The notes under the pieces were generated by a model. The model searched no databases. It saw only the letters and a list, made by a program, of their open reading frames with translations, and had not been told where the DNA came from. Shown here piece by piece: positions 1 to 64,000 of a stretch of 64,000 nucleotides of DNA. The stretch spans positions 351,726,001 through 351,790,000 of the forward strand of contig CM097883.1 of NCBI GenBank assembly GCA_044892505.1, written 5' to 3'. Source of the DNA: Schmidtea nova (taxonomy: Eukaryota). A program made the translations under genes and the position numbers. How positions within the stretch are numbered: position 1 is the first letter of the stretch; the number at the start of each line of letters is the position of its first letter.

Positions 1-84
1 AAGACTAGAATTGCAAAAAGATCACTTTTATCATTAGTTAACACAAAAATTCGAAATTTAATACGAAAAATAAAATATAAACAA

Positions 85-231
85 AATGATGATTTTTTTG
101 GTGCATTAATTCCAATAGTTTTATCGGCAATAAGTGCAATTTCATTATCAAATTATAAAGAAAGAAATATTGTCAAAGCAGTATCTGAGATTTCTGAACA
201 TAAGATAATTCATAAATTAATGAGTACATAA
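85..231 (+). pseudogene. Possible Polinton small core-protein-like fragment
   Basis: Translates NDDFFGALIPIVLSAISAIS..., resembling the GGFLGALIP motif of small Polinton proteins; lies just upstream of the integrase fragment. Confidence 0.3.
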
Positions 232-480
232 AATTCATTACCGGATAAACATAATTTAGATTTAAATATATTTCCATTTTGTTGTAATTTTGAGGCAAAC
301 ATCAATCAAAAAGGTGAAATTGTCCAAAAAGAAAAAAATATTAGAGAAAAATCTCAAATTAATATAAACAAATCCTAAAGATCTAGATGGTTTTGATGGT
401 GTGGTAAAATCTTCAAAAGGAGTGACTTCTTCAAAGGAAGAAACTGAAAAAGGTTATATGGTTAATTAGCATACAGTTTA

Positions 481-815
481 AATAAATTATTCTTGAAAGG
501 ATTTCCTACACGAAATTACAAAGCAATTGAAATCAATGATTTATGGGAAATAGATTTGATGGAAATGATTCCTTACTATAAAATAAATAAAGGATATAAA
601 TATATTTTGGTTGTTTTAAAAATTAAAAAGCCGATTAAGATATGATTAAAATTTTAATTAATTTATAAATAATATTTAAATGTAAGTAAAGAAATTTATG
701 ATAATATGATTTAAAAGGTTATTTCCTTATTATTTCTGTATTTTTTCAATACAAAGTGGCACATATAGAAAGATTTAATCGAATGAAAAATATTTTTATC
801 GTATCAAGTAAGTAA
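481..815 (+). pseudogene. Polinton/Maverick retroviral-like (c-)integrase remnant
   Basis: 481-645 reads FLKGFPTRNYKAIEINDLWEIDLMEMIPYYKINKGYKYILVV (cf. FPRR..V..IDDLWQADLVDM...N.GYKYIL); 748-815 reads QYKVAHIERFNRMK (cf. KASIVERFNRTLK); the middle is deleted. Confidence 0.75.
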
Positions 816-1024
816 ATTTGGATTAATTTTTGACCAAAAACTATTTTTAGTTACAAAATAAATCAAAACATTTAATAACAAGTATTTAATTTGATAAATT
901 TATTACCAAGTACTTAAAATGGATTAATTTTTTATCAAAAAATATAATTAATTTTTATCATCATAATTATTCTAAATTAATTTTGTTTTAATAATTTATT
1001 ATACGTTTAAAATTAAAATTAAAG

Positions 1025-1490
1025 TTTATTTTCTTTAATAAATTTTTCATGTTTTTATGTTTTAACCCTATTTTGTTCGCTATTCAATTCTCACTAGATT
1101 GGTATAAAAATTATTTGATTCTGACAATTTTCAAAATTTTAGAAATTGTGAGAGTCGACCATTTTTATGTGTAGAGTTTGGTTGGATAAGTTCAATTTTT
1201 CACGTTTTTACGTTTTTGACCTTTATTGGTTCGCCATTCAATTCTCAATAGATAAAAATTATTGAAAATTATTGAATTCTGAGCATTTTTTGATTTTTGG
1301 AAATTGTAAGAGACAACCGTTTTTACATGGAAATTTGGTCGTATTAGACAAAACTTTCATGTTTTTACTTTTTGATACTTTTTTTGTTCGTCATTCCATT
1401 CTTAGTAGATTGGTATAAAAATTTTCAATTCTGAGCATTTCTTGATTTTTTGAAATTGTGGGAGTCGACCGTTTTTACATGAAAACAAAT
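1025..1490. repeat. Degenerate tandem repeat, ~160 bp unit x3
   Basis: Recurring ttttgttcgc.attcaattct ... gaaattgt.agagtcgacc.ttttt blocks starting near 1025, 1196 and 1354. Confidence 0.7.
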
Positions 1491-2232
1491 TGTGAAAAAT
1501 AAAATAAAAATAAATAAATTATTTCGCAAAAATCGTTTTTACAAATTTTTGTGCCGTCCCTTCCCGATATACGTCTGTTAAATGTTTATGAAATTAATAC
1601 CAAATTCAGTTTTATTGCATTGTTAAAATTAATGCACACTTGATTGTTTATTTTTTTTTCTTTAGATATAAAAAATTTTATTGTCATTTACTGAAAAATA
1701 ATAAATTTATTTTAAAATAAAGTGTGAATAATATAAAATTTTTAGTTCTGTGCGGCACTTTCGTTTGTTTAGATGTTAGATTACTTTATGAAATACAATG
1801 GAATATAACGTGTTATAGTTTATAATAAAACTGATTAACACTCGAAAAATAGTTTGTGAGTTGGTGCTGTGACTCTGTTTTATGAAAAATGTTACAGAAT
1901 AGGTAAATGGCAAATAACAATATTGCATGTAAAGTTAGTCTATTATTTTTATAACCTATACTATTTTTCGGGTGTCAGTAGTGTTGTGTCTAGCTCTAAC
2001 GCCAAATTAAGCCTAGGGATTTATGATTTAGTTGCCAGTCAATGATTTCGATGCAACACCGATGGGAAAGTCGTAAATAAATGAAAATCATAGACTGGCA
2101 ACGGAGACGAGAGTGAAAAAAGGGTCAAGAAGAAGTTTTCGAAAAATGAATTAGGTATATGGAGCTTATATTAATGCATTAATAAGGGCTTCATATGCCT
2201 ACTTCATTTTCTACTGTTATACAGTTTATATA

Positions 2233-3406
2233 CAGTCGCCGCCAATAAATTAGCATCACCTTCAATAAAACCACTATCTTGGGAAATCGAACAAGTAAGA
2301 AGAAAAATATGGGTTATTTTTAAATGCAACCCATATGTCTACAAAGATGAATAATGCAACAGAGGCTTACAGTCAATACAGTCAATATTTTGATGGGAAA
2401 CCACGATTTTTCAGGATATCGGTGATTCCTCTTGGCATAGAAGCCGCAAGTTGTGCACAGTACTGTGGTGTAATGTCTGTGCTCCAGACTTGTTTTATTC
2501 TCTCTTTCAGTTAAGCGGCGCTCTTGGGACGATGAACAGCAACTTTTTTCTTAATGACATTCAAACAGTTCTCAATGATGTTGAGATCTGGTGAATTGTC
2601 AGGCCATTTTTGAAGGAGGGGAATGTTGTTGTCACAAAGCCACTTTTTCACAGATTTCGCAGTGTGGCACGGAGCACCAAACTGTGCAACCCAGAGCCGG
2701 CATGTAGACAGGCAAATGTTCCTGGAGAACATTGAGGTAAACATGGTGGTTGATCGTCGTATTCAATTCAATCGTGATCCAATTTGCATGCTGTTTACAG
2801 AACCGAATTATGTCCAGCAGATTCTTCTTAGACAGCAAGGGCTTCTTGGGTGCTTTATGACATGGCAGCCAATGATTAACTCGGAGCCTCCATTGAATAG
2901 TTCGAATTGATGGTACAACAGGTAGCTCGGCGACTTCTTCTTGAATCTGGCTTGTCGAGGCAAATAGATGACGAACAACCACCCTCATGATGACACTGTC
3001 AGTTCTGCCTGTTGTGCATTGAGGACGGCTACTTCCCTCTCTCCTGTAGTGTGATCCTGTTTCAGATTTCCTCTTCAGTACACGGCTAATGCAGCTTTGC
3101 GAGAGATGCATTCTGGCAGCAATCTGGCGTTGAGAGTAACCCTCCTGGACGAGAATCTCCACTTGAGCGGAGGTTTCTTATGAGCAATCCTTTCTCTTTC
3201 CCATAATACTGTGACAGAAAAGAAACACGGGCTTCACCAGTGTGACAAAGAAATAATGATAAGTCAATGGCCTCAACATTGTCACGAATTCTGCAACCAA
3301 TTAAAACACTTTTCATTCATGTCTGGACTTCCCAAAGTCTATTTTTAGAACATAATTGTATCTATGCGAAATTAACAGAATGATGCTAATTTATTGGCGG
3401 CGATGG
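2233..3406 (-). mobile_element. Tc1/mariner DNA transposon (defective)
   Basis: 26-bp TIRs cagtcgccgccaataaattagcatca (2233-2258) / tgatgctaatttattggcggcgatgg (3381-3406); TA on both flanks; internal transposase. Confidence 0.9.
2382..3162 (-). pseudogene. Tc1 transposase pseudogene (frameshift, stop, internal deletion)
   Basis: N-terminal HTH (GYSQRQIAARMHLSQSCISRVLKR); GAPCHTAK and WPDNSPDLNIIEN motifs; C-terminal SMPRGITDILKNRGFPSKY*; the region with the first catalytic Asp is missing. Confidence 0.88.
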
Positions 3407-4385
3407 TAAATGTATGTTTAGTGCATTATATGTATGATCTTATTTCAATACAATTAAAGTATAAAATTGTTTTTTTATTAGCGAGCCGGTTGTTAAGTCT
3501 TTGGCAACACACCCATGATGTAATGTATTATATAGCGAGTAAAATATCACATAACCTATTACATAATATGTAAAGTATTATATAATAAAGTACGTAACAC
3601 ATAAAGTGTTATATAATAACTACATTACGATTACATATTACATATAATAGTACTTAATAATTGCATAGGGATTACATAATTATTACGTTTTACATACAAT
3701 ATTACATAATGATTATATAATACATATAATACGGTGTACTACTGTATGATTCCTTTGGTGGGTTGTGGGTTCACTGTATAAATATTACACAATACATATA
3801 GTTTAGGGATAAATGGCTTGTGGTAGACCGCTCATCTTCCCCTATTTAGAAAAGTATTGATTGCAAAATCAACGCCATTCTCAATTTAAACTCCCTTACA
3901 TTTTACCAAAATTATTTATTGTCAGGTGTTGAATCTTTAATTGAAATATTATACGCAAAATTATTAGTTCAAAAAGTGCGTATTGAACCATCAGTTATAG
4001 CAGGACATCAAAAATTAAACTTAGTACAAAAAATGAGATTTATCTTATAAAAAGCAGGTAAGTTGTACAATTTTTATTTTCAATGGGTTCTTCGTCATTT
4101 TATAAGGAACAAATATTTGGTGATAGAGGATTACCAAACTTTATTTTTGTGGCATTTTAAGGAAATAAAAGACATAAGGGTGCATTCACAGAAACATATT
4201 CTAAATATGATAACTTTAATGTTAAATCCTTAACTTCATGAAAATGAAGTGATTTTCGTGAAAATAATTCTCAGGATTTTGAAAATTATAATTTTATTAT
4301 TAGTTATATACAATGTATTATCCGCAATTTGGTTAATTTAAACAAGAATATGTGAATCGAGCCAAGACCTCATCGAATAAACTTT

Positions 4386-4725
4386 TTATTTTATCACAAA
4401 CAATTCATCTGTAATATTGTCAAAGACATTACTATTTAACCATCGGGAAAACATTTTGTCCACACATTGCATTAACTTGTCAAGACCAAAATCAAAATCA
4501 TGATTGCCATAGACGGCCACATTGATATCAAATTCATTCAAGATTTCTGGCATGTGATCTCCTTGAATTATTGTACTAATCATGGACGGACTTGAAACAT
4601 CAGCAGAAAACAGCGTCAATGATTCACAATTCTTTCAAGATTCTCGAAGAGCAGTACAAAACCGAGCCATACCGGCTTTCGGCTCATTGAGATAACCTTC
4701 GACGTTGTAGACATCATTGAAGATT
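4386..4725 (-). pseudogene. 5'-nucleotidase / calcineurin-like metallophosphoesterase fragment
   Basis: One frame reads *IFNDVYNVEGYLNEPKAGMARFCTALRES*KNCESLTLFSADVSSPS...VAVYGNHDFDFG; FNDVY and GNHDFDFG motifs with in-frame stops. Confidence 0.8.
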
Positions 4726-5689
4726 CATTGGAAATTGTGCTGGAAATTACGTAAATGTCGTTTATTTTACAATTGAATTTGATTCTTTCAATACTTTCAT
4801 CTTTAATGACTACAGCTGTTACGATTGCTTTATGTGATAAATATTTCCTCCGTTGAATTACGCGCAAACCAAATGCAGACAAAGTTTCTAAACATTCAAC
4901 AGGATTTTCAGATGAACTGCAAGATGTGTTGAGAACCTCGAACACCGGTTCTCTATTCACTGATAACTTGGGATTGAAAGATACATCAGCATTTTTAGGA
5001 GATTGGCATTGACCATATGATAATATGTTTGCATTATTTTAAAAATTCGGCATTGTCTGATTTAATTTTAAAAAAACTTCCAGTTTAAAGATCACCTTTT
5101 CAACCCTCCGCAAAATTTTAAAAATCACAAAACTTGAATTTCCAAACTTCAATCGAAAAGATTCGATAAAACAAAACTGTCCCAGATTAATTAATTCGAG
5201 AATTTTCAACCAATCTATTCATCAAAAATTCGATTACAAACATTTTCCTCGCGTCTGTCTGTTAGAACCCATAACAACCAGTACAGCGCACACATACGCG
5301 AGTAGATCAGCAATAAAGCGCATACGGACGGGAGTAAAAAGGCAAAAAAGAAATGAGGCGCACACAGACGTAACCAAAATTACTAATAACAAGCACGTGC
5401 ACACGCATCAGCCGAAACAATATGAATTGCGGCATTTCGTTATAAGATTGGGAAGATAAATACCATTTTTCACCTTTGTTTTGGCTCCCGACTTTGATCT
5501 TAATCAAAGTCAATTACCTCAACAAAGTAATCTAAGACTTAAGATTAAAGTTGGATCACTACTTGACGAATCGGTATATGTACAGTAATTGTTTAAAATA
5601 GATTGATTAATTGAAAAAATATAAAAATAAATAGACGGAAGAAAGAAATTTAGTAATTTTGAATTTTAATTAATTTTAGTTCCATTAAG

Positions 5690-6019
5690 ATTAATTATAT
5701 TGCTAGAAAATTATTGGGATATGAATTTTTTGGAATTCATCCTCTAGATAAAATCCCTTATATTGATGTAAATAAAGCTTTGATTGTCATTACTCTATCA
5801 TCCAACCTTAATAACGAGCATTGGCTTGCAATTCATATGAAATTCGATAAAATTTATGTATTTAATCCAATATAATTCTATTACCCCACTCAATTATTAT
5901 TTAAATATCAATGGATGGTAATGTCAATAGATTATAATCGAATTCGATATCAAAATTTATTGACCAAAACATGCGGACAACATTGTTTAGTCTGGTTAAA
6001 AATTATAAAGAACTGCTGA
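5690..6019 (+). pseudogene. Polinton adenain-like cysteine protease remnant
   Basis: INYIARKLLGYEFFGIHPLDKIP...NNEHWLAIH...YVFNPI*...YNRIRYQNLLTKTCGQHCLVWL; His (EHW), Gln and Cys (CGQHC) motifs; stop at 5873. Confidence 0.78.
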
Positions 6020-6398
6020 TTATTTCATATTTATTATAATAATTTATTAAATAAATAATTTATAAAAGCTTTATGACTATATACTTTTGTGATTTTTACA
6101 ATACAAGTGATTTTATAAATATAAAAGAATGTTAACGAAAATTTCTTAAACCATTAAAATTGTTATTTTATGAACCATATTTATGTTCTATATGTGTATG
6201 TAGTGTCTTAGATTAAATTTTCAATTTTATAAATTAATTAATTATTAAATGGAGTAAAATAGATGTTGTTTTAATATTTACATATTTTCACTTTCATGCT
6301 AATCAAAAAAAAACAAAATGCAAGCTGTTAACAATGATTCGATATACCCATTCACCCAAGACATTCACAGTGACTCGTTTTCATCAAATGACAACAAT

Positions 6399-6521
6399 TA
6401 TCAGTTCTACTCTAGTGGAGATTGTGTAGTCGATATTCAAAGAAGAAGCAATTGCCAGTTCCGTAGATTGCAGAAATGTTTCGCTGCTGGAATGCGTAAA
6501 GAAGCTGTACAAACTGGAAGA
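6399..6521 (+). pseudogene. Nuclear receptor DNA-binding domain, second zinc finger + T-box fragment (NR2-like)
   Basis: YQFYSSGDCVVDIQRRSNCQFRRLQKCFAAGMRKEAVQTGR (cf. NR2F ...[23 protein letters not shown]); two zinc-ligand Cys replaced; first finger absent; lies within ORF 6318-6764. Confidence 0.75.
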
Positions 6522-7011
6522 TGCTTGTCAACAACTGGATCAATGTTAATATACTATCCAGACAAATCTGAAATAACTAACTCAAAAAATCTACAAATCA
6601 ATACATTGGATCACGATCAATCTCGATTAAAGGATTATTCGCCAGCACCAGAAATCAATCAATACGGACTGACATGGAGCTTGCTCATTTCAACTCTTGT
6701 TATCATCGGTCAAGATTTCCATTTGCCAAAAACCAAAAGATCAATTTCTATTTATAAAAACTAATTTGCTTTTAGTATTCCTACAGTGTATAATAAATTT
6801 TGTGTGAAATATATAAAATGAGATTTTAAAAAATTAATAATTAATTTTGAAAATATATTACGTAACAGTATTTTAGGTGTATTTTGTAATCTTAATCGTA
6901 AATTAAATATGGGATAAATTGCTTAAATATAATACACACTTTAATTTTTTAACACTTTAAAAATCAAAATTAGTGAGTGAATTATTTATTATTATTTTTA
7001 AATAATTTTAA

Positions 7012-7248
7012 CCCCTTTCTGCATGAATATTTTTTTTATATTTAAAAAAAAGCCGAATAGTAACCGTTACATTTAAAAAAAGTAGGGTCATTAGCGCCAC
7101 TTGACAGTTTTTGGTACTAAATTAGAATAAACAGGGTTGCAACTTAAGTATGATACCAGAAACAAAATAATATTTTTATGAAACAGAATATTTTTGAAAA
7201 GAATATTTTTTAATTATGTTCATATATGAACACTCATGCAGAAAGGGG
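7012..7248. mobile_element. piggyBac-type MITE
   Basis: 15-bp TIR cccctttctgcatga / tcatgcagaaagggg; left flank TTAA, right flank TTCA (degenerate TSD). Confidence 0.7.
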
Positions 7249-7977
7249 TTCAATAAATCAAATAAAAGCAATCAAGCAAACAAACATAATAAAATGGCAA
7301 CAAAAATATTATTCAAATGAAAATTAACTTAAAAATAACTAAATGCATATTACCTTAACTTTATATTACCTTTTTTTATAATTATAATAAACCAATAAAA
7401 AATTTTTAAAATAATAACATTAAAAGATAATTAATAATAATTTATCAAATCACAATTTCTTGATTCCAATTATTTTTTAAATTGGTTTGATTATACTATT
7501 TTCTTTTTTGAAACCTTTTTTGTGATTTATCGATATTCATAAATGTAAAATTGGCATTAAATTGAATATCGTTGTTGATTTCAACTAATAATTTTGAAAT
7601 TCTAATTCTATTAGTGTCTTTTATTTGACTAATTTGTATATTAAACAATGATTTCTTCAATGACACTGATTCCTATTATTTAAAGTTAAATATTATTGAT
7701 TGTAGAGACTAATAAAGTGAGAAAAATATCGACGAAACATAATCTGATTTCATAACTGAAATAACAAAACTGGAGTTAATAATAATATAAATTTTATTAA
7801 TTAAGAAATATATCCATGCTGTGATCCTCTTGTGCTGATTGAATTCCATGTTGATTTGCGTTTTGTTTTTCGAATTTGTGCCAATGCGTTTTTTGTTGAT
7901 TCTAAATTGTGCCAGTACCTTTGGTTATTCAAATCATTCTACTTTTGTATATACTATATATTTAATTTAATATATAT

Positions 7978-9336
7978 TGTTGGGTAGTATGGGTGTTGTT
8001 ATAAAAGCTAATAACGATTTCAAGGGGTTAATACAACCCATACCGCAACATAAATATCAATCAACCACACACCTGTACCCATAGTTATTCCTCAAATAAC
8101 TATGTTGGTACTGTACACGGTGGCGAAAATTTAGTGAGCAGATGAGCTCCGTTGCCGAAACTACTCCTCACTAAATTCTCTCTTTCGGGTCCTTACTGCC
8201 GATAGAAGGATCTACGCATCTGCTTTCTTTTCGGTCCTATCGCCTAATTACATCTCAATTATTCATTACTTTCAACTATCAACAAGCTACCTTTATTCAT
8301 TCTCAACTAATTCACCAAAACGATTAATACTCCTTGCAATCCCCTTTTCTTCCACCAAAATCTAGTTCAAGTAAGCCGCATCGCCCAACTTCATGAAGGA
8401 AGTCAGGACAAGAGGCCAATTATTGCCAATCAGGTCGCGAGACCATCAGGACGTGCCCTTATCAATTTTACCCCGCTGTTATGAGGGTTTACCCAAAATT
8501 TATCATAAAATGTATGATTCAAATATTTGTTGACTACCATACATATAACATGATTAAAAGACGATTTTCATTACAAATTACCATACACAAAACAAACCTA
8601 CTCACCTACGCGACTGGCTATCGAAATTGGATTTAATATTTGTGTTATCTCCAAATTAATTTACTTGAATTAATTCAACTGATTTTTTGCGTCTATTTAT
8701 ACTAAATATACTGACACCCACGCATTTCCCCATTATATTATGATTGAAACTCAATTTTTTTGTTTCAATAAACGATTATTTATTAATTTTTTTGTAAATT
8801 TTATTTTATAATTTTATTTATTTATTTCTAAACTATCTGTTTTTCTGTTTTTAATTCCGTTAACTAATGTGTGTAACCATTGTTTTTTGTATATTAATTG
8901 ATTGATTAAAACAATCAAATTTAATTCTATTTTTATTCCTACCTCTGTTATTTTTCCGATATTTCAATGGGGATTTTTACTATAATTTTCAATAAATTAT
9001 TTTCTTTAGACTGATGTCAATCTTATTTCTTGATCATACTTTGCTTTATTTTTATACAAGCAATGATCTTCCCCATTCAATTCTAATGAAGTCCCTCATG
9101 TGTAAATGTGACCTGCACTCAAATCGTGGGCTCTCTTTTGAGATGCCTCTTTTCTATCGTTTTCTATCGCCCTATCTCGACCGACTTATCGAATGCGGTT
9201 CGTATGATTACTATTGTACTTTACTGTTTTTATTTTCTTTTGCGTTAGTTTACTGCGTAATGCTTTATAGTGCGTTTTAAACTCGTTCCCTTTTGTATAT
9301 AAATTCACACAAAATTTATTTTCGATTTCACCAACC

Positions 9337-9341
<5 letters not shown>
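7978..9341 (-). mobile_element. Probable solo LTR (Gypsy family related to the 59011 LTR)
   Basis: Termini tgttgggt...acccaaca (8-bp inverted repeat, TG..CA); ATAT on both flanks; no coding content. Confidence 0.55.

Positions 9342-9393
<52 letters not shown>
9342..9393. repeat. (TA)n microsatellite
   Basis: Direct reading. Confidence 0.95.
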
Positions 9394-9395
<2 letters not shown>

Positions 9396-9899
9396 CGGAG
9401 GCACTACAAAAATTTAATTAATTTGAATGAATAATTCAATGGATATTTTAAGTATACATAGAATATTGTAGCCTCTTTGTTGTTTCCTTCAAGCATAATC
9501 TTGTTAAAATCTGAAATTTTTACAATAGTCAATAAATAATAGTAATAATATACATTAAAAACTAAAANNNNNNNNNNNNNNNNNNNNNNNNNNNNNNNNN
9601 NNNNNNNNNNNNNNNNNNNNNNNNNNNNNNNNNNNNNNNNNNNNNNNNNNNNNNNNNNNNNNNNNNNNNNNNNNNNNNNNNNNNNNNNNNNNNNNNNNNN
9701 NNNNNNNNNNNNNNNNNNNNNNNNNNNNNNNNNNNNNNNNNNNNNACCGACCATAAAGTTTTAATTTATTTTCTTTGCTTTCTTATAATCAGATGTTTAT
9801 TTTACGTTTTAGTAATTTTTAATTATTATTATTTTATTAATTTATCATAATTTTAAAATCAAATTTTATTGTCATTTACAGATATTTTGTATCCTAATT

Positions 9900-10695
9900 A
9901 TTGCAACAATTCCAAACATGTCAAAAATTATGAAAAATCATTATGGTCAAAAAGATATCCTTATTTACAATAAATCTTCTGTCGGCTAAATGTATTGATT
10001 CTTATCATTTTGTAAACAAATCTTTAGCATTATCAGTAATCGCTTTGACCACATTCCCATTAACTAAAAATGAATATAATGGTGGCTCATTAAATGATTT
10101 GAAGTGAATTTTTCCATATAGTTTTGCAACTATTTTGAAAGTTCTTGAGTCTACTTTAGCTTTGCCACCAATTTGGTATGATGTAACTAATGATAAATAT
10201 ATTAAAGCCCAAGATATTGAGTGAAATTAATTGCACAGTTTTACTTGACTATACGGTGATTTATTAAAAGTTATCTTTCTTCTTGCTGATTTTTTCCAAC
10301 AGTTTCATGCGAAATTCTTCGCACACAGCTGGCTAGAGATCTTGAATGTATATAGTCTTCCTAAAATGCTACAGGCTTCTATTCTCATGACATTAACTAA
10401 ACCAATTGAACTTCTTCAGTATATGTAGATATACAATACTTGAAAAAGGGAAATCTGCGATGGATTGACTTTTGTCAATAAACATTATGTTGTATCCACC
10501 GAAACGACTGAATTGTGCGGAACAATTTAAATGGATTCTTGATGATGTAAATACTATTTTGACATAATTTAGAAATAGTGATATTGACGCGCTTTCACAT
10601 GTCTATACTATAGAAGTTGAACTTGTTTTTCCTATAGGAGGGAACATACTATTTTTTGATGATTTTCCAGTAGCCCCTAAAAGTATGTCCACCTG
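9900..10695 (+). pseudogene. Polinton protein-primed DNA polymerase B remnant (copy 1)
   Basis: CIDSYHFVNKSL...IFPYSF...LPPIWY...FLLADFFQQF...PIELLQ...GLTFVNKHYV...IEVELVFP...DDFPVAPK; colinear with the 45-46 kb pPolB; multiple stops. Confidence 0.8.
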
Positions 10696-10725
10696 ATTCT
10701 AAATTTAATAATATTGTTTGCATAC

Positions 10726-11788
10726 TGTTGGATATTAATTAAATCAGATAATAATCATCATTATCTCTGACTCATCGTGCTCTATAAATCAGCACTAATA
10801 ATACTCCCACATGTATATTTATTAGAAATCAATACAATATTTTTACAGTTCAATGACAGAACGTCTCAATTATTTGATCGAGTTCCACTGTAAGATATCT
10901 TGACCTCGTGCGCTTTATAATAATAATCACCTTGTACACTGGTTTCCTCTTGATTGGACTCATTTTCTCTAATATTTTGGATTTTCTTAAATTTAACTCT
11001 TCAATTTCTCTTTACTATTTTATCTAAATATTTTCTTTAATTTAACAGCTTCACTAAACCTTTCTAGTTTGTCTAATTCTGTTTCCTTTAACCTAATCTC
11101 TGTTTCTTCTCCCTAACTGATGCAAAATTCCGATTGTTTTCAATTCTGAGTTTCATTATATACTAGAGTACTCATTTTGATTGATAAGGTTTTGGTCAAA
11201 TCTCCTCTGTCTGACAATGCGTTGACAATCGGTTTTCTTGAATATCGTCTGAGAGCTAAAAGTGATTGAATACACTCTCCTGTTACCCTTTAGTAAAAAA
11301 CAATTTTGTTTACTCCCTTTACTCATAATGTAGAGATAATGACCCTTCCGAAATCCACTTTATTTACTCTCCTTGTTTGCCAAGCTCGGGTTTTCTCCAT
11401 TTCTCGGGTTCTCCATTGGCTCGGCTTTCCCATTATCCAATTAATTAAATAATTAACGATTTTCTGTTTTTATGCATTGCATGCTTTTCAAACATTTCCT
11501 GACCGATTCCTAATCACCACGTTCTTCGCTATTAGTTAATCTAAACCTGTCCCGTTTTCTACATTCAATTTCAATAAATTAACTATCTATTCATTTTTTT
11601 CTCAAATCTTCTCATTTTGCATTTCGAATCTCACTGTACCCTTTCCTAACTCTGTTTTCATCATAATTTCCTTTGTCATCAGCTTTGCGCTTGATCACAC
11701 TTTTCTATCTATCTGTTTCATCCAATTTCCCTTTTAAAATTTCACTTAAAACTTTATTTAATATAATTTTAGTTTAGAGACCTCAACA
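10726..11788 (-). mobile_element. Solo LTR (Gypsy family related to the 59011 LTR)
   Basis: tgttgg...ctcaaca termini; 4-bp TSD ATAC (10722-10725 / 11789-11792); shares agagcacga.gagtcag and ggga(a/g)acccgag-like motifs with the 59011 LTR in reverse orientation. Confidence 0.72.
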
Positions 11789-12899
11789 ATACTAAAGATC
11801 ATATTAATATTAGGGTTGTGTCTAAACAAGCATGAAATAAAATAAAAAGCCCAAAACTATGTGCAAATCAATAAAAAAGTAATAATTAAAGTACAATATT
11901 AATAATAAATAAATATTTAACAGAGTCAGGCCCATAAACATTGCAGATATTACGCTCAAAATTAAAAGTATTAAAGAAAATTACCAAGCTTTAAAGAAAT
12001 TTGTCCTTTACATCTCTCTTGGGGCGCCAAGTAACTCAATATACCGTAGACTATTTTGCCATTTACTCTCAGCCTTTCTTTCTCTTATATTTATTTTTTG
12101 AAAATTAATTGAAAAGTCCCAAATCACTTACTCAATCCTTTTCTCGTGTTCCCAACTATCAAAGATTCGCCTGAAAATAGATGAAACAGTTTATCTAACA
12201 TTTTTTATAACTAGTGAGACAATCTCAGTTTTCCTTTGGGAGTTTTTGAAGAAACATAAATTGGGATTTCTCTGTGAAATGCTTCCTTGAAGATTGAAAA
12301 ATCTTCTTGGGAAGCAATTGACATAATTTCATGATCTCAAAACGCTTAATTTGACTTGCAGTATATAAGACTGTAAAAACTTTCTTTTCAGTTTTGAGTT
12401 TCAAATATATTTTGAGCTTTACTTAACATGTTTTATTTAAATACGATTTACTTATTGACATAAAATTATTTGTGTCAGAAAAATCGAAAATTTTGTACTC
12501 TTAGAGAAAAAACAAATGCTATTTTTGTTTGATTTGTTTGAGACAACAAAAAATGATTGGTCAACTAACTAATGAGCATTTGCATCAGTATTATTATTAA
12601 AATCTTTTATCCATTTCACCATTGGTCAATTCTGAATTTCATTCATTTTCATCTTCTTGACAAGAATCTATAGTATTTATTTTCATAATTTAAATTTAAA
12701 TGTAAATATTATTATTAATATANNNNNNNNNNNNNNNNNNNNNNNNNNNNNNNNNNNNNNNNNNNNNNNNNNNNNNNNNNNNNNNNNNNNNNNNNNNNNN
12801 NNNNNNNNNNNNNNNNNNNNNNNNNNNNNNNNNNNNNNNNNNNNNNNNNNNNNNNNNNNNNNNNNNNNNTTCTAATGCAATAATTTAGTGGTTGTATTT

Positions 12900-13120
12900 A
12901 TATTATTGTGGTTATATTATTGTAATTATATTTATATTATTATAATTATATTATTATAATTATATTATAATTATATAATTATATAATTATTATAATATTA
13001 TAATAATTATATTATTATAATAAAATTATATTATAATTATATTATAATTATATTATAATTATAATTATATTATAATTATATTATTATAATTATATAATTG
13101 TATTTATATTATTGTAATTC
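12900..13120. repeat. AT-only low-complexity (tattataat)-type repeat
   Basis: Direct reading. Confidence 0.85.
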
Positions 13121-13817
13121 TATTCCTGTGGTTGTGTTTATATTAAAAGAAGATTTTGTAGAGCCCAGCAGTCTCTTGTAAAAGTGTATCGGGACTGCTG
13201 GCGTGAATGTTATATTGATAATTTGATTGTGTGCTTTGTGCCTATGCATGTACTGAATAAAGCTAACAAATTAAAACAATTCTTTAACAAATTTTATTTG
13301 TTTAATGAAAAATAGGATATAAAACTAACCACTACTCACGTGTTTCTAAAACACTGGAAATAAATCAAAAGTTTATATGATCACCAGAATTTTCGTTAAC
13401 TTCAGTATTTATTTATTTATGTAATTAATGTTTTTCCTTAATATTCGGTTATTTAATTTACAGTTTCTGAATTGTTTCTTTCGTCGTAATTTGTCAATTG
13501 TAGCTAGTTTCTTTTCTAGGCTGTTTCTTTAGGTTTCTTTCTGTTTTTACTCTCCTTAGTAAATTGAGTAATCCTTTTGTTTTTGTTTTCTATAGAAATT
13601 CTTTTGGATTCTGTAATAAATTTTCTTAGTTTTCTAATTTGCTATGGCAGTTTTTTATAATTTAATTTCTAATAAATAGTTTAAAAATCTGTTCATTGAT
13701 TTTTTAAAAAATTTCTTTAAGAATAATGTTTGATTATTCTTCTGCGAATATGAATTATACTTATAAAAAATAAAAAAAGTGGGGGTCAGGACTCTAATGA
13801 TAATAATAATTTGACCT

Positions 13818-14228
13818 TTACATAAAAATAACACTGATAATGTTCGCGATATATTTCTTTTGAGGATGCGAAATAGTTACAGTTCCATGATGTCGTATAT
13901 GCAAATCAGTCATTGGACGTTCTTTAGAAGCACATGGGATAATACAAAAGTTGATTTCTCCGTGAGATAACTTGCCAGCAATATCTTCACTCAATCCATC
14001 AACATTCTTATTGCCGATAATTCTATTTGTAACAGCAACCGAATCAATACTCGAAGTTATATCCAAAGGTAACTGTACCGTGATCCAGTGTTTTAGATTG
14101 TCCCAATTTAACTTATCAATAGGATATTCAAATTCACGTTGAATAATGCTTGAATTTAACCTTTTCTGTTTAATATAAACATTAGAATCTTCCCAATTTC
14201 CAACTTGAACTATTGATAAAAAAGGCAT
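13818..14228 (-). CDS. Unknown 136-aa ORF (possibly TE/viral-derived, truncated)
   Basis: Open frame in AT-rich DNA; the frame continues upstream past one stop (MTEAKFLSEKDIS*NVKDDLRIKIAEITERNTEF); no family recognised. Confidence 0.3.
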   Translation of the reverse strand: MPFLSIVQVGNWEDSNVYIKQKRLNSSIIQREFEYPIDKLNWDNLKHWITVQLPLDITSSIDSVAVTNRIIGNKNVDGLSEDIAGKLSHGEINFCIIPCASKERPMTDLHIRHHGTVTISHPQKKYIANIISVIFM

Positions 14229-14689
14229 AAATTCAGTATTTCGTTCTGTAATTTCAGCAATTTTTATTCTTAAATCATCTTTAACGTTTTAAGAAATATC
14301 TTTTTCGGAGAGAAATTTAGCTTCAGTCATGAAAGTAATTTATCAGCTACGGTTATTTCAAAATAAATTGAAAGAAACTAATTTTGAAGTTTGAGAAATA
14401 TTTATTTCCAAATGAAAAAATTGATAAACCACACTTTTTCAAAAAAAAGCTTTTAACCCTCAACTTCACACTAAGGAAAATTCAAAGCAAAATCAAAAAA
14501 ACTCACAATCCAAAATAATTCGAAAAAACAACAGAGGAATCAATAAATAAATCCAAGAATTTTAAAATCCATTAAAACATAACATAATACTTCGTGAGGA
14601 ATAGCTTTAAGTGTATAATAACCAAATACTCTAATAATCACTAGTCACTGATTTACTCAACAATTGGGTAAATTGATTTCGATTGCCAT

Positions 14690-15350
14690 TGTGTTTTGAC
14701 TTGATTTTATCAGCTAAACTCTGTCTCTTTTATTCAATCCAAATTTCTTTACACCGTTCAATAACTCGGTTCTCCACAATACAATTTAAATATTCTACCG
14801 TTTTCCAATTATCGCGCAACTTGTCAAATTAAACTATATCACTTTACTTATCCAATTTAAGTTCCACTTTTCTTCTGATTTAGTAAAGATGGCTTTCATC
14901 TTTTATAGTTTGCTATCGTCTGGCACTCATGATACTTCGCTTTTTCCACTCCTGTCTCTGACATTTTCCATTTTCTGTTTTCAACTCCAATGTTGTCCCT
15001 GACAGTTCGGCACTCGGTATAATTAGTTTTTTTTCATTTCTGCTTTTATCATTTCCCATACTTTTTTATAGCTCCCATGTTATCTTTGACAATTGTCAAG
15101 GTACCGATTTTGTTTTCGTGTTTTCGTGTTTTGTTTTTGTTTTAGAATTTCGGAATTTCTTTCTGTTTTCTTGCACTTATTAATTATAAGTGACCTTTCT
15201 CCGCTTTGTTGTTAAGTTTCTTTTCTTTTGTTATTCCTTCCTCATATTCCATTTTTTACTCCAGAATGCTATCTCAATTACCCCATAGGTTTTCCCCCAA
15301 GATATTCAAATTGTCTATGATATTGGTTGTTATTTAGTTATCCTCAACTT
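14690..15350 (-). repeat. Degenerate LTR-like dispersed repeat
   Basis: Ends in tcctcaac like the 11788 LTR end; the cttattaatta.aa.tgacctt block is shared with ~25590-25870. Confidence 0.35.
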
Positions 15351-15436
15351 TATTATTGTCATCATCATTAATTATTATTAATTATATTATTATTATGTAT
15401 AAATTATTATGATATTTATAATCATTTATATTGTAG

Positions 15437-16309
15437 AATCCCGAGTATTATGTAATCACCAACCATATTTTGCATGTCATCATTATCATCCTGTTGCTGA
15501 TGGGATATATAGGAAACTTACTGAATTTTATCTTGCTTTATAAAGAAAGAAAACTGAGAGAATTCACCAAGATTTTATATTTTGCCCAAGGATTCTGGGA
15601 TGTTATCGTGCTGATAGTTCCCTCGATTCGATATTACTTTCTGATCTCCCAGGAATACGATTTACGGAGTTTCAACGAAACGTTTTCAATGATTCATTCT
15701 ATTTTTACGTATATTTCTTTGGACTCTTCCGTCTGGCAGTTGTGCGCAATTTCACTGGAGCGAACCGCCTTGGTCAAATGGCCGACTAACAAATTTATAC
15801 GGACATTGTCCCGTAAACAAGCTGCTTGGATATGCGTTTTGATTTTCCTTTGCGGCTTATTGAAGAATTTCGTTGTAATGTTCAACAGTAAAACCAACGA
15901 AATCATTGCAGCGATCCTTGATGATGTTTTCTCTATTTGTATTCCATTTTGTATTATTTTCATCACCACCCTGATTTTACTGAAGAGACTGAGAGAAGTT
16001 GGCAATAACATCAACGTTAATGGTAATCAAAACAACCAGCAAATGGCTTCTCCGATCTTTGCCATAAAGATGGTGATAATTACCTCTATTTACTACCTCA
16101 TTAGCAATATCCCAGGGTCAGTTTATTTCCTTACCATTAATATTTCCCTTCCTAAGGATGATAAATTTAGCAAACTTATTTACAATTGCGTTGTGACCTT
16201 ATCCATTAGTAATAATGCTCTAAAATTCTACTTATACAGTATTTCTACCCCTTTGTTTCGAATTAATCTACTGAAGAAAATCTTTTCCTTCAAAGAATGG
16301 TCCTGCTGA
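15437..16309 (+). CDS. Rhodopsin-like (class A) orphan GPCR, terminal coding exon, paralog 1
   Basis: 7 hydrophobic segments; GN in TM1, D in TM2, SLER (DRY-like) after TM3, NNALKFYLY in TM7; acceptor ttgtag|AAT at 15437 at the same position as in paralog 2; 5' exon not found. Confidence 0.85.
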   Translation, partial: NPEYYVITNHILHVIIIILLLMGYIGNLLNFILLYKERKLREFTKILYFAQGFWDVIVLIVPSIRYYFLISQEYDLRSFNETFSMIHSIFTYISLDSSVWQLCAISLERTALVKWPTNKFIRTLSRKQAAWICVLIFLCGLLKNFVVMFNSKTNEIIAAILDDVFSICIPFCIIFITTLILLKRLREVGNNINVNGNQNNQQMASPIFAIKMVIITSIYYLISNIPGSVYFLTINISLPKDDKFSKLIYNCVVTLSISNNALKFYLYSISTPLFRINLLKKIFSFKEWSC

Positions 16310-17945
16310 ATTAAAGTTTCCGAACAATCGGGTGCCGATTTTGTCTACTGCCCGGGTTAGCCCCATAAAATAATTGCAATGAAAATTACAGAAAATAGAT
16401 AAAAAATATTTCTTTTTTATTGTACAAATTTATTGAAAGTCAGAAACAGCATACATAAGTTATTTTTTGTTACAAAATTAAAATATTTATTTTTGTTTAA
16501 ATAAAACAATTACGTAATTATTTTTAATTTTAATTTCTTATTTTATTTTGTCACAAAATTATGATGCCATCGGCTGAAGAGATAATATTTCAAATTTTAT
16601 TAATGCCGTCCGACCAACAACGAAAGAGTCATCTATATATAAGTGCTATGACCTCCCATGAAACTAAACTGTCACAATGCATTTATATTTTCAATTGCTA
16701 TCTGTTTTCAGTTCTCTACGTAATATATGTTGATTTCTCAGCCTGCAACTCAAGTAATTAATTTTTGATTACTTGTGATTAATACTTGATGACTTCACCT
16801 GGTGTCATGCATTAAAAGTTTCTATAATATAAATTAAAAATAACCAATAGCAAATGGAAACTTACGTGGGTGTTAAATTTTGATATTTCGTAGTTAAAAA
16901 GTTTTATTATATACTAGACAATTTGTAAGAAAAAATAAAGCATACACACAAACACAACACAATGAAAATTGCATGCAAACTTTTAAAGGTACATTTTGTT
17001 TCGCGATTAAAAGGCCTATAATAAATTAATTTATTTTTTAAATATAGTATTTGGGTAAATATTTGGAATATTTTCTAAGGGAGTTGTCGAAAAAATTGAT
17101 AAATAACATCGTAAGTTTTATTTTAATATAAAATTTCATATATTTCCAAAAATTATTTTGAAATATTTTTCTGTTTTCAGTAATCAAAAAAATAATTCCG
17201 TCTAATTAATTTCAAATTATAGACAATTAAACATATTTACACTGCAATTTAGATCATTTTGAAGCCTGAGATAACGCAAGACAATAAAATTTGGCAATTC
17301 TTGAAAAAAAAATTAATCTTAATTAAATTATTCGTTGGAATATCCAAAAAATATTTCAAAAATAGAAAATTTTTATTTAATAATAATAATTATAATAATT
17401 ATTAGTTAAAAATGATTTTTTAACTTACGTTAAATGAAAATAATTCCCAAAAAAATGTTAAAAAAATCATGATTTCCTAAAACGTATTTAAAAATTAAAG
17501 AAAAATAAGTGTAAAACAAATATAATGGAAATATTCGGAGACTGATTTATTTCATTAATAAACTATTGTTAAAATACTATATGTAAAACTATATGTAAAA
17601 TACTTCTAAAAAATTCTAAAATACTTCTAAAAATCATATTTTTCTAAAAAGCTAATAAATATAAAATCAAAATAATATTGAAAAATATAGATAAACTTTC
17701 AAAGCTTCTATAGTGATCTTGTATCATTGAAAGATCAAAATAGAAGCATTAAAAGATATCCTAATAAAAAACTTACCTGATAGCCATTTCTAAAAATGGC
17801 TAAATGGCTAAATGAATAATTTCAACAAAGTAACTATGAATAACAAGTAGATGTACACACCTACTTGTGTCATATTTACTTTTAATACATGAAACCAGAT
17901 GTATACTTTTTACATTATTTTATCCAACCACACACATAAATTCAA

Positions 17946-17970
17946 TTGATGAAGGCAGTGCCGAAATTTT
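17946..17970 (+). ncRNA. Minimal hammerhead-like motif (degenerate, Penelope-type)
   Basis: TTGATGA-A-GGC(AGT)GCC-GAAA; U3.G8 wobble core. Confidence 0.45.
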
Positions 17971-19611
17971 ATGTTAAATTAAAAATATCTTGATCGATAA
18001 TCTGTAAAGAATGAATATAAGAAATAGTAAGTTAGTTTACATTTTTATTTGATATATTAATGACATTGTACAAAATGTAAGTTGTACTATTTCGTTTGTA
18101 AGAAATTATGAAAAAAGGTTAAAGTAATAAATTTTTAAAGTTATAAATAATGTTGGTATTCGGTGTTGTTGGAAATTTTTGTCAGTGGTTAGCAGAGCCG
18201 TTTTATCCAGTAGGTACTGTGCCTAGGACCTATGAACAAAATTAAATTTAATTTAACGTTCTTTGTTTCCCTTGTCGTAAGGCATTCTATTTCTTTCAGC
18301 CCCGAGATTGGGCTGTTTGTGATGATCTCTGCCAGTTCATGATGTTTAGTAATAGTGACAGTTTACACCCAGTGCTTATAGGTGATGGGCCGAATCTGAC
18401 TTTTCTCGATAACCAACCTTGAGACTTAATTCAAGCAATTCTTTTTTTAAATCTTGACCGTGCCACGTTTGAGTTGCGTGTCTAATAGGACCTGTTAGAT
18501 TCGCTCGGTCTTCTGTATTTGATTCCGCATTTGTTCGGGTTAGAAGTAAAGTTATTTCATCTCATCTATCTTTTTTTATTGTCGAGCTACTCTTCCATTT
18601 AATTCCTCTAATTCCCGGCTTCTCGCATTAAATGAGCTCAGCCTTTTTGATTTTTTCTGGGGGTTTATAAACCTGGGTTTATTTATTATAATGATATATT
18701 TGAGTTTGTTAACTAAATTGTTCATAATTTCTTCGAATTACTAAAATGACGCACCCAGAAACGATAATACATGGGTTTACTTATCTATTCTTCCCTTCTA
18801 GCAAGGTATTTAAATTAATAAATAAAACAAACAAAACAACAAAAAACACTTATTACAGTAACTAAGAATACTATAAACAAATTTACTATCGTACGATAAA
18901 CACAATTATAGTCCTTCAGTGCTCGACATTTTCAGTGGCATGCTGCATTTTTATTCGATGCTCAGGATAGACCTGAATGAAAATACATCGGGAATTTGTA
19001 TTTTTGATCTCCTCGAAGAAAGTTTTGGTATCGCCTAGTTTCTTTGAATATGTCTCTGAACTCTGGAGCATTAAGGGCGAGGCGGGACCAGGACCAATAG
19101 CCCAATCAGTCAAATTCACATTTAAGGATATACCCCGAATAGATAATCTTTCATGGATGGCCTTTCATATTTTAAATTCTATAATTTCAATTTTAAAATT
19201 AGATATTTTTTAAAATTATCTAAATTATATTCTAAATTATTCAACATTTTAAATTTGAGCACTGTTGCCAAAAAATTGAGCAATTTGGTATTAAAAATTT
19301 TTAATTTATTTTGGTAAATAAATAACAAATAAAATTTTACAAATTTGATTTGTCATCCATTTATCTTAATCTTAGNNNNNNNNNNNNNNNNNNNNNNNNN
19401 NNNNNNNNNNNNNNNNNNNNNNNNNNNNNNNNNNNNNNNNNNNNNNNNNNNNNNNNNNNNNNNNNNNNNNNNNNNNNNNNNNNNNNNNNNNNNNNNNNNN
19501 NNNNNNNNNNNNNNNNNNNNNNNNNNNNNNNNNNNNNNNNNNNNNNNNNNNNNNNNNNNNNNNNNNNNNNNNNNNNNNNNNNNNNNNNNNNNNNNAATTC
19601 AACATAAACGC

Positions 19612-19644
19612 GATATATTTCGATTGTATAACAATCTTCTTCAG
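19612..19644 (-). ncRNA. Minimal hammerhead ribozyme (Penelope-type)
   Basis: CTGAAGA-A-GATTG(TTATA)CAATC-GAA-ATATAT-C; canonical core, palindromic stem III, AUC site; ~270 bp downstream of the PLE ORF end. Confidence 0.7.
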
Positions 19645-19913
19645 TCAGCAATCAAGACAATCAATAATAAATAGAAAATATGCAATATCTAAACAAATTA
19701 ATCAATAATAATCATCCTCAACCTGTATCAAAATTTTTTTTTTTAAATAAAATTTAATATTTTACATAAATTTTTAAAAATTAATTAATAAACAAACATA
19801 AAAATCTTTCAAAATTCAACATACAATTTAAATTTCTTTTTAAAAAAATGAAATTATCCTCAAAAACAAATATGATTAATCTACTAACACAATTCGCAAC
19901 ATACAGCATCCAA

Positions 19914-20400
19914 TTAATTTAACACATTTAAGATATCCGTAGAACGGGCAACTTGATCATTAAATTTTGGATTAAAATATCGAATCAACAATGTCTCACA
20001 AGTTACTCATTCCCAATTATTACTAAAACCTTTTGAAATAATTTTAAAATAAGAGATACCTATATTATAACTGATACATTTCCTAAAATGATCACTAATA
20101 TTAATCATCACTTTAAGTCGACTATGCTCAAGAACTCGGGTGCAGAGCTGATGGGCAGTCTCTCCAGTGTATGAGGCATTAAACTCACTACTTGAAAATT
20201 GATACACGAGTTCAGAACACAAACCAAACGACGTTGAACATTTATTAGTGAACATACTGCTAACTTTGCAATCCTAAATTGATCCTTGTCTACATGTTTG
20301 ACAATCCTATGCTTAAATTCTCCGAAGCCCTCAGAATAAGGCAATACCAACACATATTTTGGTTCAGTGCGATTGGATCGGTTTTTGTCATTTTCCGAAA
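19914..20400 (-). mobile_element. Penelope-like element 3' remnant (RT thumb + GIY-YIG endonuclease)
   Basis: YVLVLPYSEGFGEFK...; LVYQFSSSEFNASYTGETAHQLCTRVLEH...ISDHFRKC...ETLLIRYFNPKFNDQ. Confidence 0.82.
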
Positions 20401-20729
20401 TTAACAAAGTACTTTTATCAGAATTAATAGGTACCTTAGATCCAGACACATCCATACGAAAATTATTAGAATTCAATATTAACTTATCCACGGTCACATT
20501 TGTCATTTTCTCAAGAAAAGATTTAGAGTAACAATTTTAACTTGTGTTCAATTTTTTTTTGATTATTTTATTCTATTATAAAAAGTTTTTTTATGGTTAA
20601 TATCATTTTGGAATGAAATGATAAAATTATTTAGTAACAATGAATCGGTCAAGCCAGTTAAATTGTATCACGATCATAAATTTTATTTTTTGTTAAATAA
20701 AACCAAGTACAGATTCAGATAAACTGAGT

Positions 20730-21226
20730 AAAGCTCAGTATTCAAATTTTTATGGTAAAATATAGGATAAAAAATGTTATCGCAGTCACTAAAGTTTTAA
20801 AGCAAATCAACAAGAAATTATTTTGTAATGAAATCATGTTTTTCAATGTTCATTATACTAAATTCCATGATGCATTTGAAGAAACCGAATTAAAAGATAT
20901 GGAAAATTATATATTCAGGGCTATAAAATGATGTTATTTCACCAATTTGGAAAATTAATAGTGGAAATAAAAACCATCATTTATACAGTTTCAAATATCC
21001 AAAAGTAGCTTTAACAAACAAAGACGATAAATGAGAGTGGATTGGTCACAATGAGAGTTTGGCATATGGGCCATTTTTAGAAGTCAATACCATTGTAGAA
21101 TCAGAAGTATACGACGATGAAGAATATTGGGAAGAAAGATTTGCCGACAATTTAAATGAAAATAATCTATATTATTCGGAATTCAAAAGTAGATTTTTTA
21201 GTAAAGATTTTTCAAAAATTGTTTAA
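20730..21226 (+). pseudogene. Polinton pPolB C-terminal remnant (copy 2, heavily deleted)
   Basis: SNFYGK (motif B) at ~20745; KNHHLY...KVALTNKDDK*EWIGHNESLAYG C-terminal motif. Confidence 0.6.
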
Positions 21227-22934
21227 TCTATTACTTTTGTATAGAATTTAAATTAATATTTTGTTTGTATTATCTATTTGTATTATTTTTTATAAATTCG
21301 AAAAATGTCAAAAAGTAAAAGCTTTTTTAGTATTTAAATGTTTGTAAATTTTTTAATTAGTATATCTATTTGAGGTTTTAATAAAGAAGTTTCCAGAACA
21401 ATATTGTGGACAAGAACTCATTGCATTTAAAATCTATCGATTGACTGGCATTAATATAGAGGAAATTTCTAGAGCTTCATTTCGATATAGTTCAAGAGTC
21501 AGGAAATAAGTGTATCAATAGTTGTATTGCTTGTAAAGATTCTATAAGTGTCATGTTACAATGGATGTCAATCTTGTATTGATTTAAAAAAGATCATGTG
21601 ATACATATTTTTAGCAGAAATTCGAAAATTATCTTATNNNNNNNNNNNNNNNNNNNNNNNNNNNNNNNNNNNNNNNNNNNNNNNNNNNNNNNNNNNNNNN
21701 NNNNNNNNNNNNNNNNNNNNNNNNNNNNNNNNNNNNNNNNNNNNNNNNNNNNNNNNNNNNNNNNNNNNNNNNNNNNNNNNNNNNNNACGTGGTAACTGTA
21801 TGAATCACTATATAATGTCACATAATGACTGTATGAAACATTATATAGTAGTATGTAATAACTGTATGAATCAATGTACAGTATTACCTAATCGCTCTAT
21901 ATTAATGTTAGATCATAAATATATAGATTTTTAAAAATCTTATGAAATGTATCTATTTTAATGTGAAAATTACGCAATAGAAATGGAAAATTATACAATT
22001 TTTCCGAATATTTTTATAAAATTACATAATTTACATGCCGAAATTACGTGATTTTCAAAAGAAATTTATGGGGGGTATGCAAAAAATAATGAGGATACCT
22101 TTCTTGGCCTGGTCTAAATAGCTAGCTTTTTTATTATTATTATTTTTATTACTATTATTAGCTTTATTTAATTTTGTTTAAAAAAAATTATTTTTTACTA
22201 ACATCTTTTGTGCAATTTAGTTAAATCAATATTTCATAATTAATTTTGAAATTTTGCCCACTCTCATATTTTTGATTAATTTCCAAATTTAATGAGTTTA
22301 TGAATTGCTTTAAAAGAATGCATTTTGCACAATTAGAATAAACTAAATCCCTCAACTGTGATTGGTCGATTGTAACTTACAATAGTATGTCAAGGTCATG
22401 GATATACTTTTGAATAAATAGTAAAATTTTATTATATTATATTAAAGATTTCATTTATTTGTGAATAACAAATAAAAACAAATCAAATATTATTAGAAAA
22501 TGCCGAAAAATGATACGTGGGTATGTTATTGTATCTTCATTATGATTAAGTTTTTTATTCAAAAACGGTGAATTTAAACAAAAATAATTCATTTTATCAA
22601 TATAAATAATCGATTAATCACAATGTTATTATAAATAAAATTTAAAATTAAAATTGCTTAAGGAAGTCCACAATTAAAATTATTTTTTGATTATCAACAA
22701 CGCATTTCTTTCACAACAAAAACAAATGAAAAATATTGGCTCCGATGGTTTTACCCCGTTTAATGACCATTTAGTAAATCCGATTTAGTTATTACCTTTA
22801 TATCTTACATTATCTTTCTCTGAAAATTTGATGCTGATTTCATAAAAAAGTGGCAAATTTTTTCAATTGTTAATTCTTTTTATATGGCTTGCTTGTTATC
22901 TATCATTACGACTAATTGTCTCAGTATGCTCTCC

Positions 22935-23190
22935 TCTCGGCATGCTCGCCTCTCGGCATGCTCGCCTCTCGGCATGCTCGCCTCTCGGCATGCTCGCCTC
23001 TCGGCATGCTCGCCTCTCGGCATGCTCGCCTCTCGGCATGCTCGCCTCTCGGCATGCTCGCCTCTCGGCATGCTCGCCTCTCGGCATGCTCGCCTCTCGG
23101 CATGCTCGCCTCTCGGCATGCTCGCCTCTCGGCATGCTCGCCTCTCGGCATGCTCGCCTCTCGGCATGCTCGCCTCTCGGCATGCTCGCC
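22935..23190. repeat. Perfect GC-rich minisatellite, 16 bp x16 (tctcggcatgctcgcc)
   Basis: 256 bp = 16 identical units, preceded by one degenerate unit tctcagtatgctctcc. Confidence 0.97.
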
Positions 23191-23661
23191 TGCAACAATT
23201 AAATCAAATTTCGTTAAATTATTTACGAAATTAATCGGACTATCAACTGCATAATAATTGATGGGTTTCTCTTGAATAATAAATGAGATTAATTAATTAC
23301 CATTAAGATCCCTTTGGTTGTTTCTTTTTAGAAATTTTCATTCTTTTTATTAAGGATAGATCAAATTTTTTTAAATACACGAATTTGATCAAGTCTTTAT
23401 AAGTAAATGAATAATAATTAATTACGTTTATTATTTCTAGTTCATCTTAGAAACCTCCCATAATTTTGAAATTATTGTATTCGTCATCAACTTTTAGTTT
23501 GCCAATGGCTATCAATTTCCCCTGGAAAAATATTGATTTTTAGATTTTGAATATTTAATAAGCTTTTAATTAATTTTTAAAAACTTTCACTTTTATATAT
23601 TTTGTTTAAATCATTTTTTTTGTATTTATAAATTAAAGTAAAACTCATTATTGCCAATTTA

Positions 23662-23879
23662 CTGTATTTTTCGGACCATAAGGCGCACCGCGTTATAAGG
23701 CGCAATAGCATTGATCGACGCTAACGGTTTTATTTTCATACATAAGACGCACCGGGTTATAAGGCGCACACATTAAATGACAGAAAACTCTGATAAGTCA
23801 AACTTTATTCAACTCTTTCACAATGAAATCAAAGAAAATAAAAGAATTTTAAGAACGCCTTATGGTCCGAAAAATACGG
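23662..23879. mobile_element. pogo/Tigger-type MITE
   Basis: 24-bp TIR c(t/c)gtatttttcggaccataaggcg; TA on both flanks; internal ataaggcgcac repeats. Confidence 0.9.
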
Positions 23880-23909
23880 TAGTTTTTAGTTTATGAATTA
23901 GATTTTAAT

Positions 23910-24208
23910 CAGTGGTGTTTAACCTTTTGCCGCATCTGGGCCAACTGGTAAATCTTTTGAAGGCAGGCGAGCCGTATAAAAAAGTAAGCTACATTTAAAA
24001 GTTTAGATTTATTATGAAAATGAAAAATATGTAGTAAACATTTTGTAAATAATGATGTTCGTCTAACAAATTTTCTCCCTGGTTGCGTTAATAACTGTTG
24101 AATTAATGTTAATTGAATTAAGATTAGAAAAATGGCGAAACACAACATCAACATTGGAATGATTTACATTTGTTATACCATGCCCGGGCCGCTGGTTAAA
24201 CACCCTTG
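23910..24208. mobile_element. hAT (Charlie-like) MITE
   Basis: TIR cagtggtgtttaacc / ggttaaacacccttg; 8-bp TSD attttaat / atttaaat (7/8). Confidence 0.72.
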
Positions 24209-24559
24209 ATTTAAATAGACAAATACACATAAATTGATTGTAATATATGTAATTTTTTATTGTTTATGTTTTCTTTGTAAAAATTTCATCTTGCTTCATT
24301 TCTTTCAAATTTAGTTTGCTAATTTTTTATAAATAGAGTCGACTAAAATTTAATCTAATAAAATAGTCAAAAGTGCTAATAATATTAATAATAATTAAAC
24401 CACAAATTAATTTTAAAATTATTAATTATTCAAAGAATTATTCAAAAAATTTTAAAATATTTAAAAAAATATATATTCATAAAAGATTTTTATGTATTAA
24501 ATTTTAGCAAAACTAATTTCATCATTCAATTTAATTAATACAGCAAAACGCACATATTA

Positions 24560-25192
24560 ACTATTTAATAACATTCAAAATAGACGTGTTGACAGCATTA
24601 TGCACATTAATTTTAAATTCAAAGATCTTATCAACAACGTTTCACATATAATGCGTTCATAATGATTATTAAGATTTTTTAATAAGATTTTAAAATTAGA
24701 CATGTCAATTTTTCTATTACAGTCGTTATCGGGATCACTAATATTGTACACTCCATCCGGTCCGCAATGTTAAAAAACTCGAGTACAAAGATGAGGATCA
24801 GTCTCTCAGATGTATGTGGCATTACACACATTACATGTAAATTGATAAATTAAATTTGACCAGAATCCAACCAGAGTTTGCGACTTATTATCAAACATAC
24901 TACTCGCTTAGCACGAATTGGAGACAATCCAAAAGTTTAAGTCACTCAATTGCTTTCCTATCTTCCTTTTATACTCTTTTAACCCCTCCAAATATGGCAA
25001 TACCACCGTGAATTTATGATTTTCTTTTTTGATAAATCCTATACTACTATTCACTACATTATCAAAATTATCAGTATTATAACATTCAGGCTTACAAGGA
25101 TCCATAGGATTATTTATACACGTGTCAGCCGTTTCTCTCATCATCAGCATCAAAAACAATTTTAAATAACTATTTTTTATTAACAGTTCCAC
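24560..25192 (-). mobile_element. Penelope-like element 3' remnant (RT thumb + GIY-YIG)
   Basis: FTVVLPYLEGLKEYK...LIYQFTCNVCNATYI*ETDPHLCTRVF*H; related to the 19914-20400 copy. Confidence 0.8.
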
Positions 25193-26011
25193 TAGTTTTA
25201 CTATATTTTTACAAAATATTTGAAAGTAGAGTATAAAACCTTGATTACTAAATCAATTCTTTTGCATATTTATCTTATATTTAAACTCACAAAAGCTTTC
25301 TGGCGTCGTATAAAAGAGTATAAAGTTGGTTTTCTTTTAAATGTCTCTTACAATTCATCCTTGCGTTTAATTAAATTGAATTAATTAAATTAAATGTTAA
25401 AATTAATTTTTTAAGAACCAATATTTTTTAAATATATTAGAAATTTTAAACAAAATTTGTTAATATTTAATCATTTTAAAATTAATTATGCTGTATCTTT
25501 CCTTTTATATATCGTCAAATTTTATGGCACTTGAGATAATTGCCTTTTTACATTTTGATTCCCAGACATCTTGTTTTTCTCCCAATTCCCGTTTTATCTA
25601 TGACAGCTGTCTAGATAATTTCAGATTTTCCTTTTTCCTTTTTAGGCCGACTTTTATCCGCACTTCTGTTATCTGACAAGCTGTCAGAATTTTTAGCTAC
25701 CTACTTGTTTTTGTTTTCGTTTTGCAAATTAACTTCATGTTTCTGTACTTATTAATTAGGAATGACCTTTGTTTTTGTTTTCTTGTTTGATCTCTTTTGT
25801 CTGTTTCCAACTTCTCATTTTCCAAGTTTTGATTGTGACTTTTTCTTCTCCAGACTCCAAAAGATCACATTATTTATGCTCTAAAACTCAAGTACATTTT
25901 GCTATAATATCTTTTGCTATAATATAGAATTTAAAATATATATTTTATTTTAAAAATTAATACTAATTTATCATAATTATCTTTTTTCACCTTTGATCTT
26001 TTTTTATTATT

Positions 26012-26192
26012 ATTATCAATAATTCTCATAATGCTGACTATAGATCAAAATTTTTTTTTATAAACAATAAAACAATATTTCGGCACAGCCTTTATCAAGT
26101 GTGTATAATAAAGGCTATGCCGAAATATTGTGTTATTGTTTATAAAAAAACAATTTTGATCAATAGTCAGCATTATGAGAATTATTGATAAT
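26012..26192. repeat. Palindromic element A (inverted pair of Penelope pLTR-like units with hammerhead motif)
   Basis: ~85-bp inverted arms; minus strand 26098-26074 reads TTGATAA-A-GGC(TGT)GCC-GAA-ATAT-T; same family as 26424 and 40326. Confidence 0.75.
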
Positions 26193-26257
26193 TATACTAA
26201 TTTGTTTGAAAAAATAGATTTATTTGATTTATATTTGAATGTAAAATTAAGTAGAAC

Positions 26258-26290
26258 CTGATGAAGAGAATTAAGTTCTCGAAATATATT
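26258..26290 (+). ncRNA. Minimal hammerhead ribozyme (Penelope-type)
   Basis: CTGATGA-A-GAGAA(TTAAG)TTCTC-GAA-ATATAT-T; same architecture as 19612-19644. Confidence 0.65.
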
Positions 26291-26423
26291 GTGCAAAATA
26301 TATATTTGGATTAGCGTTTGTTTTTAATTATTTTAGGGCCATGCTTGTTGTGTTATGTATTAAATAATAATAATAATATCATAATTATCTTTTTGTTTCA
26401 CCTTTGATCTTTTTAATTATTAA

Positions 26424-26612
26424 TATCAATAATTCCAATAATGATAAGATTTGTAGATCAAAATGTTTTTTACAAGTACTCAATATTTCGGCATATCCTT
26501 TATCAAGCGTGTATTTCAATAATACACACTTGATAAAGGCTGTGACGAAATATTGTGTACTTGTAAAAAAATATTTTGATATATAGACTTATCGTTATGG
26601 GAATTATTGATA
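26424..26612. repeat. Palindromic element B (two opposed hammerhead-like motifs)
   Basis: Inverted arms; TTGATAA-A-stem-GAA-ATAT-T on both strands (26482-26506 minus, 26530-26554 plus), each with one stem II mismatch. Confidence 0.72.
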
Positions 26613-26629
26613 TAAATAAATTGAAATAA

Positions 26630-26850
26630 ATATTTTTGTAGGATTCTTTTATTTAATAGGAGTAATGAAAGAAAAAATAGCAACTTTCGAGAGTTTTGGA
26701 CAGAAAGGTGTGGCTTTATTAAAATTAGTATTTCTAGAAAGAAGTTTGAAAAATATACTTCATGCCTTAGATTTGAGTCTAAACGTTCTGGGACGCGTGC
26801 TGACAAATTTGCTGAAATTAGAAATCAAATAAATATTTTACAATCAACTT
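26630..26850 (+). pseudogene. piggyBac transposase remnant
   Basis: FVGFFYLIGVMK then (frameshift) FWTERCGFIKISISRKKFEKYTSCLRFESKRSGTRADKFAEIR (cf. MSRNRF..I...LRFD...R...DKFAPIR). Confidence 0.6.
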
Positions 26851-27577
26851 GAAATGAAATAAAATCGAAATGTCATCCTAATTATATTTGAAAACTGTTC
26901 CGAAAATTCGTGTCAAATATAAAACAAAATATTGATCGATAATCTGAAAAGAAATGAAGAAAATGGAAATAGTCAATTTGCAAATTATCATTATCAAGGA
27001 TTATCATACCAATAAAATGTCATGAACTCTTCAGCGGATTTTTGCAGAAATTACTCCCGAATACTAATGAGAACTTTGTTTTATTCTCGCCAGTAAATAT
27101 CAACATTAGTAAAAAACGCTCAGGAAAATCGGATTTACATTTTAACAAAGATTTTATCAGTAAAATATGAAAAAAATAATAAAAAACCCTTGGTAGAAGT
27201 GGAAATATTTCAGTGAAATCCATTAACATGAAATTAATGCTTTTAGTTTATCATTTTAATCATCAGACTGTTTGAGCATTTCTACATGGAAATAAAATGA
27301 AATTCTTGTTTACGGAATTTATTTTTATGTAATTAATTATTCTATTTTACAAGTTTTTATTAATAAATAATTCACAAGACTTATTAGCCCATATTTACCT
27401 GAAAATGTATTATTGCTATTATTTCAATTATTATTACTCTTATTATTATCGTTATTATTATCTTTATTATTTTTATTATTAATTTTATTAATATTACTAT
27501 TTTTAGTGCCTCAGACTTTTCAATTTAATAATGACATTAATTTGTTATTAATTTGTTATTAATTAATTATTAATGTA

Positions 27578-27810
27578 ACTAACGATATCCCGTCAAAAAT
27601 TAACGCTTTCATAATATATAAACCAAAAATTAAATTCAAAAGTTCTAAATAATATTTCGGGTGAATTCTATTGAGTCATCAAAACAATTATAGTCAAACG
27701 CACGTGTAAGAATTTGCAAGTTTTCCGATTGAAAAATCGGCCAATCAGCGCCCTTTGAAAGCGTTACATCCGGACAGACAGACATTGTTACATAGCAAAT
27801 TATATTATGT
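27578..27810 (+). mobile_element. Possible non-autonomous Helitron-like element
   Basis: actaacgatatcccgtcaaaa start and gaaaaatcggcc...catccggacagacagaca near the end resemble small invertebrate Helitron derivatives. Confidence 0.35.
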
Positions 27811-27812
27811 TA

Positions 27813-28628
27813 TATTATATTAAATGAACTTTTTTCTTTTAGTTTAAATAATCAAAAATAACACTTTTTAACTTTCAAAAAATCATCATGGCCAACAAGA
27901 TATCCAATGAAGTGTTTTCAAATCAAAATGTTGCAACGAGCATTTATGCTAGTGAGAAAACAATTGTGACAAGTTCAGAATCACCTAAGACATCAAGTAC
28001 ACAAACTTCGAGCTTAAAAGGAAGCACTAGTTTTTCAAGTGAGACGCCATCTACGCACTTAACAGGCAAATCAATCAAGTCATGTTAGCAACCAGAATTG
28101 TTTTCAATATCACTTAGCAAAACGAGTGAGAAATCATAAAGTTTAAGTAGCGTCGAAAGTTCGTTTGTTGTATCGTCAACATCGTAAGCAACATCAATGA
28201 CTGGAACAAGAAACAGTGAAAGTTCAATAGTAAAACCTATTGAATGTTCGACAAGCATTTCATCTAATGTCCAAACAATGCTGAATCCCGGTACAATCAA
28301 TAAAAATCAACAGATTACGCTGCCAAAGATCAGTAATTATGAAAGCAAAGGAACTCATTCATCAAAGATTCTATCTTCAATGTCAATTACGAATATATGT
28401 TGTTTTCATCCGGTTTATATTATACTTTTTTTCTAAAATTGGTGTCAGATGTGGGATAATTCTAAATTTGTCACAAATGTTTTCTCAATAGGTGAAATAT
28501 TCGTTGCAACATTTTGATTTGAAAACACTTCATTGGATTTCTTGTTGGCCATGATGATTTTTTGAAAGTTAAAAAAGTTTTATTTTTGATTAATTAAAAA
28601 AAAAGAAAAAAGTTCATTTAATATAATA
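27813..28628. repeat. Long inverted repeat (~127-bp arms) enclosing a Ser/Thr-rich interrupted frame
   Basis: Arms 27813-27939 and 28501-28628 are near-identical reverse complements; 27888-28436 is one frame with 3 stops. Confidence 0.8.
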
Positions 28629-28898
28629 GTACATTAATAATTTAATTATTAAATTAATGTCATTATTAAATTGNNNNNNNNNNNNNNNNNNNNNNNNNNN
28701 NNNNNNNNNNNNNNNNNNNNNNNNNNNNNNNNNNNNNNNNNNNNNNNNNNNNNNNNNNNNNNNNNNNNNNNNNNNNNNNNNNNNNNNNNNNNNNNNNNNN
28801 NNNNNNNNNNNNNNNNNNNNNNNNNNNNNNNNNNNNNNNNNNNNNNNNNNNNNNNNNNNNNNNNNNNNNNNNNNNNNNNNNNNNNNNNNNNNNNNNNN

Positions 28899-30014
28899 CA
28901 TAGAGCTCGGCTCTCAACTCATCTCGGGTTTCCAACACTACTCAAGATTCGCATTAGCTCGAATTCTCCACTAGTTGATCAATTAATTTTAATTTATTTA
29001 TTTTTCTGATAACTTTTTCTATGGATCCCTCACTACATTGTTATTATTATATTTAGGTTTGTCTCTAGAATAGGCTTTCAACCAAACCTGCTTCTCCTGC
29101 AACATAACAAATTTTCTAAAAGTTTAATTAATTTCTATACTTTAACTATTTTCGATGTTTTTATTGATGTTTCCGTACTTTAATTTACATNNNNNNNNNN
29201 NNNNNNNNNNNNNNNNNNNNNNNNNNNNNNNNNNNNNNNNNNNNNNNNNNNNNNNNNNNNNNNNNNNNNNNNNNNNNNNNNNNNNNNNNNNNNNNNNNNN
29301 NNNNNNNNNNNNNNNNNNNNNNNNNNNNNNNNNNNNNNNNNNNNNNNNNNNNNNNNNNNNNNNNNNNNNNNNNNNNNNNNNNNNNNNNNNNNNNNNNNNN
29401 NNNNNNNNNNNNNNNNNNNNNNNNNNNNNNNNNNNNNNNNNNNNNNNNNNNNNNNNNNNNNNNNNNNNNNNNNNNNNNNNNNNNNNNNNNNNNNNNNNNN
29501 NNNNNNNNNNNNNNNNNNNNNNNNNNNNNNNNNNNNNNNNNNNNNNNNNNNNNNNNNNNNNNNNNNNNNNNNNNNNNNNNNNNNNNNNNNNNNNNNNNNN
29601 NNNNNNNNNNNNNNNNNNNNNNNNNNNNNNNNNNNNNNNNNNNNNNNNNNNNNNNNNNNNNNNNNNNNNNNNNNNNNNNNNNNNNNNNNNNNNNNNNNNN
29701 NNNNNNNNNNNNNNNNNNNNNNCATAGAGCTCGACTCTCAACTCATCTCGGGTTTCCAACACTACTCAAGATTCGCATTAGCTCGAATTCTCCACTAGTT
29801 GATCAATTAATTTTAATTTATTTATTTTTCTGATAACTTTTTCTATGGATCCCTCACTACATTGTTATTATTATATTTAGGTTTGTCTCTAGAATAGGCT
29901 TTCAACCAAACCTGCTTCTCCTGCAACATAACAAATTTTCTAAAAGTTTAATTAATTTCTATACTTTAACTATTTTCGATGTTTTTATTGATGTTTCCGT
30001 ACTTTAATTTACAT
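28899..30014. repeat. Two near-identical 292-bp segments (28899-29190, 29723-30014) between N-gaps; LTR-edge fragment
   Basis: One mismatch (ggc/gac); contains ctcgggtttcc and a ...gcaaca LTR-like end; probably a scaffolding duplication. Confidence 0.8.
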
Positions 30015-30830
30015 NNNNNNNNNNNNNNNNNNNNNNNNNNNNNNNNNNNNNNNNNNNNNNNNNNNNNNNNNNNNNNNNNNNNNNNNNNNNNNNNNNNNNN
30101 NNNNNNNNNNNNNNNNNNNNNNNNNNNNNNNNNNNNNNNNNNNNNNNNNNNNNNNNNNNNNNNNNNNNNNNNNNNNNNNNNNNNNNNNNNNNNNNNNNNN
30201 NNNNNNNNNNNNNNNNNNNNNNNNNNNNNNNNNNNNNNNNNNNNNNNNNNNNNNNNNNNNNNNNNNNNNNNNNNNNNNNNNNNNNNNNNNNNNNNNNNNN
30301 NNNNNNNNNNNNNNNNNNNNNNNNNNNNNNNNNNNNNNNNNNNNNNNNNNNNNNNNNNNNNNNNNNNNNNNNNNNNNNNNNNNNNNNNNNNNNNNNNNNN
30401 NNNNNNNNNNNNNNNNNNNNNNNNNNNNNNNNNNNNNNNNNNNNNNNNTAAGTAACAAAATAAGCCTTTGCTGCAAAAGGCTTTATTTTGTTACTTATTT
30501 ATTAATTAATTTAATACTTAATGCTGCNNNNNNNNNNNNNNNNNNNNNNNNNNNNNNNNNNNNNNNNNNNNNNNNNNNNNNNNNNNNNNNNNNNNNNNNN
30601 NNNNNNNNNNNNNNNNNNNNNNNNNNNNNNNNNNNNNNNNNNNNNNNNNNNNNNNNNNNNNNNNNNNNNNNNNNNNNNNNNNNNNNNNNNNNNNNNNNNN
30701 NNNNNNAACTAAATAAGCCATTGCTGCAAAAAATTTTATTAAGTGAAAATTTTGGATTAAAAAGAGATTGATGAGGATTATTTATCATAAAATTACTTTT
30801 TAATGATGTTTATAGTCATTTGTATTGCAG

Positions 30831-31691
30831 GATCCTGAATATTACGTAATCGGCAACCATATTTTGCATTTCATCATTATCATCCTGTTGCTGATGGGAT
30901 ATATAGGAAACTTGCTGAATTTCATCCTGTTATATAAAGAGAAAAGTTTGAGAGAATTCACCAAGATTTTATATTTTGCCCAAGGATTCTGGGATGTTAT
31001 CGTACTGATAGTTCCCTCAATTCGATATTACTTTCTGATCTCCCAGGAATACGATTTACGTAGCGTAAATGGAACGTTTTCAATGATCCATTCATATCTT
31101 ACGTATATCTGCTTTGATTGTTCCGTCTGGCAGTTGTGCGCAATTTCACTGGAGCGAACGGCCCTGGTCAAATGGCCGACTAACAAATTTATACGGACAT
31201 TGTCCCGTAAACAAGCCGTTTTGATATGCGTTTTCATTTTCCTTTGTGGCTTATTGAAAGATATCACTGCTCTGTATTCGGGTAATTTCTATGAAATATT
31301 AATGGCGATTCTTGATGATGTGTTTGGGATATCTATTCCGTTCGCCGTTATCACCGCCACTTCACTTATGCTAATACGGACATTGCAGGCGAGAATCCAC
31401 CAAGTTAACGCAAATGTTGCTAATGTCAACCAAATGGCTTCTCCTATATTCGTTATCAAGATGATCCTTGTGACATCCTGCTATTACCTAATCACAAACA
31501 TTATTGGATCTTTATATTTTCTTACGGTTGCCATTGCGCCCCCGGTTGATGTGAAATTGGACAAACTGTTTTATAATTGCGTTGTTACGTTTTTGATTAG
31601 TAATAATGCATTGAAATTTTATTTATACAGCATATCTTCCCGCCGCATCAGGCGGGACGTGTATTTTATTTTTAAATACCCTTGCCAGTAG
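30831..31691 (+). CDS. Rhodopsin-like orphan GPCR, terminal coding exon, paralog 2
   Basis: 7TM with the same motifs as paralog 1; acceptor ttgcag|GAT at 30831; open frame to stop. Confidence 0.85.
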   Translation, partial: DPEYYVIGNHILHFIIIILLLMGYIGNLLNFILLYKEKSLREFTKILYFAQGFWDVIVLIVPSIRYYFLISQEYDLRSVNGTFSMIHSYLTYICFDCSVWQLCAISLERTALVKWPTNKFIRTLSRKQAVLICVFIFLCGLLKDITALYSGNFYEILMAILDDVFGISIPFAVITATSLMLIRTLQARIHQVNANVANVNQMASPIFVIKMILVTSCYYLITNIIGSLYFLTVAIAPPVDVKLDKLFYNCVVTFLISNNALKFYLYSISSRRIRRDVYFIFKYPCQ

Positions 31692-32169
31692 TTTTTGGAC
31701 TTGGTAGACCTTTCATCATATACATTTACCATTTACAGCTAGATATGTTATATGAAATATATATGATTTATTTGGAATGAAATTAGTGTTACTAGTATAA
31801 CGGACCGACAGAAAAAGTCGAGTTGGGCTGAATTGCTATCGTAATCAAGAGGTTAGTTGTAATAGCATTAGAGTCGGTACAATTTAAGCTCATAATAATA
31901 TTTATTGCAGTAAATATTTTATTAAAGCGCATTATTAAAACTGTATGGTTTCAATTCGGTATTAGTAGTAGGTAAAAGTGTGGAGCCGGGAACAAAGACA
32001 TATGACTCATAATGAAGGACATGACTCATCCTGATGACTCATACTGTAAACCATCGAGAACTCGTCCCTATGACTGTTTGATGATTCATTAGTTCGAGTC
32101 ATTGGTGAATCTTCAAGATCACTCATCGATGACTCATTTCAAGGTCAAATTTTTAAATTTGAATTTTCA

Positions 32170-34860
32170 AAGGCTATGGTGGGTGCTGGTGGGTTTTTGG
32201 TGAGTTACGATCATTGGCTTTGGTTCTAATATTATTTTTCAGCGATCGATGAATCCATTTAATCTTTCCGTTGGATTGTGGATTGTAGGCTGTTGTTCGG
32301 TTTCTTTTAATGTTGTATTTGTTGCAAAGAATTCTGAACATTTCAGATTCGAATTGTTTGCCTTGGTCGGTTATAATTGTTTTGATTGGCCGTAGCGAAC
32401 TATTCAATTTAGTTCTATCATTTCGCAATTAGTTTTGGCCGTGATTCCCTTTATTGGTATTATCTCGAACCAGTTAGTTTTTCTATCTATAATTGTCAGT
32501 AAGTATTTGTTGTCATCATTTGATGGAAGTGGTGCTACAATATCTGTATGAATTACTTCAAAATCTTGGCTGCTTGGAAAATTCACTTTATGAGTTTTGA
32601 GGTTTTTTGACAATTTGTTAAGTTGACAATTTGACAACTTTTTACAAAATTCTTTAAATCGGTCCTCATGTTGGGTCATACATAATTTTTATGTATTAAT
32701 TCGAATGTTGTTTTGTTTCCTGGGTGGTTATTGAATGTATTTTTTCAAAGCATATTTTGCGGATTTCTTCTGGGAGAAATATTTGTTTGTTTGTTTCATT
32801 TGATACATCGTACCATACTCCGTTATACTAATGAAGATTCCGGCTGTGTTTTGTAAAAAGTTTGTTTATTGTTTCGGTTTGTTTAGGTTTAATTTGTTCC
32901 GTTTCTATTATTTTTTGTGATCAATATGTATTTTAAAAGTTTGCCCTTCTTGCAAGTGTTGAAAATTTTTAATTGTGTCATATGTTGAAAGGAGTTATCT
33001 GTCAAAAGTCGAATATTTGATTTGATGTGCGAGCATTGCAAAACCTGAACAATCTGTTGTAAATTGATTTCATATTCTGGATCTGGATATCCAAGTAATG
33101 TTGCTTGTGAAAGACTTTCTTTAGCTTTTTCGAATACTTCGGTTGTTTGGCGAATCAAATTTATTTTGAAATTTCGTCTTGCCTTAATGATGTCATTTAG
33201 TGGTACCAATAATTAACTTCAGTTGGGAATATAAGAGTGGTAGAAGTTTATCATTCCCAAGAATCTTCTCAATTCCCTAGTGTTTGTTGGCAATTTGTAA
33301 TTTGTAATATTATTTATTTTATTTTCAATTGGTTGTGTTCTTTTTTCGTTTAAAGTATGTCCTAGGAAATCTTTTTCGGTTTTGATGAATTCGCATTTTT
33401 GTGAATTGATTTTTAGTTTTGCATTTTTTATTGTTTTGAACACGTTCTTTATGTCTTTTAAGTGTGTTTTCTTGTATGAGCTGATTATTAAAATGTCATT
33501 CAAAAATAGGCGATTGTGTTCTTTTCAATTATTTGATCAATAAATTGCTGGAAGGTTGCTGCTGCGTTTCGTAAGCCGAAAGGCTTTTGGTTGTATTCGA
33601 AATGGTGTTGTTGTTGCTGTCTTTTTTACGTCCCCTTTTCTTATTGGAATCTGATGATATGTTTTTCGCAAATCCCCACAGGTTCTCATTCTCTATTTGA
33701 TTTTTGTTTTAACCAATACGGACGACAATTCTGAGTTTGAATGTTTGAAAATGTTGTTTTCTAACAATTCATCAAAGGTTTTTCGTAATTTCTATTTTTT
33801 TTGGATCCAATTGTCTTACTTTTGCATGTACTGGATTTCCATTGGTAATGATCGCATGTTCAGTTACGTGTTCTGATTCATCGCTAAATTGTATTGGTTC
33901 TATAAATTCACTGAATTGATTCATTAGTTTACTCAATTTTGGGTTGTTTTGTTTTGTTGAAATAGGACTTTATGTTTAGTGTTTATTGAAACAACACATT
34001 GAAACAATGGCTTATTTTTGCATTCAACTAGAAAATTGTATTTTGATAAAAAATCTGCTCCTATTATTGCTTGCTGAATGTCGGCTATCGTGAATGTCCA
34101 TTTGTAAGTTTTGTTGTTTATTGTGAGTGTTATATCTTGTTCACAAAATGTTTTTATGTTAGATCCATTGGCTGCAGTAAGTAATTTGTTTTGATTTTTT
34201 GTATTTTTGTACAGAATATGTGGTAGTACCGATATCACTGAATCTGTGTCTACTAGAAGTTCAATTTTATTTTAATATATAGAGAAAGTGTTATGTTTGT
34301 TGTAAAATGTAGGTGCAACTACTAGCAACATTTCTATTTTTTTAGACTTTGCTCCGTTATATCTGCAGGGTTTTGTGCATTTGAAGGCTTTTTCTCTAAA
34401 TTTGTTATGGAAGTAACATAGTTCTCGGTTTGCTAATCTGATATCTGTTTTCCAGAATTTTTGTCTATTTTCAGTTTCTTTGCTTTTAATGTTGTGGTAG
34501 TTGTAATGTTGATTTCTTGAGTTTGATTTTGATCTGTTGAATTTATACAGTGTTTGATTTGGACAGTAGTTTTGTTTAAGTTTTTTGTTTAATTTCATTT
34601 AGTTCTAATTTGAATTTTTTATTTTCGGTTGCTATTTTGTCAAGGTCACTTATTAGGTTATTTTATATTATATTTGTTTCATTGTATTCTGTCCTTTCGT
34701 TTTCTTTCACATTATGTTCATGGTTAGCTATTTTCTTTTTGGTTTTATAAATGCTGTTTATACTAGGGTAAATTCATTTATTTTATCCACCGTTTCTGTC
34801 GACATTTTTGTCTTCTGTTTCATTATTTTTAGTTGATAATCTTCGCCATAAAATTTGGTC
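32170..34860 (-). mobile_element. Decayed Ty3/Gypsy LTR retrotransposon interior (gag-PR-RT-RH-IN)
   Basis: Gag CYFHNKFREKAFKCTKPC; PR LLVDTDSVISVLP; RT/RH fragments 32889-33750; IN HTDIVAPLP, TDQGKQFES, TTAYNPQSNG; many stops and frameshifts. Confidence 0.88.
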
Positions 34861-36840
34861 ATTTCCAATCAAGTCATTTTATAACAATTTATATTTTATA
34901 TATACTTTATTACAATGAAAACGCAATAAAATTGTTTTAAATAGGTGAAAAATAAATGTTTTAATACAAAACCGGTATGCAACACGAAGTACAACAACTT
35001 TCAAATTTCTAATCAAACCAATTTAATGAAAATTAAATTTTACACTTAGAATATAACAGTAAAAATTCAATAAAGTTACTGTATATATGTGAAATATACA
35101 AACTTTAATACAAAACACGCATACATCACAAAATTCGCCAAATTTCTAATCAAGTCATTTTTTAACAATTTAAATATTATGTATACATTATTACAATAAA
35201 AACTCAGTAAAGTTAATTTAAATGAGCCAAAAATATAAATTTTAAAATTAAACACGTGTCTAACACGAAATACAGCAACTTTTAAATTTTAAATCAAACC
35301 ATTTTATCAAAAATTAAATTTTATGTCTAATATTACAATGAAAACTCAATAAAGTTACTTTAGAGAGCTTTAAAATGCTAAAATTAATAACAAAACACGT
35401 GTGCAACACGAAAACTTGCAACTTTCAAATTTCTAATCAAGTCATTTTCTAGTAAATTTTACTTTTAAATTTAAACTTTAACTTTTAAATTTTAAATCAA
35501 ACCATTTTATCAAAAATTAAACTTTTAAATTTTAAATCAAACCATTTTATCAAAAATTAAATTTTATGTCTAATATTACAATGAAAACTCAATAAAGTTA
35601 CTTTAGAGAGCTTTAAAATGCAAAAATTAATAACAAAACACGTCTGCAACACTAAACACGACAGCTTTCAGATTTCTAATCAAGCCATTATATAGAAAAT
35701 TAAATTTAACCTATATGTAATTACAATGAAAAGTTACTTTAGATAGCTTAAAATGCTAAACTTAATTACAAACACGTGTGCATTACAAACACACCAACAA
35801 ACCAAATTTTAAATCAAGCAATTTATAGAAATTTAAATTTTATATATACTTTATTGCAATGAAAACTCAATAAAGTTATTTTAATTAGCTAAAACTTACA
35901 AAATTAATAACAAAACACGTGTGCATCACAAAATAAGACAACTTTCAGATTTCTAATCAAGCCATTTTGTAGAAAATTAAATTTTATCTCTACAATATTA
36001 CAATGAAAACTTATTAAAGTTACTTTATATAGACGAAATATGGAAATTTAAGTACAAAACATGTGTGTGTATTAAAACACAGCAACAAACCAAATTTTTT
36101 AATCAAGACATTTTATAGAAAATTAAATTTTACTTATACTTTATTACAATGAAAACTCACTAAAGTTAAAAAGATAACTTAAAATGCTAAAATTAATAAC
36201 AAAACACGTGTGTAACTCGAAAAAACGACAACTTTTAGATTTTGAATCAAGCCATTTTATAGGAAATTAAATTTTACTTATACTTTATTACAATGAAAAA
36301 TCAATAAATTTATTTTATATACATGAAAAATGCAAAATTAATTACAAAACATGTGTGTATTAAAAACACGCCAACAAACTAATTTTCTAATCAAGCCATT
36401 TTATAGGAAATTATTTTTTATCTATACTTTATTACAATGAAAAATACATAAAGTTACTTTATATTGTTAAAAATTTGAAAATTAAAAATAAAACAGGTGT
36501 GCAACACTAAATACGACAACTTTCAAATTTCTAATAAGGCCATTTTATAGAAAATTAAATTTTATCTATAGTTTATTACAATCAAAACTCAATAAAGTTA
36601 CTTTAAAAAACTTAAAATCCTAGAATTAATAACAAAACGCGTGTGCAACACTAAATACGACAAATTTCAGATTTCTAATAAAGCCATTTTATAGAAAATT
36701 AAATTTTATCTATACTTTATTACAATGAAAACTCAAAAAAATTACTTTATTTAGGTAAATATATACAAATTTAATTACAAAACACGTGTGCACAACAATA
36801 TACACAACATTTTGAAATTTTAATCAAGCCATTTTACGTA
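34861..36840. repeat. Tandem satellite, ~120-bp unit, ~16 diverged copies
   Basis: Recurring aaaacacgtgtgcaacac...aatcaagccatttt...ttattacaatgaaaactcaataaagtt; one unit is inverted at 36993-37112. Confidence 0.9.
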
Positions 36841-38779
36841 ATATACACACATGGGTTAGTGGTTCAGACAGGACACATCCTCCTACTAGAAAACTTCAAA
36901 CGCCTTTTTCGAATTCGATAAACCGGCCCGATCGAGTTTTTAGTGAAACAATAGATAGACAGATTTTTATTGTCTACAAAATGACCGAATTAAAAATTCA
37001 AAATGTTGTGTAGATTGTTGTGCACACGTTTTTTGTCATTAAATTTTTATATATTTACCTAAATAAAGTAATTTTTTTGAATTTTCATTGTAATAAAGTA
37101 TAGATAAAATTTTGTTAAAAAGTCTTGAGTGTAGAATATATTTGTAATTAAAATTTACCGGTCGACTAAATTTTATTATTGTGAAATTTAATTTGAATAA
37201 ATATTTTGACTGTTGGTTTAATTTTATAATTAAAAATTTATTGAATTTATAAAACTATTGGTTAATTTTCTTTTCAATGACTATTTTCAGTGATGAATTA
37301 AATATTTAATGAATTGTAATGAATTTAGTTTTAAATATTGCTATTACTTTTTCACTTAATTTAATGGACACAATGTATTTTAGGAGTTGAATATATTTTA
37401 AATAAAAACTGTGGAATAGAGTTTCAATAACAATTCTGAGTCATGAATTAAATTGTTAATGAACTTTAACTAATTTAAGATTATTTTTATTAAATCACAT
37501 TTTTATGTTACATTGGCTATAAAATGGGTTAATTATAAGAAATGTTAATTATTTCAATAAATATTATATTTTAATAATCATTTTATTAATATATTTACAT
37601 TATTTCTAAAAGCAAACTTATTTAGTGAATCTAATTAGTAATTATTTTAGAATTTTAATTAATATTAGTAATAAAACTTTTAAATTATCGCTTTTCAAGG
37701 AAAACAATTAATTAAAACAGATTGTTTTTAGTAATAAATTTAGGTAATTTTACTTTTTTTCTTATAACTTTAAATTAAATTTTAGATAATAATTTTCGTA
37801 TTTCAGCGAAAACAAATAATTCAAACAAATAAATTTAGTAATTATTTTAAATAATAAATTAATTTTAATTTTTAGTAATAAATTCATTTAAATTTCAGCT
37901 TTAATTTTTGAATAATCGCATTTTAAGGAAAACAATTTATTTAAACAAATAAGTTTAGTAATTTTGTCAGTATTAAATATTTAGTACAATTTGAATGCTG
38001 TAAACTCTTTCTTGATAAATTTATTAAATTGTAGTTATTTTCTTAGATTTAACTTTTTATAATCAAGTTGCATGTGTATTAGTGAAGATAATGAAAAATG
38101 TGTAAATTATCGATAGAGTTTGGTATGAATCAATGCTAAAATATGAAGAATCATTAGTACTTGAAAGAAATTCAAAATATTTTTGTCAATTAATTAGGAT
38201 AATAAACAATTTATTTTTGCTTAATTATCCTTTTGATGAGATTTATTGTTACTTACTACAATGTCTTTAGAAAACAATATAAAGTATTCAATATATTCTG
38301 GTAAAATTATAGTAATGAATATTGATGAATTTGATATATAAATTAATATCAAAGGAGATTTTGATGTATTCTTTGCAGTCTTAACAAATGTCAATTCATT
38401 ATTACATTTTTGTCAGTAAAATATTTTGGAAATTATATTAAAAATTGAAAAAATGTCTACTTTTAAATAATTATTTGACAAAGTTTTCTTTTATTTAGAA
38501 TAATTTATGAAAGAATATTTATAATTTGGTATGAATTGATCATTTAATAAATAAAATTAAGTAAAGATTTTATATTTTAACATAATTAATTTATAATAAC
38601 AATTACATGGTATTTTAGAATTCAGAATATAGTAAAATGCATAGGTTTTACGATACCGACAAGGATAAATAATTAGATTAATGCATAAAGCCTATAAAAA
38701 TGTTTCAGATTTTTTTATGAATATTTGGTAATAATTTAGTCTGAATAAATGAATATTTTAATTAATTTTAAGAGTTTAA

Positions 38780-39277
38780 CGATTTGAAAAAGCACTTATA
38801 ATATTCGAAAATTATGATCTAAATCACCCTTTGTACAGTAGGAATCTTGATTCTGTCATCGGCAAGTTCAAAGACGAGAATAAAATGCTTAGGTACGAAG
38901 TGTTGGTGTTTCTTAGACCTAAATGTTAAAGTCTTTTAGATGATGACGAAACTAAAAAAGGTAAGGGGGTAACATTGTAGGGTATTGACATAAAGCATTA
39001 GTCGTACTTGGACTGTTTTAATAATAACCAAATATTTTCTGTTCCCTAAACGAGAATCAGAAGTAAAAATCACCAACTTTTTACTATTAAAAATGAAAAG
39101 ACTGCACTGACAAACGCAGATGATAAAAGTAAATGGGTTGCGAAAAATAAAAGCTTGGCATATGGCCATTATATGGGAGGTGACTTGGTTATATTTCAAC
39201 ATACCGATGCCAGAATCAATCCAGATCAACAATACCAAGATCCAACTGGAGATATCCAAGATGAAAGTTTTATTTAA
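38780..39277 (+). pseudogene. Polinton pPolB C-terminal remnant (copy 3)
   Basis: NYDLNHPLYSRNLDSVIGKFKDE...LRPKC*...KKGKGV...RSKNHQLFTIKNEKTALTNADDKSKWVAKNKSLAYGHY. Confidence 0.82.
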
Positions 39278-39856
39278 ATATAATTTGTTGAAAAACTTTG
39301 TTTTTTATTGTTTTCATTTATTTAGTTATATATTGCACAGATTAGTTTCAGTCTGTTTTTATAATTTGGGTAATAATTTTTAGAAACTATGGTTATGTCA
39401 TAATAATAATAGTAATATTAATAATAAAATAATAAATAATAAATAATTAGTTTAATATTTATCGTATTTCACCATGTAATTTTTTTGTTGTGCAGAATTG
39501 TCTCATTTTGTTATATGCTAATAATATTTTGATTAGTGCTTTCATTGAACGTTTATCATTGAAGTGTTTCAAAAATTATAATAACAATAATAAATTATAC
39601 TAACAAAAGTAAATTAATAATATTTTAAAAAAAATAATTAAAAAAAGAAAAATTAATTAATAAAAAAACATAGTTTAAATAAAAAAAATAATAATAAAAA
39701 AAAATAATTTAATAATAAAATAATAATAATAAATTCTAAACATTTAAACAAAACGCACTTTAAAAATGGCGCCAAAAACGCGCGATAACTCATACGGATC
39801 CAGACTGGACACGTCCTTCTACTGACGGAAGTGAAACCACCACTTTGCTCAACAGA

Positions 39857-39879
<23 letters not shown>

Positions 39880-39888
<9 letters not shown>

Positions 39889-40300
39889 CGAAAGGTAATT
39901 AAAGGGTGAGTATGATGATTATACCTTCGAATGTCTATGGTGAGTGCTGGACTCTCAAATGGTCAAAAACTTTCAACATATTTAAAACCTTATAAGTTAT
40001 ATATCATTCGAAAGGTCTCTGAGAGGTAAGCATGATGGTCATACCCTCTGAGGTTTATGGACGGCTAAAGACCTTCAAGGGATCTCTAAACTTAAATGTT
40101 TTTCAAACATTACACGTTATATATCATTCAAAAGAACTTTTAGTGGTAAGTTTGAAGTCATACCCTTTAAGAGTACAAGGTTCAAAAATTTTAAACCATA
40201 ATAATTTACACATTATTCGAAAGGTGTTTGAGACGTAAGTATCATGGTCGTACTTTCGAAGGTTATTGGTGGGTGCTGAACCTTTTAAAATCTTTAAAAC
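39880..40300. repeat. Degenerate ~90-125 bp tandem repeats (attcgaaaggt...catacc)
   Basis: About 4 diverged copies plus one near 40590-40720; possibly TE subterminal repeats. Confidence 0.55.
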
Positions 40301-40325
40301 CATTTAGTATATGTATAATATATAT

Positions 40326-40519
40326 ATTATCAATAATTCTCATAATGACTATAGATCAAAGTTTTTATTAAACAATAACAAAATATTTCGGCACAGCCTT
40401 TATCAAGTGTGTAATAAATATTGTGTTATTGTTTAATAAAAAATTTTGATCTATAGTCATTATGAGAATTATTGATAATAATAATAAAAAAAGATCAAAG
40501 GTGAAAAAAGATAATTATG

Positions 40520-40522
<3 letters not shown>
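40326..40522. repeat. Palindromic element C (same family as A/B, opposite orientation) with intact hammerhead-like motif
   Basis: Inverted arms 40326-40479; minus strand 40406-40382 reads TTGATAA-A-GGC(TGT)GCC-GAA-ATAT-T; unique tail matches the left flank of A/B. Confidence 0.75.

Positions 40523-40589
<67 letters not shown>
40523..40589. repeat. (TA)n microsatellite
   Basis: Direct reading. Confidence 0.95.
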
Positions 40590-40593
<4 letters not shown>

Positions 40594-42258
40594 ATACATA
40601 ATTCAAAGGTCAGTATGATAGTCATATAAAGGGTCCAAGGTTCAAATTTTTAAACTATATGATACTTATATCAAATATAAGATAATTGAAAGATGAGTAT
40701 CATACCCGAGATGATGTGTATGTGTCTGAAAAAACTTTCTATCACTATTTTATAAAATTTCATACCCCAATTTAAACAAGGACATTGCAATGCAGATGCA
40801 ACCTAACCAAGACATTCCAATGTCATTGCAACTTAACCAAGACATTGCAATGTCAATGCAACTTAACAAAGAAGCCAAGCCAAATTAATAAAGATATGTA
40901 GCACACAATAACTTATAAAATTTTAAACACCATAATAATAATAACTTCCTTATTTAATAATAATAACACCATAATAATAATAACACCATAATAATAATAA
41001 AAAAAACAGACAAAAATAATAAAAACTTAGAAAAATATATTAATAATAACTTAAAAGACATATAATGTAATACAATCAACAATTGCAGCAATAAAGAGGA
41101 CCATTTTTTTTACTTTCACAAATCTTTTTTCCTTTCTGTTTTTTTTCAATAACTTTTCGATTTTGTTTTTCAATATCGTTTTGATTCTGTTTTCCTTTTT
41201 CATCATCTAAATCTTTAAAAACGTAAAAATCACAATATTAAATTTAATTGATTGCGAAATTTTTTATACAATCGTGAATTGTAAGCCTGATATGGGCCGA
41301 TTGTTCATTCGCAATTTTTCTTTTGATTTTTTTGTTTCTTTTTTTGATTATCTTTATTTCGCAATCATCTAAAATAATCATGTTCCAGAGGCGCATAAAA
41401 TGCATAAGGCTCTTCATCCATCGGCACGATCGGGACATCATCTATTTGTTGTTGGATTGAATCATCATCGAGTTGTTGTTCTGGTGGATCACCTACAAAT
41501 ATATTGGTGTCACTCCCTCTATATTGACGATATGCCAAACTTTTATTTTTATCAATCCAATTACGCTTGTCGTCCTTACAATTCAAGGACATCTAAATAT
41601 TTTTTATACTGAATAACTGGTGGTTCTTACTAGTTATTCTAAACTGGGGGACAGTATATATTTTATTATTTAAATAACAATCAAGATACGACTGATGTGT
41701 TAGTCCAGTATCTTTAATGTTAATCCCCTTAGCTTTCATACTTGCCTCATCACTCATTAAACCATAACACTTAGGGCTTAAGAACATCCACTCTTTGAAC
41801 TTTTCAATGACAGAATCAAGGTTCCTAATCTATTAAGAATGATTTAGGTCATACTTCGAAGTCTCAAGAATATTGTCCCTAACCATCACCAGTAAGAGTA
41901 TATCTAACGAAAGACTTTTAATATCCAAAAAGAAGGAATCAATGTTTCCCAGCAACGATATTAATTTCACAGTTGAAGTCGTCACGCTATTTTTGCAACT
42001 CTTCATACTGCAGCTGGTACATACTAAGTTTGGATAAATCTAGTAATGTTTGACCAATGTAACTAGGTCTATCAAAACACACTGATTCCTTCTTTAACAA
42101 AACAGAAATCAAGTCATTATCTATTTTAGTGGTTGTTGGAACATTAATTAATTATTCAACACAATTATTTTAAAAACAATATTTTAAACAAATTGATTTG
42201 TTTAAATATGATGTGAGAGATAAAAATAAAACTTTTAAATTAAACGCGTGTTTCTTTT

Positions 42259-42984
42259 ATGAATCTTATAAATGGTGTCAGCAACTCCCAAGTTGACCAT
42301 GTTTCGGTCAAAATTCCAGCAATTTTTCAGAACCAGAGTCTGTGGTTCAAACAAGTGGAGGCCAGTTTCAAGATATCAAGAATTACAGAAGAAACTACAA
42401 AATATTTTTATTTAATTTCAAATCTTCCAACAACAATGCTATCAAAATACGAACATCTATTGGACTCAGAAACTGAGCTTCCGTACTCAACTCTGAAAGA
42501 AGCAATCCTAGCAGAATTTGAGCTATCAAGAAAAATATCGATAACAGAATTGATGAGAGAAGAATGCCTTGGAGATCGATCTCCACCAGAAGCACTTCAG
42601 CACATTACGGGACAAATACAAAGAATAGATACAGCCATGGATCCATTCAACAGTCCTATATCTCGGGAATTGTTCATGCGACTATTACCAAGCTTTGTTC
42701 AAGACATCCTATTATCGATGCCAACGACGGACCTTCGAAAATTAGCAGTCACAACAGACAGAATAATGTTATCAAAGCGGCAATCAGTAAAGACAGTTGA
42801 ACACGAAAATTGCAATACTCAAGAGTTAGGAGATAAGACGAGAACAATTAGGGAACTACAGGAAGAAATCAATGTAATACGTCAACAATTAAGAAATAAA
42901 AGCACAAGTAAGTTATGTTTTTATCATAGTAAACATGGACAACGTACTCCGAGAACATCAAGAACATTCCTTATCCTATATTGA
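42259..42984 (+). CDS. gag: Gypsy Gag (truncated at the C-terminal Cys/His motif)
   Basis: VSVKIPAIFQNQSLWFKQVEASF, ELFMRLLP, KLCFYHSKHG; then fused to RT sequence at the catgga junction. Confidence 0.85.
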   Translation: MNLINGVSNSQVDHVSVKIPAIFQNQSLWFKQVEASFKISRITEETTKYFYLISNLPTTMLSKYEHLLDSETELPYSTLKEAILAEFELSRKISITELMREECLGDRSPPEALQHITGQIQRIDTAMDPFNSPISRELFMRLLPSFVQDILLSMPTTDLRKLAVTTDRIMLSKRQSVKTVEHENCNTQELGDKTRTIRELQEEINVIRQQLRNKSTSKLCFYHSKHGQRTPRTSRTFLILY

Positions 42985-44526
42985 TGATGTTTTGATATTC
43001 TCCAAGACTGAAGCAGAGCATAAAGCACACGTGTCGAGTGTGATGACCAGTCTTCAAGCAGCTGGTCTCATAGTCAACCAGAGAAAATGCGAATTCCAAA
43101 CCGAAAAGGTAAATTTTTTGGGTTTCGAATTAACAAAACAGGGAATCAAACCATCGAAGGAACGCACCTTAGCAATTAGCAATTTAAAGAAGCCAACCAA
43201 TAGTCAAGATTTACGACGTTTTATTGGTGGCATCGGCTATTATCACTGGCTAATTCCAAGACTGTCAGATACACTGAGTCCACTGCATGACTTGTTACAA
43301 AAATCGGCCGATAAAAAGGAAGATCTCTTATGGCAAGACTGCCATACACAGGCCTTCATGAATGCAAATAATTCCGTACGCAAAATCAGCAACGTCTCAT
43401 ACCCTAACCCATCCAAGCCATTCCTATTATGCACTGACGCATCGTCTAAAGCAATTGGAGCAAGTCTAAGTCAAATCAACGAAGAAAATAAATCATTTCC
43501 TATTGCCTTCTTTTCCAGGAAATTAAATTTAACCGAACAGAAGTATTCTATTTTCGACAGGGAGTTATTGGCAATATTCTTATCTATAAAACATTTTAAG
43601 CATTTCTTAGACGGTTCTCATTTTACAGTCATGACGGACCACAAACCTTTACTACGAGCTAGACATATGAAAGATCCATCGCCAAGACAATGGGGAATAA
43701 TCGAATACCTTGATCAATTTGATTTCACCATCGAATTCATAAAAGGGGAAGACAATGTAGTTGCCGATCTCTTCTCCAGACAATGCAGTAATCAAGACCT
43801 ACAAGTATCAACTGTGGAGATTAATTTCGTTGAATTCACTAAAGAAAGTTTAAAAGAAGAACAAAGGAAAGATCAGACCTGATCTACACTGAAAAATGCA
43901 AGTCTCCAGTTATGCAGTACTATAGATGACATCCTCATTGACAACTCTACGGGGGAGACCAGAATAGTACTGCCAAAAATATTCCGACATCAATAATTTC
44001 TAAGAATTCATAACATATCTCATCCAGCATCCAAACCAACGATAGAATTGATCAAAGCGACATATGTGTGGCCTCAGATGAAAAGTGACATCAGAGAGTG
44101 GTGTAGACAATGTCAAAGATGTCAAGGTGCAAAGATAACAAGACACACACATGCTCCGTTAGGTACCATAGAAACCAAAGGAAGGTTTATCACAGTTTTG
44201 TTATTAGTGAACCAATATTAACCAATATCGAAGACAATTTGGCATCGATTCAAGAGGAAATCGACTCACAACTAAGTAACAAAAAAACAAGCCAACCAAA
44301 ACAACATAGTTTTGAAAGCAAACTATTTGTTAATTGCAAAAAAGTGTGGCTTCGAGCTGAATTTAGGAAGTCGTTAGAAGATCCGTACACTGGACCATAC
44401 GACGTTATAGAAAGATCCGATGACAATAAAACGTTAAAAATCAAAATTGGAGACCAAATAAAGAATGTTAGCATCGACCGTCTTAAGCCATGGATTGGAG
44501 CTGATGAATTTGCTCCGCAATCTTAA
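42935..44526 (+). pseudogene. pol: Gypsy pol remnant (RT C-half, RNase H, IN HHCC and GPY/F; PR, RT N-half and IN core deleted)
   Basis: YIDDVL, TDASSKAIG, FDRELLA, TDHKPLL, NVVADLFSR; HNISHP...CQRCQ; PYTGPYDV...VSIDRLKP. Confidence 0.88.
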
Positions 44527-45256
44527 GGGGGAGTTGTGTTGGAACATTAATTAATTATTCAACACAATTATTTTAAAAACAATATTTTAAACAAATTGAT
44601 TTGTTTAAATATGATGTGAGAGATAAAAATAAAACTTTTAAATTAAACGCGTGTTTCTTTTATGAATCTTATAGTGGTTTTATGGAAAGTCGGTTTGGAG
44701 TAGTAAGTCATTAACTTCTGTGATGAATTGCATAAACGCAAATTTATACATTTTTTAAGATTTTCAACAGTCTTGCCCTAAAGACTGTTGTTAAGTAATT
44801 TATAAAAGTTAATTAATTTGTCGATGCTGCTCGTAACGCCGTATTTGTATTGATATAATTTTGAAAAATTTTATCTTGTATGAATTTTATTGCTCGATGT
44901 GTTTTTGATATTTTAACATCTAATTTAATAAACAGTTGCAGAAGCTTCCAATGAAGAACGTAGTTTCTCTTTGGATAATGCATAAGTAGCAGCTTCTCAA
45001 CTTTCGAACCTGGTGCACACATCTTTTCAGCGGCAACTAGAAGATCATCCAGTTTGTCGTGAATTGACGTCGGTATTTCTAAATCCAATTCTATGGTATA
45101 ACCATAATGAAGTACATCTAAATCTACCGGTATGCACTCAACAATTATATCATTTAATAAGTGGACATCTGTGACCCATTCAAAGTAACTGCATGGTAAA
45201 GGTTGACTTAAAGCCCAACCATATAAATTATTTCTATCTATGTAAACTTTACATTT

Positions 45257-45521
45257 ACTTTAACTCTCTAATTGAGCTCCTTACCGATATGGAGATGTAT
45301 AACTTTTTCGAGGGCGGTATCCGTGGCGGATTACCTTTTGTAAATAAACACTATGTAAAAACAGGCCCGGATACCGCATTGCTTTACAACGTAAAGCAAT
45401 GCGGTATCCGGGCCTGTTTTTACATAGTGTTTATTTACAAAAGGTAATCCGCCACGGATACCGCCCTCGAAAAAGTTATACATCTCCATATCGGTAAGGA
45501 GCTCAATTGGAGAGTTAAAGT
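45257..45521. repeat. Near-perfect 265-bp palindrome (131-bp arms, 3-nt loop) inside pPolB
   Basis: Arms 45257-45387 / 45391-45521 with one mismatch; loop aac. Confidence 0.95.
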
Positions 45522-48500
45522 TAATAATGAGGAATACCAAGATATACCTTTAATTCCTAAGAAATTTAATGGTTCTAGTCGGTTATAAACAATGACCTTA
45601 GCTCTAAATTGCTGGAAATAATCAGGTAAAAGGAAAAAATCTAGTTTTAAATAAACCATCATGTAATCAAAAATCGAAGTACATGAGGTTTCACGCCAAA
45701 TTCTCTTAACTGTCTCATATTCAGCTGGCTTCACGCCTTTCCAAATAGGAGGTAACTGGCGAATATTTTGTAAAACTTCTAAAGAAGTCGATGTGTCATA
45801 TGGAAAAAATCCCTTTGCTGTTATTATTTTACCCTGAGATTCAGATTCGATCAAAAGTAAAGACGATAAAGTTTTGACAGCATTATATAAAGACTCGCTG
45901 ATAAATTGATAAGAGTCTATGAATATAACAATTAAGGAGTCAATCCTAGCAAAAAGACTAAGGAAGTTCTCGCTTGTCAAAGGAATACAACTAATATTCC
46001 AGGAATGGTATTTGGAAAGGCCAAATTTCAGAATGTGATGTAGATCATAACCCTTTAAATTATGAAAAATGACAGGTAGGGTATGTCTAATTTGCCTTGA
46101 GATATTGCAAGCTTTGCAAGCTGCGCCAAGAAATAGACCGATAAAATGTTCATTGTCCCTAACTGGATAAACTAAAGGTTTATTGCACAAATAACATGAT
46201 GCGCTCTTTTCAAAATCTAATTTTTGAGCGTCGGTAATTATAATTTTCTTCTGATAATTTTTATAAAAAAACGGCGTCACTTATGTTTACTAATCAATTC
46301 AATTTCATTAAGAAATTGATCGACGCAATCTAAACCGAAGAAAAATTTATAAATTTTTACACCGGTAAAATCATTAATAAGAAGCAAACCAGCAGAAATA
46401 GGCAAGTGACGTTGAAAGTAACAAGCCTCAAAGTCAGCGTAAATAACAAAGGGAGGAGTGACGGTTTTCTTCCAATCAGTAAATTCGAGGTATTTGTTTT
46501 TGGACATTGTGTATAAGGTAGTACTCAGCTGATTTTTATCACAAAGACCCCTATGTCTATTAAAAGACTCATCATTCCTAAAACCGTTTAAACACCTAGG
46601 ACACCACTGGCTACAAATCCTAACAGGAGTGATTGAACTATTCCTACAATTAAGGAATCTATTTAGATCTGTGATTGCGCCATGGTGCTAATTATTCTTA
46701 TTTTCAATCAATAATTAATTTATAGGTATTCATCCTACTACCTTACTTCGGTAAATTATATCAATAAAAGCATCTTCATCAGAAATGTCTATCTGCTTTT
46801 AGTCATAAGTAAGCACATTAATACTATAACCGGGATTTTGATGTTCAAATTTACTTATATTTGACAGTTTCATCGGCATATTATTGGGGTAAAATTAAGT
46901 TGAGAAAGATCGTAGGAAGTAGGACGATTTCTATATTGCCTATTTACACTTTCATAGTTAATAATTGATAGGAAACTGTACAAGAAACAATAATGGTCAT
47001 TATTAACTACATTTATAAGAAAGCTTAAACTTTTTAATGATTTTGGGGTTTCAATAAAACTATTGCCACTTAACCGACTTATTTCGGAAAATTTAGTGAG
47101 AACGAAGCTTATGTACTCGATTTTATTGATAGTCCAATTACTACCTTTTTCATTTAATTGAAGTGTTGAGGTTCCGAGAATCTCAACTTGATGTTTCTTA
47201 AATAAATAAAAAAATAAGACTGATTCTTTTCAAAGACTATTTATTTATAACAATTACAAATTTGATAAAAATAAACAATAACCTAAAGGATAATAATTTT
47301 TAGTTATTTTGTATTTATATGTATGTGTGTAAGTGCTTGCAGTTTCCTGAGCTCGAATGTAAAGATTTTGTACGCTCGATTTTAATTTACAAATCGTTTA
47401 CCGAATTTGTAATTCTTCTTAACTGTGTAAGATTTTAATGGTGGTTTGACTGAAAAATCAGTCAGTTTATATACTAAATTTTAAGGCACTTAATCTGTCA
47501 ATAATGATTGTTATTTTGCCTCTTGAGTTGATTGAAATTATTTTGAAAATAGAGTGGTTTTCAAAACAGAATTGTTTTCAAAATTATTTTTTAACTTTGG
47601 GATATTATTTCATTTTTCTTACTTTTGTAGGTCATAAATATAATTTCTTTAAACAAACAGTAATTTATTTATTTTTAATTTATTAAAACAATCTGTATTA
47701 TTTATTTATTTTATTATTATTATTATAATTTATTGAATTAAAATATTAAAATATAAATGAAAATATAATCCATATTCAAAAAATTAATTTACATAAAATA
47801 TTTTCAAAACAAAATATTCTTTCAAAATTATATCAAATTTTGTCCATCACCATAAAAAATGTCAATAAAAGTTTACATGATCACAAATGATAAATTGTCA
47901 AAAGATAAAAAAGATTGTTATATACATCACAAAACTGAATGAATTTGTCACACAAATAGGATTTTCAAAAGATAAAATAGATTGAATAAAAAAAAGATAT
48001 AATAAATTTGTCACATAATAAAATTGTCAAGAGATAGAATAGATTGTTATTTGAATCACGAGGCTGAATGAGTTTGTGCCAAAATAGGATTGTCTAAAGA
48101 TAAAATAGATTATTGTCTGAATTCCATCTTTTCATCGGGAGGGATCTTGTTAGATGATGTGTCTATGTGTATGTTTAGCCTATATCTATTTGTTCCTATG
48201 CTATAGTCTTCATCTAACTCAAATTTATTTACAAAGAAATTTAATTTATTTAACAAAATGTCCGGCACTGAGACCGTTTTTAATTCTAAATTTGTGACAT
48301 CGAGTTTAATTATAACATAGTTGTCGTTCAAGTCCATATTAACTTCGACTAACCCATGTCCAATTTGAATATTTAATAAATTATTTATTTGGGTGTTTTC
48401 CTGATTACTGATGATGATAATTTCTTTATCATCACTGATGGTAATTATATCGTTAATAATATCTTCCTCATCACTGATGTCGATAATTTGTATTTAAGTA

Positions 48501-48778
48501 GGAACTGATTCCATATTATTTATATTAGTGTTATGTGTGTTATTGATGTTACATAAATTATTGTTGTTATTACATAGAGATGTTATATCTCTAAATGAAT
48601 TAACTAATTTATATAAATAAATTACCACGATTCGGAAATAATAATTCTAATAATAAATCAATAAATTACAATATTCAAAAATCTCTATTTTACAACACAA
48701 TATTCAAACAATATTCTAATAATTATAATATTAAACGAATTTGTAATATTATTAATTCACATATAACATTCCCCCGTC

Positions 48779-51700
48779 TTATTCGGCTCTCAACTCGAAA
48801 TCGTCGTATAATCTCGGCTTCACATTTCTATTGTGTCTTTTCGGGTATCTTCCTGTGGTCTCTTTATTCTCTTCCGTTGACGTTGCTTCGTTAACCTCTT
48901 CCAATCTCTCCGATTCCTTTGTTCTTGACCATATACTTGTTCCCCAACTGTCCGTCTCTATCTTTGCTATTTCTGATCTTTCTGGGATAATCTTAATCTG
49001 GTTAAAATTACGCTGTATTATCTTCCCATCAGCCTCGCTTCTTAATTTAAAAGTCCAATCATTTACTTTCTCCAGTATTTCATATGGGCCGCAGTATTTC
49101 TCCCCAAATCCTTGTTTCTGAACTACTTTTACTAATGCCGAATCTCCTATTTTGACGTCTTTATTCCATCTATTTCGATTGTAAATCTTTTCGTTATATA
49201 CTCTCACTTTATCAGTTCTCTTTTTTACTTCCTCTTCTATGTTCGTTAACTCTGTTCTCAGTTTTCTCATGAATTCTCCGTAGTCTTGTGGTCCTATTAT
49301 GTCGCTTGTTTCTTCTCTTACTTTTGGTGTTCTGCCGAACATTAATTCTATCGGTTTATATCCAGTACTTTTATGGACTGTGTTCCTTACTCCATATTCT
49401 ACCGTGTGTACTGTTGAATCCCATTCCTTCGTCTTCCTGTCGAACATGGTCGCTGCCATCATACTTTTTGCTGTTTGGAACATTCTTTCGATTAAGCCGT
49501 CAGATTGTGGGTAGTACGGTGATGTACAGGTTTTCTTTGTTCCTATCAGACTGCACAAACCCTTAAACATATTTGACTCAAAATTCTTTCCCTGATCTGA
49601 GTGAATCCTTTCTGGTATACCGAATTTTGTGATCCATTCTTCCCATATTGCTCTAGCCACTGCTTCTGTCGTAATTTCTGGGAGTGGTATTAGACATGGA
49701 TATTTTGTGAAGTAGTCAATTAATCCCAGAATGTATCTATTTCCTTTTCTTGTAATTGGAAAAGGTCCGGTAATGTCTATTCCCAAAATTTCTAAAGGTC
49801 TACTGCTTATAAAACTCTGTAGTGGTGCTCTAACTCTTCCGTTTATATACTTGTTGTGTTGACAGGCTATACATCGGTTTACTCTATCTATAACGTTCTC
49901 GTTGATATTTGGCCAATAGTATCTTTCTTTGGCTGCTCTCGTAGTTCTTTCAATGCCAACATGTCCCAATTCCCGATGTAACTCGTCAATATATCTATTT
50001 CTTTCTTCTTCTGGTAGTATTTTCCTATGTCCTTCTGCTTTCTTAATCTTAAGATTTCCTTCACTGACATACATAAGCTCCGCTTTTCTCCATAGTTCTA
50101 AGTTTTTCCGGTTTTGTTCTTTTCTCCCTTGCTGTATCCAATCGATTATTTGCCTAACTTCTGAATCCGTCTTCGTATTTATCTGACATATAATTCTTTC
50201 TGACTTGTTCTCTTCTGTAGAAGTGTTTTCTTCCTCGTAAACTTTTACATTTCGTTTCTTTCTTGGGTCCGCGTGTTTCAGTCGGCATTGTTCGCATGGT
50301 GTAATTCTTGACAATGCATCCGCATTGCAATGGTCTTTCCCTTTTCTAAATTCCACTTTCATGTCATATATTTCTAGCTCTGCTTTCCATACACAATATT
50401 GAGAGGTGTTTGGGCTACTCCAATCTAATAACCATTTAAGTGCTTGATGATCTGTTCTTACTGTGAACTTTTTACCTACTAAATAATACTTGTATTTTAA
50501 TACAAATGTATAAATTGCCAAAAGTTCCTTGCGTGTGATACAGTATTTCCTCTGCGTTTTCGTCATAGTCTTCGATCCATACGCAATAACTCTCTCCTTC
50601 CCATCTTGGATTTGAGACAGGACGGCCCCTATTGAATCGTTAGACGCGTCTGTGTCTAAAACGTAGTATCCATCTGTAGTTGGTAATGCTAATATTGGCG
50701 GTGATAGTAAAGCCTGTCTTAATCTCTCGAACGATCCTTGTCTTTCCTCCGTCCATTCAAATTTGTTTTCTGTTCGAAGCATTTCGTTTAAAGGTTCTGT
50801 CGTCTTAGCGTAGCCTTTAATGAAGTTTCTGTAATATCCCGTCATCCCTAAAAATGTCCTTAACTCTTTCTGACACATTGGCTTCTTATATTCTCTTATC
50901 GCTTTGGTTTTGTCTGGGTCCGTCTGTACTCCTTCTTCGTTTATAATGTGTCCCAAATATCTTACCTCGTTTTTTAGCAAGTGGCATTTCTCCGGTGATA
51001 ATTTTAGTCCCGCTTCTCTCATCTTTTGTAGTACTCTATCTAATATTTCGTTGTGCTCTTCAATTGTTTTTCCGAATACCAGAATATCGTCCAAATATAT
51101 CACACAGTTAGTCCAGTTCTCTCCTCTTAAGACTACGTTCATTATTCTTTGAAATGTTGCTTGTGCGGCACACAATCCGAATGGCATTCTTGTGAACTCG
51201 TATTGGCCAAATCTCGTGCTGAATGCTGTTTTCCTTATATCCTCTTCTGCGATTGGAATTTGATAGTATCCACTGGACATATCTAATGTGGAAAAGAATT
51301 TCGCGTTTCCGATCGTATCAAAGACTTCGTTTGCTGATGGTATTGGAAATATTGCTCTTTCTGTTTTTGCATTTAAAGCTCTGTAGTCGATGCACATTCT
51401 CATATCCCCATTCTTTTTTTTTTGTTACCACTATGGGAAAGTTCCATGGTGAATTGCTTTCTCTAATAATTCCCGCTTCTTCCAATTCTGTAATGTATCT
51501 TCTCACATCTTCCTCCAATCCCCTTGGTATCCTTCTATGTTTGAATGCTATCGGTGTTGTTTTCCCCGTTTCTATAGTGTGTTGTCCCACATTTGTCTTT
51601 CCAATATCCATTTTGTAACTACTGAATACATCTTTGTTCCGCCATAAAATTTGTGAAATCTTCTGTTTTTCTGTTATTGTTAATCTATCGTCTAGTTTGT

Positions 51701-52148
51701 TTATCAACCCTTTCACAATTTTGTCTATACTTCTCTTTTCTTTGTTTTGGTCGATTGTTGACAATTTCATCAATGTGTTATTTTTTCCCTCTTTGTCCGT
51801 CCATTCTTCCACTTCTCCCAGTGTTGTTCCTGTATGTAGACTTTTCACTCCTCCTTCCTGCATATTAATTCGGACCCAAATCAATCCCTCGGAACATGTT
51901 GCTAGTCCATCTGCTACCAGTATACCTCTTTCCTCCATCTTGTTCTTGTTTCCTGTAAATAAACAATTAGTTACGTCTTCCTTTATCCTTTCGTTCTCCT
52001 TATCTACTATCATCCCTTTGATCCAATACTCTCCCTCTCCTTTCAATGTCACATTTTCTGCTACCACTACTTTTCTCGTTTCTTCTTCCGTCCCTTTAAC
52101 TATTCTTCCCACTCCTGGACGCCTGGGAGTGGTCTTTAACAGTTTAAA
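48779..52148 (-). CDS. pol: Gypsy Pol (linker, RT, RNase H, integrase); one extra A in an A10 run at ~51414-51423 splits it
   Basis: SPWNFP, DYRALN, MPFGL, YLDD, DTDASN, TDHQAL, ADALSR, HRELGH..CIACQ, GIDITGP, HSDQGKNFES, PQSDGLIER, GPY. Confidence 0.92.
52089..52148 (-). promoter_or_regulatory. Predicted -1 ribosomal frameshift signal (U UUA AAC + H-type pseudoknot)
   Basis: Heptamer 52148-52142 is in phase with ORF1; 9-nt spacer; stem1 CCACUCC/GGAGUGG; stem2 CGUCC/GGACG; next ORF is in the -1 frame. Confidence 0.75.
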
Positions 52149-53773
52149 GACGATGGTATCGATGTCTTGGATAGAAATGGAATTTGAATACCCTTTACCT
52201 CGATACAGTCTTCTGCCGGTTTCATTATTACTCCCAGTTCTTTCATGCATCTGAGTCCGATATACGCATGTGGGAATACCCCGTTTATTATTTCGAATTT
52301 GTGTTTGGTCGTCCTTGGACCCAAACTCAGTGACAATACTAATTGTCCTCGGCTTTTTCCTTTACTTCCATCTGCGTACGCTACTCTAACGTTTGAATCC
52401 CTGACTTCTATTGTCGAATCTCGTTGTATTATTTTCTCTGCCAGTTCCTCACTAATGACATTCAGATCTGCTCCCGTATCGAATAGTGCTTTAACTTCTT
52501 CTCCTTGGATTTTGCAACAAATGATTGGCTTGTTGGTTGCCCTTTCCGATCGTCTTTGCGATATTACTGTTGTGGCTTTTTTTATATATTTTTCCTTTGG
52601 TTTGTCGCCATTACCTCCGATAAACTGTGCCCACTTCTCTTCCATTGTTAGCTTACTTTTCTTTGTCTTTTTTACTTTTTGTGTAATCGCTTTCATAATT
52701 CGTTCTGATGGGTCGTCTTCTTCGTATTCGCTATCTGAACTTGTCCCTTGTACGGATACTTCTTCTAATTGTCGTACTCTTCTATAATCGTCCCTCTTGT
52801 TTGGGCATTCTCTACTTATATGACCCTTTCTATTACAATTAAAACATGTTACCTTTTCTCGATACTCTCGGCAATTGCTCGATATATGTCCTGTTTTCTT
52901 GCATCGGAAGCATCTTTCGTTCTTCTTTTCTTCGCAGAAACGTGCAATATGACCGGTTTTGCCGCAATTGTAACATTCCACTTGTTGTCCATTGTGGAAT
53001 TCTTTTCTACTTCTATCTTGGTTATTCGGTTCTTTTAAACTTTTTATAATTTCCTGAAGTCTCTTAATCTCTTCTCTTAATTCTTGTAACTCCAATGTGG
53101 CATTTTTATCTACCCGCATTTGCCTAGCATTGTTGTTTCCTTTCGCTTTATTAATTCCTTTCCCGTCTCTCCATGCATTATAGCTCTCTTCTCGTAGTTG
53201 TGATAATCTGTATTCTGGAATTATTTCTTTCTGGTCATCTTCTTCCTTTATTAGTTCGACAGCTTCTTCTATGGTTTTGGGCCGCAATATTTTCAATGTC
53301 TTTCTCATGATTTCACTTTTTAAACCTTCTCTAAAGATCATTAATTCTATTCTGTTTCGATCTTCTTTTGTGTCTTTCGTCGTTCTTTTTACCCGTCTAC
53401 TGAAATCTACTATCGTCTCTCCTTCGTCCTGTTTGGTCGATAGAAAAATTCTAACCTTCTTGGCTCTTGACTCCTTTATTGGGAACATTTCTGTTAATGT
53501 TTTTGTGTACCACTCTACTGAGTTGTTTTCTTCTCCATACGTACTTTTTGATTCCACCTCGAATAAGATTTCTGGATCAAAATATCTTCTTAATAATCGG
53601 ACTTTGTAAGCCTCTTCCATCTCAAACATCGCCAAAAAGGATGTTATATTCTCGAGATGTGTCCTCACATCCCTTTTACACTTCCTTGTGTATAGATATA
53701 GGGATCCCTCTATCTCTTGTGCCAATAAATTTTTGACAAAAGAATTGTCAAACGTAACTGCTCGTGACGCCAT
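52136..53773 (-). CDS. gag: Gypsy Gag-protease polyprotein (3 CCHC knuckles, aspartic protease)
   Basis: CYNCGKTGHIARFC, CFRCKKTGHISSNC, CFNCNRKGHISREC; ALFDTGADLNVI; 545-aa open frame. Confidence 0.92.
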   Translation of the reverse strand: MASRAVTFDNSFVKNLLAQEIEGSLYLYTRKCKRDVRTHLENITSFLAMFEMEEAYKVRLLRRYFDPEILFEVESKSTYGEENNSVEWYTKTLTEMFPIKESRAKKVRIFLSTKQDEGETIVDFSRRVKRTTKDTKEDRNRIELMIFREGLKSEIMRKTLKILRPKTIEEAVELIKEEDDQKEIIPEYRLSQLREESYNAWRDGKGINKAKGNNNARQMRVDKNATLELQELREEIKRLQEIIKSLKEPNNQDRSRKEFHNGQQVECYNCGKTGHIARFCEEKKNERCFRCKKTGHISSNCREYREKVTCFNCNRKGHISRECPNKRDDYRRVRQLEEVSVQGTSSDSEYEEDDPSERIMKAITQKVKKTKKSKLTMEEKWAQFIGGNGDKPKEKYIKKATTVISQRRSERATNKPIICCKIQGEEVKALFDTGADLNVISEELAEKIIQRDSTIEVRDSNVRVAYADGSKGKSRGQLVLSLSLGPRTTKHKFEIINGVFPHAYIGLRCMKELGVIMKPAEDCIEVKGIQIPFLSKTSIPSSLNC

Positions 53774-54929
53774 GTTATATCTCTAAATGAATTAACTAAT
53801 TTATATAAATAAATTACCACGATTCGGAAAAAATAATTCTAATAATAAATCAATAAATTACAATATTCAAAAATCTCTATTTTACAACACAATATTCAAA
53901 CAATATTCTAATAATTATAATATTAAACGAATTTGTAATATTATTAATTCACATATAACAAGAGACATTATTATTTAAGGATTCATTATTAATTTTATTG
54001 TTATTATTTAAGGATACATTATTTATTTGATTGTTTTCAACAAAATTATTGTGTTCAGTATTGTTGATGTAATTTGGATATAAACTATTAAATAGTGATT
54101 TTTTAAAGGTTTATATTGGGTCAGATGGGTCTTGTGGCTATAAAAAATTCGTTATAAGCTATATTTTTATTAATTTTACAAGTAGGGCAGAGGAGGTGAG
54201 TGACACAATTTTATTTATAGGAATAGTAGTTTTCCATAATGACATGGCAGTCATTAAGTAAACTACTATTACAAAAAAATTTTATATATCGAGCCTGAAT
54301 AAATTAAATAATTTAATAAACAAATACATGATATAATAAAATAAATATATATCATTTTAAAATAATTAAATTTATCTTCATAAAATATGACAAATAATTT
54401 TTGAATCACAATTTACATAATAATAATAAATGTTCATAAAGATTTCCATTATAATTTATTAATAAAGATTTTCCTAAAACTTTTCATAATAAATATACCA
54501 TTTATAATTCGCAATAAAGAATTTGATAAAATTATTCGTTATAAATATTCATAAAATCATTCGGTATAAATATTCCTAAAATTTTCCATGTTAATCTATT
54601 CTCAAAGTAATTTCGTCATAAAACTTTTATTAATAATACATATTCCTAAAAGTTTACATAAAACCATAAAAAGAAATAGGTTATCAACATAATCTTTATC
54701 ATATATTTACAACATAGATTTTTTCGTCATAAAATAATATATTTTCATTAAAATATTTTCTTAAATTATTTTCATCATAGAATATATTTTTAATAACTAA
54801 AATACTTTCCTCGCAATATTAGTTATAAAAATAATATTTTTTAATATCCATAAACCTTTTATGAACTGTTTATCTTTAACATAATATGTAATGGTTCAAC
54901 AAACAATTACTTATTAGTATATTCGGAAA

Positions 54930-56090
54930 GTAACAAATCAATTTATTGTGCTCCTTGTCGATTGTTAGGAGGTGGTGGATAGGCCCTGGCAACAACAGGT
55001 TATTCTGATTAGAAAAATGTAACAGAATGTTTATCTCAGCACGAAAATACATCACAACACAGACAGTTAGAAACAGTTCTAAAGCAGCGATTATTAGGAG
55101 ACTCTGCGTCAAATGTGAATGAACTATTAAATTCAGAAACTCTAAAGGAAAAAAATACCATCTTGTACCTGTGTTAACATAGCGCCAACTGCGACGTCGG
55201 ACGCATCTGTGGTTAGACTTAAGGGCAGAGAATACTTTGGATAAGCCAAAGTCTGAATTGATTCAAGTGCTTTTTTAGCTTCGATGAACGCAGCGTCAGA
55301 TTTCTCTGTCTAATTTATAATAGATCGCTTTGATCCCGAATGAGCGAAGTCAAAGGAGCAAGAATATCAGATATCCTAAGTATGAACCTGTGGCAATAAT
55401 TGACTACGCCTATAAAGCTGCGAAGCTGCGTGACAGTTTTTTGTTTTAGAAAAATTTCTGATGGAATTTAAACTTTCAGTTTGTGGATCTATTCCATCAG
55501 CGGATAAGGTGTGTCCCAGAAATTTTACACTTGATTGAAAGAATTGACATTTGGAACGATTTATCTTGAGTTGATGTCGCTCTAAGATTTTAACGAGTTT
55601 ATGTGTTTCGGCATCAAGCGATGCGACTAGGATGTCGTCGACGTAGGCTGCTACATAATCTAGTCCGGATAATATGTGATCGATGTGTCGCTGGAATGTT
55701 TGTGCAGCGTTCCGCAAACCAAAAGGAATTCGCAGGATTTTGAAGAGACCTATAGAAGTGATGACAACTGTTTTTGCACATCGGATAGAGTGACAGGAAT
55801 TAAGTGGTATGTCTTCGCCAGATCGATTGTAGAGAATATTTCGTTACCTATGAATCTGGCTAACGAATCCTTTATAAGAGGCGTTGTATATGATTCGTGG
55901 TGTGTGGTGGTATTTAAACGACGGTAGTCGCCACATATCTTGAAAGAACCGTCTTTCTTAGGGACGAAATGGATCGGAGAGGCCCAATGCGAAGAAGATC
56001 TTTGGATCACTTCTACTTGTAATATTCTGTTTTCAGAAATGTCAATTTTTCTCCGGAGATCGGGCGCAATCTCTCTCTGAGAGGTGGTGA
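54930..56090 (-). mobile_element. Decayed Gypsy RT/RNase H remnant
   Basis: WASPIHFVPKKDG...CGDYRRLN, FGLRNAAQTFQR, YVDDIL, TTDASDVAVGA. Confidence 0.88.
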
Positions 56091-56397
56091 ATTCAGAGTA
56101 AGGATTTGATGATAGAATAAAATAAATTTAACAACAAGAAAAGTATATTTTTTAAACTTCAGTATATTTTAAACAAACGTATTTTTCTCAACAGTTTTTA
56201 ATAAACTATTTCTCTAAAAGTTTTATTTTCTTTTCTTCTTTATTTATATAACGAAATATAATACAACTAATATAATATAAATATTACATTTAGTAATATA
56301 TAAATTGTATCACCACAATACATTTTGGGCAAAGGTAATCTTGTCCTTCATACTATTCCAATCGATCATAAATACCAGCCCAGAATGGTAAATCTGT

Positions 56398-56667
56398 TTA
56401 AATATAACACTTTGGTTTAAAAATATTACTGACATTCATTATACATAATTCTTTAATAATTGTTCCTCCAATTTTATTATAACCGTAAATTGATTTACAA
56501 AATTGATCTTGAATAATTCCATGTTCATCATCCGCACCCCTATACCAATAAATTTTATTAAACTTTGACTTGAATAATTTTGACTGTAGCAATTTACAAA
56601 CAAATAATGTTTTTTCATTCCCGCTAGGGCCAACAATTTGAAACCTTGCATCATTTCTTAATTCCAT
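56398..56667 (-). pseudogene. Polinton A32-like packaging ATPase N-terminal remnant
   Basis: MELRNDARFQIVGPSGNEKTLFVCKLL...KIYWYRG; degenerate Walker A (GPSGSGKT-like); truncated. Confidence 0.72.
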
Positions 56668-56758
56668 ATTTCTATTTTTATTAATTTATTAATATTGTTT
56701 ATATTTGTTTTAAATAATAATTTTCATTACCATTATCCTATTTAAAAAATTCCCATTA

Positions 56759-57184
56759 ATGATTAGCAACATAAATTATAAGGGTAAGACTGATGCATCT
56801 CACATGAATTTTCCAAAGGGCAAACCTCATCAAATCATTGATAGAAGTGGGAAATATCCGATAATATATTTTAAGGCCGCGAGATTTAGAATTGTGGGAT
56901 GTAAGCAATTTATTAGCGATGAAAAAGTAAAGATTTATGGTTTAACAATTCAATCGATTACTGTAACGGCAAACTTGGGATTTGATTGTAAATTAAATGA
57001 TTTGGCTAAATTAATAGAATGTGTTTACTAACCAGAATTATTTCGAGTTTTGAGATATATAAAATATAACCCCATGTGTGTAAATATATTTTCAAGTGGT
57101 AAAGTAGTTATATTAGTTTTAAAAAATAGGTACTATTTAAATATAGCTGATAATATTATTAATGATGTAAAATTAATTATTTAA
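56759..57184 (+). pseudogene. Divergent TATA-binding-protein (TBP)-like gene, one premature stop
   Basis: Reading through TAA at 57029: IQSITVTANLG...Y*PELFRVLRYIKYNPMCVNIFSSGKVVIL (cf. TBP YEPELFPGLIYRM..P..VLLIFVSGKVVL); weaker first repeat YPIIYFKAARFRIVGCK. Confidence 0.72.
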
Positions 57185-57410
57185 GATAAAGCCTTTGTTG
57201 ATTTCATATTATCGTGCGACTCGTGTTTGCAAAAAACCTGCAATATAAATGCACGATTCTGATTGGTTCAGTGTGTATTTATTGAATAAATACTTGTTAT
57301 GCATATTCGACTCTGATTGATTGAATTTATGTATCATTTTCTTGTCTATTACTTTGGTATATATCAAATGAACATTTTTCAATCATTTATAATTTACAAT
57401 GTGTCTAAAA

Positions 57411-58701
57411 TCAACTTAAGTGAAATATAGTAGTTTTTAATTTATTATTTTTCATTATAATAATATCTATTTTTAAGATAAATTGATGTCCGTAGTTCAC
57501 TAGACTGTTCCACCGTGTCTTTGTATCTAAAATTAAAACCTTATCTTCCTGTTGACAGCTTTCTCTAATATACATTTGCAAAATACTGTCATTCTTTGTT
57601 GGCGAATTTCTAAAGATTTTAACGATTTTGCGTATTTTAGTCCGAATAGGTTTAGCAGCGTTACATATGTCTAAGTCTAACCCATTAGGGATTCCTTCAT
57701 CCAAATCACTTTCAGCAGTATCGTTAAGTTCCAATTCATCTTCGCTTCCAAGATTATTTGAGTCCGATCTATATGCTTCTATTTCATCGTTTTGAGTATT
57801 CTTGGGTACTCTTTGGTTTGAGTATTTATTTTTTTATAAAGTATATCTATTACTGCTAATTGTATGTCATGAGCAAAACATAGCTTTTGGTAGTTGGATA
57901 CTAATGAACCTACCTTCAACATCACTCTAGCACCATCCGTAGTCATGCAAACGATGTTTTTTTCTAAATTAATATTGAAATCCTGGAGTTTAGTTTTTAC
58001 TATTATGTTACATTTTTCCGCAGGCATGCTTCCATGAATCCTTACCATCCCTAAACTACAATATTTCGTTTCAGTTATCTTAGGTTCAACAGCGTAATGA
58101 ATATTAATATTAATGTAACGACGGTTTCGTTTTGAAGTCCACTCATCAAATGTAATGCTTACTCCTCCTACTTGTAGTATGGATTTAAGTTCCTTAATCA
58201 AGTTATATTTTATTTTCTCGTAATAACCAACTACAATACTGCGTATTGTGTGAGGTGACTTAGGAATATTTTCGAAACCTCTTGCTGTGAGGGATTTTCT
58301 TAGATCATATGATGAGCAAAATATTCTAAAAGGAAGTCCATCTACTGATGTCAAACGCGCAAGAACAGCAGGTATTGTGTTGTCAATTTTAATCTTTGCC
58401 GTTAGATATGATGTAATTTTCCTTTTGGTATCGCTAATATCTACTCTTTTTAACTGATTTTCCTCGTCTGTTTGTTGATCTAAAATTAATGTTCTCTTCT
58501 GACAATCAATTTTATGTATTTTATTCAAGTGCGTATATGCAGTCCTTTGGTAGACCCCCCAGCTATTTTTAGTATACTCGGACACAACTTACATCTAGCG
58601 GTTTTAGGAGTACTTCCTTGTTCTCGCAAAAAATGTTTCTAAATCGCGGATTCGCTTTCTTATTCCCACTCAATGTATTTTGTAGCTGATTTCGATGCCA
58701 T
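57411..58701 (-). pseudogene. hAT-family transposase pseudogene (BED finger + catalytic region, C-terminus lost)
   Basis: AI*KHFLRE...ARCKLC...HLNKIH; ITFDEWTS; TTDGARVM; CFAHDIQLAV; TRWNS. Confidence 0.88.
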
Positions 58702-59010
58702 TATAGATCTGCAAAAATTGATTTAATTTAAAATAAAATAATAATAGTTTCTTTCATAATATAAAATGTGCGTTTTTTAAGTTTTTATAAATAAATATAT
58801 GACTTACAATTTCAGTTTACATTAATTAATGTTTTATTATTTTACATTATTAAAACAAAGAAACACCCATAATATTCTTTTTTATTAATTTAAATGATTT
58901 TTTGTATTAATAATAAAATGGATATATTTGAAATTTACGTTATTATATATACTATTCTATATACCTACGTTAATAAAGTAAAAAATTAATGATTATTTTA
59001 TTAATATATA

Positions 59011-59718
59011 TGTTGGGGTTAGTATAAAAATCACAAAAGTAACAAGAAATATCAAAATTAATTAAAATGCAAAAATTAATTAAAATTTATCAAAAATGTA
59101 AAATTAATATTCACTGGGGGAAATGGGTATGGTTGAATACCAAATCAAAAGACGAACCCAAAAATAATAATAGAAATTTAATAAGGGGTCCCTAGAAAAT
59201 GTTATTTAATAAAAACAAACTAATGAAAATTAATTAATCGCTCAGTGGGAAACCCGAGACAATGGGAAGCCCGAGGCAATGGGAAACCCGAGCGATGAGG
59301 GAAGCCCGAGCGCAAAGAGACCCGAGAGATCAAAGTCGGGGCAATTAGGAAAAATCCATCCGAGGATATCGATTAAACCTAATTGTTATTTGCGAGAACT
59401 ATAAAAGGCAGCGCAAAACAGATGACGGGGCCGACGAGTTGATAGTTAAAAAAGAGAGCATTAAAAAGATTTGAAAACAAATAAGGAAAGATCCTGAAGA
59501 AATCAAACAGACAAAGTGAGAAAGTATCCTTTTAACTAAAGAGTCAAATCCGAATCCAGCAGAAAGCGTAATTGACCAAAAGCGTGTATTACAAAGATTG
59601 TAATTTGTGTTGATCGTGAATAAAAAGATTGTTCTGTGTTGGGTTCATTGATTTCGATAATTAAAGAGCACGAGGAGTCAGGTCAGTAAACCGATCTAAC
59701 CAGAAAAATAAGCCAACA
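59011..59718 (+). mobile_element. 5' LTR (708 bp) of a large Gypsy-like element continuing beyond the window
   Basis: tgttgg...ccaaca termini, followed by a PBS and gag. Confidence 0.85.
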
Positions 59719-59721
59719 TTT

Positions 59722-59739
59722 TGGTGAGCCCGACGTGAT
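59722..59739 (+). promoter_or_regulatory. Primer-binding site (tRNA-Trp type)
   Basis: TGGTGAGCCCGACGTGAT; 17/18 match to the recalled complement of metazoan tRNA-Trp 3' end (TGGTGACCCCGACGTGAT). Confidence 0.8.
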
Positions 59740-60307
59740 AGAAAGGTCGGTGAAAAATTGTTACGATAATAACCGACGTGATCGTAAGGTCGGTGAGAGC
59801 ATAGTGAAAATATTGAATAATTGGAAAATTGTTACGAGATTACCCGACGTGATAGAAAGGTCGGTGAAAAATTGTTACGATAATAACCGACGTGATCTAA
59901 AGGTCGGTGAAGGAGTGAATCAAAGAAAAGAAGAGATAATTTGCTATAGAAAATTGAATTTGATAAGTAAAGAAAACGATATTAAGTGACTTAATTGAAA
60001 AGTCAGTGAGAAAAGTGTTGAAAAGTAAAATTGAATAATTGTAAAAAGAGAAAATAAAATTTGAAAAGTAAAGAAAACGAGATTAATTGTTGAAGAAAAT
60101 AAAAGTGAAAATAATTGTATCAGTTGAAATAAAAGAGTAAAAAGCTTGAACAGAAAAGAGAGAATCGATAAAAATCCAATTGCCAATAATCAAGTCAAAA
60201 TTAAAACAAAAGGTAAATTTAAAAATTGTAATACTTTAAAATTTAGACGAGAAAAAGTTGTACAAAAGAAATCTTATAATCTTCGAAATAAGAAACAAGT
60301 GGAAAAT

Positions 60308-62446
60308 ATGGCTAGTAATTCAAATAATAATGATCAAATACCCATGTCTACTACTCCCACAAACAATGGTAGTGATTTTGCAAGCTGTCAGAAATTGCCA
60401 GTAGAGCAATACGGAGGAGACCCAATTGATTTTGTTGATTTCATGGCAGATTACTATATGTACGCGACAGCATACGGATGGAGCCAATCAATTATGGTAC
60501 AAAGGTTACCGGTATATTTGAAAGGTGCAGCACGAGAAGCTTGGCAACAGATCGACAAAAGACTTATCGCAAATGATTGGACAAAGCTAAAAGATGCATT
60601 GGCAGCCAAGTTAATTGGTGGCGATATCAAAAGAATAATGCGCCAAAAATTTTACAACCGAGTACAAAAGTCAAATGAATCGGTAAGTGAGTTTGCTTAT
60701 CATTTAACAACTCTTGCAGAAAAAGCCTTTGAAGCGAAACCAGAACAACCTGATGTGACGAAACAAGTGAAAGAATTACTTCAAGATCAATTTCTGTCAG
60801 GAGTAAAAAGAGAGATCAAAAAAGCCCTGTGTTATGTAGATTTCAACAATTTCGATGAATTGATTAAAAAGGCCATGAAGATTGAATTGAATCTCAAAAC
60901 CACACAACAGACAGCCGAATCCTTTGCAATTGTAAATGAAACGAGAGATGAATCAGTAACTCCAGTTAGAGAGACTCTTTTGCAAAAATCAACAAGTCCA
61001 TCACCAAAGTTTAGAGTGAAATTCGAGCCAAGAAAGTCGTCAAACAGCCCAAATGAAGAAAGAGAAAGGCCAATTCAATGTAGTTATTGTAAAAGATTGG
61101 GACATCAAGTAAATCAATGTTGGTTTAAAAACAGCGCTCGAAGAAGCCCAAGTCCTGTTCAGTGTGATAATTGCCAACGAAAAGGGCACAGTAATAGTCA
61201 ATGTTGGTTTAAAAATAATTCGCAACGGAGTCCAAGAAAGATGTGGCCAGATTGGTTGAAAGACAATGTCGAGAAAACCTTCAAGAGAAGGGGCAACATT
61301 GATCAAAGAGCTAGTGATAATATGCAGTGCTATAATTGTGGAAGGAAAGGCCATACTTCACGAAATTGCTTTGCAAGATCGAGATCTCCGTCAACATCAC
61401 CATCACCACAGAGAGATAGAGTAAATCTCCAAGGACAAATTCAATGCCACTCATGCAGAGGAAATGGACACATGGCTAGATCATGCCCAAAGAATAATGA
61501 AAAATTTCAAAGACCTATATTAAAGAAAATCAGATTTCAAAATGATAAATCAAAATTTGATAATGTGGCTTTTGTACAACCCGATGATGCTAACGAAAGA
61601 ATTGAAAAAGAGATAAAGCAAATGGGTAAACGATTGGATAAATTAATGTGTAAATTTGAATCGGACGAAGAAACTGATAACCATATGATGTATGAAACGC
61701 AATCAGAAGGGTCAGAGACAGATATAATGAAGGAAGTAGTAAATGATGAATTAGAAACCGAAAAAATAAAAATGATTTTGTCGAGAACAAAAATTTTAAT
61801 GGAGTCAAAAGTAAAAGAGACGTCAAAAATAATGACAATGCTAAAGAAATTGAGTCAAATGCCGATGAGTATACAAAATTTAAAAAGTGTAATTGAAATT
61901 TGTGCTGAATATCACAATGAGAATTCAAAAGATAAAACTGAAACTGAGAAAATAATGAAAATATTTGGAAAATTGTTCAGAGAGAAAACATGGTTAGATT
62001 TTATTGTTATTGATGTTGTTGATGAAAGTAATAATGATGTGATGTGCATTCGTTGTGAAATAGGAGAGTGCGTAAAGGAATTTAAAAAGAGATTAGAGGA
62101 AAATAGTGGAAAATGGATAAAGGAAGTAAAATTTAAAAATAGATGTTTAAATGACGAGGAAATATTAATAGATTGTGGTATTACACCTGAAAATAAAAAC
62201 AGAGTACAGATAGTATTTATGATTAGAAATAATGAAATAATAAAAGATTATTCACAGAAAATTTGTAGGGAATTAAAAGATATTTTGTGTAAAGGGGATG
62301 CAAATGAAATTATTAGAAAATTAAAATTGATAGAAGAAATTGAAATTGAGAGAGATATTAAATTAGATATTATAGATGCAATAAGGCCACACATGTATGA
62401 AAAATCTAAATATAAAGAAAATTTAAGAAATTTAGTACGACGATAA
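60308..62446 (+). CDS. gag: Retrotransposon Gag with 4 CCHC knuckles and a C-terminal extension containing a ubiquitin-like domain
   Basis: YGGDPIDF..F...Y...ATAYGW...LPVYLKGAAREAW; QKSNESVSEFAYHL; four CX2CX4HX4C; open from 60146, first ATG at 60308. Confidence 0.88.
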   Translation: MASNSNNNDQIPMSTTPTNNGSDFASCQKLPVEQYGGDPIDFVDFMADYYMYATAYGWSQSIMVQRLPVYLKGAAREAWQQIDKRLIANDWTKLKDALAAKLIGGDIKRIMRQKFYNRVQKSNESVSEFAYHLTTLAEKAFEAKPEQPDVTKQVKELLQDQFLSGVKREIKKALCYVDFNNFDELIKKAMKIELNLKTTQQTAESFAIVNETRDESVTPVRETLLQKSTSPSPKFRVKFEPRKSSNSPNEERERPIQCSYCKRLGHQVNQCWFKNSARRSPSPVQCDNCQRKGHSNSQCWFKNNSQRSPRKMWPDWLKDNVEKTFKRRGNIDQRASDNMQCYNCGRKGHTSRNCFARSRSPSTSPSPQRDRVNLQGQIQCHSCRGNGHMARSCPKNNEKFQRPILKKIRFQNDKSKFDNVAFVQPDDANERIEKEIKQMGKRLDKLMCKFESDEETDNHMMYETQSEGSETDIMKEVVNDELETEKIKMILSRTKILMESKVKETSKIMTMLKKLSQMPMSIQNLKSVIEICAEYHNENSKDKTETEKIMKIFGKLFREKTWLDFIVIDVVDESNNDVMCIRCEIGECVKEFKKRLEENSGKWIKEVKFKNRCLNDEEILIDCGITPENKNRVQIVFMIRNNEIIKDYSQKICRELKDILCKGDANEIIRKLKLIEEIEIERDIKLDIIDAIRPHMYEKSKYKENLRNLVRR

Positions 62447-64000
62447 GCAAAGAACTTAGAAAGACTACAATTGAATTGAATCCGTTTACAATAGCATTAG
62501 ATTACGAAGATTATGGTAAAACTGAATATATAGTAGAGCATTGGTGCACAAAAGTTCGGAAATTAAGAAAAAGAGCTGCTGAAAGAATAGGAAAAGATGG
62601 AATTATTATATTTATGTTTAAAAGAGAAAAATTAGATGATGATGAATATTTATTTGATTTTGGATTTGTTCCACAAGAGTTAGATGAAAATGGATATTTA
62701 CGTTTCGATAGTAGAAATGGATATTTGATAAATTGTGTATCGGTGATTAAGGAACAGAAATTTGAATTAATAGACAAATCTGATGGATCAAATACAGACA
62801 GAGAAAATGATGATGAAAATGAGGTTAAAGAAGATAAAGAGATAAACGAAATGGTAAATGATAACGAGGAAACCAAGCAGAATAATAAAGATGAGTATAA
62901 AGTAACAAAAATAGAGGAATTTGAGGAACTTAAAGGCGAAATGAATAATGAAAGTAATATTAAGAAGCCTAGAACCTTATATGAAATAAAGAAAGGTTTA
63001 GTGCGATTGGAACAAGAAGTAGATAAAACCAAAGCATTATTAAAAAGCTTGACTAAAGCAGTATACCCAATGTGTGAAATTGAGATAGATGGAAAATATG
63101 AATTGGGAGGAATAGTAAATGAAGTGAGAAACAGACTCCCTAGCATCATGCGAAGGTTTGGTAAAAATGAAAAATTTTGTGACAAAGATGTAATCGAGAA
63201 ATTAACTAAAAATGGAATTACTACAGAAGTAACATTAATGAGCTTAACTTATGTAATTTTAGAAATTGGTGCTCATAAGATCATGAAATCAGATGAGTTA
63301 GAAAATTTAATAGATACTGCTGCTCGAAATATAAACGAATACTTAATGAGCTGGGTTAAAAAGATTGGAGGTTGGGACAAGTTGATGAAAATGTTTATAA
63401 TAAATGAAAACGAAAGTAATGAAGAAAGTTTACCTCAACAATCGCTAAATGTCAGAGTTAGTCCAGAAAAGAGGAAGACAATACTGTTTCCTTGGGCAAT
63501 CTTTATGATAATTATTTTGTGTGCTGGAATCACACAGGTAACGAGTATGACAACGTATGACTGTTCAAAAACAGAAATGGGGAAAATTTATTCAGTTGTA
63601 GATATGTCAGAGTGTTCAGACGCATATCCAAGAAAATTAAAGATAGAAAATGATGTGAAATATCATGTATATCAAGAATCTGATTTACGACGAACAACGG
63701 TAAGAGAATGTATAGTTAAGCGCACTTCCTTTATATTTTATTGTGGCAAGTGGAGCCATACTTCAATGATAAAAATGTATACAATCCTACGGCCAGTAGA
63801 GGTAATGCCGGAAAATTGCCTCGCTGCTTTTCAAACAGGAGAATTAAAAATAAATTCGGAAATTAAATTAAAAGCAAAGCGAAATCATAGAATTAGAGAA
63901 ACAGTGGTCGTAAAAGGAGTAATGAAACAAGATGGAGATTGTGAAGGAGAACCATACAAAGTAGATGGGAAGATAATCAAACAGTCTGTAGTAATAGAGG
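62416..64000 (+). CDS. ORF2 (runs off the window; absent from the ORF track): Ubl - acidic/coiled-coil - Bcl-2-like - hydrophobic signal/anchor - chuvirus-like glycoprotein
   Basis: Manual translation is stop-free from 62416 to 64000, in the -1 frame relative to gag; WVKKIGGWDKL; FPWAIFMIIILCAGI; YDCS...ECIVKRTSFIFYCGKWSHTS...CLAAFQTGEL...GDCEGEPY. Confidence 0.85.

Follow-up and report, generated by a model that had tools for sequence, protein, structure and literature searches.

A predicted -1 frameshift between protease and reverse transcriptase in a Ty3/Gypsy retrotransposon of Schmidtea nova

Frameshifting retroelements usually ration their protease (PR) along with reverse transcriptase (RT), as surplus protease can process Gag too early. 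The known exception, to our knowledge, is the alpharetroviruses. In RSV/ASLV the protease is part of Gag and a single -1 shift, the '0/-1' arrangement, precedes RT (excerpts of PMC1224870 and PMC12789967); one passage of PMC5009743 instead groups RSV with the viruses whose protease is in pol. The beta- and deltaretroviruses MMTV and HTLV have -1 shifts at pro-pol and also at gag-pro (PMC5009743). Because they shift twice, their protease is sub-stoichiometric.

Within Ty3/Gypsy, the plant Tat-lineage elements Ogre and Retand carry GAG-PROT as ORF1 and RT-RH-INT as ORF2 (PMC6317226 and its Additional file 5), divided either by a spacer that contains an intron or by one stop codon. In the lineage table of that paper, overlapping PROT/RT frames prevail in no lineage. 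A 2003 survey by Gao and colleagues found pol in the -1 frame in 28/51 animal elements, and its summary in the excerpted PMC5009743 leaves the location of protease unstated. Most frameshifting Gypsy elements had been said, in an earlier note on the present locus, to shift before the protease. Where the literature excerpts give its place, protease belongs to pol and follows the break. Rotifer and basidiomycete elements, with Juno, Vesta and TelKA as named cases (PMC5408684, in part), and one vertebrate metavirus (PMC11011659, in part) are described as having a dUTPase between PR and RT. The full-text literature yielded no Gypsy -1 frameshift between protease and RT, and neither did the available portions of PMC5006619, PMC4402516, PMC6238403, PMC8556966, PMC5443660 and PMC1142308; Repbase, GyDB and most subscription papers lie outside this coverage, and an earlier mention is quite possible.

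The window analyzed here, a stretch of 64,000 nucleotides from Schmidtea nova, is AT-rich (19-38% GC) and crowded with mobile-element debris. A candidate slip site sits within a minus-strand LTR retrotransposon of 5,380 bp (53960-48581), which has the following terminal features, in window coordinates:

53773..53960, minus strand: 5' LTR, 188 bp, TG...CA, differing from the 3' LTR by one mismatch
48581..48768, minus strand: 3' LTR, 188 bp
53965-53961 and 48580-48576: 5-bp target site duplication (TSD)
53758..53772, minus strand: primer-binding site (PBS), immediately 3' of the 5' LTR
48782-48769, minus strand: purine-rich tract (PPT), just ahead of the 3' LTR
53773-53771, minus strand: first ATG of ORF1, formed by the last A of the LTR and PBS bases 1-2

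The element is young, and all the hallmarks of a Ty3/Gypsy LTR element (LTRs with TG...CA, TSD, PBS and PPT) are present. Its domain order is Gag-PR-RT-RH-IN and the closest solved sequence to its Pol is Ty3 Gag-Pol (E 9e-100); thus, we assigned it to Ty3/Gypsy (Metaviridae). No env ORF was found between integrase and the 3' LTR, no second copy of the element was found within the 64-kb window, and a scan of genome contigs for the DNA of relatives returned 20 pattern matches and zero relatives. Since the first ATG of ORF1 is built from the last LTR base and the PBS, the Gag N-terminus would be encoded by the PBS. Among 98 relatives of 430-700 aa, the predicted starts, which are gene-caller choices, read MAS in 29/98 and MAT in 7/98.

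The coding part of the element is laid out as follows:

52136..53773, minus strand: ORF1, 545 aa, Gag continuing in frame into a complete aspartic protease
52975-52805, minus strand: three CCHC knuckles of Gag, within ORF1
52480, minus strand: protease DTG motif in ORF1 (Pfam Asp_protease_2, E 8e-9)
52142..52148, minus strand: slippery heptamer U_UUA_AAC (TTTAAAC), in the X_XXY_YYZ phase of ORF1
52138-52136, minus strand: ORF1 stop
51426..52148, minus strand: -1 frame from the slip site, with a dUTPase-like domain, a linker and the N-terminal part of RT
51789..52088, minus strand: first domain of the -1 frame, with a dUTPase fold in a structural model
51414..51423, minus strand: A10 run that breaks pol, RT resuming in another frame
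48779..51424, minus strand: rest of pol, with RT, RNase H and integrase (zinc finger, core and a weak SH3-like tail)

According to the earlier note, Gag and a complete protease occupy one ORF that ends at TTTAAAC, with Pol in the -1 frame. We found ORF1, the DTG motif and the in-phase heptamer as described, and the downstream ORF is indeed -1 relative to ORF1, which it overlaps by 223 nt. The heptamer falls at codon 546/549 of ORF1 (counting from the upstream stop), about 2-3 codons ahead of the stop; five further in-frame heptamers occur in ORF1, with no comparable structure behind any of them. In the -1 frame the earliest Met is at codon 46 (52013), and homology already begins upstream of it. 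For the part of the -1 frame that precedes the slip site, a coding role was rejected, as it has no similarity to any protein compared. The A10 run, considered as a second programmed shift, was ruled out because relatives are continuous there: P0008-P0011 are uninterrupted at this position, and the break reads as a lesion private to this copy or an assembly error.

The relatives are known as predicted proteins, with Gag-PR and Pol as separate protein records. Close relatives do not have the one continuous ORF that the earlier note had named, for sister copies, as evidence against the shift. The close Gag-PR relatives (36-59% identity) finish, in 4/4 cases, at an S-L-N followed by 0-13 residues; this tripeptide is the reading of xxU_UUA_AAC and is invariant in the window and these four proteins. 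The close Pol relatives P0008-P0011 (40-63% identity), four of the five Pol matches, begin past the junction and lack a protease. The fifth match, P0012 (29% identity), is a fused PR-spacer-RT-RH-IN. The predicted N-termini of P0010 and P0011 are identical over nine residues and diverge thereafter, which would be expected if this stretch is an RNA structure just past their slip site. A protease search of a library of 50%-level representatives returned 312 proteins with E<=0.001. Every one of the best 150 of these 312 is at most 820 aa long and ends within 50 aa of the last conserved protease motif (median 19). A profile search among proteins of 518-2,000 aa gave eight matches of 554-623 aa, none of which (0/8) has RT; by the tool's own warning this search is weak. 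This layout, in which the predicted protein stops after protease, prevails throughout a large Gypsy group.

The heptamers and pairing of relatives were deduced by back-translation, since these relatives are seen as proteins. The 150 listed proteins and P0002 make 151 rows, and removal of four misaligned or truncated ones (P0123, P0138, P0147 and P0157) left 147 tails. A strict XXX_AAA_C fits 87/147 tails (controls: 12% upstream, 18% shuffled); with GGA and GGU admitted as XXX the fit rises to 130/147 (controls: 18% upstream, 34% shuffled). Tails that finish exactly at the Asn number 43/135. With six proteins added from the profile search, a candidate site is present in 149/153 tails and absent from 4/153; the types among the 149 are G-N (47), E-N (37), L-N (24), K-N (19), G-K (12), V-N (7) and P-N (3). 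The preceding residue can provide the required base in 40/40 G-N tails (P 1.5e-4) and 22/22 L-N tails (P 0.005); the same test was not significant for E-N (42/48), K-N (17/17, P 0.05), V-N and G-K. The slip-site passages of PMC5009743 count U_UUA_AAC, G_GGA_AAC and A_AAA_AAC with the shiftiest sites and list G_GA as a tolerated exception. On a quick protease tree of 145 columns, heptamer type changes about 60 times, in clusters, and well-supported branches require 2-8 changes for each type. If slippage is under selection, exchange between shifty heptamers at a single position would be expected.

Downstream of the heptamer, this copy offers the following structure, all on the minus strand:

52141-52133, minus strand: spacer from slip site to stem 1, 9 nt
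52132-52126 with 52115-52109, minus strand: stem 1, 7 Watson-Crick pairs (pair probabilities 0.97-1.0)
between the 5' strands of stem 1 and stem 2, minus strand: loop 1, 4 nt
52121-52117 with 52093-52089, minus strand: stem 2, 5 Watson-Crick pairs possible
52116, minus strand: junction A, a single unpaired base between the stems
minus strand: loop 3, 15 nt
52144-52138 with 52104-52098 (within 52098..52144), minus strand: alternative lower stem of a long hairpin (pair probabilities 0.78-1.0)

The earlier note had described an H-type pseudoknot after 9 nt. Stem 1, a possible stem 2 and the junction A are all present in this copy, and stem 2 is unproven outside it. The pseudoknot scan gave the site a score of -25.7, which sums helix stacking without loop terms and is not a true free energy. 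Only five offsets among the element's 4,914 positions reached this score, all representing the same structure, and 0/1,000 dinucleotide shuffles matched it. Among the window's 1,250 canonical heptamers, counted over both strands, the site ranked first, with a spacer range of 5-9 nt that was chosen when the observed 9-nt spacer was already known. The spacer here is longer than the 5-8 nt between heptamer and structure stated in PMC12789967. Rfam gave no family at a meaningful E-value for this region; its match of 52129-52089 to a pseudoknot family (E 2.6) is at chance level.

Where the ORF1 of relatives extends past the site, it encodes the stimulator region, so that pairing could be tested by covariation at the protein level after back-translation. 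We scored 143 six-pair registers against permuted pairings. The top 7/143 all lie on the stem-1 diagonal of the window (mean z 6.4, n=47). With P0001 left out and a site rule blind to structure, that diagonal reached a mean z of 7.1 (n=41), and it kept its top rank when each cluster was represented by a single tail (20, 13 and 8 clusters) and under within-group permutations. These z values are inflated by relatedness and are not probabilities; in five control regions within the protease, the best diagonal had mean z values of 2.9-6.0 and was never the stem-1 diagonal. Because the controls reach 6.0, the argument for stem 1 is that a pre-specified diagonal came first (about 1/29), not the z itself. 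A variant that takes the best register per tail was weaker (173/10,000). Stem 1 is well supported, and in many relatives it is longer than in the window, running from +8:+35 to +17:+26. At the position of the window's stem 2, loop bases are conserved (G+20 in 37/41, G+22 in 33/41 and a pyrimidine at +23 in 39/41). A search for stem-2 partners in the relatives' tails (n=10) was not significant, 257/1,000 shuffles being as good. The junction base in 41 long tails is A in 15, G in 15, U in 6 and C in 5. The MMTV-like unpaired A of the earlier note therefore describes this copy and does not extend to the clade, where it is found in 15/41 relatives and stem 1 is often longer.

It is possible, though unlikely in our judgment, that frameshifting is real and that its stimulator is the stem-1 hairpin or a long two-part hairpin of the HIV-1 kind, the stem-2 match being incidental. 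ViennaRNA, which cannot represent pseudoknots, folds the free RNA into one long hairpin (z -2.8) that retains stem 1 at its top. In this fold 52089..52093, the 3' strand of stem 2, is paired at more than 0.85 with 52152-52146, which lies partly upstream of the slip site and partly within it. Together with the non-significant partner test and the longer stem 1 of many relatives, this favors a hairpin. A ribosome on the slip site, however, abolishes the competing pairing: when the part it covers was removed from the prediction, the 3' strand of stem 2 became mostly unpaired. Moreover, bases +20, +22 and +23 beat most stem bases in conservation, which a plain loop need not do, and five perfect Watson-Crick pairs are on offer for stem 2. 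We therefore consider a pseudoknot the fairly likely form of the stimulator in preference to a hairpin, and a full pseudoknot in relatives is probable.

Far less probable is that Pol is made by splicing, as in plant Ogre, or is initiated separately on a subgenomic RNA, and that the heptamer is a coincidence. Ogre does remove an intron to join GAG-PROT with RT (PMC6317226, in excerpt), and gene callers assign the Pol relatives starts of their own. Against this, 52260-51901 contains no GTRAG donor or polypyrimidine acceptor by strict patterns, the ORFs overlap by the 223 nt noted above, the conserved domain begins ahead of the first Met, and the tails of 130/147 relatives are compatible with a heptamer. 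Finally, we can hardly credit that an element with a single ORF has here been broken by chance, or by misassembly, in one dead copy, for although the same copy has a second frame break in a homopolymer and the distant P0012 is fused, 150/150 listed relatives end at the same place, the 0/8 profile matches with RT agree (weakly), and relatives are continuous across the A10 break and not across the PR/Pol junction. The programmed -1 frameshift after protease claimed by the earlier note is thus supported by the window sequence and by about 150 relatives, and we regard it as very probable in this element.

The -1 frame opens with the dUTPase-like domain. We modeled it from a six-sequence alignment (pLDDT 70-83 across residues 21-110). 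The best fold matches had Z 9.0 (rmsd 3.9, 104 residues aligned) and Z 8.9 (rmsd 2.9, 90 aligned). All of the 21 highest-ranking rows were dUTPases, dCTP deaminases or herpesviral proteins that we take to be dUTPase-derived, and trimeric dUTPases were matched in both fold searches. Foldseek gave no row at E 0.001 with the model, and Pfam gave no match to the domain. With the motif-3 Asp of dUTPases as our assumed catalytic reference, inspection by eye found it absent in the window, and relatives show a nearby Asp at no consistent column. The motif appears degenerate, and the domain is probably catalytically inactive. An Atlas search with this spacer domain returned eukaryotic rows, with Arthropoda, Nematoda and Mollusca among the few recorded members, at a score just under the recognition threshold; Atlas rows for the protease were generic, and neither set of rows gives the host range of the clade. 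Look-alike unnamed eukaryotic clusters were also seen in Atlas, and the domain may be common but overlooked in animal Gypsy elements. P0012, which is fused with the same spacer, suggests that a cassette may have been inserted between protease and the dUTPase-like domain.

Several other features lie in the window:

60128-64000, plus strand: second retroelement-like gag (CCHC, Retrotrans_gag)
62416 to the window end, plus strand: -1 ORF of this second element, 528 aa, no protease or RT
57779-58588, minus strand: hAT-like transposase fragment (DUF659)
55376-56127, minus strand: decayed RT fragment
44813-48493, minus strand: broken region of protein-primed type B DNA polymerase (DNA_pol_B_2), presumably Polinton-like, which the retrotransposon adjoins
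45253-45525: 135-bp perfect inverted repeat inside the DNA_pol_B_2 region
42134-44673, plus strand: short, internally deleted Gypsy-like element flanked by identical 137-bp repeats, with gag DUF7041 and RT/RNase H pieces
34862-37112: 144-bp tandem array with an inverted end
15437-16309 and 30816-31691, plus strand: two intronless paralogous ORFs for rhodopsin-type GPCRs, 88% identical over 300 nt
about 29190-30700: N runs between repeated blocks, which are assembly gaps

The second gag ends with two in-phase A_AAU_UUA heptamers (62419 and 62428), just past the opening of the -1 frame (stop 62413). Its 528-aa -1 ORF encodes an extended acidic region, a hydrophobic segment and a fusion glycoprotein of the Monjiviricetes type (E 4e-22); a W..GGW stretch in it, which has no Pfam support, is one that we take to recall the Bcl-2 BH2 motif. 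No stable structure was found in the 66 nt after these heptamers. A gag-to-env frameshift at 62419/62428 is possible.

For the retrotransposon at 53960-48581, we propose that translation would start at the LTR/PBS junction and yield Gag and protease as a single protein. Near the ORF1 stop, the ribosome would be placed on U_UUA_AAC with a stable RNA structure at its mRNA entry channel. The majority of ribosomes would terminate there and release Gag-PR, and a minority would undergo tandem tRNA slippage by -1 and produce Gag-PR-(dUTPase-like)-RT-RH-IN. From the ORF layout, protease would be about equimolar with capsid and, as with Rous sarcoma virus, rationing would affect RT/IN alone. The stimulator would comprise stem 1 and most likely a full H-type pseudoknot. 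In this copy the pseudoknot would not form until the ribosome unwinds the lower stem of the long hairpin, in which both the slip site and the 3' strand of stem 2 are paired. In the clade, the heptamer would have been swapped repeatedly among shifty types, with its position and the register of stem 1 constant. Slippage and its rate, stem 2, the refolding step and the protein ratios are what we infer from sequence.

The mechanism is classical, and the novelty is its position in Gypsy. Like alpharetroviruses, the element would have a protease at the level of Gag and a single -1 shift before RT, at a heptamer with a predicted pseudoknot. Unlike them, it has no env, its Ty3-type Pol scores far above retroviral Pol, its -1 frame opens with a dUTPase fold, and its clade varies the heptamer. 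It works like an alpharetrovirus but is not one, and the likeness would be due to convergence. With MMTV and HTLV, as far as the excerpts describe them, it would share a -1 shift between protease and RT, and this copy resembles the MMTV gag-pro pseudoknot in its short stems and unpaired junction A; however, the element has no gag/pro shift, and the junction A is kept in only 15/41 relatives. Ogre and Retand, in the excerpted account, likewise split GAG-PROT from RT-RH-INT, by an intron or stop and not by overlapping frames. Overlapping frames or a -1 heptamer shift are shared with Drosophila elements, plant Tcn1/Selgy, PEG10, RTL3 and the rotifer elements Juno and Vesta, in the parts of the literature available.

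As one joint and tentative proposal, which we hold with less than even confidence, a large undescribed Gypsy group (at least 150 clusters at the 50% level, probably invertebrate) might have independently reached the alpharetroviral 0/-1 arrangement. A frameshift cassette would have entered an ancestor with one ORF, between its protease and an inactive dUTPase domain, and no fewer than six heptamer types would have been exchanged since, with one conserved pseudoknot behind them. The signal of this copy, still within the same proposal, would be a co-translational switch, in which the slip site and stem 2 stay concealed in a long hairpin that the ribosome has to open.

Annotation pipelines would call such elements broken or split them into unnamed proteins. 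The clade is a natural library in which frameshift rules could be tested, for it combines different heptamers, the non-canonical G_GAA_AAC and G_GUA_AAC among them, with a structure at a constant position. A second independent and diverse group with protease at the level of Gag would also provide a comparative system for how protease is restrained.

Follow-up and report, generated by a model that had tools for sequence, protein, structure and literature searches.

The window, a stretch of 64,000 nt of Schmidtea nova DNA, contains an interrupted reading frame resembling a TATA-binding protein (TBP), placed head-to-head with the start of a Polinton-type packaging ATPase gene. The locus raises the question whether a Polinton lineage carries a miniature TBP of its own and, if so, which promoters such a protein would serve.

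The relic in the window and its intact relatives

The TBP-like frame (56759-57181, + strand) comprises 141 codons with an in-frame stop at codon 91 (57029-57031), and ends at a further stop (57182-57184). Frame and interruption were as described in the initial annotation, but position 57182 marks another nonsense change and not the natural end. As the ORF of the family is 155 aa long, both stops reflect decay of what is a mini-TBP pseudogene (56759-57226, +). Its identification as a TBP homolog was borne out, the scores being well outside chance expectation: with an X at the break, the frame matched Pfam TBP (PF00352; E=1.4e-10, 41.3 bits, cut-off 22.9), and in the PDB the best 29 of the 35 sequences matched at E≤10 were TBPs (best E=4e-10). 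A family copy scored 55 bits against PF00352 (same cut-off, 22.9), the matches of both copies covering the second repeat only. The window TBP is 83% identical to a family copy over 155 aa (homology 56759-57223) and departs from the family at five near-invariant columns.

The divergent start codon of an A32-like ATPase, also part of the initial annotation, was found at 56667 (−), separated from the TBP start by a 91-bp spacer (56668-56758); the 89-aa minus-strand ORF behind it (56398-56667), however, is a deletion chimera. Only 56494-56667, the 5′ 58 codons, belong to the ATPase, the rest of which was lost through an internal deletion. Fused to this stub is a fragment of an orf148-type gene (56308-56493, −; 77% DNA identity to a related subfamily), which lies several kb distant in intact elements; the integrase, capsid, and protease genes located between the two are missing. 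All 39 other DNA matches start at 56494, and the join is unique to the window copy among the 40 matches listed. The spacer contains an eight-base box, TATAAACA (56696-56703, −; first base 36 nt 5′ of the ATPase ATG), which is a candidate late core promoter, and a TTGTTTTA motif (56705-56712, +) 5′ of the TBP ATG, common to part of the family. Downstream of the TBP, element DNA (57227-57497, +) reaches approximately the start of orf172, where the relic ends. Polinton homology at this locus is thus limited to ∼56308-57497 (∼1.2 kb), lacks element ends, and is bounded by unrelated flanks, on the left a retrotransposon reverse-transcriptase fragment (55379-56127, −; RVT_1 E=2.7e-14 and 0.011) and on the right a transposase fragment which we take to be hAT-like (57498-58588, −; DUF659 E=7.9e-5, below cut-off). 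As a dead pseudogene, the window copy is incapable of the function proposed below.

Elsewhere in the window, many more decayed Polinton pieces, with integrase, major capsid, pPolB, or SSB-like sequence 45-80% identical to the family at the protein level, were found at 16-615, 3937-5582, 9970-10690, 20636-21118, 38810-39229, 41461-42133, and 44676-47151; a pPolB relic contains a 135-nt near-perfect inverted duplication (45253-45525). The window also holds an LTR retrotransposon (48580-53960; 189-nt direct repeats, 99% identical, and long gag/pol frames), a gag-like, zinc-knuckle ORF and, behind it, a long ORF running off the window (together 60128-63999, +), the end of which presumably encodes a viral glycoprotein-like segment, two similar intronless ORFs (15437-16306 and 30816-31688, +), which we take for seven-transmembrane receptor genes, and a diverged 144-bp tandem satellite (34862-36812).

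Searching the genome with the window protein returned at least 150 matches of 81-84% identity. Of the 150 listed, 149 were without a stop, in a list ordered by likeness, which favors unbroken copies. Five loci were retrieved with 20 kb on each side, and element ends were examined in four: the elements were 16.6-18.3 kb long, and all four carried AGTAGT...ACTACT termini, long inverted repeats, and 6-bp target duplications, one being inserted inside a simple repeat. Their proteins matched DNA_pol_B_2 (E=3e-16), rve (E=2.6e-8), and Pox_A32 (E=2.2e-6), and the major capsid protein matched DJR-like_dom below the cut-off (E=1.3e-4); minor capsid protein and protease are presumed from position and characteristic motifs, no profile having matched them. 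The gene order is pPolB, orf148, protease-like frame, major capsid, orf121, minor capsid, integrase, orf180, and ATPase, followed on the opposite strand by TBP, orf172, and orf138, the product of which weakly resembles phage Enc34/T7-type SSB in fold (best E=0.019). Among 13 element proteins or parts scanned against Pfam, none matched the TFIIB family at E≤0.5, nor any family of the herpesvirus six-subunit complex. The family, the subfamilies of which share 54-89% identity in S. nova, places a miniature TBP in Polintons with pPolB, integrase, ATPase, and putative capsid genes, as had been suggested.

The compact head-to-head layout was found at 29/30 TBP-selected, 30/30 ATPase-selected, and 13/15 divergence-picked S. 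nova loci, with spacers of 81-124 bp in the other copies, and the TBP gene often adjoins those for the ATPase and the SSB-like protein. The layout is local to S. nova copies: none of the 26 metagenome loci holding both genes showed it, most being in tandem, so that it was rejected as a hallmark of the family.

At one integrase position next to a catalytic motif, a GT-AG intron of 38-44 nt is predicted from sequence in 13/13 S. nova matches found (L040, about 8135-8180, −; further loci L032, L038, L050, L137, L141, L142, L144, L146, L148, L149, and L151), which points to nuclear Pol II transcription. Four contig runs from one study, their kind unrecorded, cover the stretch; none of the listed joints falls at the intron, which leaves them silent either way. 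A conserved programmed frameshift in the integrase was considered and discarded, as the apparent split came from a two-part query; all 16 metagenome relatives read through in a single frame, without an intron.

Relatives also exist outside this genome. A single-sequence protein search yielded 74 proteins, 64 of them of the short type, and an alignment search yielded 1505 at E≤1e-10, probably including cellular TBPs; none of the best 120 of these 1505 had an NCBI or UniRef source. The metagenome contigs yielded 100 confirmed loci, of which 80 were retained; one IMG/VR locus brought the total to 81. At least one Polinton core gene was present at 38 of the 81 loci, and at 30 of the 38 loci of at least 3 kb; this linkage extended down to ∼30% identity, and 3 of the 81 were ordinary full-length TBPs. 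Scanning IMG/VR with the TBP alignment gave one locus, a full-length TBP, and scans there for close TBP-less relatives, with the ATPase, an ATPase alignment, and a capsid alignment, found no relative. A protein atlas returned TBP clusters only.

Fold, residues, and ancestry of the mini-TBP

The 155-aa protein was modeled from 59 sequences with a pLDDT of 94 and a pTM of 0.83. In the model, residues 1-60 form strands and no helices, followed by a complete second repeat; the convex face carries two helices, both of the second repeat, versus four in TBP. The best Foldseek matches in the PDB were all TBPs, structural alignment to TBPs gave Z-scores of 10-12 (rmsd 2.4-3.2) for ∼140 residues over both repeats, and profile-profile comparison to TBP reached 98.9% over 131 columns. 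As modeled, the protein is shown to be a two-repeat TBP saddle sheet without the first-repeat helices.

The residues were compared among 137 aligned database relatives. Three of the four intercalating Phe columns are kept (in 133, 137, and 136 of 137), and the fourth, tentatively assigned by alignment and residue numbering, is mostly Lys, Pro, or Ser. The Val, Val, Asn, Ile, Val, and Leu of the cellular DNA face are replaced by Asn, Arg, Ser, Arg, Cys, and Asn in 127-136 of 137, with the qualifications that the register around one gap differs between PDB and profile-profile alignments and that the assignment of columns to the DNA face is partly our assumption. The columns of yeast I194, V203, and L205 are Arg, Cys, and Asn in the family, and yeast TBP mutated at these three residues is retargeted to TGTA, according to excerpts of PMC1636458. 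Both stirrup positions that bind TFIIB (C.L3.2 and C.L3.4) are acidic in 137/137. TBP and TFIIB are a textbook, DNA-dependent pair, and the mini-TBP, keeping the contact residues, is predicted to bind TFIIB as well. These acidic residues are described as contacting TFIIB and as having diverged in other viral TBPs (excerpts of PMC7221094).

Several Polinton-linked TBPs are longer. L119, L128, and L130 appear to keep the first-repeat helices. L097, L101, L110, and L112 have sequence at the helix positions, as judged from the alignment and not from folding; most of the DNA-face changes are present in these four, and the box before their ATPase is mostly CATAAAC. All of these longer TBPs are candidate intermediates. 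That these apparently helix-bearing relatives share most of the changes suggests that the DNA face was altered before the first-repeat helices were lost.

Among nine subfamily copies, the TBP had a median dN/dS of 0.17 (0.09-0.27; 30 of 36 pairs, the six saturated ones being dropped) and the ATPase one of 0.06 (28 pairs), which shows that the mini-TBP is under purifying selection. The host itself has full-length TBP-family genes in four places and one disrupted duplicate. In a tree of 88 rows (with a random draw of 20 from the 137 database relatives; bootstrap incompletely settled), a branch of length 1.24 and support 99/96 set 45 Polinton-type rows, and with them an IMG/VR row of very great length, apart from 42 full-length rows. 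Among these 42 were the four TBP-family rows of the host and 28 cellular TBPs, and of nine IMG/VR TBPs, eight fell on the cellular side. L135 and L136, two divergent host genes of the TBP family whose long frames are free of interruptions, formed a long branch of their own.

An intronless gene, the window copy of which is a pseudogene, might be explained as a retrocopy of host TBP, or as a passenger without function picked up by a single transposon. This explanation is opposed by the 99/96 branch that parts the 45 Polinton-type rows from the four host rows and 28 cellular TBPs, by the dN/dS of 0.17, and by a metagenome linkage to Polintons that persists in distant relatives. Unless long-branch artefacts hide a host origin, linkage, selection, and tree rule out a retrocopy, and we give this explanation a negligible chance. 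Each outcome that would have spoken against a Polinton TBP was looked into, namely, absence of a TBP fold, copies unlinked to Polinton genes, and clustering within host TBP retrocopies: the fold was that of TBPs (pLDDT 94, Z ∼12), copies were linked to Polinton core genes in S. nova and in metagenomes, and the family lay outside the host TBPs.

A candidate promoter box and its possible reader

The box was first seen by eye in upstream regions and then counted in the same data, in a zone from −80 to −10 of the ATG, after removal of near-duplicates and with start codons assigned by a heuristic. Counted in this way, ATAAAC occurred 5′ of the ATPase gene in 22/22 cases (44 before near-duplicate removal; shuffled mean 1.7, maximum 5), of the major capsid gene in 7/9, integrase in 8/16, orf148 in 4/6, orf180 in 2/4, penton in 2/5, orf121 in 1/4, and pPolB in 1/1. 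It preceded the TBP gene in 3/46, orf138 in 3/14, and orf172 in 0/6 cases, and is absent or distant for several genes. The background in the window was 72 of 1756 70-nt bins. At the 51 box sites, the preceding base was T (30) or C (18) and the following base A (44) or G (7), yielding YATAAACR, and in 31 of the 51 the box started 30-44 nt 5′ of the ATG. Where the box lies inside upstream coding regions, its conservation may be owed to protein constraint. The canonical TATAWAW was found 5′ of 22 of 46 TBP genes (shuffled mean 9.2, maximum 15), the remaining 24 being without it, and of 9 of 14 orf138 genes (shuffled mean 2.5, maximum 7). The TTGTTTTA motif occurred in 11/46 TBP upstream regions (shuffled mean 0.9); in many metagenome TBP genes, a motif of this type lies ∼45-65 nt before the ATG, largely in promoters without a canonical TATA.

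A second S. nova Polinton group served as TBP-less control. ATAAAC was found 5′ of 0/42 of its genes at the ten loci examined; TBP matches at three of the ten all adjoined a first-family ATPase and represent neighboring insertions. The control is one distant lineage and, because its copies are related, amounts to about one independent case. In this group (L206-L225), the integrase is fused to a PLA2-like domain, and the start of all but one of the 42 genes reads AAAATG, TAAATG, or TATAATG, which may be an AT-rich start context or a poxvirus-like late promoter. With neither TBP nor box in the second group, S. nova may harbor Polintons that differ in their strategy of expression.

The box could also be a host forkhead-type site or the polyadenylation signal of the upstream gene, the TBP-fold protein being a DNA-bending factor for replication or packaging. 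The forkhead consensus accommodates ATAAACA, variants of the polyadenylation signal resemble TATAAA and CATAAA, and the TBP gene's frequent place beside the ATPase and SSB-like genes would suit such a factor. At the ATPase, however, the box is strictly oriented (reverse 0/22), GTAAAC occurs in 1/22, and the spacing from the ATG peaks as given above. In S. nova, moreover, the upstream neighbor of the ATPase gene is the TBP gene, which lies on the opposite strand and points away, so that no transcript should end 5′ of the ATPase; a packaging role would also leave the conservation of the TFIIB-contact residues unexplained. We regard this explanation as very improbable.

Transcription control by the Polinton TBP, already proposed in the initial annotation, is what we infer from these sequences, and the matching promoter box now supports it. 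In the reading that we favor (probability about 0.6), the mini-TBP is a late-gene TBP of altered specificity, predicted to bind YATAAACR, where it would bring in TFIIB and Pol II of the host. Host TBP would start the early genes, including those for the viral TBP and the SSB-like protein, often behind ordinary TATA boxes. The viral TBP would then bind YATAAACR, a box that the C at position 7 and the frequent C at position 1 would weaken for host TBP, and would recruit host TFIIB via its kept stirrup, whereby the packaging, capsid, and integrase genes would be switched on with host RNA polymerase II. Loss of the first-repeat helices would free the viral TBP from the regulators of host TBP. That a widespread Polinton lineage performs a complete early-to-late switch in this manner, by one TBP of ∼150 residues that ignores host regulators and borrows TFIIB and Pol II, we consider an even bet.

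Host TBP might instead read the box (e.g., CATAAACA) as a weak TATA after genome amplification, the viral TBP being a general, regulation-resistant substitute that boosts all element promoters and has no specificity of its own. Partial acceptance of variant boxes by host TBP is indeed on record: it keeps 27% activity on TATAAACG in plant protoplasts (Table 4 of PMC10005294), and PDB 1qn3 is a complex of wild-type TBP with a C(-25) variant box. EBV BcRF1 binds TATA and TATT alike in vitro (excerpts of PMC4893493), so that an altered DNA face does not by itself imply exclusive specificity. Absence of the first-repeat helices would fit escape from regulators such as Mot1/BTAF1, and escape from TBP regulators has been argued for viral TBPs (excerpts of PMC7221094). 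A weak TATA would nevertheless leave the near-invariant polar replacements on the DNA face and the strict C at position 7 unexplained, and helix-bearing relatives share both the altered residues and the box. On balance, such a general substitute is unlikely.

The mini-TBP could, lastly, be a repressor or decoy that occupies TATA-like sites or soaks up TFIIB and thereby shuts off early element or host genes. The kept TFIIB-binding acidic pair and the absent first-repeat helices are consistent with such a function, and TTGTTTTA 5′ of many TBP genes could serve autoregulation. Activation, however, better accounts for a dedicated box in fixed orientation before the morphogenesis genes, and the copies, at least 150 with nearly all listed frames open, persist in the host. 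We therefore hold repression to be improbable and retain the late-gene TBP as the preferred explanation.

Comparison with known systems

Within the literature searched, which did not extend to subscription journals and Repbase, no description of a Polinton mini-TBP family or of a YATAAACR box was found. The one prior record found in print is a figure-legend label: "TBP" appears in the legend to Fig. 5 of PMC8502044 (MELD viruses), is not discussed in section 3.4 of that paper or named in its supplement text, and may or may not denote the same family. The vertebrate Maverick core genes given in excerpts of PMC8097293 do not include TBP, and PMC11296320 and bioRxiv 10.64898/2026.10.13.758929 contain no promoter or TATA passage.

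If the late-gene reading is true, no viral late-transcription system smaller than the one centered on the Polinton TBP would be known. It would be independent of the solutions of herpesviruses and giant viruses, with helix-bearing intermediates still alive, and would provide genomic evidence for a staged nuclear program of virion building by Polintons. This bears on the expression of Polinton capsid genes and on whether it can proceed without a helper virus. The family would also be a natural experiment on TBP, revealing which of its surfaces can be dispensed with and by what changes a DNA-binding face famous for its conservation acquires a new target. With 150 or more copies in its genome, S. 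nova is a host in which a self-encoded promoter factor and its presumed box are directly testable.

The elements themselves resemble the Polintons/Mavericks/adintoviruses, with which they share (AGT)2 termini, terminal inverted repeats, 6-bp target duplications, a length of ∼17 kb, and genes for pPolB, an integrase with chromodomain, ATPase, and, putatively, capsids and protease (excerpts of PMC8097293 and PMC8502044); AGTAGT-type termini are the commonest Maverick type (excerpts of PMC8097293). With cellular TBP (PF00352; e.g., PDB 1ytb, 1cdw, and 2z8u), the Polinton TBP shares the saddle fold, the complete second repeat, three of four Phe, and the acidic stirrup. It differs in being encoded by a mobile element, in its size of 145-155 aa, in its polar DNA face, in the loss of one Phe position, and, in this subclade, in lacking the first-repeat helices.

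Among viral proteins, the TBPs of giant viruses (Nucleocytoviricota) gave the best BFVD matches; they share the viral TBP fold and a first-lobe regulatory surface that is not conserved (excerpts of PMC7221094). Their TFIIB-contact positions have diverged and many of these viruses encode a TFIIB (same excerpts), whereas in the Polinton family the acidic pair is invariant and no TFIIB was matched among the element proteins scanned. The herpesvirus TBPs (EBV BcRF1, KSHV ORF24, and CMV UL87) would work in a similar way, with a viral TBP fold, a polar-rich DNA face, a TATA variant before structural genes, and host Pol II (excerpts of PMC4893493 and PMC12529657), and score weakly in a fold search with the Polinton TBP (E 0.014-0.055). 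They act in a six-protein complex, whereas the Polinton TBP is a stand-alone minimal domain, and KSHV ORF24 has been modeled as incompatible with TFIIB (excerpts of PMC12529657), whereas the Polinton TBP keeps the TFIIB contacts. Herpesvirus late promoters carry TATT, with the variant base at position 4, and the Polinton box is YATAAACR, with the variant base at position 7. The Polinton TBP would hence be an analog of the herpesvirus TATT-binding factors and not one of them.

Follow-up and report, generated by a model that had tools for sequence, protein, structure and literature searches.

A decayed copy of a probable gB-type Ty3/gypsy errantivirus with ubiquitin-like and Bcl-2-like modules in Schmidtea nova

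Structure, class and copy number of the element

The window analysed here is a stretch of 64,000 nucleotides from Schmidtea nova (contig CM097883.1, positions 351,726,001 to 351,790,000). It contains only the 5' third of an LTR retroelement, and the remainder was read from the downstream sequence. The 5' LTR (59011–59718, forward strand, as for all features given with window coordinates below) is 708 bp long, has the form TGT...ACA and is paired with a partner LTR 16.3 kb downstream (G000:C2:351800625-351801330), which is preceded by a purine tract (PPT). The total length of this copy is 16,320 bp, of which 14.9 kb lie between the LTRs. A 4-bp target site duplication (TSD; TATA, 59007–59010) precedes the 5' LTR and is repeated after the 3' LTR. 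The 4-bp duplication is exact in three of the four other copies that could be scored and has one mismatch in the remaining copy.

The primer binding site (PBS, 59722–59739) is an exact 18-nucleotide complement of the 3' end plus CCA of the host tRNA-Trp(CCA). For this comparison, the tRNA-Trp genes of the host were located by pattern search. The PBS core is present four times in the leader (span 59730–59912; starts at 59730, 59773, 59844 and 59887), each time followed by a short complementary arm. One might guess that these repeats act as a packaging or priming signal.

Downstream of the window, protease (PR), reverse transcriptase (RT), RNase H (RH), integrase (IN) and the 3' LTR were all found; apart from RH, the first-pass annotation had named them as targets for an extension past position 64,000. 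The Pol order is PR-RT-RH-IN, with YIDD as the RT motif. The nearest solved RT is that of Ty3 (E = 3e-69; next entry 8.6e-40). A TG...CA LTR pair, TSD, PBS, PPT, a Gag capsid with CCHC motifs and the Ty3-like RT are all present, and on these sequence characters the element is assigned to Ty3/gypsy (Metaviridae) and not to BEL/Pao. Membership in BEL/Pao was rejected because Pol is not of that type, the RT being nearest to Ty3 and no BEL/Pao-type Pfam family scoring above cut-off. By the same RT comparison, the backbone differs from that of the BEL/Pao elements which the first-pass annotation cited as having captured such glycoproteins.

All 40 DNA matches that were scored, of 900 candidates, are 99–100% identical. 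LTR divergence is 0.13–0.52% in the copies for which both LTRs were found (4 of 10 examined) and 1.7% in the window copy (12 mismatches in 704 aligned bases). The family is young, recently expanded and highly repeated. Four sequencing runs, all from one study and none of them RNA, were listed for the sequence.

Gag, the frame junction and the polyprotein

The Gag frame (60128–62446) matches the Pfam families Retrotrans_gag (E = 3.6e-7) and zf-CCHC (E = 1.4e-9). The capsid domain, together with four zinc knuckles of the CCHC type, occupies 60308–61500, counted from the ATG that is the first in frame close to the conserved part; the capsid part is 79–85% identical to that of sister families. With the paired LTRs and the exact PBS, this bears out the initial description of the 5' region as LTR, tRNA-Trp PBS and Gag. 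A second frame is open for 528 codons from 62416 to the window end; it is the ORF of more than 525 codons reported at first pass and carries the motifs quoted from 63547 onwards.

The two frames overlap in a −1 relation, and two slippery-type heptamers lie in phase at the overlap, as would be expected if a programmed −1 ribosomal frameshift near 62,420 joined Gag to the env-pol frame. However, the junction is in one frame in 35 of 41 scorable distinct copies (32 without any stop), while the other six carry indels of varied kinds. The two nearest sister families are likewise in a single frame across the Gag junction, and the downstream RNA structure is not stable (−0 to −6 kcal/mol). Programmed frameshifting, which we consider very improbable, was rejected for the family because most copies and the sister families are single-framed. 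The frame change at the gag/'ORF2' junction, which falls within helical module B (62240–62460; break at ~62,400–62,450), is damage of the window copy. Both window frames are thus as first seen, but the two-frame layout is not typical of the family.

Decay of the window copy extends further: Env, RNase H, IN, the exonuclease and the second membrane protein (see below) all contain stops or frame breaks, as does the stretch that follows PR. Among 20 copies, three are unbroken across the 9 kb examined, and a frame of 3,442 codons is present in 10 of the 150 matches listed. Sister families have frames of 3,393–3,401 codons with identical module order, so that the search for intact copies of the same layout, proposed with the first description, returned both unbroken copies and relatives. 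The modules follow each other as Gag, zinc knuckles, two helical plus ubiquitin-like (Ubl) units, a Bcl-2-like domain, signal/anchor, glycoprotein, anchor and PR-RT-RH-IN. The proposal that Env is linked to Gag translation together with Ubl and Bcl-2-like modules therefore holds in the form of one polyprotein in most copies.

Envelope glycoprotein, cargo and downstream proteins

Hydropathy analysis revealed hydrophobic segment 1 at 63481–63546, where the match to Pfam PF24664 (Monjiviricetes_fusion) begins; it is likely to be an internal Env signal and at the same time the anchor of the upstream part. The N-terminal part of a chuvirus/gB-type glycoprotein follows (63547–64000) and continues beyond the window. 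Its identification at first pass is supported by PF24664 scores far above the cut-off of 27 bits: 78 bits (E = 3.8e-22) for the window part and 198 bits for the remainder, with nearly the whole profile length covered. The ectodomain comprises 546 residues with 14 Cys and two sequons, and no furin-type site was found in it. Judged by the Pfam match and by published relatives, Env is probably a class III fusogen. The order Gag, Env, Pol confirms its predicted position upstream of PR/RT.

Chuvirus glycoproteins are known both from endogenous viral elements and from BEL/Pao elements of mosquitoes (PMC13524379), and the glycoprotein could accordingly be a separate chuvirus-derived insertion or one captured by a BEL/Pao element. 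Against the first, Env is present in all copies examined and shares the reading frame of Gag and Pol in many of them and in at least four families, as expected of a part of the element; against the second, the RT is Ty3-like and no BEL/Pao-type Pfam family scores above cut-off. Either origin is extremely improbable.

Another alternative is that the element is intracellular only, with Env and cargo kept for roles within the cell such as membrane anchoring of assembly. A single polyprotein needs an open Env for the synthesis of Pol, which suffices to keep the frame, and the lack of a furin-type site in the ectodomain would fit. Yet Env is conserved well beyond the needs of a spacer (80–84% identity versus 41–45% in the neighbouring linker), its dN is 0.10–0.12 against a dS near 3, and class III fusogens as a rule do not require a furin cut. 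We regard a purely intracellular element as unlikely, though it retains some weight. Compared with two sister families, dN is lower than dS in every tested domain, which points to purifying selection on the cargo; the ratios are rough because dS is near saturation.

The cargo starts with helical module A and Ubl1 (61750–62230), recognized through profile similarity to Ubl2 (96.4%, E = 1.2e-9), with the duplication of the module at 96.5%; on its own, Ubl1 has a poor predicted fold. Ubl2 (62470–62760) is a predicted ubiquitin/SUMO-like beta-grasp domain without a C-terminal diglycine, as indicated by Foldseek (TM 0.8 to SUMO1, ISG15 and ubiquitin) and VIA-align (Z 11–12, rmsd 1.5–2.1). A TFIIS-N-like identity of the helical modules was discarded, since neither Pfam nor comparison with solved structures supported it (best E = 0.23). 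The Bcl-2-like domain (63040–63400), in which the BH1 region has drifted and BH2 is retained, was detected by profile comparison with solved Bcl-2/Bcl-xL (E = 3e-7) and by tblastn hits on two of the genome's highest-ranking Bcl-2 loci (E = 2e-4 and 4e-3). In one sister family this domain exceeds the Pfam cut-off; in the window copy, both Ubl and Bcl-2-like modules score below theirs (Bcl-2 E = 0.088). An anti-apoptotic function is uncertain because of the drifted BH1 motif and a pLDDT below 50 in the predicted model. Within the segments scanned, Pfam, which remote homologues could escape, gave no match to MATH, BIR, ankyrin or dUTPase-like cargo, nor to a dUTPase between PR and RT. The cargo region had no hit to longer database proteins at E = 0.001 among 3,588 candidates, which is weak evidence.

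After the integrase, the same frame encodes a second type I membrane protein, weakly FN3-like and with a PDZ-type tail, although this tail is not universal as a fourth family has a different ending. It matched no Pfam family, its model was too poor (pLDDT 36) and Foldseek gave no match at E = 0.001. The weak FN3 leads are ESM Atlas rows at 0.78–0.80 and neogenin FN3 (E = 0.37); repeats 2 and 3 of the protein align with each other (HHalign 40%). A separate gene downstream encodes a predicted DEDDh-type exonuclease, nearest to ISG20L2.

Relation to known elements and proposed life cycle

The comparisons in this section refer to the accessible parts of the cited papers. The arrangement had been proposed as novel, but it is already published for Burro and for flatworm errantiviruses. 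Burro elements of planarians with the order Gag-Ubl-BCL2-env-Pol were described in 2019 (Arkhipova and Yushenova, PMC6431247), and GAG-ENV-POL errantiviruses are known in flatworms, nematodes and bryozoans (Chary and Hayashi, eLife 2026, PMC13524379); such arrangements are not monophyletic (PMC13524379). Since a layout in which a gB-type env, together with Ubl and Bcl-2 cargo, separates gag from pol is already in print, our contribution is another family, an exact PBS and primer assignment and the correction that no programmed frameshift is involved.

The HSV/gB-type Smed_errantivirus_1 to 6 of Schmidtea mediterranea (PMC13524379) have the same Ty3/gypsy Pol and gag-env-pol order and are multi-copy. 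Elements 1–4 span 14.5–14.9 kb, compared with 14.9 kb between the LTRs here. Env of Smed_errantivirus_1 is identical to the present Env at 203 of 251 residues (~81%; counted by eye from the supplement), and the ~19% difference makes this a distinct family. The table of PMC13524379 gives no PBS or LTRs for these elements, whereas the present element has both, and word searches did not find 'ubiquitin', 'accessory', 'polyprotein' or 'frameshift' in its main text. Nematode non-canonical GAG-ENV-POL metaviruses (Sacco et al. 2022, via PMC13524379) are alike in gene order and glycoprotein type but come from another host clade. In Burro/GYPSM1, as here, Ubl and BCL2-like domains precede an env that is in frame within one polyprotein (PMC6431247). 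However, Burro is larger, at more than 30 kb and with ~4,900–5,100 residues in its polyprotein, compared with 16.3 kb and 3,440 codons here, and its MATH, BIR, ankyrin, Smc and dUTPase-like motifs were not detected in the segments of the present element scanned with Pfam. Conversely, the present element has two Ubls, the post-integrase membrane protein and the exonuclease, the latter two not being mentioned for Burro in the accessible text of PMC6431247; we found no literature on either in planarian elements among the sources accessible. Bdelloid rotifer LTR elements also carry a 3'–5' exonuclease downstream of pol (ORF3; Rodriguez et al. 2017, PMC5408684), but that enzyme is DEDDy-type, whereas the one here is DEDDh-type and occurs with env.

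Of the features expected of a GAG-ENV-POL gB-type errantivirus, the element has a gB-type env, gag-env-pol order and uninterrupted frames in multiple near-identical copies, the last found at family level, with the window copy broken. We consider it highly probable (about 90%) that this is a decayed copy of a Ty3/gypsy GAG-ENV-POL errantivirus of the gB type that has expanded recently. Its unbroken copies encode, in a single frame of ~3,440 codons, Gag, two Ubls and a Bcl-2-like domain, then the glycoprotein, then PR-RT-RH-IN and finally the second membrane protein.

Ty3/gypsy elements are transcribed from the LTR into full-length RNA, reverse-transcribed from a tRNA primer and inserted by integrase with a 4-bp duplication. 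The present element would follow this cycle with tRNA-Trp as primer. Hydropathy analysis indicates four hydrophobic segments in the polyprotein, which may thread it through the ER membrane. Gag-Ubl-Bcl-2 would then be cytosolic, Env luminal, PR-RT-RH-IN cytosolic and the second ectodomain luminal, followed by a short cytosolic tail. Signal peptidase could cut on the luminal and the element protease on the cytosolic side, and hydrophobic segment 1 might double as tail anchor of the Bcl-2-like part. Such threading would bring the capsid, the enzymes and the fusogen together at a single membrane, with no need for splicing or frameshifting. Env would likely serve spread from cell to cell, with stem or germ cells as targets; the Bcl-2-like domain would likely keep the producing cell alive, and the exonuclease would likely trim element RNA or DNA seen by host defences.

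A bolder and doubtful extension is a polyprotein in the style of flaviviruses that passes the membrane four times and supplies two surface proteins; the element would spread between cells in enveloped particles, on which attachment and fusion would be the work of separate proteins. The class III fusogen before Pol would be complemented, after the integrase, by a captured FN3-like protein that has a PDZ-binding tail and serves attachment or targeting to junctions, accompanied by the ISG20-like nuclease, the duplicated helical plus Ubl module and a membrane-anchored Bcl-2 mimic. We know of no errantivirus described as spreading in this way; if true, the pairing of the fusogen with a protein devoted to attachment would be a design new to Metaviridae. 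The broader significance lies in what the exonuclease and the second membrane protein, which is conserved, do, and in whether elements that are very abundant and young give rise to infectious particles in an animal whose pluripotent stem cells persist throughout life.

Organization of the element

The window was located at G000:C2:351726001–351790000 (G000:C2 is the contig handle). The first-pass annotation had proposed an LTR retroelement with a tRNA-Trp primer binding site (PBS), Gag, a second ORF of more than 525 codons, and a chuvirus-type fusion glycoprotein preceding any protease or reverse transcriptase (RT). All these parts were recovered on the + strand: the 5′ LTR seen in the sequence (59011–59718), a PBS (59722–59739) exactly complementary to the host tRNA-Trp(CCA) genes at their 3′ end, a Gag frame (60128–62446; Pfam Retrotrans_gag, E 3.6e-7; zinc knuckles, E 1.4e-9), and a second, 528-codon frame that starts at 62416 and runs off the window end. 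The end of this frame matches PF24664 (Monjiviricetes_fusion; E 3.8e-22, 78 bits for the part within the window, cut-off 27). In the neighbouring stretches, the remainder of this glycoprotein (Env) scores 198 bits and reaches position 634 of the 653-position profile. Env is followed, in this order, by an aspartic protease (PR), RT, RNase H (RH), integrase zinc finger and integrase core (IN), which confirms the proposed placement. Among solved structures, the RT is closest to Ty3 (E 3e-69), the runner-up reaching 8.6e-40. The element ends in a second LTR and has a total length of 16,320 bp; the two LTRs differ by 12 mismatches in 704 aligned bases, a purine tract lies upstream of the 3′ LTR, and TATA flanks both ends. 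Long TTA microsatellite tracts (L001:9420–9800 and L002:1620–1760, in the stretches beyond the window end) lie in a 2-kb non-coding stretch between an exonuclease gene and the 3′ LTR.

The window copy is dead: Env, RNase H, IN and both downstream genes are interrupted by stops or frame breaks, as is the stretch that follows PR. All 40 DNA matches scored, from 900 candidates, are 99–100% identical, and the Bcl-2-like stretch has 2,083 candidate matches in the genome (both candidates, not copy numbers). The genome likely contains hundreds of family copies. LTR pairs are 0.13–0.52% apart in the four of ten other copies in which both LTRs were located.

On G000:C3, from ~128,022,000, the host genes for tRNA-Trp(CCA) are arrayed in tandem and repeat every ~282 bp (stretches L112–L115, among the matches listed); the element family uses this tRNA as its primer. 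All 1,984 matches to the T-loop/3′-end tRNA pattern fall on the + strand, and ~1,065 additional PBS-pattern matches lie elsewhere (3,049 minus 1,984). The literature searched contained nothing on a tandem tRNA-Trp(CCA) array in planarians.

The window also contains two paralogous single-exon frames of ~290 codons each (15437–16309 and 30816–31691, +), seven-transmembrane receptor-like by eye. Three further gypsy-type elements or fragments lie at 42244–43882 (+), 48779–53782 (−) and 55376–56127 (−), with Pfam RT support at 55379–55843 only. By eye, we also noted a Polinton-like DNA polymerase fragment (45435–46280, −), an ATPase-like and a TBP-like fragment (56398–57160; for the latter, PF00352 E 8e-4, under cut-off) and a decayed hAT-like transposase (57411–58588, −; DUF659 E 8e-5, under cut-off).

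Reading frame across the gag/env junction

The Gag frame and the second frame overlap at 62416–62446 in a manner resembling a −1 frameshift site, and the junction was therefore compared across copies. These had been selected for similarity either to Env DNA or to the Bcl-2-like protein, independently of the junction; 49 loci, less three duplicates and five without anchor, left 41 scorable copies. Both sides of the junction are in one frame in 35 of the 41 (32 of them stop-free), while the other six carry indels of differing kinds. Over the 9 kb retrieved, three of 20 copies have no break, and a 3,442-codon frame holds 10 of the 150 matches listed. Sister families have frames of 3,393–3,401 codons with identical domain order. 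A programmed −1 frameshift is thus rejected for the family. Because of the single frame in most copies and the long frames in copies and sister families, the break seen in the window reflects damage to that copy, and the family encodes a single polyprotein. The earlier proposal that Env is tied to Gag translation is thereby upheld.

Domains flanking Env and Pol

Two ubiquitin-like domains (Ubls) and a Bcl-2-like domain lie between capsid and Env. The Ubl 2 model is a beta-grasp fold matching SUMO1, ISG15 and ubiquitin (TM ~0.8; Z 11–12; rmsd 1.5–2.1). Ubl 1 gave a poor fold prediction, yet has a profile match to Ubl 2 at 96.4%, and the helical-plus-Ubl module appears to be duplicated (profile match 96.5%). 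Neither Ubl ends in diglycine, so that they likely act as scaffold domains rather than conjugated modifiers. The Bcl-2-like domain of the window copy is under the Pfam cut-off, has a drifted BH1 motif and yielded a structure model of low confidence; a profile built from element sequences alone matches Bcl-2 and Bcl-xL across BH1–BH2 (E 3e-7). In a more distant family (L089, L090), the domain is above the Pfam cut-off. That family has the order knuckle, one Ubl, Bcl-2-like domain, Env, in frames of ~3,060–3,080 codons (among the Bcl-2 matches). In comparison with two sister families, every domain tested gave a dN lower than dS (with dS near saturation), and Env is conserved nearly as well as RT.

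A second type I membrane protein follows integrase in frame with Pol (L001:6260–7459, ~6 kb past the window). It consists of signal, beta-rich ectodomain of ~330 aa, anchor and tail, with nine sequons within the last 420 aa. At its terminus the tail carries what we take to be a class I PDZ-type motif; three families share it, as do 15 of the 20 copies with the tail located, whereas a fourth family ends differently. A family-match search found no match for this protein; three remote homologues were found among 1.84 billion proteins, two with a similar terminal motif, and a possible FN3-like nature is a weak lead. A separate exonuclease gene of ~480 codons, broken in the window copy, follows the polyprotein (L001:7778–9250) and is present in all three close families. 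Its domain is of DEDDh type, nearest to ISG20L2 (E 6e-6); the N-terminal part has no assignment. In the literature searched, no description of either protein was found for planarian elements; Grohme 2018, the Burro1 function paper, the figures of PMC13524379 and Repbase may cover them.

Four hydrophobic segments suggest that the polyprotein would span the ER membrane four times. Judged from sequence alone, Gag–Ubl–Bcl-2 and PR–RT–RH–IN would be cytosolic, Env and the second ectodomain luminal, and cleavage would be by signal peptidase and the element's own protease. Replication is expected to follow Ty3/gypsy rules. The Env ectodomain (546 aa, 14 cysteines, two sequons) contains no furin-type site. 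Env would likely serve cell-to-cell spread, the Bcl-2-like domain would likely be anti-apoptotic, and the nuclease would likely contribute to evasion of host defence. The sequencing runs listed included no RNA run, which does not bear on expression either way.

Relation to known elements

The novelty suggested by the first-pass annotation did not hold. The report on the planarian element Burro (Arkhipova and Yushenova 2019; PMC6431247) describes a single frame with Gag, Ubi/SUMO-like, BCL2-like, env and then Pol, the env matching mononegavirus fusion glycoproteins, and its authors call it the first case of in-frame env between gag and pol. Our element works alike but falls short of Burro's size (16.3 kb against over 30 kb). 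GAG-ENV-POL elements with HSV/gB-type env are reported from Nematoda, Bryozoa and Platyhelminthes, six of them listed for Schmidtea mediterranea (Chary and Hayashi 2026; PMC13524379). Our element agrees with these errantiviruses in the features compared, and its Env is identical to Smed_errantivirus_1 at 203 of the 251 residues given there (81%, counted by eye). This similarity, together with cargo resembling that of Burro, points to a planarian as the likely host. Exonuclease genes are known from rotifer LTR elements (PMC5408684). The element is thus another family of an already known layout, seen in a broken copy; what keeps it of interest is its second membrane protein, its exonuclease and the possible formation of infectious particles.

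Follow-up and report, generated by a model that had tools for sequence, protein, structure and literature searches.

Introduction

Planarian Burro/GYPSM1 polyproteins carry a Ubi2/SUMO-like motif (PF11976) before a BCL2-like motif, and their env sits between gag and pol in the same frame; Burro has been proposed to interfere with apoptosis and ubiquitination (accessible sections of PMC6431247). Burro is also mentioned in PMC11410931 and PMC8532177, the available text of which gives no domain detail. A second point of reference is provided by Smed_errantivirus_1 and _2, described in the accessible part of PMC13524379 as 14.8-kb HSV/gB-type GAG-ENV-POL errantiviruses of Platyhelminthes.

Here we report on a 64,000-nucleotide stretch of the Schmidtea nova genome (assembly GCA_044892505.1, contig CM097883.1, positions 351,726,001 to 351,790,000 of the forward strand; hereafter the window), for which a first-pass annotation had described two ubiquitin-like (Ubl) domains flanking the junction between Gag and a second ORF. 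The element found there resembles Smed_errantivirus_1 and _2, as far as these are documented in the available text, in its Ty3/gypsy pol, a gB-type env between gag and pol, a size of ~15–16 kb and many recent copies; 98 of 118 residues in its Env stretch are the same as in Smed_errantivirus_1, by a count made by eye on the one printed row. With Burro/GYPSM1 it shares a single polyprotein made up of a Gag with CCHC knuckles, a Ubi2/SUMO-like part, a BCL2-like part, an in-frame env and PR-RT-RH-IN (PMC6431247, in the sections accessible).

Results

The element and its polyprotein

Inspection of the neighbouring genome stretches revealed a multi-copy Ty3/gypsy LTR element of ~16.3 kb between LTR ends, with both LTRs and the Ty3/gypsy order PR-RT-RH-IN present. 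The 3' LTR lies ~15.6 kb downstream, beyond the window, and is 97.5% identical to the 5' LTR. The domain order is Gag, four knuckles, Ubl1, Ubl2, Bcl-2-like domain, Env, protease, reverse transcriptase (RT), RNase H, integrase and accessory frames. The features lying in the window are as follows:

59011..59718, + strand: 5' LTR (TG...CA), with a 4-bp target-site duplication
59722..59739, + strand: primer-binding-site-like stretch directly after the 5' LTR, called from its sequence and presumably of tRNA-Trp type
60308..60733, + strand: polyprotein start (first Met) and Gag capsid core (PF03732, frame residues 128–202)
61079..61486, + strand: four CCHC zinc knuckles (nucleocapsid), limits transferred from a sister copy
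61748..61987, + strand: helical domain H1, first half of unit 1; a putative four-helix bundle with weak homology to H2
61988..62227, + strand: Ubl1, integral ubiquitin-like domain; no di-Gly, Lys/Arg at the I44 position
62240..62469, + strand: helical domain H2, first half of unit 2; four predicted helices, broken in the window copy
62430..62450, + strand: copy-specific frameshift, absent from all 40 sister copies covering the site
62479..62754, + strand: Ubl2, predicted beta-grasp; loop of ~14 residues before the last strand, no di-Gly
62755..63054, + strand: acidic, fast-evolving linker and short helical segment
63055..63408, + strand: Bcl-2-like domain (profile against the PDB: Bcl-2/Bcl-xL, E 1.4e-6)
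63475..63555, + strand: hydrophobic segment, predicted from hydropathy to be an internal Env signal peptide
63499..64000, + strand: start of the HSV/gB-type Env (PF24664); the frame continues outside the window, where PR, RT, RNase H and integrase follow

Both of the ubiquitin-like peptides picked out in the first-pass annotation are present; the four-helix domain predicted before each of them, and the Bcl-2-like domain after Ubl2, are additions to it. As read in the window, Ubl1 ends a 772-aa frame (60,128–62,446) that holds the retrotransposon Gag core and the CCHC knuckles, whilst Ubl2 stands near the start of a second frame, which opens at 62,416 and leads into the PF24664 fusion glycoprotein (E-values of 7e-24 and 2.6e-58), a gB-type env placed between gag and pol. 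Gag begins with Met-Ala, without a hydrophobic N-terminal segment; hydrophobic segments were found between the Bcl-2-like domain and Env (one) and at the end of Env (one or two more). Searches for the family returned 946 first-look candidates in one case and 1,349 in the other; 40 of the former and 150 of the latter were scored, and open frames of 3,427–3,442 aa were present in 18 of the 150 scored copies. We hold the identity and architecture of these domains and of the polyprotein with high confidence.

A number of further features were observed around these parts. The 5' leader (window 59,729–59,910) contains a 68-bp direct repeat (97%) that duplicates the primer-binding-site-like stretch. 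Just upstream of the 5' LTR lies a decayed hAT-like transposase fragment (window 57,411–58,588, − strand; DUF659, E 8e-5, below cut-off), and at 55,376–56,127 (− strand) a frameshifted reverse transcriptase fragment (RVT_1) from another retroelement. Two accessory frames are located downstream of integrase, outside the window (620–1456 and 2408–3247 of the downstream stretch); one accessory frame has a C-terminal hydrophobic segment, and one weakly resembles ISG20-type exonucleases (E 0.14).

The Gag/ORF2 junction is a lesion of one copy

The placement of the two Ubls on either side of a Gag/ORF2 junction did not survive comparison with sister elements. In a first comparison, both parts were in one frame in 19/19 sister copies. 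Removal of eight duplicate loci and of the window's own copy left 41 distinct copies, 40 of which cover the break site. Within this set, which consists of the best-scoring copies and is not a random sample, both Ubls share one frame in 36 of the 40, other indels occur in four, and the window's break near 62,440, which falls inside the helical stretch separating the two Ubls, recurs in none. The interval named in the first pass (62,000–62,760) contains no N. The frameshift is private to the window copy, and both Ubls belong to one polyprotein of ~3,400 aa; as a lesion confined to the window copy, the break marks no real Gag/ORF2 boundary.

Programmed −1 frameshifting, with Gag-Ubl1 on one side and a Ubl2-Bcl-2-Env-Pol fusion on the other, would agree with the second frame being −1 relative to the first, and a slippery-type heptamer does occur in phase at 62,428–62,434, just upstream of the break. 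The same heptamer is, however, present in 35 of the 40 sisters, 36 of the 40 need no shift, and six such heptamers are found in the 712 codons of this A/T-rich frame. Moreover, the break cuts through a predicted helical domain, and the window copy is decayed, with several further stops and a frameshift downstream, beyond the window. We consider programmed frameshifting almost certainly wrong for this locus, and for the family it is refuted by sister copies that stay in frame despite the shared heptamer.

Sequence and fold of the ubiquitin-like domains

In Pfam and PDB searches the single Ubl1 and Ubl2 peptides of the window gave no ubiquitin match. Profiles built from natural copies did give matches, the best being polyubiquitin for Ubl1 (E 0.0066, with the Ubl1 matches weak as a whole, E 0.007–1.5) and the UHRF1 Ubl domain for Ubl2 (E 0.31), whilst 34 of the 47 PDB matches to a joint Ubl1+Ubl2 profile were ubiquitin-like. 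PF11976 was the commonest Pfam match (9/28 rows), and no single ubiquitin-like subfamily stands out among the matches. Judged by these profiles, the likeness is above chance for the Ubl families, though not for the single window sequences.

The model of Ubl2 (pLDDT 84.6), made without any ubiquitin in the alignment, is a beta-grasp that superposes on SUMO, ISG15 and ubiquitin with an rmsd of 1.5–2.2 Å (Foldseek and VIA; 1.5–2 Å for SUMO and ISG15), and the helical half took no part in these fold matches. A single-sequence AF2 model of both Ubls was of low confidence (pLDDT 42.6), with the strands and helix of Ubl1 in the expected order, and a Foldseek search with it returned nothing meaningful. 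Ubl1 and Ubl2 are nevertheless homologous to each other (hhalign P 96–97%), and the beta-grasp fold expected in the first pass is predicted directly from the model for Ubl2 and by homology to Ubl2 for Ubl1.

We aligned eight representatives with a ubiquitin copy from the same genome. The equivalents of the core residues F45, L50, L56 and D58 are F/Y, L/M, L and D in 8/8. At the I44 equivalent the eight have M, R, R, Y, Y, K, K and R; the L8 equivalent is polar in all of them, its column sitting in a gapped loop, and the mapping of the V70 equivalent of Ubl2 is unreliable. Neither Ubl1 nor Ubl2 is followed by a di-Gly in any of five families (A–E), which makes them non-conjugatable and bears out what had been proposed from the window copy. 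Both Ubls are integral domains, and neither modifiers nor canonical ubiquitin mimics.

Comparison of substitution proportions gave pN 0.23–0.30 against pS 0.34–0.53 for Ubl1, pN 0.15–0.23 against pS 0.56–0.71 for Ubl2 and pN 0.43–0.47 for the linker after Ubl2, these being uncorrected proportions from three pairwise comparisons with pS near saturation. By this measure, Ubl1 and Ubl2 are under purifying selection; conservation of capsid and Env is far above theirs (83–92%). That the likeness is due to chance, or that the domains are neutral passengers, would be in keeping with the failure of the single window sequences to match ubiquitin and with an Atlas score of just 0.80, which amounts to a lead. 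The confident beta-grasp model, obtained with no ubiquitin in its alignment, the excess of pS over pN and the retention of Ubls in six families all speak against this explanation, which we regard as highly improbable. A 5.8-billion-protein set, searched at near and at longer lengths between 280 and 2,550 aa, yielded no relative; as the polyproteins are longer, this is weak evidence.

A helix+Ubl unit and its duplication

As a predicted four-helix domain stands before each Ubl, the unit is helix+Ubl, and the two Ubls are separated by a helical domain of ~80 residues. The survey of sister elements suggested in the first pass found, in addition to the shared frame described above, that the number of units varies in the same genome: three families have two units and another three have one. 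Families D and E (frames of ~3,000–3,080 aa), which surfaced through a Bcl-2 search, have a single Ubl with an upstream helical segment at each of 14 loci, as read from fetched stretches, one of which begins inside the Ubl. In a further family, one helix+Ubl unit stands immediately before the protease. At C1:119,230,000-119,260,400 and C1:300,690,000-300,720,300, a high-copy unit (1,295 BIR candidates) combines a helix+Ubl-protease-ankyrin frame with two genes, one RING-TRAF-MATH and the other an IAP-like BIR-RING gene of 399 aa.

The units align over ~160 residues with few gaps. In the tree, unit 1 and unit 2 each cluster across families A, B and C, and the pair therefore predates the A/B/C split; support for the order of groups is 62/50 with long branches, so that one and two units are not separated as the ancestral state. 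The homology of Ubl1 and Ubl2 fits the duplication origin raised in the first pass, whilst that of the helical halves H1 and H2 is marginal (scores of 15.9–19.6 versus shuffle maxima of 14.8–16.0). The simplest reading is that the pair probably arose through tandem duplication of the whole helix+Ubl unit. Because homology of the helical halves is marginal, the Ubl alone may have been duplicated instead; alternatively, D and E may have lost a unit.

In the PDB, the only matches to the helical half were designed helical repeats and unrelated chains. A candidate likeness to the TFIIS N-terminal domain (TND) returned a weak signal (hhalign P 2–7%, scores of 16–19 versus shuffle maxima of 10–13), and none of the 53 PF08711 matches fell in a long element frame. 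It is decidedly unlikely, in our view, that helix+Ubl represents a mobile planarian retroelement module in which a degenerate TFIIS-N-terminal-like (integrase- or transcription-factor-binding) bundle is joined with a SUMO-like domain, the module occurring twice in one errantivirus lineage and ahead of the protease in another, and linking the capsid precursor with the ubiquitin/SUMO or chromatin machinery of the host. Elsewhere in the genome, C1:216,191,207-216,252,340 holds a tandem array of >25 copies of the TFIIS-N/Med26 domain (PF08711) at ~1.2-kb spacing.

Possible roles of the Ubl domains

Our overall reading, held with moderate confidence, is that two integral Ubls, each following a predicted four-helix domain, lie in a single gag-env-pol polyprotein, and are likely to be tandem-duplicated and to serve as non-conjugatable cytosolic binding modules. 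Going by hydropathy, the first hydrophobic segment would act as the Env signal and keep Gag-Ubl-Ubl-Bcl-2 anchored to the membrane on its cytosolic side. The cytosolic Ubls, beside the Bcl-2-like domain, could then engage or decoy host ubiquitin/SUMO enzymes, an outcome of which might be to favour cell survival and element expression. The proposal that the Ubls are host adaptors binding or decoying ubiquitin/SUMO-pathway proteins draws on context, namely the Bcl-2-like neighbour and the TRAF-like and IAP-like genes adjoining a related unit in another family; it is tentative, and we would put it a little below an even chance. Because the I44 patch, the commonest ubiquitin-receptor surface, is lost, any host binding would need a different face.

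A purely structural role, with helix+Ubl units assisting folding, acting as spacers or forming a matrix-like layer that separates capsid and membrane anchor in a polyprotein of unusual order, and having no specific host partner, is rather unlikely, even though the conserved positions are those of the buried core (the F45, L50, L56 and D58 equivalents) with varying surfaces, one unit and two units are both tolerated, and a Gag lacking a hydrophobic N-terminus leaves the sole membrane tether downstream of the Ubls. In another family a related unit immediately precedes the protease, which indicates that the unit is not tied to capsid, and surface motifs of Ubl2 are kept across families, with 46/92 columns invariant.

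We also considered a built-in late domain, by which the Ubls would mimic Gag-fused ubiquitin and recruit ESCRT for budding. Gag-fused ubiquitin can substitute for late domains, an activity that requires ubiquitin L8 and I44 (accessible part of PMC2958808). The element carries Env, and upstream of it PTAP and PPxY are absent and no YPxL is common to all five families; the residues found here at the I44 and (gapped) L8 positions nevertheless weigh against such mimicry, which appears distinctly improbable. The host-adaptor reading is made testable by small, isolated domains and, if true, would mean that the Gag-Env-Pol of planarian errantiviruses contains accessory domains aimed at ubiquitin and apoptosis, comparable to the accessory genes that complex viruses carry.

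A separate ubiquitin-Gag fusion repeat

A different high-copy repeat (e.g. C1:489103871-489104083 and C1:575870881-575871087) encodes a near-canonical ubiquitin that keeps its di-Gly and is fused in frame before DUF1759, which we take to be a BEL/Pao-type Gag. Upstream of the fusion lies either a fragment of Hsp70, accompanied in one case by a fragment of RNA polymerase Rpb1, or a fragment of Hsp90. The search behind this observation gave 2,223 first-look PF11976 candidates, 150 of which were scored, and some are host polyubiquitin. Host deubiquitinases would be expected to cut the fusion, freeing Gag, and this repeat may exceed the tandem Ubls in interest.

Discussion

Amongst cellular proteins, ISG15, FAT10/UBD, OASL, the Rad60/NFATC2IP SLD and the UHRF1 UBL share the beta-grasp fold with the domains described here and are their best sequence and fold matches; unlike them, the element's Ubls have no di-Gly, are only 10–22% identical and are separated by a helical domain rather than arranged head to tail. 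With respect to errantiviruses, ubiquitin has no mention in the main text of PMC13524379 or in the seven supplements searched.

The comparison with Burro, as documented in the accessible sections of PMC6431247, is closer. The window element is smaller (16.3 kb and ~3,400 aa versus >30 kb and 4,873–5,140 aa), has four CCHC knuckles where Burro has two or three, and contains two Ubls where the Burro motif is named once. Between PR and RT, Burro has a dUTPase-like region by HHpred and the window element a ~200-aa spacer with no Pfam match. Burro also carries MATH, BIR and ankyrin cargo, for which the scanned frames of the window element gave no Pfam match; a MATH search returned no high-copy long frame. 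By domain order and Env type we class the element as a gB-type GAG-ENV-POL errantivirus, laid out like Burro but not Burro proper, because the giant size and the MATH/BIR/ankyrin cargo are absent.

The present analysis corrects the gene model to one polyprotein with no Gag/ORF2 boundary, gives structural support to a Ubl known in the accessible literature merely as a profile match, and documents a helix+Ubl unit number that varies among families of one genome. No report of two Ubls or of a helix+Ubl unit in these elements was found in the literature covered, in which PMC6431247 and PMC13524379 alone proved relevant and the scope of which excluded Repbase and Grohme et al. 2018 with its supplement (Burro-2 to -4). 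The first-pass remark that Ubls are unusual in retrotransposon Gag holds for retrotransposons generally but not for the planarian group, given the PF11976 motif of Burro. The surprise is limited to that extent: a Ubl in planarian errantivirus-type polyproteins is already in print (PMC6431247, in the part accessible), and to this the doubled helix+Ubl unit adds a modest new detail.

Follow-up and report, generated by a model that had tools for sequence, protein, structure and literature searches.

The window analysed here is a 64,000-nucleotide stretch of the Schmidtea nova genome (contig C2, 351,726,001-351,790,000, of a 1.25 Gb, AT-rich assembly), and near its end an LTR retroelement carries a sequence reminiscent of Bcl-2 proteins immediately ahead of a viral-type glycoprotein. 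The locus raises three questions: whether this sequence is a genuine Bcl-2-like domain, how its product would be placed relative to the membrane that the glycoprotein enters, and what such a domain might do for the element. The features are collected in Table 1.

Table 1. Features of the retroelement. Positions up to 64,000 are those of the window.
Feature	Position	Strand	Basis
5′ LTR (TG...CA)	59011..59718	+	self-match
Likely primer-binding site	59719..59739	+	immediately 3′ of LTR; sequence and self-match
Gag: Retrotrans_gag and CCHC zinc knuckles	60308..61500	+	Pfam PF03732 (E 3.6e-7), PF00098 (E 1.4e-9)
Ubiquitin-like (Ubl) domain 1	61991..62230	+	profile, AF2 model, Foldseek
Frameshift zone, copy-specific, making the apparent ORF1/ORF2 split	62400..62500 (near 62,440)	+	sister-locus comparison
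Likely ubiquitin-like (Ubl) domain 2	62470..62727	+	alignment with domain 1, 24% identity
Bcl-2-fold domain	62977..63405	+	retroelement-only profile, AF2 model, Foldseek, VIA-align
Six predicted helices	62,977-63,063; 63,112-63,159; 63,184-63,207; 63,223-63,285; 63,298-63,363; 63,370-63,390	+	AF2
BH1 position: TTEV (NWGR in Bcl-xL)	63220..63231	+	register from HMMER alignment
BH2 motif WVKKIGGW	63,352-63,375	+	sequence, sister loci
Predicted internal Env signal peptide; candidate tether of upstream product	63478..63546	+	KD 2.31, Hessa sum -1.0
Env start, Monjiviricetes-type fusion glycoprotein	63547..64000, on past window end	+	Pfam PF24664
3′ LTR	74,625-75,330 (extended coordinates, past window end)		self-match of extended sequence

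Structure of the element and its reading frame

The element is a compact Burro-like Ty3/gypsy LTR retroelement with the Pol order PR-RT-RH-IN, present in hundreds of copies in the genome and about 16.3 kb long from LTR to LTR when the sequence is read past the window. Its 5′ and 3′ LTRs differ by 12 mismatches in 704 aligned bases, TATA stands at both outer ends, and partial repeats of the likely primer-binding site run on by self-match to about 59,910.

The preliminary description placed the Bcl-2-like domain in a separate second open reading frame, ORF2. A search by protein for sister copies gave 2,625 first-look candidates, 150 of which were scored; these matches are 92-100% identical, and a stop falls within the matched stretch in four of them. 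Around 21 of the 150 listed matches, by hand count, there are open frames of at least 3,400 aa (the longest 3,442 aa). Since these sister copies have one open frame of such length, the family has a single polyprotein and ORF2 is a product of decay, created by a frameshift that sets the window copy apart from 28 of 29 sister loci. The window copy has a second frameshift at about 68,170-68,214 (extended coordinates) and six in-frame stops, after 64,419, 66,174, 67,503, 68,902, 69,391 and 69,616; broken in this way, it would not make the polyprotein. Another apparent frameshift near 62,830 was dismissed because the sequence there is in frame in 28 of 29 sisters. The forward-strand frame at 62,416-64,419 holds the Bcl-2-like peptides, the hydrophobic run and the start of Env.

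The family frame of about 3,440 aa has the order Gag-Ubl-Ubl-Bcl2-Env-PR-RT-RH-IN, followed by a second membrane protein. Gag is its N-terminal start, with a start ATG inferred from the sequence. Ubl domain 1 was assigned from a profile of seven element segments, which matches ISG15/NEDD8 at E 1.4e-6, and from an AF2 model (pLDDT 80) that Foldseek matches to SUMO1 and ubiquitin (E 5e-5, TM 0.7-0.8); single-sequence PDB searches with both Ubl segments returned nothing relevant. The likely second domain matches Pfam ubiquitin at E 0.12 in a sister copy, and in the window copy has no match of its own in single-sequence PDB and Pfam searches. The PF24664 matches of Env have E 3.8e-22 in the window frame and 7e-24 and 2.6e-58 in the extended sequence, where RVP, RVT_1, RT_RNaseH and rve (Pfam) follow as Pol. 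The PR-RT spacer of about 100 aa, the place of a dUTPase-like domain in Burro, is without a Pfam match at E <= 2; the Burro assignment used HHpred.

After the integrase, a second signal-like hydrophobic run is followed by an ectodomain and a strong membrane helix (L012:1242-2456, extended about 69,240-70,456), a layout common to a sister family and to the giant relative described below. A fibronectin type III fold in this protein is hinted at weakly by Pfam (E 0.18, in the sister family), with no PDB match. Further on lies a broken ORF without a Pfam match (L012:3082-4247, extended 71,082-72,247), the FIDAEYG motif of which presumably recalls a DEDD exonuclease. Other decayed gypsy-like Gag/PR/RT pieces were recognised by their motifs at 51,318-53,782 and 55,376-56,127 on the reverse strand, at about 42,980 on the forward strand and at about 33,580 on the reverse strand. 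Just upstream of the 5′ LTR, 57,411-58,588 (reverse strand) and 56,398-57,031 hold what we take to be transposase-like fragments and a P-loop ATPase-like fragment, the latter presumably reminiscent of Polinton packaging ATPases.

Identity and predicted fold of the Bcl-2-like domain

Judged by profile and by predicted fold, the Bcl-2-like domain is real and its match lies beyond chance. The single window sequence is marginal: it scores 13.6 bits (E 0.1) with Pfam Bcl-2 (PF00452), below the curated cut-off of 31.4, and its best PDB match, again to Bcl-2 at E 0.1, covers the BH2 region. Pfam lists Bcl-2 for all 13 element segments scanned, with E <= 1e-3 in six and a score above the cut-off in one (32.8 bits), and a host-free profile of 22 retroelement rows matches Bcl-xL at E 2.4e-6. 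The AF2 model computed from a retroelement-only alignment (pLDDT 87.4, pTM 0.83) has six helices, with a short helix 2-4 region in which a separate α3 is not predicted.

Every top row shown by Foldseek against the PDB belongs to the Bcl-2 family (best E 2.5e-3, TM about 0.55; none at E <= 0.001); against viral structures none reaches E <= 0.001, and nine of the ten top rows are named as Bcl-2-like or herpesvirus proteins. VIA-align superposes 129 residues of the model on Hydra Bcl-2-4 (6wgz) with an rmsd of 2.8 Å and Z 13.0, a value near which helical bundles can come through their common arrangement. Chance likeness is unlikely here because ranks 1-36 are Bcl-2-fold proteins and unrelated rows begin only at Z 4.9, and because the sequence match is independent. 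The preliminary description, which proposed such a structural check, had aligned part of 63090..63545 by eye with α5-α8 of Bcl-2: the fold stands, while the start has to be moved upstream, to about 62,977-63,013, and the helices number six.

The predicted bundle matches cellular and viral Bcl-2 proteins (Hydra Bcl-2-4, Bak 2jcn, canarypox CNP058, ASFV A179L, BHRF1 and KsBcl-2) at Z 10.7-13.0, and like them the element has the BH2 pattern W-x4-GGW and a hydrophobic segment after the domain. It differs from them in that NWGR is replaced by TTEV, the separate α3 is lacking from the prediction, the domain lies inside a polyprotein, and the hydrophobic segment, which resembles a cleavable signal, precedes some 540 lumenal Env residues. 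The poxvirus Bcl-2-fold inhibitors N1, A46, A52 and B14, which have non-apoptotic, NF-κB-related roles, resemble the element domain in having the fold without a canonical BH1 motif, but their structural match to it is much weaker (Z 5.0-6.7).

A word-indexed homologue search among longer proteins gave 651 candidates, none at E <= 0.01, and a full HMMER search found only three public proteins, all with the Bcl2-signal-Env layout. The genome searched with Pfam contains host Bcl-2 genes and other element families, some of them above the cut-off; a motif search shows the Bcl2-Env junction in 16 of the 20 regions from one search for further element families.

BH motifs

The strong BH2 match and the degenerate BH1 motif of the preliminary description are both borne out. 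Of the 30 sister loci with the best scores, a sample that favours conserved copies, 29 keep WVKKIGGW, and the full W-x4-GGW is present in 10 of 15 diverged element rows. At BH1, where the window has the peptide NGITTEV (63,211-63,231), the glycine is missing in 15 of 15 element rows, and R or K stands at the arginine position in seven of the 15 (none of the eight in the window's clade); among seven host rows, two have NWGR and six have W plus R/K. The sequence NWDR in one copy of a sister family was dismissed as a family feature, being found in 1 of 30 copies. At the BH3 place in helix 2, located by eye, the window has LGGIVNEV, without the G-D pair, and the sister family ISSLADNI. While the groove motif is lost, the α5 Tyr and the BH2 Trp and Gly are kept as core residues.

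In PMC9027176 and PMC5841437, the BH1 glycine and arginine are described as important for binding of BH3 or of Bax/Bak, and according to the latter the G145A substitution in Bcl-2 abolishes Bax/Bak binding. Because the glycine is missing in every row and the arginine has been lost in the window's family, canonical BH3 sequestration by the element domain is doubtful. These losses weigh directly on the model of the preliminary description, a classical viral Bcl-2 mimic in which a processed, tail-anchored domain would bind the BH3 of host Bak/Bax-like proteins and block apoptosis. The model gains from the fact that pro-survival Bcl-2 proteins and Bak have the nearest folds (Z 12-13), far ahead of the non-apoptotic poxvirus ones, from the basic residue kept at the BH1-arginine position in part of the rows, and from a host genome with Bcl-2-family genes, Bak-like exons among them by our own reading. 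PMC9027176 also credits ORFV125, a viral Bcl-2 with an altered BH1 (SPGR), with binding BH3 motifs, more weakly. Set against this, the one near-canonical BH1 of the sister family is a rarity among its copies, and the Env signal would imply targeting to the ER rather than to mitochondria. When the domain was modelled in complex with 34 residues of a host Bak-like BH3 region, the score was 0.00, without an alignment and with a poorly folded partner, and the model has no weight either way. We regard the mimic as unlikely.

The hydrophobic segment and the predicted Env signal

As the preliminary description noticed, one hydrophobic stretch with the anatomy of a signal peptide separates the domain from Env, and it does so in 15 of 15 rows, the distance from BH2 to the Env start being 45-70 residues. 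In the window the run TILFPWAIFMIIILCAGIT (63,478-63,534) is the 19-residue apolar run of a signal with a basic n-region and a predicted cleavage after VTS. By a rule of thumb applied to 15 rows that are related, small residues occupy -3/-1 of a site three residues before the Y/F-D-C start of Env in 14. The longest apolar run varies from 9 to 19 residues and the position-free Hessa sum from -1.8 to +7.6, with sums of +3.1 to +7.6 in five of the 15 rows; only the rows of the window's clade have a segment that convinces as a 19-residue membrane helix. The stretch looks like an internal cleavable signal peptide of Env, and the spread of Hessa sums is easier to reconcile with a signal that is discarded than with an anchor that is conserved. 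The segment of the window's clade may be hydrophobic enough to persist as a tether, a property that is not conserved more widely.

The proposal that signalase cleavage would free a vBcl-2-like protein is not supported for signal peptidase acting alone, since Gag and two Ubl domains precede the domain in one continuous frame. A second hydrophobic region at the end of Env would return Pol to the cytosol. Given this return and the in-frame fusion, what the signal peptidase cut would leave at the ER, facing the cytosol, is a Gag-Ubl-Ubl-Bcl2 product about 1,080 aa long. For the Bcl-2 module to become free, a further cleavage would be required, the simplest candidate for which is the protease of the element; no protease site that would free the domain was identified.

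The fixed place of the domain directly ahead of the Env signal, together with its production one-to-one with Gag and Env from a single frame, could also mean that the fold has been re-used structurally, as a spacer close to the membrane or a matrix-like module by which Gag is tethered to the ER beside Env during particle assembly. The loss of the groove motif with retention of core residues speaks for such a use as well. Its rate of evolution, described below, fits a host-facing accessory better, and among related elements the cargo includes further regulators of cell death and ubiquitin; a structural role seems quite unlikely.

Origin and selection

When 15 element rows and seven host rows are placed in one tree, the element rows fall on one side of a branch with a support of 89/90, not starred. 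The tree left out near-duplicate element loci (L096, L103, L142, L145, L149, L151, L152, L153, L158), motif-less regions (L144, L147, L156, L157) and host loci that were incomplete or contained stops. One capture of the domain is allowed by this tree, which points to no one donor. An RT tree of ten rows with a single outgroup gives the window's clade 95/99 and joins it with the giant relative at 92/91.

Exons that we read as host Bak-like (L171-L173 and L176, loci L049 and L051) include a BH3-like LASIADTL at L172:5395-5577, and there are at least seven further host exons of the Bcl-2 family.

The Bcl-2-like domain is under purifying selection. Pairwise Nei-Gojobori dN/dS values, several with dS near saturation, were 0.35, 0.26, 0.47, 0.26, 0.21, 1.04, 0.29, 0.24, not computable and 0.12 in the ten pairs, so that the test suggested in the preliminary description gives dN/dS < 0.5 in eight of nine computable pairs. 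The result argues against a passenger, that is, a domain captured once and kept only because frameshifts or stops in it would destroy Env and Pol. The frame would indeed have to stay open whatever the domain does, and the degenerate motifs and the one pair at 1.04 are what a passenger might look like; open frame by itself does not account for values of 0.12-0.47 in the other pairs, nor for a fold and a BH2 motif that persist in rows whose identity to the window sequence is only 17-52%. A passenger is very improbable.

Where frames are intact, Env and RT have dN/dS of 0.04-0.12; values from four pairs with frameshifted copies were discarded. In the four pairs that are in frame and computable, the domain (0.12-0.29) evolves several times faster than Env and RT (0.04-0.09), that is, faster than the structural genes among which the structural reading would place it. 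The signal is the same in two subfamilies, L140 and L150, and their Env sequences agree at 99%, but their Bcl-2 domains are only 76% identical (dS 0.51, against 0.06 in Env). This contrast suggests recombination just after the Bcl-2 domain, and such an apparent module swap likewise fits a host-facing accessory better than a structural part.

Relationship to Burro

Burro elements, also GYPSM1, are giant Ty3/gypsy LTR elements of planarians (Jurka 2007; Grohme et al. 2018; both via PMC6431247). The same source describes in them a BCL2-like motif, a Ubi2/SUMO-like domain ahead of it and an in-frame mononegavirus-like Env that separates BCL2 from the protease, and Arkhipova and Yushenova (2019) there suggest that Burro tinkers with host apoptosis. 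That planarian LTR elements contain a BCL2-like motif has therefore already been published, although the preliminary description knew of no Bcl-2 mimic from an LTR retroelement. Another source treats piRNA control of Burro (PMC8532177). For the Burro1 cargo B-IAP, a RING-BIR IAP, a protective effect on stem cells against apoptosis has been reported (Lee et al. 2026, Dev Cell; via PMC13465017). A literature search whose reach stopped short of the primary texts of Grohme et al. 2018 and Lee et al. 2026 found no paper testing the Burro BCL2-like domain or describing the signal-anchor arrangement.

Set beside Burro1-4 by published description rather than by direct sequence comparison, the window element is alike in its single polyprotein, Gag with CCHC, Ubl/SUMO-like and BCL2-like domains, mononegavirus-like Env, PR-RT-RH-IN and high copy number. 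In contrast to Burro (>30 kb, 4,873-5,140 aa), it measures 16.3 kb with about 3,440 aa, and BIR, MATH/TRAF, RING and ankyrin are without a match in its scanned frames. We class the element as a relative of Burro and not as one of Burro1-4: the cassette is alike, whereas size and cargo differ. With B-IAP it shares the situation of a host-derived apoptosis-regulator fold in a planarian LTR element; B-IAP is a RING-BIR IAP with a reported function, whereas the window cargo is a predicted Bcl-2 fold.

A giant relative in the same genome, a 26-kb LTR element (L166-L167 and L177, G000:C1:352,332,763-352,359,036), is the nearest thing to Burro1 seen there. Its broken frame of about 5,090 codons has Gag, Ubl-like, Bcl-2-like, Env, Pol and ankyrin repeats, with a RING ORF upstream and a TRAF-like ORF (RING, zf-TRAF, MATH) downstream. 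It has an alignable Bcl-2-like domain at the same place as the window element, assigned by alignment and tree; a Pfam scan of its 2,828-aa frame did not list Bcl-2. Elsewhere, a 399-aa BIR plus RING (IAP-like) ORF (L087-L089, G000:C1:253,263,001-253,289,118) accounts for most of the 150 listed BIR matches; in the single copy that was inspected, direct repeats of at least 3.8 kb flank it at a spacing of 22.3 kb.

Proposed role

The reading that we prefer, and to which we give about an even chance, is that the Bcl-2-fold domain of the Gag-Ubl-Bcl2-Env-Pol polyprotein is an ER-tethered, host-facing accessory that dampens death or stress signalling without the NWGR contact. The hydrophobic stretch would act as an internal signal peptide, sending Env into the ER lumen and being cut after VTS, while the upstream product would remain cytosolic, held for some time by the signal. 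The Env transmembrane segment would bring PR-RT-RH-IN back to the cytosol, where the element protease would free the Bcl-2 module from Gag. A single capture from a Bcl-2-family gene of the host would have given rise to the module, which would be kept as it favours the survival of cells expressing the element; this survival role is proposed by analogy with the Burro1 IAP cargo (PMC13465017).

A broader picture, which we consider rather unlikely as a whole, is of a planarian env-bearing clade with a flavivirus-like polyprotein that crosses the ER membrane repeatedly. In it the Env signal would tether the whole Gag precursor, and a captured Bcl-2 fold that has lost its BH3-binding motif would have found a new use close to the membrane, in assembly or in controlling the host by non-apoptotic means.

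To the BCL2-like motif already described in planarian elements, the present analysis adds a confident predicted fold, purifying selection, the loss of the BH1 glycine throughout the rows, and a Bcl2-signal-Env cassette kept over many diverged families, compact ones without other Burro cargo included. The element thereby offers a small domain for testing whether the Bcl-2 of a retroelement shields the cells of its host, in the way reported for the IAP of Burro1, or serves some other end.
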